Source: Torpedo marmorata (taxonomy: Eukaryota). From it: a DNA stretch of 64,000 bases. The translations under genes were made by a program, and so were the position numbers. Each line of letters starts with the position of its first letter. Within the stretch, counting starts at the first letter, position 1. The notes under the pieces are model-generated. The model was not told the DNA's origin. It searched no databases and saw only the letters and a list, made by a program, of their open reading frames with translations. Where the stretch lies: positions 75,950,001 to 76,014,000 of the forward strand of contig OZ360233.1 in NCBI GenBank assembly GCA_977017645.1, written 5' to 3'. Below, one piece after another: positions 1 to 64,000 of this stretch.

Positions 1-829
1 GTGGGAGAAAAAGAATGGTTGACGTTTTGAGCCAAAACCCTTAATTGAGACTCGAGTTTGACCTTGAAACGTCAATTATTCTTTTTCTCTCCTTCTCTTG
101 CTGAGTTCCTCCAGCAGACAGGTTTATAGTTACTCCCCTGTTGGGTTTTTAAATAACTATCGCTTTTGCGGACGACATTTTTCACTTAAATGAGGCACTG
201 ATGTTAGTAGTGGTGCTGCACCCTCACAGTCCAATTCACCCTATGTGGGCATTCTTCAGATCCTCCGGTTTCCCCCCACATCCCAAAGGTACGCAGGGAA
301 GTAGGTCAATCTGCCACGATATGTCGCTCCTCATGAATAGGTGAGTGGATTTGACCTGGGGGGAAGGGTGGAAGAGAGGGGGAGAGGGGTGAGGTTAGGG
401 CGGTGAGTTGAGAACGATCTGGGGAGAATGAAATAGGACCAGCGTCAGATTGGCGAAAGAGGCATTCCGAAGGAGATTGGGCAGTCACTGACTAGCAAGC
501 GGGTCAAACCCCTCCCCCCCCCCTCATCGATCCAAGTTACATGTCACTCACAATTGAGAAGAAATAGAATGAGGTTTAAAACAGAAGTAAAATGACATGG
601 TTAACATAGCAGTAGTTGCTAGGTAACAGTGACCTTGGATTTGTATTACCAAGTGGCTCACAGGGATGAAATGGAAGCAAAAGAACTGGAGGATCTAAGA
701 GAGAGTGGGTAGCAAATGAAAATCAGACTTTGTTTTAATAAGGAATTACCAGATTGTTTAGTTAAATATCTCCTCGCACAGCTGAACCCCTACCCTATTC
801 CTTTCATATCTCCACACTCCTCCGGTTGT

Positions 830-2135
830 CTCCTGGGCAGTTACTCCCCCTTCCTCCTCCCCCCACCTTTTTATTCAGCAGCTGCCTATCTTTTACTAAA
901 CCTGACCCGGACCGAAGCGTCGGTGACCCTTTATTTCCTACGGATGATGCGTGGCCTGCTGAGTTTCTCCAGCACGTTTGTATATCGCACTCGACCCAGC
1001 GTCTGCAGACTTTCTTGTTTTGCACCCCAGTCGCACCTTGTTAATCCTCCTCCTCCCCTCCCCCTCCTCCTCCCCCCTCCTCCTCCTCCCCCTGCCCCTC
1101 CTCCTCCCCCTGCCCCTCCTCCTCCCCCTGCCCCTCTTCCTCCCCTGCCCCTCCCCCTCCCCCTCCTCCTCCCTCTGCCCCTCCCCCTCCCCCTCCTCCT
1201 CCTCTTTCCAACTCCCATCTTACACCAAGTCCAGATTGGAGCTTGCTGTAGTAAAACACGAAGGTCTGCTGACACCGTGATTGAAGTAAAAGCACAATGC
1301 TGGTGAAGCTCAGCAGGTCACAGAGTGTAAAGTAAAACAAAGCTGCAGAAACTCAGCAGGTCAAAGTGTACTTTATATAACAAAGGTAAAAATACATAAC
1401 CGACGTTTCGGGCTTGAGCCCTTCATCAAGATATGGAAAAAATGTCGGCAGGCGTCCGAACAAAAGAGTAGAGGGGGAGGGGTGGTCACAAAGGCAGGAG
1501 GTGATAGGTGGAGAAGGGAGGGAGGGGACAGCAGCGATCAAGGGGAGGAGGGGTGGCTGGGTGAAGGGAGGGGGAAGAGAGGGAGGAGAACTGGAAAGGG
1601 GAAGGGAAGGAGGGAGGGGGAAGAGGAGAGCAGGTCAGCAGAAACCGGAAAGGTCGATGTCTGTAGACACCGTGGTTGAAGTAAAAACACAATGCTGGAG
1701 AAACTCAGCTGGTCAAACAGTGTCCTTTATATAGCAAAGATAAAGATACATAACCAACGTTTCGGGCTTGAGGTATGGACAAAATGTCAGCAGACGCCCA
1801 AACATAATGGTGGAGGTTGGGGGGGGGGGGGCAGGGGAGGAGCATGGTCCCAAAAGGCAGGAGGTAATAGGTGGTTAAGGGAGGGAGGGCACAGCAGCAA
1901 ACAGGGGGAGGAGAGATGGCTCTGTGAATGGAGAGGGAAGGGGGTGGAGAGCTGAAGGAAAGAAGACAGAGGGAAAGGGAAGTGAGGGAGAACGGAGAGT
2001 AGGCTAGCAGAAGCTGGAGAAGTTGATGTTAATGAGAAAATCTCATTTTGCTCATACCTTGATGAAGGGCTCAAGCCCGAAACATTATCTTTGTCTTTGC
2101 TATATAAAGTACCTGCTGAGTTTCTCCAACATTGA
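830..2135. mobile_element. Cluster of tandem and inverted Penelope-derived pseudo-LTR fragments
   Basis: Repeated AATGCTGGAGAAACTCAGCAGGTCA module and hammerhead-like motifs at ~1395-1435 (-) and ~2055-2085 (+). Confidence 0.75.
1045..1205. repeat. Polypyrimidine (CCT/CCCCT) low-complexity tract
   Basis: ~160 bp almost purely C/T; explains the poly-Pro and poly-Gly pseudo-ORFs. Confidence 0.9.
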
Positions 2136-2457
2136 GCGTGCTGTTCTGCATGATACCTTAGTCTGGCATTAGGTGGCTTTCAAAATGAGCATCCTCATTT
2201 TCAGATCTCAACTTTCCCTGTTACCTCTTCTTGCAAACAATCCCTTGAGATTTCTACATTCCTTCCTACTCGTTGACTCTCCCTGATTTTAATCTCTCCA
2301 CCACCAGTGGTTGCAGCTACAGACCATCTGGAATTACCCCCTATTCTCTCTGCTTCTGTGTTTAATTCACTTCTTCAAACCCACCTTGCTGACAGAGTTT
2401 TGTAATAAATGCTAAAATCTCCTCATGAGGCTGAGGGTCACACGTGGTTTCGGAAGG

Positions 2458-2625
2458 AAGTAAAACACGTAAGTCTGCAGACACCGTGGTTGAAGTAAAA
2501 ACACAATGCTGGAGAAACTCAGCAGGTCAGTGTACTTTATGTACACTGTAACAAAGATACATATCTTTGCTATATAAAGTACACTGTTTGACCTGCTGAA
2601 TTTCTCCAGCATTGTGTTTTTACAT
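2458..2625. mobile_element. Penelope-derived fold-back mini-element
   Basis: GTAAAAACACAATGCTGGAGAAACTCAGCAGGTCA ... TGACCTGCTGAATTTCTCCAGCATTGTGTTTTTAC inverted pair. Confidence 0.75.
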
Positions 2626-3184
2626 CAAACGTGGTTTGGTAATGTTTAAGCACCTTTATCATTTCACCATGTTGAAGATGTCTAAATCCTAGTTCCTCTT
2701 GCTATAATGAGATCAATGAAATTCCCCAAGACCTTCCCAGAGTCTATCTTTGCATTTGCAGTGAATCACACAAAATGTCAGAACTGAAGTGGAGTTCTCA
2801 GTCATCCCCACAGTTCAAGTAGCAAAAGACAAGCTTCTCTTTAACACCATTTACATACCAAATTGCTTCACAGCCATCTCATTACTTTTTGATGCATAGT
2901 TACTGTTGCCATGGAAACTAATAGGCCTAAAAATAAGTGCACATCAGTTCCTGCAGAATAGTTCTTGTACTTATTATCTAGGCTCACAGGTTTCCATTTC
3001 TCCAAAATGACCTTGTAAGGTTGTTCCATGTATACATAACATTGTGGCAGGGTGGTTTTGTTTGCCCTGCTTCACGTAGCTATTAGCTTCAGACCTATCT
3101 TGTACGTTCAATTGTGGAATTGGATTTGCAATTGAAGGAAAATAATTCTCTCACCAAATAAAAAACACAGCAAGGGTTTAATGG

Positions 3185-3752
3185 GAGTAAAGCACGAAAG
3201 TCTGCTTTCGTGATCGAAGTAAAAACACAATGCTGGAGAAACTCAGCAGGTCAAACACTGTAGTTTATATAGCAAAGATAAAGAAACATAATCAATGTTT
3301 CAGGCTTGAGCCCTTCATCAAGGTATGAGCAAAATGTAGGCAGGCGTCTGAACAAAATGGTGGGGGGGAGGGGGAGGGGCAGGGGGAGGAGCACAGTCCC
3401 ACAGGCGGGAGGTAATAGGTGGATAAGGGAGGGAGGGCACACCAGCAAACGGGGGCGGAGGGGGATGGCTCTGTGAATGGAGAGGGAAGGGGTTGAAGAG
3501 CTGAAGGAAAAGAGACAGAGGGATGGGGAAGAGAGGGAGAACGGGGAATAGGCTATCAGAAACCAGAGAAGTCAATGTTAATGCCATCCGGTTGGAGAGC
3601 GCCCAGACGGAAAATTAGGTGTTGCTCCTCCAATTTATGGGTGGTCTTGGTTTGACAGTACATGAGACCATGGACAGACATGTTAGTATGGGAGTGGGGC
3701 GCAGAATTGAAATGGTTGGCCACTGGGAGATCCCTGTCACTGATGTGGACAG
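3185..3752 (-). mobile_element. Penelope-derived fragment
   Basis: DLPVANHFN...EEQHLIFRLGALQPDGINIDF plus pseudo-LTR. Confidence 0.8.
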
Positions 3753-5206
3753 AGTGATGGGCCAAATGGCCTCGTTCTGTCTTGCAACAAATATGTACTT
3801 AATTCCATACAGCAACTTGTTTAAACGCAGCAACAACATTCCATCCACCTGAGAGCAGTAAGTGCCACAGCCAGTCCCAAGCCAATGCCGGCATCACTGA
3901 AGCTGTGCTGTATTGGAAGTGCCATGCTGGGTTCTGAGCCCATTCCGGTTTGAACAATGACTTACATTCTCAGTGGTATGAATGCAGCCCAATAAGCTAC
4001 AACCACCAGCAATGTAAACTCTTGAATATAAAACACTGAATAATTTAAGGAATAAGCCCCCCCATGCTCATGCTTACAACACCGTTGAAATAGGCTGGTT
4101 GAAACAATTCTTCAAAAGCCTTTGGATCTCTTAATCATTCTCAGTTTCAAGGCAAATAGGAAGGATAATGCATTAAATATTGCACTGCAAAAGCTCTCTT
4201 CCATCGTCCTGAGCATTATTGGGCGAGAAAACATCTAGAAATCCATAAACAACCAGAAACCTCAACCATGAGGTGGTGACTAGAACCACAGTTCTTGTTC
4301 AACAATTTTCTCTGTGGGCTATCTTCAGTAGATAACCATCTCAGTTTAAGCAGAAAGAGAAATTACCAATACATAAAAGAATCATTAACAAAACCGTGAA
4401 CAACTGATCACTTTTACCTTTGTTTTATGCATTCTTTCACCCTGCCAAGAGTGAGGAGGATGGGTGATATTTTCTCCTCATCAGGCAATGGTGAAGAGTT
4501 CCAGAAATGGAATGGGAAATATTTCAATATATGTAGGCCAATCTGGGTTTTGGCTCAGTGTGATTAGAATGTAGCTTCCTCCATTCTGCACAAAGCTCTC
4601 AACACTGCCCTCTCCTGCACACATGTGGCATTTTTACTCCAATGGGGAAAAGGCTCTTGCAGTACCCAATCTCAAAGAAATGCAGTCAGTGTTATAATAT
4701 TGAACATTACAGCACAGTACAGGCCCTTCAACCTAGGTTGTGCTGACCTATGTAAACCTACTCCACAACAGTCTGATTTTTCTCTACCTCACAACTATAA
4801 CCCTCGATTTTTCTTGCATCCATGTTCCTATCGAAGAATGTCCCTATTGTACCAGCATCCATCACCACCCCCGTCAATGCATTGCAGGCACCCACCAATC
4901 TCTGTGTAAAAAGCTTACCTCTGATATCTCCCCTAAACTTTCCTCCACTCACCTTAAACAGATGTCCTCCGGTATTTGCGATTGTTACCCCAGGAAAAAG
5001 GTGCTGGCTGTCCACCCTGTCTAAGCCCCTCATAAACTAAAACAGTAAAACCCCTCCCCCCTCACTCTTTTGCACGGACGCCTGCCGACATTTTTCCCTA
5101 CCTTGGTGAACGGCTCAAGCCCGAAACGTCGGTTATGTATTTTTACCTTTGCTATGTAAAGTACACTGTTTGACCTGCTGAGTTTCTCCAGCATTGTGTG
5201 TTTTTA

Positions 5207-5433
5207 CAGTAAAAGCCCTGGTATCTGGCACCTATGGGGAATGGTAGATGCCGGATAAGGAAATTTGCTGGTTGCTTGAGATTGCATGTTACGTGATTGG
5301 CAAACTAACCACTAGGGGGCGCCAATTTTAAACTTTCATATTTTTAACCTATTTATTTTCCGCAAGTTTTTTTGCCGGTTGCTTGAGAGAATGCTTGAGG
5401 CTGCCGGTTGCTTGAATAACAGGGATTTTACTG
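5207..5433. mobile_element. Tigger/pogo-like MITE (copies also at ~12310-12524 and ~53817-54027)
   Basis: TIRs CAGTAAAA.CCC...GGGATTTTACTG with TA flanks; three similar copies in the window. Confidence 0.75.
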
Positions 5434-7750
5434 TACAATCTTATATTGCACGATAACTAAACCTGGCAGACAACCTGTGCAGAATAAGGTTCCAAAACAA
5501 AGGGATAAAGTCCTGATTGCTTTTTAAAAAAAATAAAAGTGTTGTTGTTTGAGAAGTGAATATTGACCAGGAGGTACTTTCCTCACCGTTGTTTGAAAAA
5601 TTGTCATGGGATCATTTATGACCATCTGAGACGCCAATGCTGGCATCCTCAACATTTTTCTCAGACAGCAAATGCAGTGACACTTTTTATCAGGCCACAT
5701 AGACCGAAACCTGTTCAGAACCACTGTCCCGATAAAGCCACTTTTTTTTAAAGTCACCGCTACTCTGGCTAAGTTTCTTGTTCTTATTTTTGATGTCTTA
5801 CGTTATAATAAAGGGAACGGATTTATTTTGAAACACCAAGCTTCAACATTGGACTACTGACAATGAAAGGTCAATCATAAGGCTTTAACTTTTGGCTTCC
5901 TTCTAATTCGTCACATGAATGAAATTGCTTTCTTGGCCCATTACACCACTTCACAGTGCACAAATACAACATTTTCTTATTTTTGCTAAAGTGTTCTCAA
6001 TGGTCGGGTAGGTACATCAGACCATTCCTGGGTCAGGTACAAAACATGTTATGTGCAGATTAAAGCTCTGTCTCAATAATATGACCCAATGCTCAGAACA
6101 CCATTACAAATTAGTGTGTCAGTTTTTTTTTGTCCCTTGTTAGAAATCCTTGAGATAAATTTATGTGTTTGCAGTTTTTGCATTTACCAACTGGACCCAT
6201 TTTAATTCGCACACCAGGGAAAATTCACCAAACTTACATGAGACAATATTGGATTCCAGCTTGGGCCCAAAATGTAAAAGGATAATATTCCAACAAAGTA
6301 CACCACTCAGATCACAGAAAACAGTATACAACTACACAACCCATGTCCCTGTAAGTGTAGTTTCACTGATTGATTGCATTTGAATTTTCTCCCTGTTTCA
6401 AACATTGACCAGAAAAATTAGTCCACAAATAATGAAGCTTAAGGGGTTGAACTCTGTGTGACATCAGTGACTAAAAACAAGGCTCCTTGGTGACACCAGA
6501 GAAGTTGGGATTGTTCGCTTTGGATTGGAGAACATAAAGGGGAGACTCGCGAGAGGAGTGGCAGAGATAGTGAGATTTTAAAAAAAGGTTATAAGAGCAA
6601 GAGGCATAGAATGGAGAGTAGGCTATTCAGCTGCTTTCGACAGCTCTGCCATTCAATGAAATCATAGCTGATCTTTTTCATTGGCTCTACTTTGCCACTT
6701 TGTTGCATACTCCTCGACTTCCTTAATATGCAGAAACCTATAAATCTGTGACTTGAGTATATTCAGTGGCCAAGTCCCCATAACCATCCTGCCAAGAGAA
6801 TTGCAAGATTTGCTACTCTCAGGTTAAGAATTGTTTTGTTTCAAGAAATATCAAGAACATTTCAAGAAATTTCTTAAATGTAAAAATCCTTATTCTGAAG
6901 TTGCAACCCCTAGTTCTATGCACCCAGATCAGGAAGCACGATCCCTGAATGTATTACCTCAAACCCTGGTGGGAGAATGCCTCTCAATTCTTCTCAACTC
7001 TAGAGAGTATAACGACAGCAAGCATAATCTTTCTTGAAACAATTTCTCCACCACAATCAATATGCTAAAACTCTGCAGTCCCCAAGTTATGCAAGGTTCA
7101 CTTCCTGAGAACTGTCTGCAAGCCAATTTCTCCATAAGTCAGAAACATGCTTTCTATTGTTACCCCTATCTTATCGCTCTACATGCATTTACTATAATAC
7201 TTCAATTTCAAGATTCAAGATTATTTTTTTCATTGAATAATCAGCCTAATGCTACCTGTAGTTAAACTAATGGAATATATGCATTAGCCTGTCATTAATG
7301 AAAACCATGGATCGTTTTATCATTGATATTACTGGCTTGAAAAAATGCTTTAAAAATGTATGGGAGAATTTTTGTAATGTCAGAATTCCATAAGGTCATT
7401 TATGGAATATACTGAATATACTTCCTTAGAAAGTGAGACCAGACTGTAGTTATAGTGTGGTTTGGAAACTCTGAATAATTTCACTAGTCTCTTGGCAAGT
7501 TGGCACAGTTGCAATAGATGAAAAACTTCTATTTGTGACATGATTGTGCAAAAAATAAATTGGTGCAAATAGTTGGCTTTTAAACGGGACAGAAAGAAAA
7601 AGTGAACTGAAATGGCTGAGGGATGGGACTAATTTGATAGATCTCTCAAAAGTCACTCATGCACAGGTCACCTCCTTTATCAATGTGACTGTGCTAAAAG
7701 AATGGCCAACAGAAATTTGTGTAAATCAATCCAACTCCAATGTCACAGAG

Positions 7751-7756
7751 TTTAAT
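7751..7756 (-). terminator. Candidate distal ELK4 polyadenylation signal (ATTAAA)
   Basis: End of a repeat-poor AT-rich stretch, with a Pumilio-type TGTACATA about 100 nt upstream (7852-7859, minus). No transcript evidence. Confidence 0.25.
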
Positions 7757-10524
7757 TTCAACCCTTATGTTCCATATGTGGCAGAGGTGTGAATGTATTT
7801 TAAAATTAAACGTATAACACCTTTACATTAACTATGCAGTTAAACAGCATCTATGTACAGAATTCCACAAATCACCAGTCAATCTGAAGGTATAAAGAAT
7901 CAATAACTGTAGTGCCAACATGCTCCAATTGCTAAAAGCCCAAAGACTGGTTTCCAGTCAATGGATGTTAATCCATATTGAGTAAGCCCTGTTCAGTTAC
8001 ATAGATGTAATAATACATGGCTCTTTACATATTTTAGATAAAAATCAATAAACATGAACATTTTTTAAGACATCCCTTTTGAAATCCAAATACCACAGAA
8101 ATCTTGTACAAGAATGTTCCTGTAGACACGCCAGTGTCTCACAACCATTTCAGCTTATCTCTCAATTACCGTATATTAAAAGAAAAATAAACCATCCAAA
8201 GTACTCTCTTTCCAGGTTTAAGGCTATTGAAAGTCACCCACCTTTGGCCAAGAAGATGCCCAGTCTTGCAAATGATACCGCTTCAGTACTGTTGGGAAGG
8301 ATGGTGCCAGTTCTTGCAGTGGATTGTTTCTTTACTATTTAAGAGGAATCCTGCTCAGATTAAAGGAAACCCAACTCTTCATGGGCACATCCCAGAGGTT
8401 TTATCCCCACCTCTGGACAGCTGTGTTCAGTGAGACAGCCCTTTTTTTTCCCAAAATCTTTCCAATAGTTTTGAAACTAAAATAAGTCTGCAAATGAAAT
8501 GCAAAAAAAAAAGACACTGATTTTTTTTAAACCACCTCAATTATTTCTTTTCCTTTTACATCATTCACAGCTGTATCTAGGAGATAAATCATTAACTCAT
8601 GGTGATTCCCATTCGATCCTAGAGATTTGGCACGCTTTCTCTGAGTCACTGCCGCAGTGACACTCTCAAATTTCATTGCACCAATATTCAGTTTAACTAC
8701 CAATTTCATAGCAATCTCATCCCATTCTACATTCAACAGTACCTTCTCAAGGTTCTCGGTTCAAACACAACCTTCACAAGGTTCTTGATTCAGATAAAAC
8801 GTTCACAAGGCTCTCGGTAATAGATCGTGGCTAATTCCACAACCTTTTCTCAATTTTTTGGCTTTAGCAGTATTCTCTTTCTTTCCTTTCTGGTTGTTTC
8901 AGCACCAATATCCTGTCCGGTTTTTGAATAAATGTTTAATATAAATTCTTAGAAAGTAAACCAGACACCAATAAAGTCTTCTTTTACAACTATTTTTCCT
9001 CCATTTATTCCTGAATCTTCTGCTCTGAAGTTGCTTGTTCTGAAATATTTCAATTAACGCTCACTGTAAGAAATGAAAATGTGTTGTTGATGTCTCATTC
9101 AGAATCATGACACCTTTGTGCGGTTTTGAAAATGGTACACATGGAATCCCAAGTGGTTAATTTCACAGCTCTCCAATGTTTTCTGTTACTTCTGTGCTGC
9201 AGTATTAGAAGAGATCTCAGTCCCAACATCCACAGAATCAGGAAGAGCATTATTTAATCTTACCAATTGCCATAGAAATAGAATTGAATTTTACAAACCA
9301 ACTGCAAAACGTTGGCTCACATTCTGTGCACGTCTATGGCATTTGGAATAGTTATTTGTAACAAGAGGTTCTTGGCTGCCCATTTCAGCTCAAGGGAAGT
9401 CTAGGAAAAGCTTCAACTTCCAGTAGGTTTGACTCATGGTATTTCAGCTCTACCAGCTCATTTCACTCCTTAGTTCATTGATTCATGGTTGACCACCTTC
9501 GCAGTTCCAACGTCCTGATTCCATGCATCCTCAGCCAGCCAGCTAGCTCTCTTGCATGCATTCAATTAGTGAGTGGTAAAGGGGCATTCAACCAAATAAA
9601 TCCAATCACTCCTTTAGTGTATGATTCATTGCAATCGATGCAATCAGTAGGTGCTGAAACACCAAAGTCCGCAGACGCTGTGATTGTAGTAAAAACACAA
9701 AAATGCTGGAGGAACTCAGCAGGTCTCGCAGCGTCCATAGGAGGTAAAGATATATCACCAACGTTTTGGGCCTGAGCCCTTCGTCAAGGTAACAAAGGTG
9801 CTTCTTATTCGCAAAATTGGTTGGATTAAAAATTGTTATCAATTGCTGCCACAGTTAGTCTGATGTCCTCGTGTCCCAACTGCATCCACTCAATTCCGAT
9901 TTCAGAATCTTTTGCTTTAATTGGACTGTTTAACACCTTCCATTTGGATGATGTCTTCTTTGATGCAGAGCTCAAAAGTGCTTTTACATGGTTGTTACTT
10001 TGTGAAGTGCAGCCCCAGCAGTTTTGTGAATTGATGAGCAAACTGTTCTGCAACAGTGGTCTCTCACAAGGAGCAATGAGACAAACAGCTTGTTTGTTAT
10101 TTTAGCTTCTGCTTTGTGAGGGAGGAATGTTGGCCAAGGGACTGCGGCCACTCCATGCACTTCTTCACATTGTACCAATGGGACCTTTTCTATTCATTTG
10201 AATCCAAGAGTTGGACAGGAGCTTGGTTCAACATTCCTATCCATAACATGGTGACACTGCCAAAACAAACAAGGGCCAAGCACCATCCTTCAAGGATTGT
10301 TTTAGATTTAGGTCGAGCGGAACCAGTCTTAGTCAGATAGTTTGGGGCCACTTGAAGTTGGGCCATTGGGATGATATATGTCCTCTACCGTAGATTATTC
10401 TCCTCTTGGACAGCAATGAGGCTAGGCTTCAGAAAAGCATCATTCAGTGCCTTAATTGATAAAATATCATTAATACATTTGATTAATTAATCCCCTTTTG
10501 CTCCTTTTAACACAACCATATATC

Positions 10525-11672
10525 TACCTTTGGTTTAACCATCATCATTGGTTAAATTTAGGTATCCAATCCTTTTTAGATATTTTTACTGACCAAAATC
10601 TTGCTTCTTTTGAACAATTATCCACCAAATTTACAATACCTAGACATCATTTTTTTCGCTATTTACAGGTTAGGAGCTTTTTAAATTCTTTAATTTTGAA
10701 GCTCCCTAAAGACCTAGAACCTAATATGATAGGGATGATTTATAATTTTCAACCTAATTATAAAGGGGTGGTATCTGGCCTTTATGAATTACTTTTAAAT
10801 TCTAAGGATAATCCCCTGGACAGAATTAAAAAACTATGGGAACAAGACTTTCAACAGTCATTTTCTGAAACTACATGGAATTCTATTCTGAATCGAGTGC
10901 ATTCATCCTCTCTTTGCGCGAGACACTCATTATTACAATTTAAAATAGTACACCGAGCCCACTATTCCAAAGTTCAATTTGCTAAATTCTATTCTAATAT
11001 CTCTTCTAAATGTGATAAATGTATAACTGAAGAAGGTACACTGTATCATATGTTCTGGTTATGTTCTTCTCTTTCCAATTTTTGGGAAGGGGTATTTCGT
11101 ACCTTGTCTTTAGTTCTTAATATTAATTTGACTCCAAATCCTTTTATTGCTCTCTTTGGAATAAGCGGGCCAACTGGTTTAATTCTGGCTGCTTCACAAT
11201 CCCATGTAGTTGCCCTCGCCTCCCTTATCGCAAGAAGGGCCATTTTAATGAGATGGAAAGATGCTGTCCCTCCCACTCATAATCAATGGTTGTTCGATAT
11301 GATGGCATGTTTGACTTTGGAAAAAATTAGATGTTCCACTACTGAAATGAATCTTAACTTTGTTTCTTTATGGGGTTCTTTTCTTCATTACTTTCAAAAT
11401 TTGTAAGATTAACTAGTTTTTGGTTTTTGAACCCAATGTTTTCCTTCCTTTTTTTTATTATTAGTAGTGGACTGTTTGTGTTAAGCCAGTAGCCTCCGAA
11501 GGGAGGGGATTGATATTTAGATAATTAGTATAGTGTTTTTCTTTTTCTTTTTAATGTAACATAGGTTTCAATACTATTTGTATTGTTATACGAGATTTGT
11601 TAATACTTTATTTTATTTTCATGTACCTATGTAACTTTTATTTGATAAAACGAATAAAAATATCGAAAAAGA
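10525..11672 (+). mobile_element. 5'-truncated L1-clade LINE (ORF2 C-terminus)
   Basis: FFRYLQVR, LQFKIVHR, CDKC..H...C motifs; AATAAA and A-tail; 16-bp TSD AACACAACCATATATC at 10509-10524 and 11673-11688; TTTT/AA target. Confidence 0.92.
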
Positions 11673-13604
11673 AACACAACCATATATCCAGTACACTGAC
11701 GTGAACCAGTTCGGATTCACTTTATGGAGGGAAGGAGAGTTTGGATTTACCCCAGCATTGAAAGTTTGAATTCATTCTCTGCTTGGTAGGGTTCGTAGCA
11801 TGTGCACCCAACTCTCAATAAACCTTTCCTGGCAATTGCCCCACAGTCTGTGGACAAATATTACTGCACATGAGGAGGTATCACCCACCCAGGGTCAAAT
11901 ATAGTGACAAGAACTGCTTTGAAGAGTGATTGTTCAAAAAAAGGCTTCAAAGTTTCACATTGTTGAATCTGTCTTGAGGAAGGGCAGAGCAGGGATCAGC
12001 ATAAAAGCAAGGGATAAAATAGAGATGCACAAAGGAGAGAGAGAGAGACGGAGAGTCAAGACACTGGGCATGGAGGATAAATGAACTGATGGACAGGAGA
12101 TGGAGCGACCAACCCATTGTCAGAGTGGAAGATGGAGGAAGAGGCACATCAAATCACAGGGGAGAAACGGAACAAAATACTGTCGATATTCAGAAATTAA
12201 AATAAAATATGGGGAATGCCGAAAATACTCAACAAGTCAACATCTATATAGAGAGAGGGACAGATCAAAGACTGACCTAAAAGATCACTGATTTGTAAAA
12301 AAAAAGTACGGTAAAACCCCCGGTATCTGGCACCTCTGGGGATTGGTAGATGCCGGATAAGTGAGGATTGCTTGAGATTGCATGTTGCGTGGTTTGGCAA
12401 ACTGACCGCTAGGGGGCGCAAATTTTAACTTTCATATTTTTTACCTATTTATTTTCCTCAATTTTTTTTGCCGGTTGCTTGAGGCTGCCGGCCACTTGAA
12501 TTCCAGATAATGGGGATTTTACTGTGCTTGTTTTTACTCTCTCTCTCTCTCTCTCACATTATCTTTCTCTCTCTCTCTCTACCTGTTGAATATCTCCAAC
12601 ACTTTCTGCTTTTATTGCATGTAATTAAAGCTGTTGATAGAAACTTGGCATGATATTCTGCTTTTCAAATCTGCCCGGTCTACAGTGCCACCTTCTGTGG
12701 GTTATTGGGCAAATGGGTTTCTCCAGCCTTGCGCAGCAAGTTTAGCCATCTGCTCCAGAGTGCCATTCATGAATTAGCAAGTGATCCTGCTCACGGCATG
12801 CCCTGAGGCGAGGAGCAGAAGGAGCTCAGCGTGTAGTGGTACCATCCGTCAAGTGTTCTATGGAGACTCCAGACAGGGATCAGTTTGCCACCTCAAACTC
12901 TTAAAGGCATGGGGTCCAAACAACAAGGACCAGACTGATCTGTAGAAGGGGGCTGCAGCAATGATATGTGGTTGAGCGTATGCCCAGTCTCCTGAAGTCA
13001 TTGTGTGACCAAGACTGTTTGAGCTTTAAGCACTGATATTCAGTGAGGGAGCTGCAAGTCTGATATAAACTGCTTCTTGTCTTCCAGTTATCCACAACCT
13101 TCCTCCCTGAAACCCATTAATCAGCGAGCTAATGGAAGTTAAAATCAGCAACACATTTAAGTGTAGGTCACTGGATCCTTGGAGATAAATTCCTCAAACT
13201 TGCATGTGAGGTCTGTGCAGGAGCTTTAAAAAAAAGTTAAAGGAACTTGGCACAAATATAGTGTCATTGAAATCTTGAGATATCGAAAAGTTGTCCACCT
13301 CCTATCATTTGCATTGATAAGTCATTAAACAATGTCACTGTTGTTCAAATAAGTGGAATCAGTCAAATAAGTGGATTCCAAATCAAATTCAAAAAGAAGT
13401 AACCCAAGATATTGATGTTGCCTGGGTTACATCAGCATCCGGCACTGTGCTGGGGGTAAGGTACACCCCTGAGATCACTTTATCCAGAAAGGAACTCTCA
13501 AAGATTACAGGCATTTCAATTTAAATTGGCATCTCACTGTCTTTTGGGTAGGGGATCCTTTTGTAGCCTTGTCAGAGTGGATTGTTGAGTCGTGACCCTC
13601 CTGA

Positions 13605-13703
13605 TTAGGCCTTTTGAAGGTCTGGAGACAGGGAGGCAGGAGTTGAAGATCCATCCACACTCGAGAATGGAATCTGCATGTGGCTGTTGGCTATATTAGG
13701 AAA
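13605..13703 (-). CDS. ELK4: ELK4 last coding exon
   Basis: Manual translation FPNIANSHMQIPFSSVDGSSTPASLSPDLQKA*. Acceptor ttttttcttttag|TTT. Completes the FQFP (FxFP) ERK docking motif across the junction; SPDLQK terminus is typical of ELK4. Confidence 0.93.
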   Translation of the reverse strand, partial: FPNIANSHMQIPFSSVDGSSTPASLSPDLQKA

Positions 13704-14748
13704 CTAAAAGAAAAAATATATCAGTCATGTGGTTTGAATAATTTTTTATAGGAACATGCATTTGTGTAGAATCTTTGATGTAATAAAACATGATAGGAAC
13801 ATTTTCAAATATTTGACATGAGCAACATAATGAAATCTGAAGACCTTATTTTGGATTAATTTTATGAGTTGAAGAATGTTGGCACATGACCAAAGAATAG
13901 ACATGTTACATGTTCAGTTTAATGTATCAATCTAAAGACTGTACCCGTCTCCTCAGCACTGCAGGAGGGGAGTGTCCTCACCAGATTGATAGTCACTATC
14001 GAGCTACGCCTCCAAATGTCAGCCTTGATTATCTACATTTCAAAAACCATCTCCCGTCACCTTCTGACTCAAAAGCGAAAGTGGTCCTGTTCTTCGGGCA
14101 GATCTATATCCACACATGACAATTCAAGCCACAGATTCAAGTCTAACATACCTACCTTGAACATAGTGGTGACAACCACTGTATTACGGTAACTAGCAGA
14201 AGAATCACAGAGAAGTTGAAGGAAAAATAAAATCAGGCAGTGAACTAGAATCCATTGTCTGCCTATTTTTTTTAAAAAGGGGATTTGAATATAAACTTGC
14301 AGAATAAAAGGCTTAAGATGATGTGGATAAAGTGGGGAAATGGGATTAATTGGAAAGCTCTTTCAGTGAGCTACGATGGACACAAAGTTCCAAATATTCT
14401 TTGTCAGTGCGGTATGATTCTTTATCAGGAGATCTTATTTTACTGGGAAATCTGTGTTTGATAACTGACTGGTCTATTTCCCACCTCTGATTATACGTTT
14501 TTAGTGGCGAAAGCCATCAAGACCCTTTGGTGTTTTTAGTGCTCAGCACCTCAAACTTTCGATAAAAATTAAGAAACCATTGCTGCTTTAGAATCAGTTA
14601 TTGACCAGCGTCTGACTGGAGATAGAATTCTTCGGATAATGTCAGTTTCTACCCAAACTCTCCAGAGTATCTTGATCCATTCAAGCCTCATTGAAAAAGT
14701 AATCCAGGATGCCTTTGCAATTTATATGCCCCACCCAGCAAGCATTAG

Positions 14749-15615
14749 GCAGGGGTGGCTTAACACAAGAGCCACATACAATAAACTTCAGATGTTTGAG
14801 AGCCGCAAGACATGAAAAAATTACATACACATTTTTACTCTTACATGCACATTTTGTTACAAAAAATTTATATAAATATTAAGAAATACATGTACATAAT
14901 AATATTTATTCATGTATGTAGTTTTTAAACTGCTAATTTGTATTAGTTTCAATAATCAAAAAGTACACATAATATATATATTCTCGTCTAATAGTCGAAT
15001 TTTGTGGACCAATTTTTCAGGTAAGATTTATGGGGTCGACTATTACACACATACTCCTTTTGACCGCGGTAAGTATCTGCGTCATTAGAGGCGTCGGGAG
15101 CTCGGATGGGCAGCCGGGACCGGGTGGTAAGTCCGAGTTCAGTGCTTCAGGAGCTTGGATGGGTGGACGGACGGCCAGGCCTAGGTGAGAGTCCGCAGTC
15201 GGGGTGTCGGGAGCTCAGATGAGAGGGCGGCAGGGGCGTCAGGAGTTCGGATAGGAGAGCGGCCGGGGCACCAGGAGCTCGGATGGGAGGGCGGGCAGGG
15301 CCTAGGTGAGAGTCCGTGGTCAGGGTGTCGGGAGCTCTGGTGGGCGGGCGGCCTGGGCCTAGGCGAGAGTCCCCTTTCGGGGCGTCGGGAGGTCCGGAGG
15401 ACGGGTGGCCGGGACCTGGGCTAGAAACGGCAGTTGGGGCATCGGGAGCTTGGATGGGCGGGGGGCAGGTCGATTTTTACACGGTATCGACTATTACACG
15501 CGTATATACGAGAAACATACCAAATATCTTCAATCGCAAGCCACGCCCACTATAATTACTATTGAGACCGGCTTATACGATTCCTGTCTCAGCCAACATA
15601 TTTTCATGAGCCGCG
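14749..15615. mobile_element. Nested DNA-transposon remnants: hAT-like start plus Tc/pogo-like element (~14975-15510) with GC-rich internal repeats
   Basis: CAGGGGTGGC..GAGCCAC/GAGCCGC subterminal motifs; TCGACTATTACAC repeats and GCGTATATACG end; degenerate GTCGGGAGCTCGGATGGG tandem units. Confidence 0.5.
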
Positions 15616-16380
15616 CGTGTGTGTGTGTGTGTGTGTGTTTTTTCTATGTACGTGCAGACTAAATGCTATCAAACTTGAATGAACAACTTTAAGATCATCT
15701 TTTCCATGACTGAGTGTCCTCATCACAAAAGAAGAGTATTGCACTGGAATATTTTAAGGTGTTTCACAGGAATAGACAGACACAGCATGAAACAAGCCCG
15801 TCGGCACAACAAGTTCACACCAGCCATCAACCACCCATTTATACTAATCCTACATTAATCCATCATTTCATTCTCATCCCACATTCTCTCACTCAGCTAC
15901 GCCCCAAGGGTAATTTGCAGCTGCCAATTAATTGACCAGCCTGCACAACTTTGGAAACCGGAGCAACTAGAAGAAACCAACATGGTCACAGGGAGAACGT
16001 GCAAACTTCACGCAAACAGAAGCAGAGGTTAGAGTTGAACCAGAGTCTCTGACACTGCAAGGTAGCGGCTCCACTAGCTGCACCGCGTGTTACTAAATTA
16101 CACGACAGCACAGATGTGGCCCATTCAACCTATTGGTAAAGGCAGATACTTATGTTCTGAACAAACCTCATCACAACCTACTTCATCTCACCATGTCAGC
16201 TTATCCTCCTGTCCCTCATCAACATCCAGCTTCCTCTCAAATCCATCCATATTGTTTGCACCCAACATCATGCAGAATCTACAGAGCAATGAGTTCATCC
16301 ATCCAGAGTTAACTCACAATCCTTATTATTCTCAATGGTTTCTGAGACAACCCCTGCGATGCAGTAGTTAGTTCATTGTA

Positions 16381-19300
16381 AGACCATCAGACCATAAGAC
16401 ATAGGAGCAGAAATAGGCTATTCAGCCCATCGAGTCTGCCCTGCCACTCAATCATGAGCTGATCCATTCTCCCACAGCCCCACTGCCCAGCCTCTTCCCA
16501 TAACTATTGATGCCCTGGCTAATCAAGAACCTATCAATCTCTCCCTTAAATACACCCAATGACTTGGCCTCCATTACCGCCTGTGGCAACAATTTCCATA
16601 GATTCACCACCCTCTGGCTAAAGAAATTCTTCCGCATCTCTGTTCTAAGTGCTGTCCTTTAATCCTGAAGTTGTGCCCTCTTGTCCTAGACTCTCCGACC
16701 ATGGGAAAGAACCTTTCTACATCTACTCTGTCCATACCTTTCAACATTTGAAATATTTCAATGAGATAAGAATCAGAATTTATTGTCATGAACAAGTCAT
16801 GAAAGTCGGTGTTTTGCGGCAGCATCATAGTGCAAACATTCATATTATAACCATCTACGACATTACTATAAAATATATATATATATAATAGTGCACAAAA
16901 AGTAAGGCAGTGTCTTTGGTTCATTGATTATTCAGGAATCTGATGGCAGCGGGGAAGAAGCTGTCCTTGTGCCATTGAGTGCTCGTCTTTAGGCTCCTGT
17001 ACCTTTTTCCTGATGGTAGCAGAGTGAAGAGGGCATGGCCTGGGTGGTGGGGGTCTTTGAGGATAGAGGCTGCTTTTTTAAGACACCGTCTCGTGTAGAT
17101 GTCCTCGATGGAGTGAAGTCTGGTGCCTGTGATGTCACAGGCCGAGTTAACAACCCTCTGGAGTTTATTCTTGTCCTGAGAGTTGGCACCTCCATACCAG
17201 GCAGTGATGCAACCAGCCAGAATGCTCTCCACGGTACACCTGTAGAAGTTTACGAGAATCTTCGGTGACATACCGAATCTCCTCAGACACCTCACAAAGT
17301 ATAGACGCTGGTGAGCCTTCTTTCTGATTGCATCAACGTGGAGGCTCCAGGACAGATCCTCGGAGATGTTGACACCCAGGAATTTGAAGTTCTTGACCCT
17401 CTCCACGACTGAGCCCTCGATGAGGACTGGGTCATGTTCCCCATACTTCCTCCTGAAGTCCACAATCATCTCCTTGCTTTTGCTGACGTTGAGCGCAAGG
17501 TTGTTGTCATAACACCATTCAATGAGCTGATCTATCTCCCTCCTGTATGCTTCCTCATTGCCGTTTGTGATTCTGCCGACAACTGTGGTGTCATCAGCAA
17601 ACTTGTAGATGGCATTGGAATTGTGCCTGGCCACACAGTCATGAGTGTATAATGAGTAGAGCAGTGGGCTAAGCATGCATCCTTGGGGTGCGCCTGCGTT
17701 GATAATCAGTGAGGAGGAGACGTTGTTTCCAATTCGTACTGACTATGGTCTTCCGATGAGAAAGTCAAGGATCCAGTTGCAGAGGGGAGTATAGAGGCCT
17801 AGAGTTTGTAGCTTCTTGACCAGCACTGAGGGAATAATAGTATTGAAGGTCAAGCTGTAGTCGATGAAGAGCAGCCGTATGTATGAATTGCTGTTTTCGA
17901 GGTGATCCAGAGCTGAGTGGAGAGCCAGCGATATTGCATCTGCTGTGGAGCGATTGTGACAAAAGGCGAATTGCAGTGGGTCCAGATCTTTGCTTAGGTA
18001 CGTGTTAATTCTGGCCATGACCAGCCTCTCAAAGCATTTCATCACAGTAGAAGTTAGTGTTACTGGGCGGTAGTCGTTGAGGCAGCTCACACTACTCTTC
18101 TTAGGTACCGGGATGATTGATGCCCTTTTGAAGCAGGTGGGAACCTCTGACTGCCGCAATGAAAGGTTGAAAATGTCCGTGAACACTCCGGCTAGTTGGT
18201 TGGCGCAGATTTTCAGTACCCTGCCAGGTACGCCGTCAGGGCCTGACGCCTTGCGAGGGTTCACCCTCTTGAATGATGTTCTGATGTCACCCTCAGAGAC
18301 AGATATCACAGGGTCCTCAGCCTTTTCAGGGATTCTAGTAGGCACTGTTTGGTTCTTCTTCTCAAAGCGGGCATAGAAGGTGTTTAGCTCATCGGGTAGT
18401 GAAACAGCACAGCCGTCTATAGTGTTCGCCCTCGCTTTGTATGCTGTAATGGCCTGCACTCCCTGCCATAGCTGGCGTGTATCTGTCTCTGTCTCTAGCT
18501 TCCTCCGGAATTGCCACTTTACTTCAGAGATGGCCTTCCGCAGGTCGTGGTTGGACTTCTTGTAAAGATCCCGGTCCCCGGCCTTAAACGCCCTTGTTCT
18601 CGCCCTCAGCAGGTTGTGAATTCTCTGATTCATCCAGGGCTTCTGGTTGGAGAACACCCGGTATTTGCGCATGGGCACACACTCATCCACGCAGGTCTTG
18701 ATGAAGTCAATGACACCTGTTGCATATTCATTCAGGTCTATGGATGAGTGCTTGAATATGTTCCAGTCCACCGATTCAAAGCAGTCCTGCAGACGCTCCT
18801 CCGCCTCCCTCGACCACACTTTCGCCGTCCTCTCCACTGGTGCTGTGGTCTTCAGTCTCTGCTTGTACGCCGGGAGTAGAAGTACAGCCAGGTGATCAGA
18901 CTTGCCGAAGTGCGGTCGTGGTATGGCTCGGTATGCGTTCTTCACGGTGGTGTAGCAGTGGTCGAGTGTGTTGGTTCCCCTGGTCTCGCATGTGATGTGT
19001 TGGTGGTAGTTTGTCAGTAACTTCTTCAGGTTGGCCTGATTGAAGTCTCTCACAATGATCGGGAAGGCATCAGGATGTGCTGTCTCATGGCTATTTATCA
19101 CAGTGCTCAGTCCCTCCAGTGCCAGCCTGAAGTTAGCCTGGGGCAGAATGTACACTGCGACCAGGATGATGGCGGTGAACTCCCTCGGCAGGTAGAATGG
19201 GCAACACTTGATCGCCAGATGTTCCAGGTCGGGGGAGCAGGACAGGGACATGACCGTCACGTCTGTGCACCACGATGAATTGATGATGACACAAACGCCG

Positions 19301-20140
19301 CCTCCCCTGGTTTTTCCAGACGCCGGTGTTCAGTCAGCACGATGGAGGGTGTAGCCCTTGGGCTGCAGCTCCGTGTCCGGAATGTCCGTGTTTAGCCACG
19401 TTTCTGTAAAGCGCATCACGCAGCACTCCCTGATGACTCTCTGATGTTGAAGTCTGGCTTGGAGTTCATCAAGTTTGTTCTCCAAGGATTGTACGTTGGC
19501 CAGGAGGATGGTAGGGAGCGGAAGATGCAGGTCCCCGCATCTCAGCTTGACCTGTAGCCCCCCTCTGCATCCACGTGGTCGGGTCTTCTTTACCTGGCCC
19601 GTGGGTCCGCTGCTGGTAGTTCCCGCGGTGTTTTAATGGTCCGTGCGCTGTCCCTTTAAATCCTCCGCGATGTGTAAGTGTGTTGAGTGCCTGCTGTCTG
19701 CGACTCCCATGAAGTTTAAATGGCCCGTTCTCTGGCTGTTTAAAACTCCCGCGGTGTTGTTGTTGTACTTGCGTGAGCTGTTTAAAGGTCCCGCGGCCCG
19801 ACGGAGACTGCCGCTTCTGCCGATTCCAAGGTCTGCCAGCGATCTTAGTACATCCATGTTGTCGGGTAAGTTTGATTTTATGTTTCTCGTTTTTTGTTTG
19901 ATTTTTAGAAGTTCTGAACGGGAATATTTGATTATTCCCATCAGAGCTGCACGCAAAGAGTCGCCGATGTAAGGCCCCATCCCCCCTCATTCTCCTAAAT
20001 TCCAATGAGTGCAGGCCAAGAGCCATCAAATGTTCCTCTTATCTTAACCTTTTCATTCCCATAATCATCCTTGTGAACCTCCACTGAACCCTCTCCAACA
20101 TCAGCACATTCTTTCTTAAATGAGGAGCCTAAAACTACTC
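16381..20140 (-). mobile_element. CR1-type LINE 3' fragment interrupted by the Rex1-like LINE
   Basis: MRKNFFSQRVVNLW and ESRTRGHN motifs on the left; continuation cccccctcattctcc... on the right of the insertion. Confidence 0.75.
16768..19980 (-). mobile_element. Near full-length but disrupted Rex1/Babar-like LINE (same family as the 35-38 kb copy)
   Basis: ORF pieces 16921-17676, 17743-19260 and 19633-19980 are near-identical to the 35-38 kb element, with premature stops; TTCTGA tail; splits a CR1 fragment (16381-16767 and 19981-20140). Confidence 0.9.
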
Positions 20141-20329
20141 ATTTGTTTGGTTAGGTGCAGAAGTATTTCCATATTTCAGATCTACTTTAACCTTTCACTA
20201 ATTTCAAACTGGGTCATCTTGCAATTTTATTGGAAATACAATTCCAGATTTACCTTCTCTTGATTATATACTCATATTTCATGCAATGGATGTGACATTA
20301 AAATAAGGTGATCCGTGTCCATTTGTGTA

Positions 20330-20860
20330 GGCATAAGCCCTTTTTATGGTGCAACCCCGCAATAAAGAAGGCTCTATAAAAAAAAATAAAAAGGTGAACT
20401 TACTTTTTATGGTGACGACCTATATGACGTTTCCAGCGTTGTCTTTATGCTGAGATGCGTCGGGAGCCGGCTTCCCAATCTGAGGGAGGCAGGCGAGTGG
20501 TGCAGTAGCGCCGCCCGTCGCCGTGAAGTCGAATATACGTGCCGAGAAATGGCCGTCTTCGTTATCCAGAATCCCCCACGCAGCTGGAACCGCTCTGTCA
20601 GTGCCAGCGCCAGGGAAACGCAGAGCGGTTCCAGCTGCGTGGGGGATTATGGGTAACGAAGACGGCCATTGCCATATAGATCCACTCGATTACGTCATCG
20701 CGATGTCATCAGCCCTCCCCTTTGCAGCCGCTTTCAGCGGCATTCGTTTTATGGAGGAGGTGGAGAGATTCTCTCCACCTCTGTGTCTACCTCCTAGGCG
20801 TTTCGGAGTTCACCTTGGCAATCCTCCATCGGACTTTTTAATGAAGGTAAGTGAGGCGAC
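20330..20860. promoter_or_regulatory. CpG-rich intronic element, candidate bidirectional promoter
   Basis: Locally high CpG in apparently non-repeat sequence; YY1-like AAATGGCCG; ZNF143/Staf consensus match TTACCCATAATCCCCCACG (minus strand); CRE-like TGACGT and TTACGTCA; GTAAGT donors facing outward at 20398-20403 (-) and 20847-20852 (+). Confidence 0.55.
20548..20670. repeat. 50-bp inverted repeat (48/50 identical) with 23-bp spacer
   Basis: Arm 20548-20597 AATGGCCGTCTTCGTTATCCAGAATCCCCCACGCAGCTGGAACCGCTCTG; arm 20621-20670 is its reverse complement with two substitutions. Confidence 0.95.
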
Positions 20861-20934
20861 TTAAAGACAGAAATGTTCTGTCTTTACAGTCGCTTTCTTT
20901 GCACTATAAAAGGGGCTATAGAAAATCATGGGGT

Positions 20935-21413
20935 ATCACAAAGCTATTACAGCGCCAGCGACCCGGGTTTGAATCCTGCGCTGTCTGTAAGGAGTTTGTA
21001 CATTCTCCCCGTGTCTGCGTGGGTTTCCTCTGGATGCTCTGGTTTCCTCACACCCTCCAAAAAAAAACATACAGGATTTGTAGGTTAATTGGTGTAATTG
21101 GGCAGTACAGGCTCGTGGGCCGGATGAGTCCGTTACCATGCTGTATTTTTTTTTTAATTTAAATTTTTTAAATTTAGACATACAGCACAGTAACAGGCCC
21201 TTCCGGCCCATGAGCCCGTGCCGCCCAATTACACCCAATTAACCTACAACCCCCATACGTTTTGAAAGGTGAGAGGAAACTGGAGCACCCGGAGGAAACC
21301 CACGCAGACACGGGGAGAACGTACAAACTCCTTTCAGACTGCGCTGGATTCGAACCTGGGTCGCTGCCGCTGTAACAGCTTTGCACTAACCGCTACGCTA
21401 GCCATGCCGCCCT
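20935..21413. mobile_element. Two tRNA-headed V-domain (HE1-like) SINEs, tail to tail
   Basis: Core TGTAAGGAGTTTGTAC.TTCTCCCCGTGTCTGCGTGGGTTTCCTC in both orientations, joined at an AT-rich tail. Confidence 0.8.
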
Positions 21414-22711
21414 CTAAAAAATAATCATCTAAAGACCAGACGACCCCACACCTGTAGCCAACCAATATCCATCAAACAACATTACTAAAGTCACAGAGTA
21501 TCTGGTCATTGCTACCAACTGGCTGTCACATTTCCAATTAAAGCAAGCAAACCTTTACAGAGCTTAAATGGCTCCCAAGTTCATGAAAAGTATTATGTAA
21601 AAATGCAAGTGGTTTATTTAATTATTTGTACAGGATTACTTTAAGATGTCTCCTTTCCCAAGGGCTAGAAACTCACATTAGCTGGTTGTACACAACAAAC
21701 AGCATGTTAAGGCTTTGGAATTGTCTCATTGGTATCTCAGACACTAATATCAGATGCAGGAGGCAGCCCATGTGCTTTTGTCTCGAGCTGTATTAGGACT
21801 TTGGATGAAAAGGTAGGTGGGTGGGTTAGTAAGTTGTAAACGATACTACGATTGGTGGAGATGTGGACAGTGTAGAGGGCTATCAAAGAATAATACAGGA
21901 TAAAAATCAGTTATGGATATGGGGAAAGAAATGACAGATTGAGTTTAATCTGGACAAGTGTGAGATGTTGCCCTTTACGAGGTCAAATGGAAGGAGATTG
22001 CATCCTGTTAATGGCAGGATGCATAAAAGCATGATATGATATGCAGAGGGATCTGGGGGTCCAGGTCCATCGCTTCTTGAAAGTGGCCATGCAAGCAGAT
22101 GGGGTGGTAAAGAAAGCGTATGCTCTACACACCATCATTGGGCAGGGCATTGAGTATAAATGGAAGCCATGTTGCAATGATACAAGACTTTGGTTTGGCT
22201 GCATTTGGAGTGTTGTGTGTAATTCTGGTCGTCCCCTCCCAAGAAGGAAATGCAGGCTTTGGAAAGGATACTGAAGAATTTTGCCAGGATGTTTCCTGGA
22301 TTAGAAGGAATGAGCATTGGGGAGTGGTTGGACAAACTTGGGTTGTTTTCCCTTGTTAACCTGATAGAAGTTTATAAAATCATGAGAGGCATTGATGGGT
22401 AGACAGTCCGAAACAAAATGTCACATCCTTGAGAACATGTATTTGAAGTGTGGGGTTGGGGGAGGTTAATCAGTTGTGGAAAAAGCAGCCTGGTGGCAGG
22501 TACAATAGTAGCATTTAAGTTCTTCTAGATAGACAAATGAATGTGCAGGAAATAGAGGGATATGTATCAGGTGCAAGCAGAGATTTAGTTTAATTTGGGC
22601 ATTATGTTTGGCGCAGACCCGTGGCCACAAGGTCTGGCCCTGTGCTGTTCTGTATTTCTACCTCACATAATCTTTCTACTTCAACCTTAATTATCTTGGA
22701 ATCATGGGCTC

Positions 22712-23475
22712 CGTATAATTATCTTAAAAAAAGAACAATTGAAAATAAAATAAAAAGAAAGAAAAAAAAAGACAAAAAAAAGAAAAAAAACACTAATAAC
22801 TAATCTATTCTAACCCTTCCCTCTAAGCAAGGTTACCTTGATGTTGGAAAAAAGAAGGAAAAGAACAAAAAAAAGGTATGGATCCTGTAGCGACCTCCAA
22901 GCATTGGACAGAGAGTCCCCGGGATAGTCAGTTTTGTTAATTCTCCAATCATGATAGTATTCAATGAATGGCCCCCAGATCTTTAAAAATTGAAACTTTC
23001 TATCTTTAATATTATATCTAATTTTCTCCAAACTCAGAAAGGACATTACATCTAGTAACCACTGTCTATGTGTCGGTGATAACTCATCTTTCCATTTCAA
23101 TAAAATTGCCTGTCTGGCAATCAACGTGGAAAAAGCTAAAACCTTTTCCTGTGATGCAGACAAAGGTATGTTAAGTTCACGTGAAAAACCAAACAGAGCA
23201 ATTATAGGACATGGTTCAATATTAATCTTAAAAATCAATGATAAAATTTTTTAAATATCCTTCCAAAATCTCTCCAGATTGGGGCATTCCCAAAACATAT
23301 GTATCAGTGAAGCTTCAAAAATTTTATATCTCTCACACAACAATTTACCCAGTTTTAAAAAAATATATACATGTATGAATACCATCTGATTTTTTGAATG
23401 TTTTTCTTAATTTGTTATTCTGTATACATGTTTATTGTTGAAACTCAATAAAAATATTTTTAAAAGAAAAAGAAA
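22712..23475. mobile_element. L1-clade LINE 3' end with 5' inversion
   Basis: 22712-~23340 is ORF2 C-terminus plus part of the 3' UTR on the minus strand; ~23340-23475 is the terminal 3' UTR/AATAAA/A-tail on the plus strand; 14-bp TSD GGAATCATGGGCTC at 22698-22711 and 23476-23489. Confidence 0.85.
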
Positions 23476-23748
23476 GGAATCATGGGCTCATGCAACGTGG
23501 AAACAGGCCCTTCGGCCCACCAAATCTATGCTAACCATCAAAGTCCCATTTACACTAGTCTTACTCTGATCCCATTTTGTTATATCCACTATCAGGGATA
23601 AGTTTTTACTCTGTATAAAGTGAAGGGAGGAAAGTTTAGGGGAGACATCAAGGGTAAGTATTTTTTTTACATAGAGTGTTGTGGGTGCCTGGATCGCAAC
23701 GCCAAGGGTGGTGGTGGAGGCTGGAACATTATGGGCATTTAAGAGACC

Positions 23749-24093
23749 TGTCGCGGTCACGTACTTACCTTCATCGGGAGTGGACCCGGCCGCCGCTGAT
23801 GACGTAAGCGATGCGACACGCGGGGGTAATAGCGCACATGCACGTGTGTGTTAAGCGTCAGTATACAAGTGATGGATCTCAGACGCAGGAGGAGGAGAGT
23901 GAGAGTGTCAGGATCACCCGTGTGGCAGTGAGCCAATGAGAAGGTCAGAGGAGTTTAGCTGTTTGGGGAGTTGAAGAATGCAATGTTGTGTCTAGTGAAT
24001 AATAAAAGAAAGTCGACTTCATGATGTGCTGAAAGAAACGAGTGAGTGTATTCTTTATTTGTTTGTAAGCTGTGGTAAATCAGTGCCGTTACA
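23749..24093 (+). mobile_element. Solo LTR (TG...CA)
   Basis: TGTCGCGG...CCGTTACA ends, internal AATAAA, 4-bp TSD-like GACC/GACT; interrupts the CR1 sequence AAGAGACTCTTAGACAGG. Confidence 0.7.
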
Positions 24094-24149
24094 GACTCTT
24101 AGACAGGCCCATGGATGCAAGAAAAATAGAGGGCTCAGAAGTTGGAAGG

Positions 24150-24935
24150 TGTATTGGGAAGGGTTGTGTCTGTCATGTGACAGCACTGCCCCCCACCTAA
24201 TCGAAGGATACACCACCTGCCAATGAAGGTTTGGCCCAGCCCCACCCATTAGTGCACACCTTGCTGTTGGCCAATTTAAATTCCTTTGTACTTGGCCTTG
24301 GGCCATTGGCCTTTGTAATCAGCTTAACCTTCCTGGCACCGAGCCATTGGCCCCCTGTTAACGACCTGGGCTGGACCCCCCAGCCCTCCAGCACTATAAA
24401 GGTGCCATGTGTTCTTTGTTCTCTCTCTTTGCTAACTTGAGACCACCCTGCTTCACTCCAGGCCTAGAAACGTGGAAGGGCGCTGGAGAAATTGTTGGTA
24501 AGATGTGCGCTGTTTAAAAGGGTTGGGAGCATTTAATTAGTGTTCCTAAGTAGCACAGAGCCGTACCTGCACTGAGTCAAGGGGTGGTGGGGCATCATAT
24601 TGATTTTTACTTGATTATTGTATGTACCCAGTTGGTTATATGTGTGTGTGTACTTTGTTCCCACGCGAGTTTCAAACAATTGCTATGAAACTGTGCACGT
24701 TGCTTATTGCCGTCCCGACTTTTCCCACGATCGCTTTTAAATTGTGTGCGTTGTTCCATCACCGCTACTATTTTCCAAGGGCTACTGTAAATTGTGCATG
24801 TGTGTGTGTGTATTGCCTCTGCTGCTATTCCCCCACGTTTTGCCTTCTGTAAATAAAATTCTTTACTACCAAAGCTGTGTGTCTAGAGTCCTTGCCTTTG
24901 AGACCCACCAAACCTGTTTCCTCACTCACAATAGA
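24150..24935 (+). mobile_element. Probable second solo LTR
   Basis: TGTATTG...CAATAGA ends, CCAAT, TATAAA (~24395) and AATAAA (~24851); interrupts the same CR1 tail. Confidence 0.55.
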
Positions 24936-25701
24936 AGGGTTTAGTTTTTTTTTGGTAGGAAAAACATTGAGGGCCTGTACTGTGCTGTAATGTTCTATGT
25001 TCTATCCCATCATTTCTGCCAGATTGTACCCCTCACCTACCCCAGGAGCAATTTATAGTGACCAACTGATACATCTTTGGAATGCGGGAGGAAACACTCG
25101 TGGCCACAGGAAGATGGTGCATATTCCACAAAGTGGTCAGGATTGACCCCTGGTTGCTGGTGCAGTGTGGCAACAACTCTACTAGCAGGACCACCTTAGG
25201 AATCAGCAACCAGAGCTACTTCCCTGCACTGCTCTCAAGGCCCATTGTCTCCCATACCTGGGCAAGGACTTTCTCTGATCCATAGTCTCCTGAGCACTGG
25301 TTGCTCCCTGTATCTCCCCCTCTTCCAATCAACGACTGGGCAAACACAACCAGTGTCAAGTAAGCATGAACATTCTGCTAGGTATAGCTAGATAGACTAG
25401 GAAACCTGGAAATCCATTTGCCCTTCCTCTTCCAAAAGTACCCTTCTATCAGTTCAAATTTTTGGGAAAAGAGGCAACAAATGGGTTAACGTTGGCAAGA
25501 TTTTAACGAGAGAGGCTAAATGATCGTCCCTTGTCCACATGATCTAATCCAGAACAGGTTCCTTTGCTTTGAGTAATCCGGTCAGGGATCTCAGTGCATT
25601 GTATGTCTCAGTGGTACATCTTTCCATTCAGCTTCTGGCAGCATCATGTCTACAACTATTTACAGTTCAATCAATCAGGAGTCCCCACCTCCAATACACA
25701 C

Positions 25702-25818
25702 CTGAAATAAAGTGTTGGTTCCCGTCATCCGGGCCGGGCTGAGAGTGGCCACAGGACTGAGTGTGCTCCAGAAATGTATGCTGGAGAGCAATGGACTGGG
25801 AGTCAGCAAGAACGGGGT
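25702..25818 (-). CDS. ELK4: ELK4 third coding exon (C-domain transactivation region)
   Basis: 117 nt, too short for the ORF track. Manual translation [39 protein letters not shown]. Acceptor ttgtttcag|ACC; donor CAG|gtgtgt. Confidence 0.95.
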
Positions 25819-26024
25819 CTGAAACAAGGATCACAAGATTAGAATCATCGCAATCAGCAAATCCTGGACCACAGGCTTCATCCAGTGGACAGTATTACGG
25901 CAACACTGAAATCTAGAACCTGAAAAGTTGTGAACATGTGAGGATAACCAAGCATTTTTAAGGCTGAATTTGATGATTTCATTGCGTTCAGAACAAAAGC
26001 AGGTAAATCAGGTTGATCTGCAAT

Positions 26025-27180
26025 TTGCTGATGCCATCGTTACCACCCTCCACCTAGCCCTCACCCACCTGGAAAATAAGGACGCGTATGTTCGAATGCT
26101 GTTTATTGACTTCAGCTCGGCATTCAACACGATCATACCTCAGTACCTGATAGGGAAGTTGAGGGGGCTGGGCCTAAACTACACCCTCTGTAATTGGATC
26201 CTAGACTTCCTGACGGGAAGACCTCAGGCAGTCCAGATTGGAAACAGCACTTCTAAGGTAATTACATTGAGCACGGGGGTTCCCCAGGGCTGTGTGCTTA
26301 GTCCTTTGCTGTTCACCCTGCTGACTCATGACTGCAGCAAAACACAGCACGAATCACATCATCAAGTTTGCTGATGATACAACCGTGGTGGGCCTTATCA
26401 GTAAGAACGATGAGTCAGCATAGAGATGAGGTGCAGTCGCTAATGGAATGGTGCGGAAAAAACAACCTGCAGCTGAGCGTAAACAAAACAAAAGAGTTGG
26501 TTGTCGACTTCAGAAGGGCCCGGGGGGATCATTCTCCTTTGACCATGGATGGCTCTACCGTTGAGGTCGTAAAGAGTACCAAGTTTCTTGGAGTGCACTT
26601 GGGGGAGAGTCTCAGCTGGTCCCTCAACACCAGTTCCATAGTCAAGAAAGCCCAGCAGTGTCTTTACTTCCTGCGAAGACTGAGGAAAGTTCATCTCCCA
26701 CCCCCTATCCTTACTACATTCTACAGGGGATGTATTGAGAGTATTCTGAGCAATTGCATCACCGCTTTGTTTGGTAACTGTACCACCTCGGACCGAAAGA
26801 CTCTGCAGAGGATAGTGAGGGCAGCGGAGAAAATTATTGGCGTCTCTCTCCCCACCATGACAGACATCTACAACACACGATGCATGAGGAAGGCTAAAAA
26901 CATTGTGAAGGACTTCTCACACCCCTTTGGTAAACTGTTTTCCCCTTTGCCATCTGGCAGGAGGTACCGAAGCACTCGGGCTCGCACGTCCAGACTGTGC
27001 AACAGTTTTTTCCCCCAAGCCATCAGGCTCCTCAATTCCTAGATATATATGTGTACTAGCATGCTATAGATTTTTCTATTGTATGATATTTATGTACATC
27101 TGCCCATGGTCCTGGAGAAACGCTATCTCGTCTTACTGTGTATATGGTAATGAACAACAAATAAAGGTGACTTGACTTGA
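26025..27180 (+). mobile_element. 5'-truncated Rex1-like LINE (RT fragment, different subfamily)
   Basis: [20 protein letters not shown], frameshifts, LPSGRRYRS C-terminus, (CTTGA)n tail. Confidence 0.85.
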
Positions 27181-27611
27181 AGCAGGGGCGAGAGAGGCCC
27201 CTCTTATTCCTACGTTGGGGATAAGAACAGAGGTCGTGTTACGGCACTATCTGCTATGGGAAGAGCTCATGGAACATTGGGCCAGCATTCAAAATGTAAA
27301 ATACATTAAAACCAGATTGCAATGGCAAATCTATATGGAAGGTATTTCTAACACTGGGGAGTGCCTAGCTATGGATTCACTGCATGCGAGGTAAGGGGGA
27401 AAAACTGAGACAGTTTCCATTACTTCAGGGGATTCAATATTTTGAAATGGTACATGTGTACCATTGGGACTGAACAGATAAGAACAGCCTCATTCCATGT
27501 TATTTTCTTTTAATGTTTCCTCATGACGCAAAAGGAGGTTATTGGCTCATCAGTTCTGCCTCATGCAACAATCAGACCAATCCCACTCTAACCCATTTTA
27601 TTTTGTAATTT

Positions 27612-27857
27612 TTAAATTTTTTTTTTAGACATACAGCACTGTAATAGGCCAATTCGTCCCTATGAGTCCGTGCCGCCCAATTTACACCCCGTCAACCTAC
27701 ACCCCGGTACGTTTTTGAAGGGTGGGAGGAAACTGGAGTCCCCGGAGAAAACCCACGCAGACACAGGGAGAACGTACAAACTCCTTACAGACAGCATGGG
27801 ATTCAAACCCAGGTCCGGTCCTGATCGCTGGCGCTGTAAAGGTGTTGCGCTAACCAT
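27612..27857 (-). mobile_element. V-domain SINE
   Basis: Same core and tail as the 21160-21413 copy. Confidence 0.8.
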
Positions 27858-28213
27858 CTCATAACCATCTAATAATGTCTCATGCCCTCCAATTGACCCC
27901 AACAGTGGAGGTAACTTAGAGTCGCCTATTAACTACCCGCGCGTCTTTAGGAGGTGGCGGGGGGGAAACTTGGGTCATCCCATGGTAAAACATGAAGCCA
28001 CAGGGGAAAAAATGCAAACTCCACGCAAAGGCCACCATACACGATCACTATTTTTAAGGCAGATGTAGACAGATTCTTGAAAAGTTTGGGGGTGAAATGT
28101 GACAATGCAGAGATAAAAAATGTGGAGTTTAAGTTATGATCAGATCAGGCATTATTTTATGATGGGTCAGAATTAAGAAGTCCAATGGCCTACTCCTGCT
28201 CCTACTTTGAATG

Positions 28214-28889
28214 CAGGTATGCGCCGCTTAACATCCGTTCGGACAACGTCCGACTGCATATGTCCGTGGTCCCATAATTATTCAGTTACCGCGAGCAAGT
28301 CCGCAGCAATTTAGAAAAAGCAATCGCTAGCTATAGGAAATTATATACTGTATACCCAAACTGATCCGACTGCCCCGCTCTCTCTCCACAGCCCTGTATC
28401 AGTCCCAATTAATCCCACTGCCCCACATTCTCCCCACAGCCCTGTATCAGTCCCAACTAATCCCACTGCCCCGCTTTCTCCCCACAGCCCCGTATCGGTC
28501 CCCATACTGATCCCACTGCCTCGCTCTCTCCCCACAGCTCCGTGTCGGTCCCCACACTGATTCCACTGCCCCACTCTCTCCCCACAGCCCCGTGTCGGTC
28601 CCCACACTGATCCCACTGCCCCGCTCTCTCCCCACACTGATCCCACTGCCCCGCTCTATCCCCACAGCCCCGTGTCGGTCCCCACACTGATCCCACTGCC
28701 CCGCTCTCTCCCCACAGCCCCGTGTCGGTCCCCACACTGATCCCTACTTACAAATAAAAAGTTTATAGGTACACTACAGTATCCCATATAGCTTTGCTAA
28801 GTATATAATATGGTGTTCGCACAATGTCCACATCGCATGACACCCAATTTCACAGAACGTATCGTGGACGTTAAGCGGCGCATACCCTG
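28214..28889. mobile_element. Tc1/mariner-Tigger-like non-autonomous element carrying a minisatellite
   Basis: TIRs CAGGTATGCGCCGCTTAAC...GTTAAGCGGCGCATACCCTG followed by TA. Confidence 0.75.
28360..28745. repeat. 50-bp minisatellite, about 7-8 units
   Basis: Unit CCCACACTGATCCCACTGCCCCGCTCTCTCCCCACAGCCCCGTGTCGGTC with one shortened unit; no unique spacers. Confidence 0.9.
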
Positions 28890-29406
28890 TATTTGAATGA
28901 GGGATTGGAATGCATTGGAGGCACTATTGCTTGAAGTTTATAGCATGTGCCCCTTTAAGAAAGAACAGCAGTTTTGTTCATCCAATTTTCATTGTGATTT
29001 TTAACTCAAGTCTGCTGAATTAATAATCTAGAACCAGGGACATAGACTCAAGGGGACAGTGATTAGGGAGAAATATCCTTAGAGATCTTGGGAACTCTTT
29101 AATCTAGAAGGTTGTGGATGTTGAGTGTATCCAACTCCAAGAAAAACAATAAACATTTGAGCACCAAGGGAGTCAATGAGTGTGGCAGAGAAAACTAGCT
29201 TAATATCATTAGATATTAAGAGAATTATGGAAATATGGCATGAGATAAAAGATCGGCCAGGATCTTTTGAATAATGAAATGGACTATCAAGCTAACCATT
29301 GCTTCCATTTCTTTTTATCTTCATAAGACTATCATCAGAACAGATTCCCATAAAACATTTCAGGAAATAAATACTGCTTGGAATACGTTTTATCAGGGGA
29401 GCTGAC

Positions 29407-30246
29407 CTGGGTCAAGTAGGCTGGTGTAAGCGATGCTGCTGGCAGGGGAGGGCTTGGTAAGGCTAGTGGGCTAGGGTCGCTGCTGGTGATGACCAGTGTA
29501 GGGGTAAGTTCCAGCTCCTTGGGTTTCTTTGACCTGCCCTTCTGATGATTTGCTTCCGCGTTGTCCTGCGAGGGATCTTCCCCGTCCGAGGAGGGCTCCA
29601 GGGATTGCGGTTGGCTAGCGTCCAGCTCCTCCTTGACGTCTCCACTGGCAGGAGAGTCAAAGGAGGAAGCTAATAGTGGGGAGCCAGGGCTCAAGGGGGG
29701 TGGTGCGGAGGGCGAGATGGAGGAGATGGGCGGAGTGGTGGTGAAGGAGGTCTCCACGCAGGGCACTGACAGGGCATCTTCTGCCATCGGAGGCTTGGGC
29801 GAGGGCACTGTGAGTGCAGGAATCGGCGCAGGCTCCACCGCAGGATGTGGCGACGCTCCTTTTGGCGGGTTGGTTACGAATTTAATGACGGTCACCAGTT
29901 CCTGGCAGGGCGGCTGCTTCTTCTTCTCTTCGGAGAGCTTCTCAGCAGGGTTCTCGATTTTGATGGATTTAAAGATGTTTGGATTGGCTTGCAAAGAATT
30001 CAGGGTGAATGATGAGTAGAGGCCGGAGCGGATGTAATCGTTACGGCTGGAGATCTTGGAGGAAGATGAGGTTCCTTTCTCCTGAGTGTGGTTCTCCTTG
30101 TCCTTCTGCAGCTGACTCATTTCTGGCAAGCTGGATTCCACTCCAATTTCTGACTTGCCCACCATGTTGACATCCATCTTCAATATCTCTGGATAGCACA
30201 CAAACTTGTACACAAACTTCTGTCCATTCACCTTTTTAATAATGTT
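29407..30246 (-). CDS. ELK4: ELK4 second coding exon (ETS C-terminus, SRF-binding B-box, MAPK docking D-domain)
   Basis: 840 nt, phase 0. NIIKKVNGQKFVYKFV, B-box SSRNDYIRSGLYSSFTLNSL, IKIENPAEKL, VIKFVT, D-domain RSKKPKELEL, ends SLTPAYLTQ. Acceptor catccacag|AAC; donor CAG|gtcagc. Confidence 0.95.
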
Positions 30247-30513
30247 CTGTGGATGAAGCAGAAAATACAGAAGAAAGTCAATTCATTAATGTTTCTCAAA
30301 TAACATTTTCCCCCTGGCAAAAACATACCTTGATCAATTCAGAGTCAAACTTGTTAACTTACAAAATTATGAGGGGGAGAGACAGAGTAAATGCAACTAG
30401 GCTTTTTCTTCAGAAGTAAAACATGAAAGTCTGTAGACACCGTGGTTGAAGTCACAATGCTGGAGAAACTCAGCAGGTCAAACAGTGTCCTTTACATAGC
30501 AAAGGTAAAAATA

Positions 30514-30554
30514 CATAACCGACGTTTCGGGCTTGAGCCCTTCATCAAGGTATG
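30514..30554 (-). ncRNA. Minimal hammerhead-ribozyme motif, sense to the ELK4 pre-mRNA
   Basis: Exact reverse complement of the motif at 31055-31095. Confidence 0.6.
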
Positions 30555-31054
30555 GAAAAATGTCGGCAGGCGTCCGAACAAAAGAGTGAGGGGGGAAGGG
30601 GTAGTCGCAAAGGCAGGAGGTGATTAGGTGGAGAAGGGAGGGAGGGGATACTGGTGGATCTGTCCGCACCAGTGACAGAGACCTCCCAGTAGCCAACCAT
30701 TTCAGTTCTGTGTCACACTCCCACTCACTTGTCTGTCCATGCCCTTGTGTACTGTCCCACCAAGACCACCCGCAAATTGGAGGAACAACACCTGATTTTC
30801 CGTCTGGGCACTCTCCAGCCAGATGGCATTAACATTGACTTTTCCGGTTTCTGCCAACCTGCTCTCCTCTTCCTCCTCCCCCCTTCCCTTCCCCTTTCCA
30901 ATTCTCCTCCCTCCCTTCCCCCTCCCTTCACCTAGCCATCCCTCTTCCCCTTGATCGCTGCTGTCCCCTCCCTCCCTTCTCCACCTATCACCTCCTGCCT
31001 TTGCGACCACCCTCCCTCCCTACTCTTTTGTTCGGACGCCTGCCGACATTTTTC

Positions 31055-31095
31055 CATACCTTGATGAAGGGCTCAAGCCCGAAACGTCGGTTATG
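31055..31095 (+). ncRNA. Minimal type I hammerhead-ribozyme motif (Penelope-associated)
   Basis: CATACC-TTGATGA-A-GGGC(TCAA)GCCC-GAAA-CGTC-GGTTATG: stem I, core with C3U variant, stem II, palindromic ACGT helix III, GUC site. Confidence 0.6.
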
Positions 31096-32221
31096 TTTTT
31101 TCACCTTTGCTATATAAAGGACACTGCTTGACCTGCTGAGTTTCTCCAGCATTGTGTTTTCCCTAGGCTTTTTCTTCTGACGGTAGGTGAGATACAAACC
31201 AGAGGACATGGGTTAAGGGTGAAAGGACAAAAGTTTAGGGGGGACATTGGGGGGAACATATTCACACAGAGAGTATTGGGAGTGTGGAACAAGCTGCCAG
31301 CTGAAGTGGTGAATGTGGGCTCAATTTTAATATTTATGAAAAATTTGGACAGGTACATGGATGGGAGGGGTATGAAGGGCTATGGACTGGGTGCAGGTCA
31401 GTGGGACTAGGCAGAATAATAGTTTGGCACAGACTAGAATGGCCAAAGGGCCAGTTTTCTGTGCTGTAATGTTCTTTGGTTCTTACATGGAATCAAGTGT
31501 GACACTTAAAAAAGTGACCACAGGGATGCAAGATGTCAGAAATAAGAGTCAGAGTAAGTCACTCAGCTGATTAAGTCTCAACAGGGAATAGTTGGCAGTG
31601 ACTGTTGGGAAATAACAGAATTAGACCGGCAGGATAATATAATGTAATTAGGTATGTCAATATAATTAGAGAGGTTCATAGAGTTTGACAGAAGTTGTTC
31701 CACAAGTGAGGACAATGTAGTTTTCTTGATTTGCAATCAAATGTCTTGTCATGACCTCGTGGATAGCTAGGCAATCAAGATGGTAGGCTCCTGTGTTTTG
31801 AATAGGACGTGCACATGGGCAGTATGGACGCTGATAACATTGTGTTGAACTCTGATCGTGTATGCTGACTTCTGTAACGGTATACGTTGCCACCACTCTA
31901 AGTCAGATCAGCTCTGCATCACAAAAACTCGATGTTCCTGATGCATCAGTTAGGTCGTGCTCTGAATAAATTGCCTTGCAGTTAATGGACCAACTCCATT
32001 GCTGATTTTTGATTTGCTTCGTGTGATCTTCAATAATCTGTGTATTAAACACCAAGATCACCTTGTTTTTACATCCCTCAAACCCATGTGTGGTAAAAAT
32101 CTATCAAGCTTAGATATAAAACTATTAATTAAGTTTTCCTCTACTGCTTGTCAGGGAGAGTTCCTCACATCCACATGACAAACTTCCTTACCTGTCTGAG
32201 GAAGTAGAGGCAGTGGTGAGC

Positions 32222-32470
32222 TTTTAAATTTTTTAATTTAGACATACAGCATGGTAACAGGCCCTTCCAGCCCACGTGACCATGCCACCCAATTACACCC
32301 AATTGACCTACAACCCCTGGTACATTTTGAAGGATGGGAGGAAACCGGAGCACCCGGAGGAAACCCACGCAGACATGGGGAGGACGTACAAACTCCTTAC
32401 AGATAGTGTCCGATTCAAACCTGGGTCGCTGGCGCTGTAACAGCGTTGCACTAACCGCTACGCTAACCAT
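32222..32470 (-). mobile_element. V-domain SINE inserted in a Rex1-like fragment (32160-32640)
   Basis: SINE core; flanks translate to Rex1-like RT residues (VESFKFLEVNI, HCLYFLR). Confidence 0.75.
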
Positions 32471-32662
32471 TAGCCTTTTCTTGACCATTGCTTCGACGGG
32501 GTTGGTCCAGCTCCAATCGCTGGAAATGTTTACTTCCAAGAACTTGAAGCTTTCTACTGTCCCCACTTCAGCACCACTGACGTGGAGTGGTGAGGGCTCC
32601 ACTCACTTCCGCTGAAGGCTCCTTTGTCCTCCTGACATTGAGAGGAATGTCAACTGTGATAT

Positions 32663-33347
32663 GAGTAAAACACGAAAGTCTGCAGACACCGTGGTTGAAG
32701 TAAAAACACAATGCTGGAGAAACTCAGCAGGTCAAACAGCGTACTTTATATAGCAAAGATAAAGAGACATAACCAATGTTTTGGGCTTGAACCCTTCATC
32801 AAGGTATGGGCAAAATGTAGACAGGTGCCTGAATAAAATGGTGGGGGCAGGGGGAGGAGCACAGTCCCACAGGCAGGAGGTAATAGGTGGATAAGGGAGA
32901 GAGGGCACACCAGCAAGCAGGGGGAGGGGGGATGGCTCTGTGAATGGAGAGGGAAGGGAGTGGAGAGCTGGAGGAAAGAAGACAGAAGGATGGGAAAGAG
33001 AGGGAGAACAAAGAGTAGGCTATTAGAAACCGGAGAAGTTGATGTTCATGCCATCTGGTTGGAGAGAGCCCAGACGGAAAATTATGTGTTGCTCCTCCAA
33101 TTTACGGGAGGTCTTGGTCTGATGGTACATGAGGTCATGGACAGACATGTCAGCGTGGGAGTGGGGCGCAGAATTGAAATGGTTGGCCACTGGGAGATCC
33201 CTGTCACTGATGCGGATAGAGTAAAGATGCTCATCGAGCTCAGCAATGTAGAGAAGACCACAATGGGAGCACTGGGTGCAGTAGATGACTCCCGTGGTTA
33301 TACAAGTGAAGTGTTGCTTCACTTGGAAGGACTGTTTGGGGCCCAAA
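32663..33347 (-). mobile_element. Penelope-derived fragment in an ELK4 intron
   Basis: GPKQSFQVKQHFTC..GVIYCTQCSHCGLLYI GIY-YIG motif plus pseudo-LTR. Confidence 0.8.
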
Positions 33348-33502
33348 CTGTGATATTGCATGGTGGAGTCGGTTTCAGGGGCCGGTTGATCCGCCATTGC
33401 TCCTGTCTTCTACACTTGTGCTTTAATAATGAGGGCTGTCCTGTCTATCTGCAGTGTTCGGACATGCAACCAGTTTACAAGGAATAAAAATAATACCTGT
33501 AC

Positions 33503-33709
33503 CTTGTCATAATAATATCGCAGGGCACGACTCAGCTTATCGTAATTCATGTTGGGTTTGTTCTTGCGAAATCCCCAGAGTTTGGCCACATCCTCGGCCT
33601 TGAGAAGTTTGAACTCCCCATCGTTCGAGGTCCAGCGGATCAGGTGGTCATTCTTGGGCTCGAGGAGCAGCTGCAGCAAGAACTGCCACAAGGTGATGGT
33701 GTTGTCCAT
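33503..33709 (-). CDS. ELK4: ELK4/SAP-1 first coding exon (ETS domain N-terminal part)
   Basis: Translates [69 protein letters not shown] (69 codons). Acceptor ctaac...ctgttccag|ac ATG at 33711; donor AAG|gtacag at 33502. KPNMNY here and VNGQKF in the next exon fit ELK4 better than ELK1/ELK3. Confidence 0.95.
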
Positions 33710-35175
33710 GTCTGGAACAGGCATAGGAGACGGTTAGTGTGTTGTGCAGATCAACTCCCCGTGTTCCAACCACTCAAGTTAAGGAACAAATAGCACCTGC
33801 ATCTTCGACCACAGGGAGACATGGTTGGCATCTTGGAGAGGTTGGAACATAACAGCCAAGAGTCAGCGGAGAATTTTTTCCATTTAGATCCCTAGTTTCC
33901 TCTAACAATTCGCCAGCCAGTGAAGCATCCCAATGTCACCTCGGTGATTTGAATGTCTCCAGCTCTTTCTAGCAACCAGCAGGCAATTGGCTTGCTTGTT
34001 TAAATTGCATCTGTTTATATCATAGAAAATCTCAAATCTCTACACAGGTAGTGGGATAATTTTTGTATACACGCATCAATGTATGACACACTGTAATGCG
34101 ATGGTGAACATATCGTCTGCTTGTTATGAACTGAGTGGCATGACCTGATATAACTCCCCTGCCTCTATGTAAGGGTGTGATGAGATGTTTGATTTGTACC
34201 TGGGATGAGAACTTGACATAATGTTTCATTCAAAACGTACGGCGGTTGTAGGTTAATTGGGGTATTTGAGCAGCATGGGCTTGTAGGTCAGGAGGGCCTG
34301 TTACCATGCTGTATGTCTAAATTTATATCTAAACTTCAATCCCAGCAATTTCTCGGCACTGGCACAGAGCTGTCAGCCTGGATAATGCAAACCGTGCCTT
34401 GAGATGGGGGTCTTCATTCCAAAGCCTGATGATTCAGAGGAGGTGCCACTCACTTTTCCAAGTTACATTAACAGCAATAGCCCAGGGGATCTCTGGAGAA
34501 AAATCCTGCTTCTGCCATCAAATGTGAGATGCCAGAAGCATGTCGAAGGTTGGTGTCATTCATTAAACACATGTAAAGAGAAGGAGATTAAGTTAACATT
34601 TTAGCATTCCATTGGTTGTGTTTCAGAGGACATAAACAATTGGGGGGAGGGGGGGAGAGAGAGATGGAGAAATGCAAAGGAAAGTCAGAAATAGACTGGT
34701 GGTGGCAGGAGAGTTGGGAGTGATATGAAATCAAAGAACAAAAGCAACAAATGGAGGGGTTTAAAATAAAAATAATCATTAATGTATGAGCAGGGGGACT
34801 AATTAGGGAGTAAAAGGAAATTAGAAATACTGTTAAATGCTGAAAATCCAAAGCAACTTTGTAAATCAGTGGGCATTTTAGCATTGCCAAAAATAAATTG
34901 CTAGACTATGCTAAACAGAGCCAGGTCCATCACAGGGTCTGACCTCCCACCCACTGCAGACATCTCTGTGAGACGTAGCCTCAAGAAGGCAGCCAACATC
35001 ATAAAAGACCCCCATCACCCTGGTCACAACCTCTTCTCACTGCTACCTTCAGGCAGAAGGTACGAAAGCCTGAAAACCAGCATCTCTAGGTTCAAGAACA
35101 ACTTCTTTCCAACAGCTATCAGACTCTTGAACCTCCCCTTGTTACACTGATCATAGACTGCTAGACTGCTCACAT

Positions 35176-38100
35176 AGAATCAGAATCAGAATCAGAATTT
35201 ATTGTCATGAACAAGTCATGAAATTCGGTGCTTTGCGGCAGCATCATAGTGCAATTAACATTCATATTAACCATTCTAACGACATTACTATATAAAAATT
35301 ATAAACAATAGTGCACTAGTGTCTTTGGTTCATTGATTGTTCAGGAATCTGATGGCAGCAGGGAAGAAGCTGACCTTGTGCCGTTGAGTGCTCGTCTTTA
35401 GGCTCCTGTACCTTTTCCCCGATGGAAGCAGCGTGAAGAGGGCATGGCCTGGGTGGTGGGGGTCCTTGAGGATAGAGGCTGCTTTATTAAGACATCGCCT
35501 CATGTAGATGTCCTCGATGGAGTGAAGTTTGGTGCCCGTGATGTCACAAGCCGAGGTAACAACCTTCTGGAGTTTGCCCTTGTCCTGGGAGTTGGCACCA
35601 CCATACCAGGCAGTGATGCAACCAGCTAGAATGCTCTCCACGGTACACCTGTAGAAGTTCACGAGAGTCTTTGGCGACATACCGAATCTCCGCAATCGCC
35701 TCACAAAGTATAGCCGCTGGCGAGCCTTCTTTGTGATTGCATCCACGTGGATGCTCCAGGACAGATCCTCGGAGATGTTGACACCCAGGAATTTGAAGTT
35801 CTTGACCCTCTCCACGACTGAGCCCTCGATGAGGACTGGGTTGTGTTCCCCTGACTTCCTCCTGAAGTCCACAATCATCTCCTTGGTTTTACTGACGTTG
35901 AGCTCGAGGTTGTTGTCATTACACCATTCAATGAGCTGATCTATCTCCCTCCTGTACGCTTCCTCATTGCCGTTTGTGATTCTGCCGACAACTGTGGTGT
36001 CATCGGCAAACTTGTATATGGCATTGGAATTGTGCCTGGCCACACAGTCATGAGTGTATAGCGAGTAGAGCAGTGGACTAAGCACGCATCCTTGGGGTGC
36101 GCCTGTGTTGATAATCAGTGAGGAGGAGACGTTGTTTCCAATTCGTACTGACTGTGGTCTTCCGATGAGAAAGTCAAGGATCCAGTTGCAGAGTGGGGTA
36201 CAGAGGCCTAGAGTTTGTAGCTTCTTGACCAGCACTGAGGGAATAATGGTATTGAAGACCGAGCTGTAGTCTATGAAGAGCAGCCGTATGTATGAATTGC
36301 TGTTTTCGAGGTGATCCAGAGCTGAATGGAGAGCCAGCGATATTGCATCTGCTGTGGAGCGATTGTGACGATAGGCGAATTGCAGTGGGTCCAGATCTTT
36401 GCTTAGGTATGTGTTAATTCTGGCCATGACCAGCCTCTCAAAACATTTCATCACCGTAGAAGTTAGTGCTACTGGGCGATAGTCGTTGAGGCAGCTCACA
36501 CTACTCTTCTTGGGCACCGGGATGATTGATGCCCTTTTGAAGCAGGTGGGAACCTCTGACTGCCGCAATGAGAGGTTGAAAATGTCCGTGAACACTCCGG
36601 CTAGTTGGTTGGCGCAGATTTTCAATACCCTGCCAGGTACGCCGTCAGGGCCTGACGCCTTGCGAGGGTTCACCCTCTTGAATGATGTTCTGACGTCGCC
36701 CTCAGAGACAGATATCACAGGGTCCTCTGCCCTCTCAGGGATTCTATTAGGCACCGTTTTGTTCTTCTTCTCAAAGCGGGCATAGAAGGTGTTCAGCTCA
36801 TCGGGTAGTGAAGCATCACAGCCGTCTATAGTGTTCACCCTCGTTTTGTAGGCTGTAATGGCCTGCACTCCCTGCCATAGCTGGCGTGTATCTGTCTCTG
36901 TCTCTAGCTTCCTTCGGAATTGCCACTTTCCTTCAGAGATGGCCTTCCGCAGGTCGTGCCTGGACTTTTTGTAAAGATCCCGGTCCCCGTCTTTAAACGC
37001 CCTTGTTCTCGTCCTCAGCAAGTTGCGAATTCTTTGATTCATCCAGGGCTTCTGGTTGGGGAACACCCGGTATTTGCGCGTGGGCACACACTCATCCACG
37101 CAGGTCTTGATGAAGTCGGTGACACCTGTTGCATATTCATTTATGTCTATGGCTGAGTGCTTGAATATGTTCCAGTCCACCGAGTCAAAGCAGTCCTGCA
37201 GACGCTCCTCCGCCTCCCTTGACCACACTTTCGCTGTCCTCTCCACTGTTGCTGTGGACTTTAGTCTCTGCTTGTACGCCGGGAGTAGAAGTACAGCCAG
37301 GTGATCAGACTTGCCGAAGTGCGGTCGTGGTATGGCTCGGTATGCGTTCTTCACGGTGGTGTAGCAGTGGTCGAGTGTGTTGGTTCCCCTGGTCTCGCAA
37401 GTGATGTGTTGGTGGTAGTTTGTCAGTGACTTCTTCAGGTTGGCCTGATTGAAGTCTCCCACAATGATCGGGAAGGCATCAGGATGTGCAGTCTCATGGC
37501 TGTTTATCACAGTGCTCAGTCCCTCCAGTGCCAGCCTGACGTTAGCCTGGGGCGGAATGTACACTGCGACCAGGATGATGGCGGTGAACTCCCTCGGCAG
37601 ATAGAATGGGCGACACTTGATCGCCAGATGTTCTAGGTCGGGGGAGCAGGACTGGGACATGACCGTCACGTCTGTGCACCACGATGAATTGATGATGACA
37701 CACACGCCGCCTCCCCTGGTTTTTCCAGACGCCGGTGTTCGGTCAGCGCGGTGGAGGGTGTAGCCCTTGGGCTGTAGCGCCGTGTCCGGAATGTCCTTGT
37801 TTAGCCATGTTTCTGTGAAGCACATCACGCAGCACTCCCTGATGACTCCCTGATATTGAATTCTGGCTTGGAGTTCATCAAATTTGTTCTCCAAGGATTG
37901 AACGTTGGCCAGGAGGATGGTAGGGAGCAGAATAAAATGGCGCCTTGCACCGGCGACTCTTTGCGTGCAGCTCTGACGGGAATAATCAAGTATTCCTGTT
38001 CAGAACTCCTAAAAATCAGAACGAAGACAAAAGCATACTTACCCTACAACGGGGATGTCCAAAGATCGCTGGAAGAACTAGGAATCGGAACCGGGGGACC

Positions 38101-38475
38101 TTTAAAGAACTTACGAAGGTACAGCTGCAGTCTCCGTCGGGCCGCGGGACCTTTTAACAACTCACGCAAGTACAGCTGCGGCACCGCGGGAGTTTTAAAC
38201 GGCCAGAGAACGGGCCGTTTAAACTTCGCGGGAGCCGCAGACAGCAGGCAATCAACACAATTACAAATCGCGCAGGATTTAAAGGGACAGCGCACGGTCC
38301 GTTTAAACACTGCGGGACCTACCGGCAGCGGATCCAAGGGCCAGGTAAAGAAGCCCCGACCACGTAGACGCGGATCCAAGGGCCAGGTAAAGAAGTCCCG
38401 ACCACGGGGACGCAGAGGGGGGCTACAAGTCAAACTGAGAAGGGGGGACCTGAAGCTTCTGCTCCCTACCATCCT
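35176..38475 (-). mobile_element. Young, apparently full-length Rex1/Babar-like LINE with inverted 5' end
   Basis: (TTCTGA)n 3' tail at ~35176-35200; uninterrupted APE+RT ORF; segment 37933-38475 is the element 5' end in the opposite orientation (homologous to ~19505-19980 of the other copy). Confidence 0.9.
35330..37894 (-). CDS. LINE ORF: apurinic-like endonuclease plus reverse transcriptase (854 aa open)
   Basis: APE motifs CFTETWL, GDFN, TLDHCY, SDH; RT motifs [38 protein letters not shown]. Confidence 0.92.
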   Translation of the reverse strand: MENKFDELQARIQYQGVIRECCVMCFTETWLNKDIPDTALQPKGYTLHRADRTPASGKTRGGGVCVIINSSWCTDVTVMSQSCSPDLEHLAIKCRPFYLPREFTAIILVAVYIPPQANVRLALEGLSTVINSHETAHPDAFPIIVGDFNQANLKKSLTNYHQHITCETRGTNTLDHCYTTVKNAYRAIPRPHFGKSDHLAVLLLPAYKQRLKSTATVERTAKVWSREAEERLQDCFDSVDWNIFKHSAIDINEYATGVTDFIKTCVDECVPTRKYRVFPNQKPWMNQRIRNLLRTRTRAFKDGDRDLYKKSRHDLRKAISEGKWQFRRKLETETDTRQLWQGVQAITAYKTRVNTIDGCDASLPDELNTFYARFEKKNKTVPNRIPERAEDPVISVSEGDVRTSFKRVNPRKASGPDGVPGRVLKICANQLAGVFTDIFNLSLRQSEVPTCFKRASIIPVPKKSSVSCLNDYRPVALTSTVMKCFERLVMARINTYLSKDLDPLQFAYRHNRSTADAISLALHSALDHLENSNSYIRLLFIDYSSVFNTIIPSVLVKKLQTLGLCTPLCNWILDFLIGRPQSVRIGNNVSSSLIINTGAPQGCVLSPLLYSLYTHDCVARHNSNAIYKFADDTTVVGRITNGNEEAYRREIDQLIEWCNDNNLELNVSKTKEMIVDFRRKSGEHNPVLIEGSVVERVKNFKFLGVNISEDLSWSIHVDAITKKARQRLYFVRRLRRFGMSPKTLVNFYRCTVESILAGCITAWYGGANSQDKGKLQKVVTSACDITGTKLHSIEDIYMRRCLNKAASILKDPHHPGHALFTLLPSGKRYRSLKTSTQRHKVSFFPAAIRFLNNQ

Positions 38476-38719
38476 ATATAGCACAAAAGGTCTGTCTGCA
38501 CTATTGCAAATCACTTTTTTTGCACTAGAATTACTATGAATATTTATTATCTATCCAATGTATTTATTGTCTCTTTTTATTTCATTCAGTTAGTTTACTA
38601 TTACAGTTTTTCTTCACAAGTACCTGTTTGGCTGCAGCAAGTAAGATTTTGGTGCCTACGTACATTGTAAAATACGTATGACAATAAACTGATCAGCATC
38701 AACAGGTCTGTCAACATCT

Positions 38720-39490
38720 AGTAGTGGAAGCTCACGTTTATCCGAATAATTGTGAGGTGATGCATTTTGGTAGGTCAAACCAGAAGGCTGAGTACAGGGT
38801 TAATGGTCGGATACTTAACAGTGTGGAGGAACAGAGGGACCTTGGGGTCCAAATCCATACATCCCTCAAGGTTGCCGCACAGGTTGATAGGATAGTTAAG
38901 AAGGCCTATGGGATGCAGGGCTTCATTAGTCGGGAGATTGAGTTCAAGAGTCGAGAGGTCATGTTGCATCTCTACAAATCTCTGGTGAGACCACACTTAT
39001 AGTATTGTGTTAAGTTCTGGTCGCCGAGTAAGGATGTGGAAGCTATGGAGAGGGTGCAGAGGAGATTTACCAGGATGTTGCCTGGATTGGAAAATAAATC
39101 TTGAGGCAAGGTTAGCAGAGCTAGGACTTTTCTCTTTGGATGAGAGGAGGCTTAATAGACGTCTACAAGTTTCTGAGAGGCATAGATAAGGTGGACAGCC
39201 AACGCATTTTTCCCAGGCCGGGAATAGCAAACACCAGAGGACATATGTACAAAGTGAAGGGAGGAAAGTTTTTACACAGTGTTGTGAGTACCTGGAATGC
39301 CTTGCCAGGGATGGTGGTGGAGGCTGAAACTTTTGGGGCATTTAAGAGACTCTTAGACAGGCACATGCATGAAAGATAAATAGAGGGTTACGAGGTAGGA
39401 AGGGTTTAGTATTTTTTTAGTAGGAATATATAGGTCAGCACAACGAGGGCCGAAGGGCCTGTACTGTGCTGTCATGTTCTTTGTTTTGAT
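38720..39490 (+). mobile_element. CR1 3' fragment (similar fragments at ~4700-5035, 21800-22660, 43100-44010, 52120-52470, 54885-55345)
   Basis: CEVMHFGR, QRDLGV, LYKSLVRPHL, NTRGH motifs and the shared GGGCCGAAGGGCCTGTACTGTGCTG tail. Confidence 0.8.
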
Positions 39491-39861
39491 GATCAGACTT
39501 TTCTTCAAATTCAGAGGTTAACTGACTCTCTAAGTGTATTTATTGAAGGTGGCTGCAGTGCTGCCATCCAGTCACTAGGTGCCACTTGGTAAATAATTCA
39601 TAATCAGAGTAAAAAGAGCACAGAATAGGGCATTGAGCATGTGCTGGCATTTTGATGGTGGATTTTATTCATATTTCTTGCTTGTTCCCAGTAGCCCTAT
39701 AATTTCAATCACTTCTCTGAATATTGCTGTTGAATTTGCCTTCTCCACCCATCAACAACTCACAGCGCAAGTCCTGAGCTATCCTCCTGTCACCACTTGC
39801 CTTTTTGGGAGTTATGTTAAACACAAGTCCTCTGGTTACCAACTCTTCTGCATGTCATTAC

Positions 39862-41654
39862 TTTTCTACAGGTACATTAAAAGTAAAAGAATAGTGAGGG
39901 ATAAAATTGGGCCCATGAGGATCAGACGGGTAGGCTATGTGAGAAGTCAGAGGAGATGGGGGAAATTTTAAATGAATTTTTTCTTCAGTATTTACAAAGG
40001 AAAGGAATTTTGAGCCAGGTGAAGTAAGGAAATCTGGTAGTGAGGTCATGGATAATATAAAGATTAATGAGGAGGTAGTATTGGCTATTTTAAAGAGTAT
40101 AAAGGTGGATAAATCTCCAGGTCCTGACATGATATTCCCGAGAACCCTGAGGGAGGTTAGTGTACAAATAGTGGGGGCTTTGACAGAAATATTTAAAATG
40201 TCACTGGCCACGGGTGAGGTGCCGGAGGATTGGAGGGTAGCTCATGTTGTCCCGCTGTTTAAAAAAGGCTCCAAAAGTAAACCTGGAAATTATAGGCCTG
40301 TGAGTCTGACATCGGTGGTGAGTAAATTAATGGAGAGTGTTCTTAGAGATGGTGTATACAGTTATTTGGAAAGACAAGCATTGATTAGGAGTAGTCAACA
40401 CGGTTTTGTACGTGGTAGATCATGTTTAACAAATCTCAGAGTTCTTCGATGTGGTTACTAAGAAGGTTGACGAGGGGAAGGCTGTGGATGTTGTCTATAT
40501 GGACAAGGTTCCGCATAAGAGGCTAGTTAGGAAGGTTCAAGCATTAGGTATTAATGTCGAAGTAGTGAAATGGATTCAACAATGGTTGGATAGGAGATGC
40601 CAGAGAGCAATGGTTGAAAATTGTTTGTCAAATTGGAGGCCAGTGACTAGTGGAGTGCCTCAGGGATCGGTACTGGGTCCATTGCTGTTTGTCATATATA
40701 TTAATGATCTAGATTATAGGGTGGTAAATTGGATTAGTAAGTATACAGATGATACGAAGATTGGTGGTGTTGTGGACAGTGAAGAGGGTTATCAAAGCTT
40801 GCAGGGGGATATAGGACAGTTAGAAGAGTGGGGTGAAACATGGCAGATGGAGTTTAATACTGATAAATGTGAGGTGCTACATTTTGGTAGGACTAATCAG
40901 CAAAGGTCATACATGTTAAATGGAAGACAATTGAGGAGTGCAGTAGAACAGAGGGATTTAGGAATTCTGGTACATAATTCCCTGAAAGTTGAGTCACACG
41001 TAGAAAGGGTGGTGAAGAAAGCATTTGGTATGTTGGCCTTTATAAATCAGAGTATTGAATACAGGAGTTGGGATGTCATGTTGAAGTTGTATAAGGCATT
41101 GGTGAGGCTAAATTTGGAATATTGTGTGCAGTTTTGGTCGCCGAATTATAGGAAGGCTATAAACAGAATAGAGAGAGTGCAGAGGAGATTTACAAGAATG
41201 TTGCCTGGGTTTCTGGGTTTGAGTTACAGGGAAACGTTGAGCAGGCTGGGACTTTATTCCCTGGAGCGTAGAAGGTTGAGGGGTGATTTGATAGAGGTAT
41301 TTAAAATTATGAAGGGGACAGATAGAGGACAGGCTTTTTCCATTGAGAGTGGGGAAGATTCAAACACGAGGGCATGGATTGAGATTGAAGGGGGAAATGT
41401 TTAGAGGAAACATGAGGGGGAATTTCTTCACTCAGAGGGTGGTGGGAGTGTGGAACGAGCTTCCGGCCGAAGTGGTAGATGCAGGTTCAATTTTAATGTT
41501 TAAGGAAAAGTTGGATAGGTATATGGACGAGAGAGGTGTGGAGGGTTATGGGCCCGGTGCGGGTCAGTGGGACTAGGTAGGAGAAGGTGTTCGGCATGGA
41601 CTAGAAGGGCCGAACTGGCCTGTTTCTGTGCTGTAATTGTTATATGGTTATATG
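39862..41654 (+). mobile_element. 5'-truncated CR1 LINE (RT region, frameshifted)
   Basis: KSPGPD, NYRPVSLTS, QHGFVRGRSCLTN, GVPQGSVLGP, YTDDTK, FFTQRVVGVWN; short tandem tail. Confidence 0.9.
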
Positions 41655-42218
41655 TCGACATTCACCAAACTACTCGACCTTCTGTGCCTGGAGGAAGACA
41701 AGCCTGACATTGCCAGTCTCCCCACACTATTCACAAGGCAGGTTGGCAAACGTCCCGAAGTATTGAGGAACCATGCAGGAAGTGAAGCGACCAAAGTGTT
41801 TTCGTGATGCTTTCCTGGGAAACTACAGAGCTGGCATCCAGACAGAGACTCAGTCCCAATGGGTGCAATTGGCCCTCTCTCTCACTGAATGAATCGTGGG
41901 AGCTGAGATTTCCCTTCATCGACTGTACAGCTCTACGACAAAAACACTTCACATCCACAGAATATTACAAGCATTGTCTATCCAGGGAATTGCATGTCCC
42001 ATCTATGCCAGCAATGCTCCACAAATCAGACTGAATTAATAACGAAATAATCCAGTTATATTGATGAAGCACGAGAGACTGCAAAGGCTGTAAACTGGAG
42101 CAGAAAACAATCTGCTGCAGGAACTTTGTATTCATGAATAGAATTGGCTTTTATTGCACTTCCCAAGCAAGATATTTTTAAAGAGTGTACTTTCCCATTC
42201 AGTGTGATAGTTATTGCC

Positions 42219-42740
42219 AAGTCAAGTTTATTATCACCTGATTGCATAAGTACATCCTGACGAAACAGCATTCTCCGGACCTCGGTGCAAACATGCAGAC
42301 ACACAACCACCAGACATAACACACATACAGACAACGATACATATGCAGGACAAGTATTCATATGTACAAATAAATAAATGTAGTTTCGTAAATATGAGAG
42401 TCTCAGATGGTTAATGTGAGCAGTTCCTTTGGTCGTTCAGCATTCTCACTGCCCGTGGGAAGAAGCTGCTCCTCAGCCTGGTGGTGCTGGCTCTGATACT
42501 CCTGTATCTCTTCCCCGACGGGAGCAGCTGAAAGATGCTGTGTGCAGGGTGGAAGGGGTCCTCAATAATTTTGCGCACCCTCTTCAGACAACGATCCCGG
42601 TAGATCACGTCGTGGTGGGGGTGTGGGGGGGGGGGAGACTCCAGCAATCCTCTCTGCCACCCTTATGGTCCTGTGGATTGACCTCCGATCCATTTCTCTG
42701 CAGCAACCACACCACATTGTGATGCAGCCGGTCAGGATAG
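42219..42740 (-). mobile_element. Rex1-like LINE 3' fragment (DPFHPAHSIFQLLPSGKRYRS subfamily)
   Basis: Translated C-terminus and CTTGA tail; near-identical to copies at 46705-47280, 55385-56235 and 57955-58365. Confidence 0.8.
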
Positions 42741-43515
42741 CAGTGCGGCTTGTTGCCACACAGTTCCAGTTACAGGGGCTCAGTCCTGACCTCGGGTAAT
42801 ATCTGTGTGGAGCTAGCACATTCTCCACCCAATTGCTCCACTGGCTGCTCCAGCTTCCTCCCACATTCCAAAGACATGCTGGTGGAGATATTTGTTACTA
42901 AACTTCCCTTTATGAAGGGGGTTGGTGGGAGAATTAGTGGGTGGGGTGGATTGGCTTGTGAGAGAGCATAGTGGCAGGCAGGCAAGTGGAGGAGTGGGAC
43001 TTGTAGCTTTACTCTGAGAGCCAGCAGACTCCCAGGGCCAAATGGCCTCCTTCGGAGAAATGAAGCTACTCACGTCTTGTCAAGTTAAGAACAAGGTGTT
43101 CATTTCTGGTCACCTCATTACAGGAAGGATGAGGAGACTTTGGAGAGGGTGCAGAGGAGATTTACCAGGATGTTTCTTGGATTGGAGAACATGTCTTATG
43201 AGCAAGGTTAATAGAGCTAGGGCTTTTCTCTTTGGAGCACCGAAGGATGATTATGAGAGGCATAGATAGGGTAGACAGCCAGCACCTTTTTCCTGGGGCA
43301 ACAGTAGCAAATACCAGAGAAAATTTGTACAAGGTGAAAGAGGGAAAATTTAGGAGAGGCATCAAGGGTAGGTATTTTTTAAGACAGAGTCGAGGGTGCC
43401 TGGAAAGTATTGCTAAGGGTGGTGGTGGAGGCTGGTACAATAGGGACATTAAAAATATTCTTAGACAGGCAAGAAAAATAGAGGGTTATGGGTGTGAGGT
43501 AGGGCAGGTTTAGGT

Positions 43516-43692
43516 CAGGGGTGGCCAACTTTTTCATTTTTAATTTAGACATACAGCACGGTAACTGGCCATTTCGGCCCATGAGTCCGTGCTGCCCAAT
43601 TAACCTACACCCCCGGTACGTACTCGTGGGCTGGAATGGCCAGTTACCGTGCTGTATGTCTAAATCAAAAATTAAAAGGTTGGCCACCCCTC
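43516..43692. mobile_element. hAT-like MITE filled with inverted SINE tails
   Basis: TIR CAGGGGTGGCCAAC / GTTGGCCACCCCTC; 8-bp TSD GTTTAGGT/GTTTAGAT. Confidence 0.75.
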
Positions 43693-44999
43693 GTTTAGAT
43701 TGTTGAGTAGGTTTATATAGGTCGGCACAACATCGTGGGCCGAAGGGCCTGTACTGTTCTGTAATGTTCTATGTTTCACCCAGAGAGTTGTGGATCTGAG
43801 ACATGCTCTGCCTCAGAAGGCAGTGGAGGCCAATTCTCTGGATGCTTTCAAGAAAGAGTTAGATAGAGCTCTTAAAGGTAGCGGAGTCAAGGGATATGGG
43901 GAGAAGGCAGGAACGGGGTACTGATAGTGGATGATCAGCCAGGATCACAGTGAATGGCGGTGCTGGCTCGAAGGGCCGAATGGCCTACTCCTGCACCTAT
44001 TGTCTATATGGATAGCATGTTTCCTGTTCCTTTGATGCTTAAAACCAGTCATTATACTGAGAGATGGAGGTTCATGCAAAATGACCTCACTTCATTCTAA
44101 GATGAAGAGAACTGACGGCATCAAAGAAGTGGGTGCTGAAAGCTTAACTGTACAGAATCTGGGATTGGGATAAGTAGGGATGGCAGTCTACAGGATAGAA
44201 GCAAAAGCTCTGTTCAGAGGTTATACAACTACAGAGAGCCAGCCAGATTGCATCAAATCTGTCACATCAGATTGTACGAGCTTTGTATATACCAGTAACT
44301 GCATATATTCTGGGATTTGCCATCTCAGCAACACACTTGTGTCTAACCGTGCATTCGGAAATAAATCACGAGGAACTTGTTCATGATTTTTAAAGAGAAT
44401 TCCTTCCAAACCTCAGAGGCAAGGGTGCTTTCTATGACAATGTTTGCTTACAAATCAGGGGAGTTTTCTGAACAACTATCGCAAATCACTCCCAGGATTC
44501 AGGCTACCCTGCCAATGGCAGCAATTATTGTCTCTCCCTGAATGATGCTGAATTAAATTGAAGAATCATACACAAGGAAGTCTGCTGACACTGGAGTTGA
44601 GTGCAATATGCATAAGTGCTGGAGAAACTCAGCAGGTCATGCAGCATCGATAGAAAGTATCTTACCTGTTAGCCTGTGCTCCCCCTGGCCCTTCCTCCCT
44701 CCTCTCCTTCCTCTCCCCCCCACCTTTTTATTCAGGTGCCTGCCTGTCTTTTGCTTGTATCTCAACAAAGGGCTCAGTCCTGAAACATTGGTTATTCTTT
44801 ACTTACTATAAGATGCTGCGTGATCTACTGAGTTTCTTATTCACTTTTGTGAATCATGCACATTGATGGATCTGCAGTCAACTGTAGCCTGGAGAGATGG
44901 ATGGTGGGTTTTTTACAGTAATCCAGTAGTTCCATGATCAGTGTTACCAGCTGTTTTTCCTCCAAATTCCAGATATTACTGCTTGAATCTAAATTAAAT

Positions 45000-45255
45000 T
45001 TTAAAAATTTAAATTAAATTTAGACATACAGCACGGTAACAGGCCATTTTGGCCCACGAGTCCGTGCCGCCCAATTGACCTACAACCCCCGGTACGTTTC
45101 GAATGGTGGGAGGAAACCGGAGCCCCCGGGGAAAACCCACGCAGATATGGGGAAATGTACAAACTCCTTAGAGACAGCGCGGGATTCGAACCCCGGTCCC
45201 GATCGCTGGCGCTGTGAAGGCATTGCGCTAACCGCTACACCAACTGTGCCGCCCG
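45000..45255 (-). mobile_element. V-domain SINE
   Basis: Complete tRNA-like head GGGCGGCACAG..., core and AT-rich tail. Confidence 0.8.
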
Positions 45256-45770
45256 TGATCAGCAACCACAATGGGATTTGAATTCATGGTCCCTGATTCT
45301 GTCTGCTCATCCATTAACTTGAGCCCTACACTTGCCTTTAGCCAAATGAGCACAGTCCTGACATAATAACAGCTCATTGATCAAAAATTTTGAAGGCTTT
45401 TACATTCACTGCACTGTATAGTCTCGAGTATGATTTATTTACATAGCAGCATCAACTGTGGGAGCTATTTTTGCCTTAGTTCAAAGTTGAACATTACTGT
45501 TAAATTAAACTGCATTGGACACTGATGGTGTATCCCTGGTCACATTGAACTTCACTGGATTTTGTTTTTTTTTCTCATCACTGACAAGAGCAACACATTT
45601 CCCTTTCCTTATTGCCCTTGGGAAGGTGAAGAGTCACTTTCTTCAGCTGCTGCACTTCTGGTGAAGGTCCTTAGATTATGCTATTGGGTTGAGTGTTCCA
45701 TACTCAGTGATAATGTTTTTTTTTAAGTTCAAATTTGTTGTCAGAATACACAAATCCTCTTCATTTCATT

Positions 45771-46600
45771 TCAGAATCAGAATTTATTGTCATGAATATA
45801 TCGCAAAATTTGTTGTTTTGCGGCAGCATTACAGTGCAAATATTGCAATAAATTACATTTCAAAAATAAATAGTGCAAGAATATAGGAGAAAGTGAGGTA
45901 GTGTCTGTGGTTCATTGTCCATTCAGAAATCTGATGGCAGAGGGGAAGAAGCTGTCCTTGTGCCGCTGGGAGCTCGGCTTCTGGCTCCTGTATCTTTTTT
46001 CTGATGGTAACAGTGTGAAGAGGGCATGGCCTGGGTGGGGGGGGGGGGGTCCTTGAGGATAGAGGCTGCTTTCTTAAGACACTGCCTCTTGTAGATGTCC
46101 TTGATGGAGTGAAGACTGGGGTCTGTAATGGCGCTGGCCGAGTTAACAACTGTCTGGAGTTTTTTCCTGTCCTATGCATTGCACCTCCATACCAGACAGT
46201 GATGCAACCAGTCAGGATGCTCTCCACAGTACACCTGTAGAAATATTCGAGAGTCTTTGGTGACATACCAAATCTCCTCAAACTCCTCATGAAGTATAGC
46301 CGCTGGCGGGCCTTCTTCGTGATTGCATCGACATGGAGACCCCAGGACAGATCCTCAGAGATGTTGACATTCAGGAATATGACGTTTTTGACCTTCTCCA
46401 CTGCTGACCCCTCGATAAGGACTGGTTTGTGTTCTCCTGATTTCCCCTTCCTGAAGTCCACAATCAGCTCCTTGATTTTTTCTAACTTTGAGTGCAAGGT
46501 TGTTGTTGTGACACCACTCAACTAGCCGATCTATCTCCCTCCTGTTCGCTTCCTCATTACCATCTGTGATTATGCTGACGACCGTGGTGTCATCGGCAAA
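45771..46600 (-). mobile_element. 5'-truncated Rex1-like LINE
   Basis: [33 protein letters not shown]; TTCTGA tail. Confidence 0.8.
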
Positions 46601-46704
46601 TGACAGCATGTAATTTGGAGGCAAACTGACAAGATGGTACCACTCTTGTCCCTCTTGGTGATAAGGGCAGTGGTGGGAGAAGTGATCAGAGTAGCCTTGA
46701 TGAA

Positions 46705-47280
46705 TGGTATGGTTGCTGCAGAGAAATGGATCGGAGGTCAATCCACACGACCATTAGAGTGGCAGAGAGGATCACTGGAGTCTCCCTCCCCCCATCGACA
46801 TGATCTACCAGGATTGTTGTCGGAAGAGGGCGCGCAAAATCATTGAGGACCCCTTTCACCCTGCACACAGCTTCTTTCAGCTGCTCCCGTCGGGAAAGAG
46901 ATACAGGAGTATCAGAGCCAGCACCACCAGGCTGAGGAACAGCTTCTTTCTTTTTCTTAAGATAATTTTTATTGAGTTTCAACAATAAACATGTATACAG
47001 AGTAACAGAATTAAGACATACAACTTCTTTCCACGGGCAGTGAGAATGCTGAACAACCAAAGGAACTGCTCACAATAACCATCCGAGACTTTCATATTCA
47101 TGAAACAATATTTACTTATTTACTGGTATAGATGAAATACTTGTCCTGCATATGTATTATTTGTCTGTATGTGAGTTATGTCTGGTTGTATGTCTGCGTG
47201 TTTTGCACTGAGGACTGGAGAACGCTGTTTCGTCGGGTTGTACTTGTACAATCAGATGACAATAAACTTGACTTGACTTG
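46705..47280 (+). mobile_element. Rex1-like LINE 3' fragment containing a 73-bp L1 tail insertion
   Basis: Same subfamily as 42219-42740; (CTTGA)n tail; interrupted at 46951-47023. Confidence 0.8.
46951..47023 (-). mobile_element. 73-bp L1 3'-tail insertion
   Basis: Reverse complement matches the tail at ~23405-23475; 8-bp TSD CTTCTTTC at 46943-46950 and 47024-47031. Confidence 0.8.
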
Positions 47281-47652
47281 AGTAAGCACAGTGCATTTTG
47301 GAGTTACTGGTACCATAGTGTGACTGAAGCCAGTTACCTTGACTGATGTTCCCAGAGCAACATATCTTTTAGGAGACACATAATACCAAGGCTCTGTCTG
47401 CATTATTGGGTCTCTATAAAAGATCTAATGACATTATACAGTATTGAAGACAAAAGGGAGTTCTTCCCCAATGTCCTTCATTCCTCAGCTAACATTCCAG
47501 TCAATGTAACACTGCTGTCATTGTTCATAACAATAGACAGTTTGGAAATTGTCTATTGTTAACAACAATTACAATAGAAGCAGTATTTCTAAGTACATTG
47601 AGTGGTGGGGCCCTGGGTCAACTTGAGGACAAGAAAGGCACAAGAAGTACAG

Positions 47653-48370
47653 GAGTAAAGCACGAAAGTCTGCAGTCACCGTGATTGAAGTAAAAACACA
47701 ATGCTGGGGAAACTCAGCAGGTTAAACAGTGTACTTTATAGAGCAAAGATAAAAATACATAATCAACATTTCAGGCTTGAGCCCTTCATCAAGGTATGAG
47801 CAAAATGGAGGCAGGTGCCCAAACAAAATGTAGCAAAGATAAAGACTGGACGCAGACTGAGAAATCGCTTTGCTGATCATCTTCGCTAGGTCCGCATCAG
47901 TGACAGGGATCTCCCAGTGGCCAACCATTTCATTCTGCACCCCATTCCAGCGCTGACATGTCTGTCCATAGCCTCATGTACTGTCAAACCAAGACCAGCT
48001 ATAAATTGGAGGAGCAACACCTAATTTTTCATCTGGGCACCCTCCAACCGGATGGCATTAACATTGACTTCTCTGATTTCTGTTAGCCCACTCACCATTC
48101 TCATTCTCTTCCCCATCCTTCTGTCTTCTTTCCTCCAGCTCTCCACCCCCTTCCAACTTCATTCACAGAGCCATCCCTCCTCCCCCTTGTTTACTGGTGT
48201 GCCCTCCCTCCCTTATCCACCTATTACCTCCTGCCTGTGGGACTGTGCCCCTGCCCCTCCTCTCCACCAATTTGTCCAGGCGCCTGCCTACATTTTGCTT
48301 ATACCTTGATGAAGGTATCTTTAAAGTACACTGTTTGACCTGCTGAGTTTCTCCAGCATTGTATTTTTAA
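47653..48370. mobile_element. Penelope-derived element with inverted ends
   Basis: Same modules as 30412-31162; imperfect flanking duplication GCACAAG..TACAGG. Confidence 0.75.
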
Positions 48371-48505
48371 TTTTAGCACAAGTACAGGTTTTTTTCTTCT
48401 TATTGTACTGCTTTGGACGTCCATTGCAAAGGGAAGTGCCATAGCGATGAATGATTATTCAAAAACCAATCGGGTCATTAAAACTAACCAAATCTCAACC
48501 TGTAT

Positions 48506-51281
48506 TATAACCATATAACAATTACAGCACAGAAATAGGCCAGTTCGGCCCTTCCAATCCATGCCGAACACCTTCTCCCACCTAGTCCCACTGACCCGCA
48601 CCCGGCCCATAACCCTCCACACCTCCCTTGTCCATATACCTATCCAACTTTTCCTTAAACATTAAAATTGAACCTGCATCTACCACTTCGGCCGGAAGCT
48701 CGTTCCACACTCCCACTACCCTCTGAGTGAAGAAATTCCCCCTCATGTTTCCTCTAAACTTTTCCCCCTTCAATCTCAATCCATGCCCTCTTGTTTGAAT
48801 CTTCCCCACTCTCAATGGAAAAAGCCTGTCCACATTGACTCTATCTGTCCCCTTCATAATTTTAAATACCTCTATCAAATCACCCCTCAACCTTCTACGC
48901 TCCAGGGAATAAAGTCCCAGCCTGCTCAACGTTTCCCTGTAACTCAAACCCAGAAACCCAGGCAACATTCTTGTAAATCTCCTCTGCACTCTTTCTATTC
49001 TGTTTATATCCTTCCTATAATTCGGCAACCAAAACTGCACACAATATTCCAAATTTGGCCTCACCAATGCCTTATACAACTTCAACATGACATCCCAACT
49101 CCTGTATTCAATACTCTGATTTATGAAGGCCAACATACCAAATGCTTTCTTCACCACCCTATCTACGTGTGACTCAACTTTCAGGGAATTATGTACCAGA
49201 ATTCCTAAATCCCTCTGTTCTACTGTACTCCTCAAATGTCTTCCATTTAACATGTATGACCTTTGCTGATTAGTCCTACCAAAATGTAGCACCTCACATT
49301 TATCAGTATTAAACTCCATCTGCCATGTTTCACCCTACTCTTCTAACTGTCCTATATCCCCCTGCAAGCTTTGATATCCCTCTTCACTGTACACAACACC
49401 ACCAATCTTCGTATCATCTGCATACTTACTAATCCAATTTACCACCCTATCATCTAGATCATTAATATATATGACAAACAACAATGGACCCAGTACCGAT
49501 CCCTGAGGCATTCCACTAGTCACCGGCCTCCAATTTGACAAACAATTTTCCACCACTACTCTCTGGCATCTCCTATCCAACCATTGTTGAATCCATTTCA
49601 CTACTTCGACGTTAATACCTAATGCTTGAACCTTCCTAACTAGCCTCTTATGCGGAACCTTGTCAAATGCCTTACTAAAGTCAATATAGACAACATCCAC
49701 AGTCTTCCCCTCGTCATCCTTCTTAGTAACCTCATCGAAAAACTGAGATTTGTTAAACATGATCTACCACGAACAAAACCGTGTTGACTACTCCTAATCA
49801 ATGCTTGTCTTTCCAAATAACTGGATACACCATCTCTAAGAACACTCTCCATTAATTTACCCACCACTGATGTCAGACTCACAGGCCTATAATTTCCAGG
49901 TTTACTTTTGGAGCCTTTTTTAAACAGCGGGACAACTTTAGCTACCCTCCAATCCTCCGGCACCTCCCCCGTGGCCAGTGACATTTTAAATATTTCTGTC
50001 AAAGCCCCCACTATTTGTACACTAACCTCCCTCAGGGTCCTCGGGAATATCCTGTCAGGACCTGGAGATTTATCCACCTTTATACTCTTTAAAATAGCCA
50101 ATACTACCTCCTCATTAATCTTTATATTATCCATGACCTCACTGCCAGATTTCCTTACTTCACCTGGCTCAAAATTCCTTTCCTTTGTAAATACTGAAGA
50201 AAAAAATTCATTTAAAATTTCCCCATCTCCTCTGACTTCTCACATAGCCTACCCGTCTGATCCTCAATGGGCCCAATTTTATCCCTCACAATTCTTTTAA
50301 TGTACCTGTAGAAACCCTTTGGAGTTATTTTTACCTTGCCTGCCAAAGCAGCCTCATATCTCCTTTTCGCCTTTCTAATTTCTTAAGATTTTTTTTACAC
50401 TCCTTATATTCCTCAAGGACCTCATCTATTCCCTGCTGTCTATACCTGTTGTACACATCCCTCTTCCTCCGAACCAAATTCCCAATATCCTTTGAAAACC
50501 AAGGCTCCCTATATTTTCTAACTCTTCCTTTAATCCTCACAGGGACGAACTGACTCTGTACTCTCAAAATTTCCCCTTTGAATATCCTCCATTTATCTGT
50601 GACATCCTTCCCTGAAAATAAATTATTCCAATCCATACCCTCTAAATCCTTTCTCATCTCCTCGAAATTTGCCTTATTCAAATCAAGAATCTCAACCTTA
50701 GGCCCAGACCTATCCTTCTCCATTATCAACCTAAAACTAATAGTATTATGATCACTCGACCCAAAGTGTTTCCCAACACAAACCTCTGTCACCTGACCTA
50801 TCTCGTTCCCAAATAGGAGATCCAATACCGCCCCCTCTCTAGTCGGTTCTTCTATGTATTGATTTAGAAAACTTTCCTGAACGCATTTGACAAACTCCAA
50901 CCCATCCAGCCCTTTTACAGTATGGGTGTCCCAGTCAATGTGTGGAAAGTTAAAATCTATAATCACCATCTTATGTTTATTACACATATATGCTATCTCC
51001 TTACAAATTTGCTCCTCTAATTCCCTCAGCCCATTAGGTGGTCTATAATACACTCCTATTAGTGTTTTCCTGCCTTTCCCATTCCTCAATTCCACCCAAA
51101 TAGCCTCACTGGACGAGCCCTCCAATCTATCCTGCCATAGCACCGCTGTAATGCTTTCTCTAACAAGCAATGCGACGACTCCACCTTTTATCCCCCCGTT
51201 CTATCACGCCTAAAACAACGGAATCCTGGAATATTTAGCTGCCAATCATGCCCCTTCTGCAACCAAGTTTCACTGATGGCT
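48506..51281 (-). mobile_element. CR1 LINE (partial APE plus RT, disrupted), same family as 39862-41654
   Basis: ORF pieces with GVYYRPP, DFNFP, SDHN (APE) and YIDFSKAFD, YADD (RT); near-identical to the plus-strand copy. Confidence 0.9.
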
Positions 51282-53080
51282 ATTCTTCTGACCTCACATC
51301 TGAGAGAACTTTCCAGAGTCTCCGCAAGGTTAAAGCTTCCTTGGACGACAGTTGTTCCACACATGCATATCCATTCCCTATCAAAACATTACTCTTCATA
51401 CAAGAGTAAAGGTCCTGGATAAAACAGCGAGAGATCAGCCGATATTTAAGGAGCTGGCAGATCCTCAAATATTGTCCACTTCAAGGGCATATGTGTGGCA
51501 GCCAGTAGCTATTATTGTTGTACTGATGACACTGGAGTAAACACGACCAAATTAAATATAGAATTGACAAACAAACAGCTATGTCATGGCACGGAGGGTG
51601 ACTTTCTATGCCCCTCCCTTTTCCACTGTCAGACGCTACATAACTCCTGAAGGTTTCAGCTGATATCTTAAATGTAACTTCAAAAGCAAGCATCCCAAGG
51701 AGAGTCACTGGGACTCAGTCATATAGACTGAATAACTGTACTCAGTCCAATTCCCCCTTCCTTCCCCAAGAACTGAGGATTAATCTCCAGAACAATGGTA
51801 CGTGAGAACTATTCCTGGGAGGCAATGATGTGTCTTATCATTTTCCTGCGACATTTAATAAATTGGCAATAAAACAGGCAAATAAAGACTTTGAACCAGG
51901 TGGGGCAATTGGAGCAGGAGTTCGGCTCTTTTTCTCTTCAGAGTCTAAGGTAATCTCAGATTGTGTGACGTTTTTACCGTCTCACCTCACCTTTACTCAA
52001 AATGGTTGCATGTTGACTGTGGTTAGGGGAATGGGAATCTGTGTAAAACAACCTCAAAATGATCCCCGTTTCAATTCACCCTCAATGCACAGAAAACAAT
52101 AAGAAAGCAGGTATTTAGAGCATAGAACATTACAGCATAGTACAGGCCGTTCAGCCCACAATGTTGTGCCGACCTATATTAAACCTTCTCAACAAACGAA
52201 ACCTTCCCTACCTCATAACCCTCTATTTTTATTGCAATCATGTATGTGCCTAAGAATCTTTTAAATGCCCCTATTGTACCAGACACTACCACTACTCCCT
52301 GGTAACGCATTCCAGGCACCCACTACTCTGTGTAAAAATAACTTACACCTGACATCTCCCCTAAACTTTCCTCCCCTCACTTTGTGCAGATGTCCTCTGA
52401 GAAAAATGTGCTGGCTGTCTACCCTATCTATTCCTCTCCTCTATTAAGTCACCTCTCATCCCTCGCTCCAAAATCGCTCTTCTTCTTACTGTTCAGGAAG
52501 GAGGTGGTTACCTTTCTCTCCGAGCCATTACCAATGACTGGACAACATTGTGGTTTGTTAACCACTTAAGAGGGGCAGTAAAGAATCAATCTCATTGGTG
52601 TGGGATGGAACCCACAGTTTAAGAATCAGGCTTCTTCAAGTTCAAGTTTATTTGTCACCCGACTGTGCCAGTACAATCCGACGAAACAGTGTTCTCCAGT
52701 CCACAGTGCAGAACAGTACAAACTCACGTTACACACATACAGACAAATGATACATATATTCAGTACCTATGTACATATATTAAAATAAATATTATTAATA
52801 AATAGTAGTGTCACGGAGAGTTGTATTAGCAGTCATTCAGCAGTTTCACTGTCCGTGGGAAGAAGCTGTTCCTCAGCCTGGTGGTTCTGGCTCTAATACT
52901 TCTGCATCTTTTTCCCGATGAGAGTAGCTGGAAGATGCTGCATGTGCGGTGGTAGAGGGGTCCTCCCTGATTCTCTTCAGAGTCTAAGGTAATCTCAGAT
53001 TGTGTGACTTTTTTTACCACCTCACCTTTGCTTAAAATGGTTGCATGTTGACTGTGGTTTGGGGAATGGGAATCTGTGGG

Positions 53081-53442
53081 CAGTGGTTTTCAAACTGCCC
53101 CCCTAAACTCACATTCCACCTTAAGCAATCCTTATGCCATAAGTGCTCTGTGATTAGTAAGGGATTGCTTAAGGTGGTATGTGAGTGGAAAGAAAAAGGT
53201 TTGAAAACCACTGCTTTAATCGTACCTAATTGACTCGTTATGTGCACGGTTTCATAACTCCAAAGGAAATGGGCCAATGACAATTTTTCTCAAGCAAAAT
53301 ATTGGGTCTAGAGCAGTGGTTCTCAACCTTCCCTTCCCACTCACATACCACCTTAAGCAATCCCTTACCAATCACAGAGCACCTATGGCATAGAGAATGC
53401 TTAAGGTGGAATGTGAGTTTTAAAAAAAGGTTGCCCACCCCT
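53081..53442. mobile_element. Composite hAT-like MITE
   Basis: CAGTGGTTTTCAAAC...GTTTGAAAACCACTG and CAGTGGTTCTCAACC...GGTTGCCCACCCCTG modules forming a ~100-bp inverted pair. Confidence 0.7.
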
Positions 53443-55384
53443 GCTCTACAGCAACCATACCACACTGTGATGCAGCCGGCCAGGACACGATAGAAAAGAT
53501 TCTTCCCCTAAGAATCATTAATAACCTCAGTCAGGGTTTTCCACAAGACAATAGATTCTTAGTTATTTGTACAAATAATTTCTCATTTATTGATCACAGT
53601 GCATTTGTGGCTCACTCTCACTTCTTGCCAGAGTATTCTAGAAATGCAGTGGTGCAAGTATGGTGGCAAAGTTAATGTTCTGGACAATTGATCTTGAACC
53701 ACAAATTCGAATCCATTAAGGCAGATGGCAATTTAAATTCCAACAATTAAATAACTCAAGAAAGCTCGTCCTATTAATGGTAATAGTGAAAATGCCTGTC
53801 TGATTTACTGGTGTACAGTAAAATCCCCGTTATCCGGAATTCAAGCAACCAGCAGCCTCAAGCAACCAGCAAAATAACCGTGGAAAATAAATAGGTAAAA
53901 AATATGAACGTTTAAAATTGACGCCCTAGCGGTTAGTTCGCAAATCACGCAATCTCAAACAACCGTAAAATACACTTATCTGGCATCTACTAATCCCCAT
54001 AGGTGCCGGATACCAGGGGTTTTACTGTATTCCAGGGAAATAAATCTTCTGTCCCTTCCGAAGTTTGAGTTATAAGTCACTCGAGACTCACCAATGTGAT
54101 TGCCTCGTAACTACCTTAGTTCAAGGGGCAATTCTCAATGGTGACAAACCATTGAACCAATGCAATATAGAGGGATGCTCCTCTGTTGTAGGAACCGCCC
54201 TTCAAACAAGTCTATCAACTATGGACAGATATGCTCATTTAAAGACTGCAGCGGTTCAAGAAGGCAGCTTACCACTACCTTTTCAAGGACGATTAGGAAT
54301 GGCCAGTTAAATCCTGGCTCAGCCTGTGAAGCCCACACCCTTGAGTGAATAATAAAAATAGACTACAAAGATCAGTGACTTCTCCCCAGTATCCAGGCCA
54401 AACTTTATCCCACTAACGCAACCATTAAAAATAACTTCATATACCTTCATCATACACCTTGATAAAGGGCTCAAGCTGAAAATGTTTGTTACATATCTTA
54501 ATCTTTGCTTAATAAAGCACACTATTTGACCTGCTGAGTTTCCCCAGCATTGTGTTTTTCACATTAAAAATGACTCTTTGATGGCAGCTGGCTAACAGGA
54601 AATTGGCTGCTGCATTTCAAAAGCACTCATTCTAAAACATCTTGGACTTCCTGAAAGAGATCTGAGGTGTTATAAAAAAGTGGAACTTCATTTACACTTT
54701 TTATATAAATGGATTTTGAATTCTTACACTGTAATGGCAGAGAATTTAAATTGTTTCTGGGTTAGTCGTCCAGGCCTCTAGTGGCACAGATGAGGCAGGT
54801 CTCAGATTTTGGGTGACAGATTGTTAGTAGAGCTGCTGCCTCACAGTATCAGCACCCTGGGTTGAGTCCTGACCTCTGGTGGAACATAGAACATAAAACA
54901 TTACAGCACAGTACAGGCCCTTCGGCCCACGATGTTGTGCCGAACTATCTAATCCAACTCCACAACAATCTAATCCTTCCCTACCTCAACCCATAACCCT
55001 CTATTTTCTTACATCCATGTGCCTGTCTAAGAGTCTTCTGAATGTCTCCATTGTACCAGCCTCCACCACCACTCCTGGCAATGCATTTCAGGCACCCACC
55101 GCTCTCAGAGTAAAAAGCTTAACTATGACACCTCCCCTAAATTTTCCACTCACCTTAAATCGATGTCCTCTGGCATTTGCTATTGTTGCCCCTGGAAAAA
55201 GGGGCTGGCTGTCCACCCTGCCTAAACCCCTCATAATCATATATAGCTCACTTGAGTCACCTCTCATCCTTTGTCGCAGCAAAGAGAAAAGCCCTAGCTC
55301 GTCAACCTTGCTTCAAATGACACGTTCTCCATCCAGGCTACATCCTGGTGGAGTTTCCAAATTCTCCATGTGTCTGTCAGCATT

Positions 55385-56235
55385 TCAAGTCAAGTCTATT
55401 ATCAACTGATTGCACAAGTACAACCCGACAAAACAGCGTTGTCCGATCCTCGGTGCAAAACACGCAGACACACAGCCAGACATAACACACATACAGACAA
55501 ACAATACATATGCAGGACAAGTACTCATATATACAAATAAATAAATAAATAGATAAATAAATAAATATTTTTTTCGTGAATATGAGAGTCTCGGATGATT
55601 AGTGTGAACAGTTCTTTTGGTCGTTCAGCATTCTCACTGCCCGTGGGAAGAAGCTGTTCCTCAGCCTGGTGGTGCTGGCTCTGATACTCCTGTATCTCTT
55701 TCCCGACGGGAGCAGCTGAAAGATGCTGTGTGCAGGGTGGAAGGGGTCCTCAACGATTTTGGGCGTCCTCTTCAGACAACGATCCCGGTAGATCACGTCG
55801 ATAGGAGAGAGGGAGACTTCAGTGATCCTCTCTGCCACTCTTATTTTCCTGTGGATTGACCTCCCGATCCAATGCTCTACAGCAACCGTACCACACTGTG
55901 ATGCAGCCGGTCAGGATGCTCTCAATAGAGCTCCTGTAGAAGTTTGACATGATGGCGGCCGGTAGCTTTGCCCGCTTCAGTCTTCTCAGGAAGTGCAGTC
56001 GCTGTGCACCTTCCTGACAAGTGAGGAGATGTTGTGTGTCCACGATAGGTCACTAGTTAAGTGGACTCCAAGGAACTTGGTGTTCTCTATTCTCTCCACT
56101 ACGAAGTTATTGATGTGAAGTGGAGAGTGGTTGTTCCTGGTCCTCCTGAAGTCCACAATCATCTCCTTCATCTTGTTCATGTTGAGGCTCAGGTTCTTAC
56201 TCTCATACCATAATACGAGATTTTTCACCTCTTCT
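55385..56235 (-). mobile_element. Rex1-like LINE 3' fragment
   Basis: KEMIVDFRR, TKFLGVHL, LLPSGKRYRSIRASTTRLRNSFFP. Confidence 0.8.
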
Positions 56236-56639
56236 CTGTAGTGCGACAGAGAATCCTCGAGGTTCCTCCCAAATTCCAGAGAAGTGCAGATACATAGGTT
56301 AATTTGCCACTGCAGACTGCATCGAATGCAGGTGAGTTATAGAATATGGGAGAGTAACGTAAGGAACAAAGCACAGCACAGGAACAAGCCCTTGGATGCA
56401 TGATGCCTGCTCTAAACACGATGATCAACTTAAAGTAAAACCCTGCTGCTTGACATGATAAATATCCCTCCACTCCCTGCATATTCATGTGCCTTGTATC
56501 TGCTCCCACGTTATCCCTGGCAGCCCATTCCAGGCACCAACTGAGCATGAGGGAAAAAAAAATTACAGGGAAATTTAGTGGAGTAAATGAACTTACTCCG
56601 TAACCTAGCTTAGACATGAATGGCTGAGTATCCAGTGTC

Positions 56640-58365
56640 TTCGTACTGAAGACTGAAGGTTTGCTATGACATCATAAACCCTGGCAAGTTTCCACAGATG
56701 TGTGGCGGAAAGTGTGCTGACCGGCTGCATCTGTATGTATACCGGTCTGGTATGGGGACACCAATACCCTTGAGCGGAAAGCCCTGTAGTGGACACAGCC
56801 CAGGATATCACAGGCATAACCCTCCCCACCATCGAGAACATCTACGGAGAAAACTGCCGTCAGAGAGCAGCAGCAATCATCAAGGATCCACACCAACCAG
56901 CACACGCTCTGTCCTCGCTGCTACCATCAGGAAAGAGGTATAGGTGCCACAAGACTCGCACTGCCAGGTTCAGGAACAGCTGCTACCCCTCCACCATCAG
57001 ACTCCTCAACAACAAACTCAATCAGGGACTCATTTAAGGACACTTACTTTTGGACTTTATTGGTTTTGTTCTCTATCTCTGTATTGCACAGTTTGTTTAC
57101 ATTTCTTTATTTGTTTGCATGTGTATGTTGAGTCAGTTTTATTTGCACTGCCAATAAGTGGTTATTTTGCATCACCCGCCGGGTAAAGAATCTCAGGGTG
57201 GTATGTGATGTCATGTATGTACTCTGACAATAAACCTGAAACTGTAGCTCTGCTTCTTTTCCCACAGACGAACCCTGACCTGCTGAGTATTTCCTGCATT
57301 TTCTGTTTTTATTTGGCCTAAATATCCTCTTTCTGTGTCACAAGGAAACATGGAATTTATCCTTGGGTGTTTATCCCATGATCTGATTGGAACGTTGGGC
57401 TGCGGAAAGAGGCAAAGAGAGCCAAATCTCAACCTAATGGTTCCTATTGGTAGGCAAGCTGCATGGGTGGCGACCAAGGGCAGGACTGGGCCGTGTGCTG
57501 CTGCCCTACCCCCGCTTCTCCACGACAGTTTCCCAACACTCAGCCACCCACTGGCAAGTGGCCCAACAGCTGCTGGCAAGCAAACCCAGAAGAAGATGAC
57601 GCCTTTCGGACAGATGCTGCCATCGGGAAAGAGATGCAGGTGCCTCAGGACCCGTGCCACTAGGTTCAAGAACAGTTACTACCCCTCATCTATCAGACTC
57701 TTGAACAATGGAGGATAACTATACTCATTTAGAGACTCACTTAAGGACACATGTTCATTATTTATTGCTATTTATATCTGCATTTGCATAGTTTGTTTAC
57801 AGTTGACAGTTCCTGATGTTTACAGTTACTGGTCTATAGATTTGCTAAGATTGGTCCGCAGAAAAAAATGGCAGGGTTGTATGTGATGTCATGTATGTAC
57901 TCCGATAATAAATTTAACTCTCCTCCACCCTCCCTCCCTCCCCTCCCCCTACAATTGACGTGATCTACCGGGATCGTTGTCTGAAGAGGGCGCGCAAAAT
58001 CGTTGAGGACCCCTTCCACCCCACACACGGCATCTTTCAGCTGCTCCCGTCGGGAAAGATATACAGGAGTATCAGATCCAGCACCACCAGGCTGAGGAAC
58101 AGCTTCTTCCCACGGGCAGTGAGAATGCTGAACGACCAAAGGAACTGCTCAAACTAACCATCTGAGACACTCATATTTTTGACACAATATTTATTTATTT
58201 ATTTGTATATATGAATACTTGTCCTGCATATGTATTGTTTGTCTGTATGTGTGTTATGTTCTGGTCGTGCGTCTGCGTGTTTTGCACCGAGGACCAGAGA
58301 ATGCTGTTTCGTTGGGTTGTACTTGTGCAATTGGATGACAATTGACTTGACTTGACTTGAACTTT
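56640..58365 (+). mobile_element. Cluster of three Rex1-like LINE 3' fragments (56640-57240, 57610-57915, 57955-58365)
   Basis: Repeated LLPSGKRYR...RFRNS.. C-terminal motif and shared 3' UTRs ending gtatgtactc(t/c)ga(c/t)aataaa or (CTTGA)n. Confidence 0.75.
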
Positions 58366-58854
58366 GAACTTTATATGTGAGTGATAACTGGGTCAATAAC
58401 CATTGCCCTGCCCTCAGTCCGCTTAGTCACCTCTTCAAACATTTCTATCAGATCCGTGAGACACGATCACCCACACACAAAGCCACGTTGACTGTAATCA
58501 GTCCCTGCCTGTCCAAATGTTCGTAGATCCTGTCTCTCAGAATCCCCTCCAGCAATACTGACATCGGGTTCACCGATCTGAAGCTCCCGAGCAGGCCTTT
58601 GCTGCCATTTTTAATTAATGGCACAACGTCTCGACAGGAAATTTCACCAGAAATCTGAATATGTACAACTTGAAAGGGAACTTAAATTGCAGAGGACACA
58701 ACAGACTGCAGATGCTGAATTCCAGAGAAAAAAAGAACAGAACAACTTGGTGGGTAAAGCAACATCCATGGAGGGCAAACAGACTGTGGAGACCCCCAGG
58801 TCGAATCCCTGCCTCAAGTGTTTTCCTGAAAACCCACCAACTCCCACAGCTTCC

Positions 58855-59925
58855 TCGACTACATCCCTTCACACACTGCCCCTTGTAAGGATTCAATTCC
58901 TTTCTCTAAATTCCTCCGTCTCCGTCGCATCTGCTCCCAAGACGAGGTCTTCCATGCTAGATCATTAGAGATGTCCACCTTCTTCAACCAACGTGGCTTC
59001 CCCTCTACCACCATCAACTCGGCCCTCACCCGCATATCCTCCACTACCCGCACATCTGCCCTGGGCCCCTCGCCCCTATGCGCAACAAGGACAGGATTTC
59101 CCCTTGTCCTCACCTACCACCCCACCAGCCTATGTGTCCAACATATCCTCCACCTACTATGTGATCCCACCACCAGACACATATTCCCCTCTCTGTCTTC
59201 TGCAGGGTCCGCTCCCTCTGAGTCTCCCTCGTCCACTCCTCCCTCCCCACCAATCGTCCCCTTGGCACCTACCCTGTAACCACAGGATATGCTCTACTTG
59301 CGCCCACACCTCCTCCCTCACCACCATTTGGGACCCAAAACAGTCCTTCCAAGTGAATCTGCAGGGGTCATCTACTGCATCTGGTGCTCCCGTTGTGGTC
59401 TCCTCTACAGCGTAGAGACTGGATGCAGACTGGGAGATCGCTTCGTTGAGCACCTCGGCTCTGTCCGCCGCAATAGCGTGGATCTCCCAGTGGCCACCCA
59501 TTTCAATTCCCCATCCCATTCCCTTGCTGACATGTCTATCTATGGTCTCATGCACTGTCACACTTAGACCACCCACAAATTGGATGAACAACACCTCATC
59601 TTCTGTCTGAGCACCCTCTAACCGGATGGCATTATCCCGACTTCGATGGTTTCTGTTAGAAACCCCCTGCCCCCTATCTTCTTACTCCTGTCTCCTTTCC
59701 TCTAGCTCTGTCTCTCTCTCTCTCTATTCCTTTTCCCTCTGTCCCCTTTCTTTCCCCAGCCTTTAACTCAGATGCCTGACTTTTTTCACTCACATCTTGA
59801 GGAAGGGCTCTGGTCCGAAACATCGATAATATATCTTTACCTCCTATGGACACTGCGAGACCAGTTGGATTCCTCCAGCATTTGTGTTTTGACAACAATA
59901 AAAGCATCTGCAGACTTTCGTGTTT
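58855..59925 (+). mobile_element. Penelope-like element fragment (RT C-terminal region, GIY-YIG endonuclease, pseudo-LTR)
   Basis: RRICSQDEVFH, FFNQRGFP, GVIYCIWCSRCGLLY..ETG.RLGDRFVEHL, VATHFN; terminal repeat with a degenerate hammerhead-like motif. Confidence 0.8.
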
Positions 59926-60058
59926 CACTCTTTTGACCCAGGATGTCCACTGTCCATTTCCTTCCATGGATGCTGCTTGACCTGCTGTGTTCCTCAAGCA
60001 GTTTGTTAAAATGAAGAGGATTCTGGCTGCTTAAAAAAAGCCCTTTCAAAGAGCTAGT

Positions 60059-62794
60059 CTCATTACAAAGCAATAAAGCGCCGGGAGAGGATGGTTTTCC
60101 ACCAGAGTTCTATAAAGAATTCAAGGAATTATTCATTCCTATTTTTATGGATATGTTACAGCAAGCATCAGTGACCCATACACTTCCAGAATCTTTCTCC
60201 ACTGCAATAATTACAGTAATACCAAAAAAAGATAGAGATCAATTGAAACCCTCATCATATAGACCAATTTCATTATTGAACGCAGATTATAAGATTGTGG
60301 CAAAAATTCTGGCAAATAGGATAACAAAATTTTTGCCAAAATTAGTAAATATGGACCAAACAGGTTTTATTAAAAAAAAAGACAAGCAGCTGATAATGTA
60401 GCAAGGTTACTTAGTATTATTTATTTAGCCCAAAAAAGAAAAGTACCAAGTGTAGCAGTGGCATTAGATGCAGAGAAAGCTTTTGACAGGTTGGAATGGG
60501 ACTTTCTATTCAAAGTTTTGGAGAAATTTGGATTTGGGAAGACTTATATAGATTGGATTAAAGCATTATATAATGCTCCAAAAGCTAAAGTAGTGACCAA
60601 TGGACAAATATCAACTTCGTTTTGTTTAACAAGATCTAGTCGGCAAGGGTGCCCATTGTCACCAGCTTTATTTGTATTAGCTATAGAACCGTTAGCAGAG
60701 GCTATTGGAAGTAACTTGGCAATTAAGGGATTTACAGTTGGTCAAGAGCAACATAAAATTAGTTTATTTGCGGATGATGTTTTAATATACTTGACAGAGC
60801 CTGAGACTTCTTTGCAAAGATTACATTTCAAGCTGGAGGAATATGGAAAAGTCTCTGGTTATAAGATAAATTGGGATAAAAGTGAAGTTATGCCTCTTAC
60901 AGAGGGAGACTATACTGTATGCAAAAGAACTACTCAGTTTAAATGGCCACATAATGGAATAAAATATCTTGGGGTTCGGACAGATAATAAATTAAAAAAT
61001 TTATATAAATGGAACTATGTACCATTACTTAACAAGATTAAGGAGGATTTAGAAAAGTGGATTAATTTACCAATCACACTGATAGGAAGAGTTAATTGTA
61101 TCAAAATGAATATATTTCCAAGGATACAGTATTTGTATCAGACTATACCTATTTTATTACCACAGGTTTTCTTTCAGGATTTAAATAAACAAGTGCGAAA
61201 ATTTCTATGGAAAGGTAAAATGTCAAGAGTTTCAATGGAACGTTTAACATGGAAATATGAATTGGGGGGTTTGCAACTAGCTAATTTTAAGAATTATTAT
61301 CGAGCGGCACAAATGCGATTTGTTGCTTCTTTTTTTGAAACTGAAGAAAGACCTGCGTGGGTTGGAATAGAACTAGGAGAAATAGGAGAAAAGGTACCAC
61401 AAGAATTTATATACAAATGGAATTCAAAACTACTGACAGGTGTTAAAGAAACGCCGTTATTAAAACATTTGATTAATGCTTAGAATAAGGTTAATGATGA
61501 TATAGGGTTGAAAGGAAGTATATCACCCAAAATGCCCTTGATACAGAATAATCTTATACCATTTACAAAAGATAATCAATTTTTAAATATTTGGTCATTA
61601 AAAGGAATAAAGAAGATAGAAGATTGTTATGAAGGAAATCAATTGATGTCATTTATACAATTACGGAATAAATATGGAATACCTAATAATACTATTTTTT
61701 GTTATTTTCAATTAAGAGGTTATTTAAGAGAAAAACTAGGTCCAGATATGTTGTTACAAGATTGTAGTGAGGTAGAAACCCTTATTAGGAAAGAAAATAT
61801 TAAGAAATTTACTTCTATAGTGTATTCTTTGCTACAAAGGGGAGCTTTAAAACGAGGACTTCATAAATCTAGACAAAGATGGGAACAAGATCTTAATGTT
61901 ATAATTGATGAAAAAAGGTGGTCGGATTTATGTTTAGATAGTATGACTAATACTGTTAATGTAAGATATAGACTGGTACAATATAATTTTTTACATCAAT
62001 TATATCTTACACCACAAAAATTGAATAAGATAAACTCTACGATATCAAATAGATGTTTTAGATGTGGTGAGGAAGAGGGAACCTTTTTACATTCAACGTG
62101 GTTATGTCCAAAAGTTAAAGGTTTTTGGATAGAGTTAGGAAACCGGTTAAAACAAATTACAGGTGTTACATTTCCACAGAATCCTGATTTATTTTTATTG
62201 GGAAATGTGGAAGGATCTAGACCAAAATTGAAGTTATCTACATGGCAATTGAAATTTGTAAAAATTGCATTAGCTGTAGCAAGGAAGTGTATAGCAGTAA
62301 CTTGGAAATCGGATACAAATTTAAGAATGGACAGATGGAACTCAGAGATGCGTAGTTGTATTCCATTGGAAAGAATAACATATAATATGAGGAATAAATA
62401 TGGGGTATTTTTGCAAATTTGGCGTCCATTCATCCAATTACTAGGAATGAATATTTAAATGTGTTGCTCTACATCCTAGACCCTGCTGACTCTCTTAAAT
62501 TTAAACTTAAAGAATGAATACTGTTGAATGTCTTGCCGTGGACCCGTACGGATGTTTTCGATAAATATTAATGTCTTCTCCTCTTTCTTCTTTTTTCTTA
62601 TTTTTAGTAAGGGGAGGGAGTAAGGGATGGGAAGGGTGGAGGGTGGGTTGTTTTAGTGAGGGTGGGTCGAGATGGGGTTAGAACCATGGTAATACAAATT
62701 TTGTTTGTATTGGATTCATTAATGTTTACAATATATTTTGTACTATTTTGTATTATTGTGAAAATTTTGAAAATTTAAAATAAAATATTTAAAA
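60059..62794 (+). mobile_element. 5'-truncated L1-clade LINE (ORF2 RT plus Cys-rich C-terminus)
   Basis: YRPISLLN, LDAEKAFD, RQGCPLSP, LFADD, YLG, CFRC..H...C; a frameshift in an A-run (~60375) and a stop at 61481-61483; A-rich tail; 11-bp TSD AAAGAGCTAGT at 60048-60058 and 62795-62805. Confidence 0.92.
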
Positions 62795-63091
62795 AAAGAG
62801 CTAGTACAGCTTTGATGGGCAGAATATATTTCTTCTGCACTATATTATAACATATACAAAACTTTAACTGAGAAGAAGCAGTATTGCACAGGTCACCATA
62901 GCATATCAGATTAATGGGTTTGGATTATCATAGAATCTTTTAAAATTTACAGCCCATGCCCATTAATCCCACCTTCCTGCATCTGAGTCCTTCTCCTGCT
63001 CTCAAACAAGCTCAACTCACCCTTCTTTGCCCTACTCATTGTTCTCCCCAACTCCCATCATCCCTCCCCACCAAGGCAGGACATACTGTGA

Positions 63092-63303
63092 TAAAAACAC
63101 ACCGAAATTCTGGAGGAACTCAGCCAGTCTTTCAGCGTCCATAGGAGGCAAAGATATATTGCCGACGTTTCGGGCTTGAGCCCTTCTTCAAGAACATCGG
63201 CAATATATCTTTGTCTCCAATGGACTTTGAAAGACCGGCTGCGTTCCTGCAGCATTTCGGTGTGTTTTTACTACAATCACAGCGTCTGCAGACTTTTGTG
63301 TTT
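63092..63303. mobile_element. Penelope-derived fold-back mini-element with a hammerhead motif in the loop
   Basis: ~75-bp inverted arms; TSD CAGGACATA(C/G)TGTGA at 63077-63091 and 63304-63318. Confidence 0.8.
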
Positions 63304-63680
63304 CAGGACATAGTGTGAACTCGCGTCAAAACAGTTCCTTGAGGCAATCACACAGAAGGTTAAACAAAAAGCAGAGGGTGACCTGCACAGACAAGCCTCG
63401 GTGAAAACTGGCAGCATTTCAAAGGAGAGTGAAGGGAACCTGCAGGAACAGGCCTAAGTTTCTGTGTCCCAACTGCAGGGCACCTTGTTTACGAGACACA
63501 AAAACCAGAGACCAAGACAAAGGATCTGAGAAGTCCTTCATCATCCACGGCCGCCCCTTCCCCTCACCGCCAACTGACCAATGGGCATCAAGCGCCAAAA
63601 AACGATGCCACTTTGGCCAGAATGACCCAATTATCACGCATCGTAAATACAACTGTCACGAAGCTCTGACACTGATGTGA

Positions 63681-63922
63681 AGGCGGCACGGTTAGTGTAG
63701 CGGTTATCGCAACGCTAATACAGCGCCACTGACCTGGTTCAAATCCGGCGCTCTCTGTAAGGAGTTTGTACGTTCTCCCTGTGTCTGCGTGGGTTTTCTC
63801 GGAGTGCTCCAGTTTCCTCCCACTCTCCAAAATGTACGGGGGTGGTAGGTTAATTGGGGTATTTGTGCGGCACAGCCTTGTGGGCCTGTTTTCATGCTGT
63901 ATGTCTAATTTTAAATTATTAA
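63681..63922 (+). mobile_element. V-domain SINE
   Basis: GGCGGCACGGTTAGTGTAGCGG A-box-like head, GGTTCAAATCC B-box, core and tail. Confidence 0.8.
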
Positions 63923-64000
63923 ATGTAAGTAAAACCAATTGTAACGAGGAAATAACACAATGCAAAACTCGTTTCAAGTTTTACAAGGTTGTGGGGGAAG

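Follow-up and report, generated by a model that had tools for sequence, protein, structure and literature searches.

Non-autonomous DNA transposons are classed by their termini, their terminal inverted repeats (TIRs) and their target-site duplications (TSDs), the Repbase rule being agreement over the terminal 11 bases with at most one mismatch (PMC4455052; like the papers cited below, represented here by excerpts). In PIF/Harbinger (PHIS) elements, TIRs are mostly shorter than 60 bp and start with A or G, and TSDs are 3 bp long (PMC4482050); among Harbinger relatives TSDs vary, being 0, 2 or 3 bp (PMC12730594). Tourist MITEs are mobilised by Harbinger (PMC2836001), whose Myb-like protein has a subterminal motif as binding site (PMC9710019), and in one shark genome Tourist/Harbinger is the most common type of DNA transposon (PMC12498223). 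Two MITEs of Xenopus tropicalis, Harbinger-N12A_XT and Kolobok-N2_XT (342 and 496 bp), have TIRs together with palindromic internal repeats (PMC12676858).

The window analysed here, a stretch of 64,000 nt from Torpedo marmorata, contains a 582-bp element that we think likely, judging by its sequence, to be a small non-autonomous cut-and-paste DNA transposon (MITE-type) inserted in the last intron of ELK4. It shares with PIF/Harbinger Tourist-like MITEs short TIRs with a purine start, a 3-bp flank, a length of a few hundred base pairs, the lack of a transposase and a repeated subterminal motif (PMC4482050, PMC2836001, PMC9710019), but differs from them in its flank, which is ATA and not TWA. 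For its promoter-like core and outward-facing donors we found no counterpart in the excerpts of the PIF/Harbinger MITE literature considered. Like Harbinger-N12A_XT and Kolobok-N2_XT, it has no coding capacity and carries transcription factor sites, which in our element are predicted ones (PMC12676858). Compared by eye, the excerpted Harbinger-N12A_XT consensus follows the same plan of subterminal hairpins and central inverted arms; terminal sequence, however, is not shared with the Xenopus MITEs beyond a loosely similar start (by eye, unaligned), and the terminal bases gave no match to Harbinger-N12A_XT (PMC12676858 supplements, 12/13). No GTAAGT was seen in the Harbinger-N12A_XT consensus, and of six matches in the file the two displayed were both in a hAT element. 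The Kolobok target is TTAA, which is absent at our element.

MLT1J has set a precedent for the spread of ZNF143 sites by a transposable element, dispersing bound sites with fixed neighbours (PMC3627581, PMC3431495). MLT1J belongs to the LTR retroelements and its sites are of the SBS2 type, whereas our element is of the TIR type and has a palindromic SBS1-like pair without the ACTACA extension. With ZNF143-bound bidirectional CpG-island promoters the element shares a predicted ZNF143-type site, a CpG-rich core and a divergent donor layout; unlike them it lies inside TIRs, is intronic and has no flanking gene pair.

Host intron, ends and class of the element

The window holds a minus-strand gene of the ELK family. 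Its ETS exon lies near 33503-33709, and the ORF at 29335-30282 (minus) contains a large exon; the penultimate exon measures 117 nt and the last one begins at 13703 (minus). ELK4 is a cofactor of SRF. Comparison of the ETS exon with the PDB gave ELK4 as the top match (E 4.8e-35), followed by ELK1 (3.7e-31), and leaves room for ELK3, since none of the 55 matches is an ELK3 chain. The placement in the last intron of this gene, made by the sequence-only reading that preceded this work, was borne out. We take the intron to consist mostly of LINE and SINE sequence. The features are as follows (window coordinates):

13704-25701, minus strand: last intron of the ELK4-like host gene, which separates the exon at 25702-25818 from the last exon, starting at 13703
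20333-20335, plus strand: left copy of the candidate 3-bp target-site duplication, ATA
20336-20917, no strand: whole element, candidate non-autonomous DNA transposon (MITE-type), 582 bp
20336-20354, plus strand: left TIR, 19 bp, starting with AG, 17/19 against the right TIR
20339-20410, no strand: left subterminal region, with short inverted repeats (20339-47/20386-94 and 20386-93/20403-10) and copies of the TIR core motif
20398-20403, minus strand: consensus donor AAA GTAAGT, sense to ELK4, outward-facing, 68 nt inside the left end
20404-20479, minus strand: possible cryptic exon of 76 nt, picked out post hoc, with a pyrimidine-rich AG before 20479 and the donor at 20403; or else a stretch of a non-coding first exon
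20425-20430, plus strand: CRE-like half-site TGACGT
20548-20597, plus strand: left arm of the central inverted repeat, 50 nt
20562-20580, plus strand: Staf/ZNF143-type site, one mismatch to the consensus of the sequence-only reading
20598-20620, no strand: spacer of the palindrome, 23 nt
20621-20670, minus strand: right arm of the central inverted repeat, 48/50 (96%) against the left arm
20638-20656, minus strand: Staf/ZNF143-type site, no mismatches to the same consensus
20692-20697, minus strand: CRE-like half-site TGACGT
20757-20781, no strand: internal hairpin with perfect 12-bp arms
20807-20816, no strand: inverted partner (10 bp) of 20391-20400, a trace of symmetry between the element halves
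20847-20852, plus strand: consensus donor AAG GTAAGT, antisense to ELK4, outward-facing, 71 nt inside the right end
20856-20893, no strand: right subterminal hairpin
20899-20917, minus strand: right TIR, 19 bp
20918-20920, plus strand: right copy of the candidate target-site duplication, ATA

The stretch had been drawn as 20330-20860, an extent that stops short of the element's right end at 20917 and had overlooked the TIRs, the hairpins and the repeats of the TIR core. We spotted the TIR pair, which is short, by eye before submitting it to a shuffle test, in which any 19-bp pair at 17/19 arose in 1/500 dinucleotide shuffles of 20100-20938 and a pair with an identical 3-bp direct flank in none of the 500. 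This test overstates the rarity of the TIRs, because the real window is rich in 17/19 inverted pairs (43 centres, mostly repeat-derived and a few isolated); at two of these centres the 3-bp flanks of the outermost 19-mer are identical. The 3-bp flank match alone is weak evidence in AT-rich DNA. A target duplication of 2 or 4 bp, or ends moved by 1-2 bases, required extra changes when tried by eye and was set aside. The left flank has no paralogue in the window and gave no empty site.

Five copies of the TIR core motif are present in the element where 0.19 would be expected; three are left once the TIRs are removed, a number reached in none of 2000 shuffles. The predicted fold pairs both ends of the element in the centroid and the MFE structure (z -15.75, 0/100 shuffles), the z score coming mainly from the central palindrome.

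CpG content marks the left end: o/e rises from 0.09 over the 356 bp of left flank to 1.0 within the element (1.1 in the core), which stands at the top of the window's CpG segments. The right flank shows no such step because a SINE pair abuts the element there. This pair lies tail to tail at 20939-21383, 21 bp from the element's right end, and forms an imperfect palindrome of 445 bp with outer arms of 124 nt at 88%; another palindrome of SINE tails, at 43516-43692, resembles it and has terminal repeats of its own. The description of the CpG island as isolated did not hold, the window having 32 merged segments with GC of at least 50% and CpG o/e of at least 0.6 over 200 bp, among them the neighbours 18341-19890 and 20931-21490.

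We favour a transposon origin on the basis of the TIRs with their direct flank, the TIR-core repeats, the CpG step on the left and the position of the two donors, which are symmetric about the element (centre 20626.5) and not about the palindrome (centre 20609). As to class, the anatomy is most like that of PIF/Harbinger: the TIRs, at 19 bp, are below 60 bp and start with AG, and the candidate TSD has the fitting length of 3 bp. A length of 582 bp with neither a transposase nor a credible protein homologue is that of a MITE. We did not assign the element to PIF/Harbinger, since ATA/TAT matches no listed target exactly (TWA; ANT, CWG and TNA in sister groups; AT, none), and for a specifically Harbinger-like identity the chances appear evenly balanced. 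The start motifs of the TIRs were not found as text in the supplements of the PHIS paper (PMC4482050), where TIR logos are given as figures only.

On the transposon reading, the transposase of a related autonomous element, most likely one from the PHIS group, would have recognised the ends and mobilised the 582-bp unit, with three target bases duplicated upon insertion. The TIR-core repeats may be binding sites for the element's proteins, by analogy with the subterminal motif of the Harbinger3_DR Myb-like protein, and the promoter motifs, the CpG content and the donors would be cargo from the parent element and not have been made at the ELK4 locus. There, the element is probably no more than a passenger, with weak activity or none. 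There is a good probability that we are dealing with an uncatalogued or unidentified non-autonomous TIR element of a known kind. A lone intronic MITE is ordinary, and recognising one here corrects the reading of a new promoter born by local duplication.

Promoter motifs, splice donors and activity

The sequence-only reading centred on a 50-bp inverted repeat with 48/50 identity, and both arms were confirmed, with mismatches at 20565 and 20569. It had also called one Staf/ZNF143-like site per arm; the right one is exact and the left one has a single mismatch. These are the only two matches to the Staf consensus in 64 kb (0.17 expected; 1/100 window shuffles reached two), and 2000 shuffles of the element gave no exact match. 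The palindrome has doubled a single site, and the two are not independent events. The consensus rests on the wording of that earlier reading, its string not having been found in a literature search. Of the YY1-like sites claimed, AATGGCCG is indeed present in both arms, but the YY1 call is weak, and two YY1 patterns had no match in the element. The flanking CRE-like sites stood as half-sites on both sides (at least two in 23/2000 shuffles of the element), while the full palindrome occurs nowhere in the window.

Consensus donors facing outward on both sides, likewise reported before, are both present, and such an outward pair arose in 2/2000 shuffles; the window as a whole contains GTAAGT 27 times. 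The donors, which lie about 150-180 nt outside the palindrome arms, do not form an inverted pair with each other. Upstream of the minus donor, the minus strand from 20404 to 20620 is free of ATG, as a 5' UTR might be (an ATG-free segment arose in 62/2000 shuffles), and the in-phase frame of this donor meets a stop just before the junction. With no ATG and an in-phase stop, no reading frame could be carried into the last ELK4 exon by a sense RNA spliced to it from this donor. The promoter motifs and the donors are too good for chance, and transposition itself does not account for them.

Bidirectional promoter activity is possible because the promoter-like anatomy, that is, the ZNF143-type site, the CpG-rich core and the outward donors, is statistically real. 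One alternative has its origin in common with our preferred explanation but differs in function: the element would be a transposon active in the regulatory sense, in which ZNF143 bound at the palindrome would hold the core open and give rise to divergent RNAs that are spliced via the donors at ~70 nt into the host, reaching the last ELK4 exon on one side and giving an antisense RNA on the other. We consider this unlikely. The four shuffle results above (exact Staf site, outward donors, CRE half-sites and ATG-free segment) speak for it, as does the enrichment of ZNF143 at bidirectional promoters, where it binds ~70 bp upstream of start sites (PMC3627581). All four CpGs of each arm are intact; however, the absence of decay in 0/4 pairs is indistinguishable from the local rate (32/121 between two LINE copies, 4/9 in the SINE pair), a comparison that is underpowered as a proxy for methylation. 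Some Xenopus MITE copies are in open chromatin, but in the excerpt these are few, for example 21/3,521 for Harbinger-N12A_XT (PMC12676858), and the intron has two further TE-like CpG patches with GTAAGT donors. As read from the sequence, real promoter activity of the element at the ELK4 locus seems doubtful.

Were a two-way promoter family nevertheless real, new first exons and antisense RNAs could arise through it, and it might modify ELK4. A more specific idea, which we regard as distinctly improbable, is a mobile, orientation-independent promoter trap, that is, a MITE family in which the divergent promoter at the centre of a PHIS-type parent with two genes has been kept, with palindromic ZNF143 sites, two first exons and two outward donors, each ~70 nt from a TIR. 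If this were true, any landing site in either direction could start a spliced transcript into the adjoining host sequence. A multi-copy family with paired ZNF143 sites and outward donors kept would make a DNA transposon a two-way promoter with ready splice sites, and stronger conservation of the ZNF143 sites and donors than of the remaining sequence across copies would point to a genome-wide seeder of first exons and antisense RNAs in a cartilaginous fish. In a narrow literature search, we found neither a description of a mobile promoter-plus-donor MITE nor a head-to-head gene layout in Harbinger, and the divergent-gene step is one that we infer.

Other origins and roles

That the stretch is another kind of repeat or an artefact is very unlikely in our view. 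A different TIR superfamily, a solo-LTR-like piece, a microRNA hairpin and an assembly fold-back were weighed under this heading. The mismatch of the target duplication to every PHIS consensus speaks for such a reading, and the central hairpin does give sub-threshold matches to microRNA models. Rfam, however, yielded 15 matches to the element of which none reached the gathering threshold, and the central hairpin scores equally on both strands, as would any palindrome. In contrast to a perfect fold-back, the arms differ at two positions and are separated by a spacer of 23 nt. Against a solo LTR, the element has no TG...CA ends and is unrelated to an LTR-like piece at 23748-24096 in the same window; kinship between the two, prompted by a common 12-mer, was rejected at an alignment score of 30 against a shuffle maximum of 38.

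A role in splicing has little to recommend it. Read in sense to ELK4, the element would offer an acceptor and a donor, and a frame-shifting exon of 76 nt (or ~500 nt) with an early stop would lower ELK4 output. The AG before 20479 is preceded by 15/18 pyrimidines, a value that 7/743 AGs of the intron attain and that exceeds the 14 found for the two real acceptors inspected, and the candidate exon meets a stop after 19 codons. The choice of this site was nevertheless post hoc, and one such site among the few dozen AGs of the element is fairly likely (estimate ~0.25).

Hardly more credible is the origin proposed by the sequence-only reading, a locus-specific inverted duplication of host DNA that created a symmetric promoter without involvement of a repeat, the TIRs being coincidental: a single copy in the window, arms of 96% identity and real promoter motifs are all in keeping with it, but the cassette lies between TIRs with a 3-bp direct flank and contains TIR-core repeats and several independent hairpins, the donors are symmetric about the termini, and a 50-bp event cannot yield donors that far outside the arms that are not inverted partners.

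Copies, coding content and neighbouring repeats

Returning to the transposon reading, the earlier remark that no repeat in the window explains the stretch agrees with our searches for copies: BLASTN (word size 7) found no second copy in the 64 kb, and a scan for the TIR at up to four mismatches returned only the two TIRs. This lack is uninformative, because five of the eight intervals tested, among them the element, two other TIR-bounded elements and the LTR-like insert, likewise have no second match in the window. Outside it, the 22-mer of the arm had no match in prokaryotic genomes, where the 19-mer TIR pattern gave five matches, all lacking a second TIR and any further similarity, which we took as chance; plasmids and phages gave no match to the element.

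The longest ORF of the element, 126 aa, was rejected as a coding remnant, its length being at chance level (reached by 7.75% of 2000 shuffles). Protein searches were negative for this ORF (0/21 candidates), for an 89-aa minus-strand ORF (0/1) and for the right half of the element among longer proteins (0/8). The sole match of a HMMER scan (E 3.4e-5, 35% identity) was to a tandemly repetitive 517-aa sequence and was judged uninformative.

Several other repeats of the window were recorded. The insert at 23748-24096 (~350 bp, single copy in the window) interrupts a LINE fragment, has TG...CA ends, near-identical 4-bp flanks, a poly(A) signal and a CpG o/e of 1.05, carries a strong donor at 23768 in sense to ELK4, and looks like a solo LTR. 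At 14981-15600, in the same intron as the element, a CpG-rich patch (o/e 0.96) with tandem units of 32 and 57 bp and plus-strand GTAAGT donors at 15069 and 15127 is probably another non-autonomous DNA element. TIRs of ~20 bp surround a 50/80/130-bp tandem array at 28214-28888, which is single-copy in the window, as is a palindromic TIR element at 53083-53442; a further palindromic TIR element at 5202-5438 has relatives near 12307 and at 53812-54029.

Two long minus-strand LINE copies (16921-19980 and 35330-38540) are 94.6% identical over 2.5 kb, and their family is young, since the second copy keeps an open frame of 889 aa. Similar CR1-like LINE copies lie in opposite orientations at 39976-41404 and 48582-51200, with mirror-image GC skew. 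Most long inverted repeats in the window are inverted pairs of one repeat family, located at 952-3338, 30448-31161, 47688-48372 and 63087-63275.
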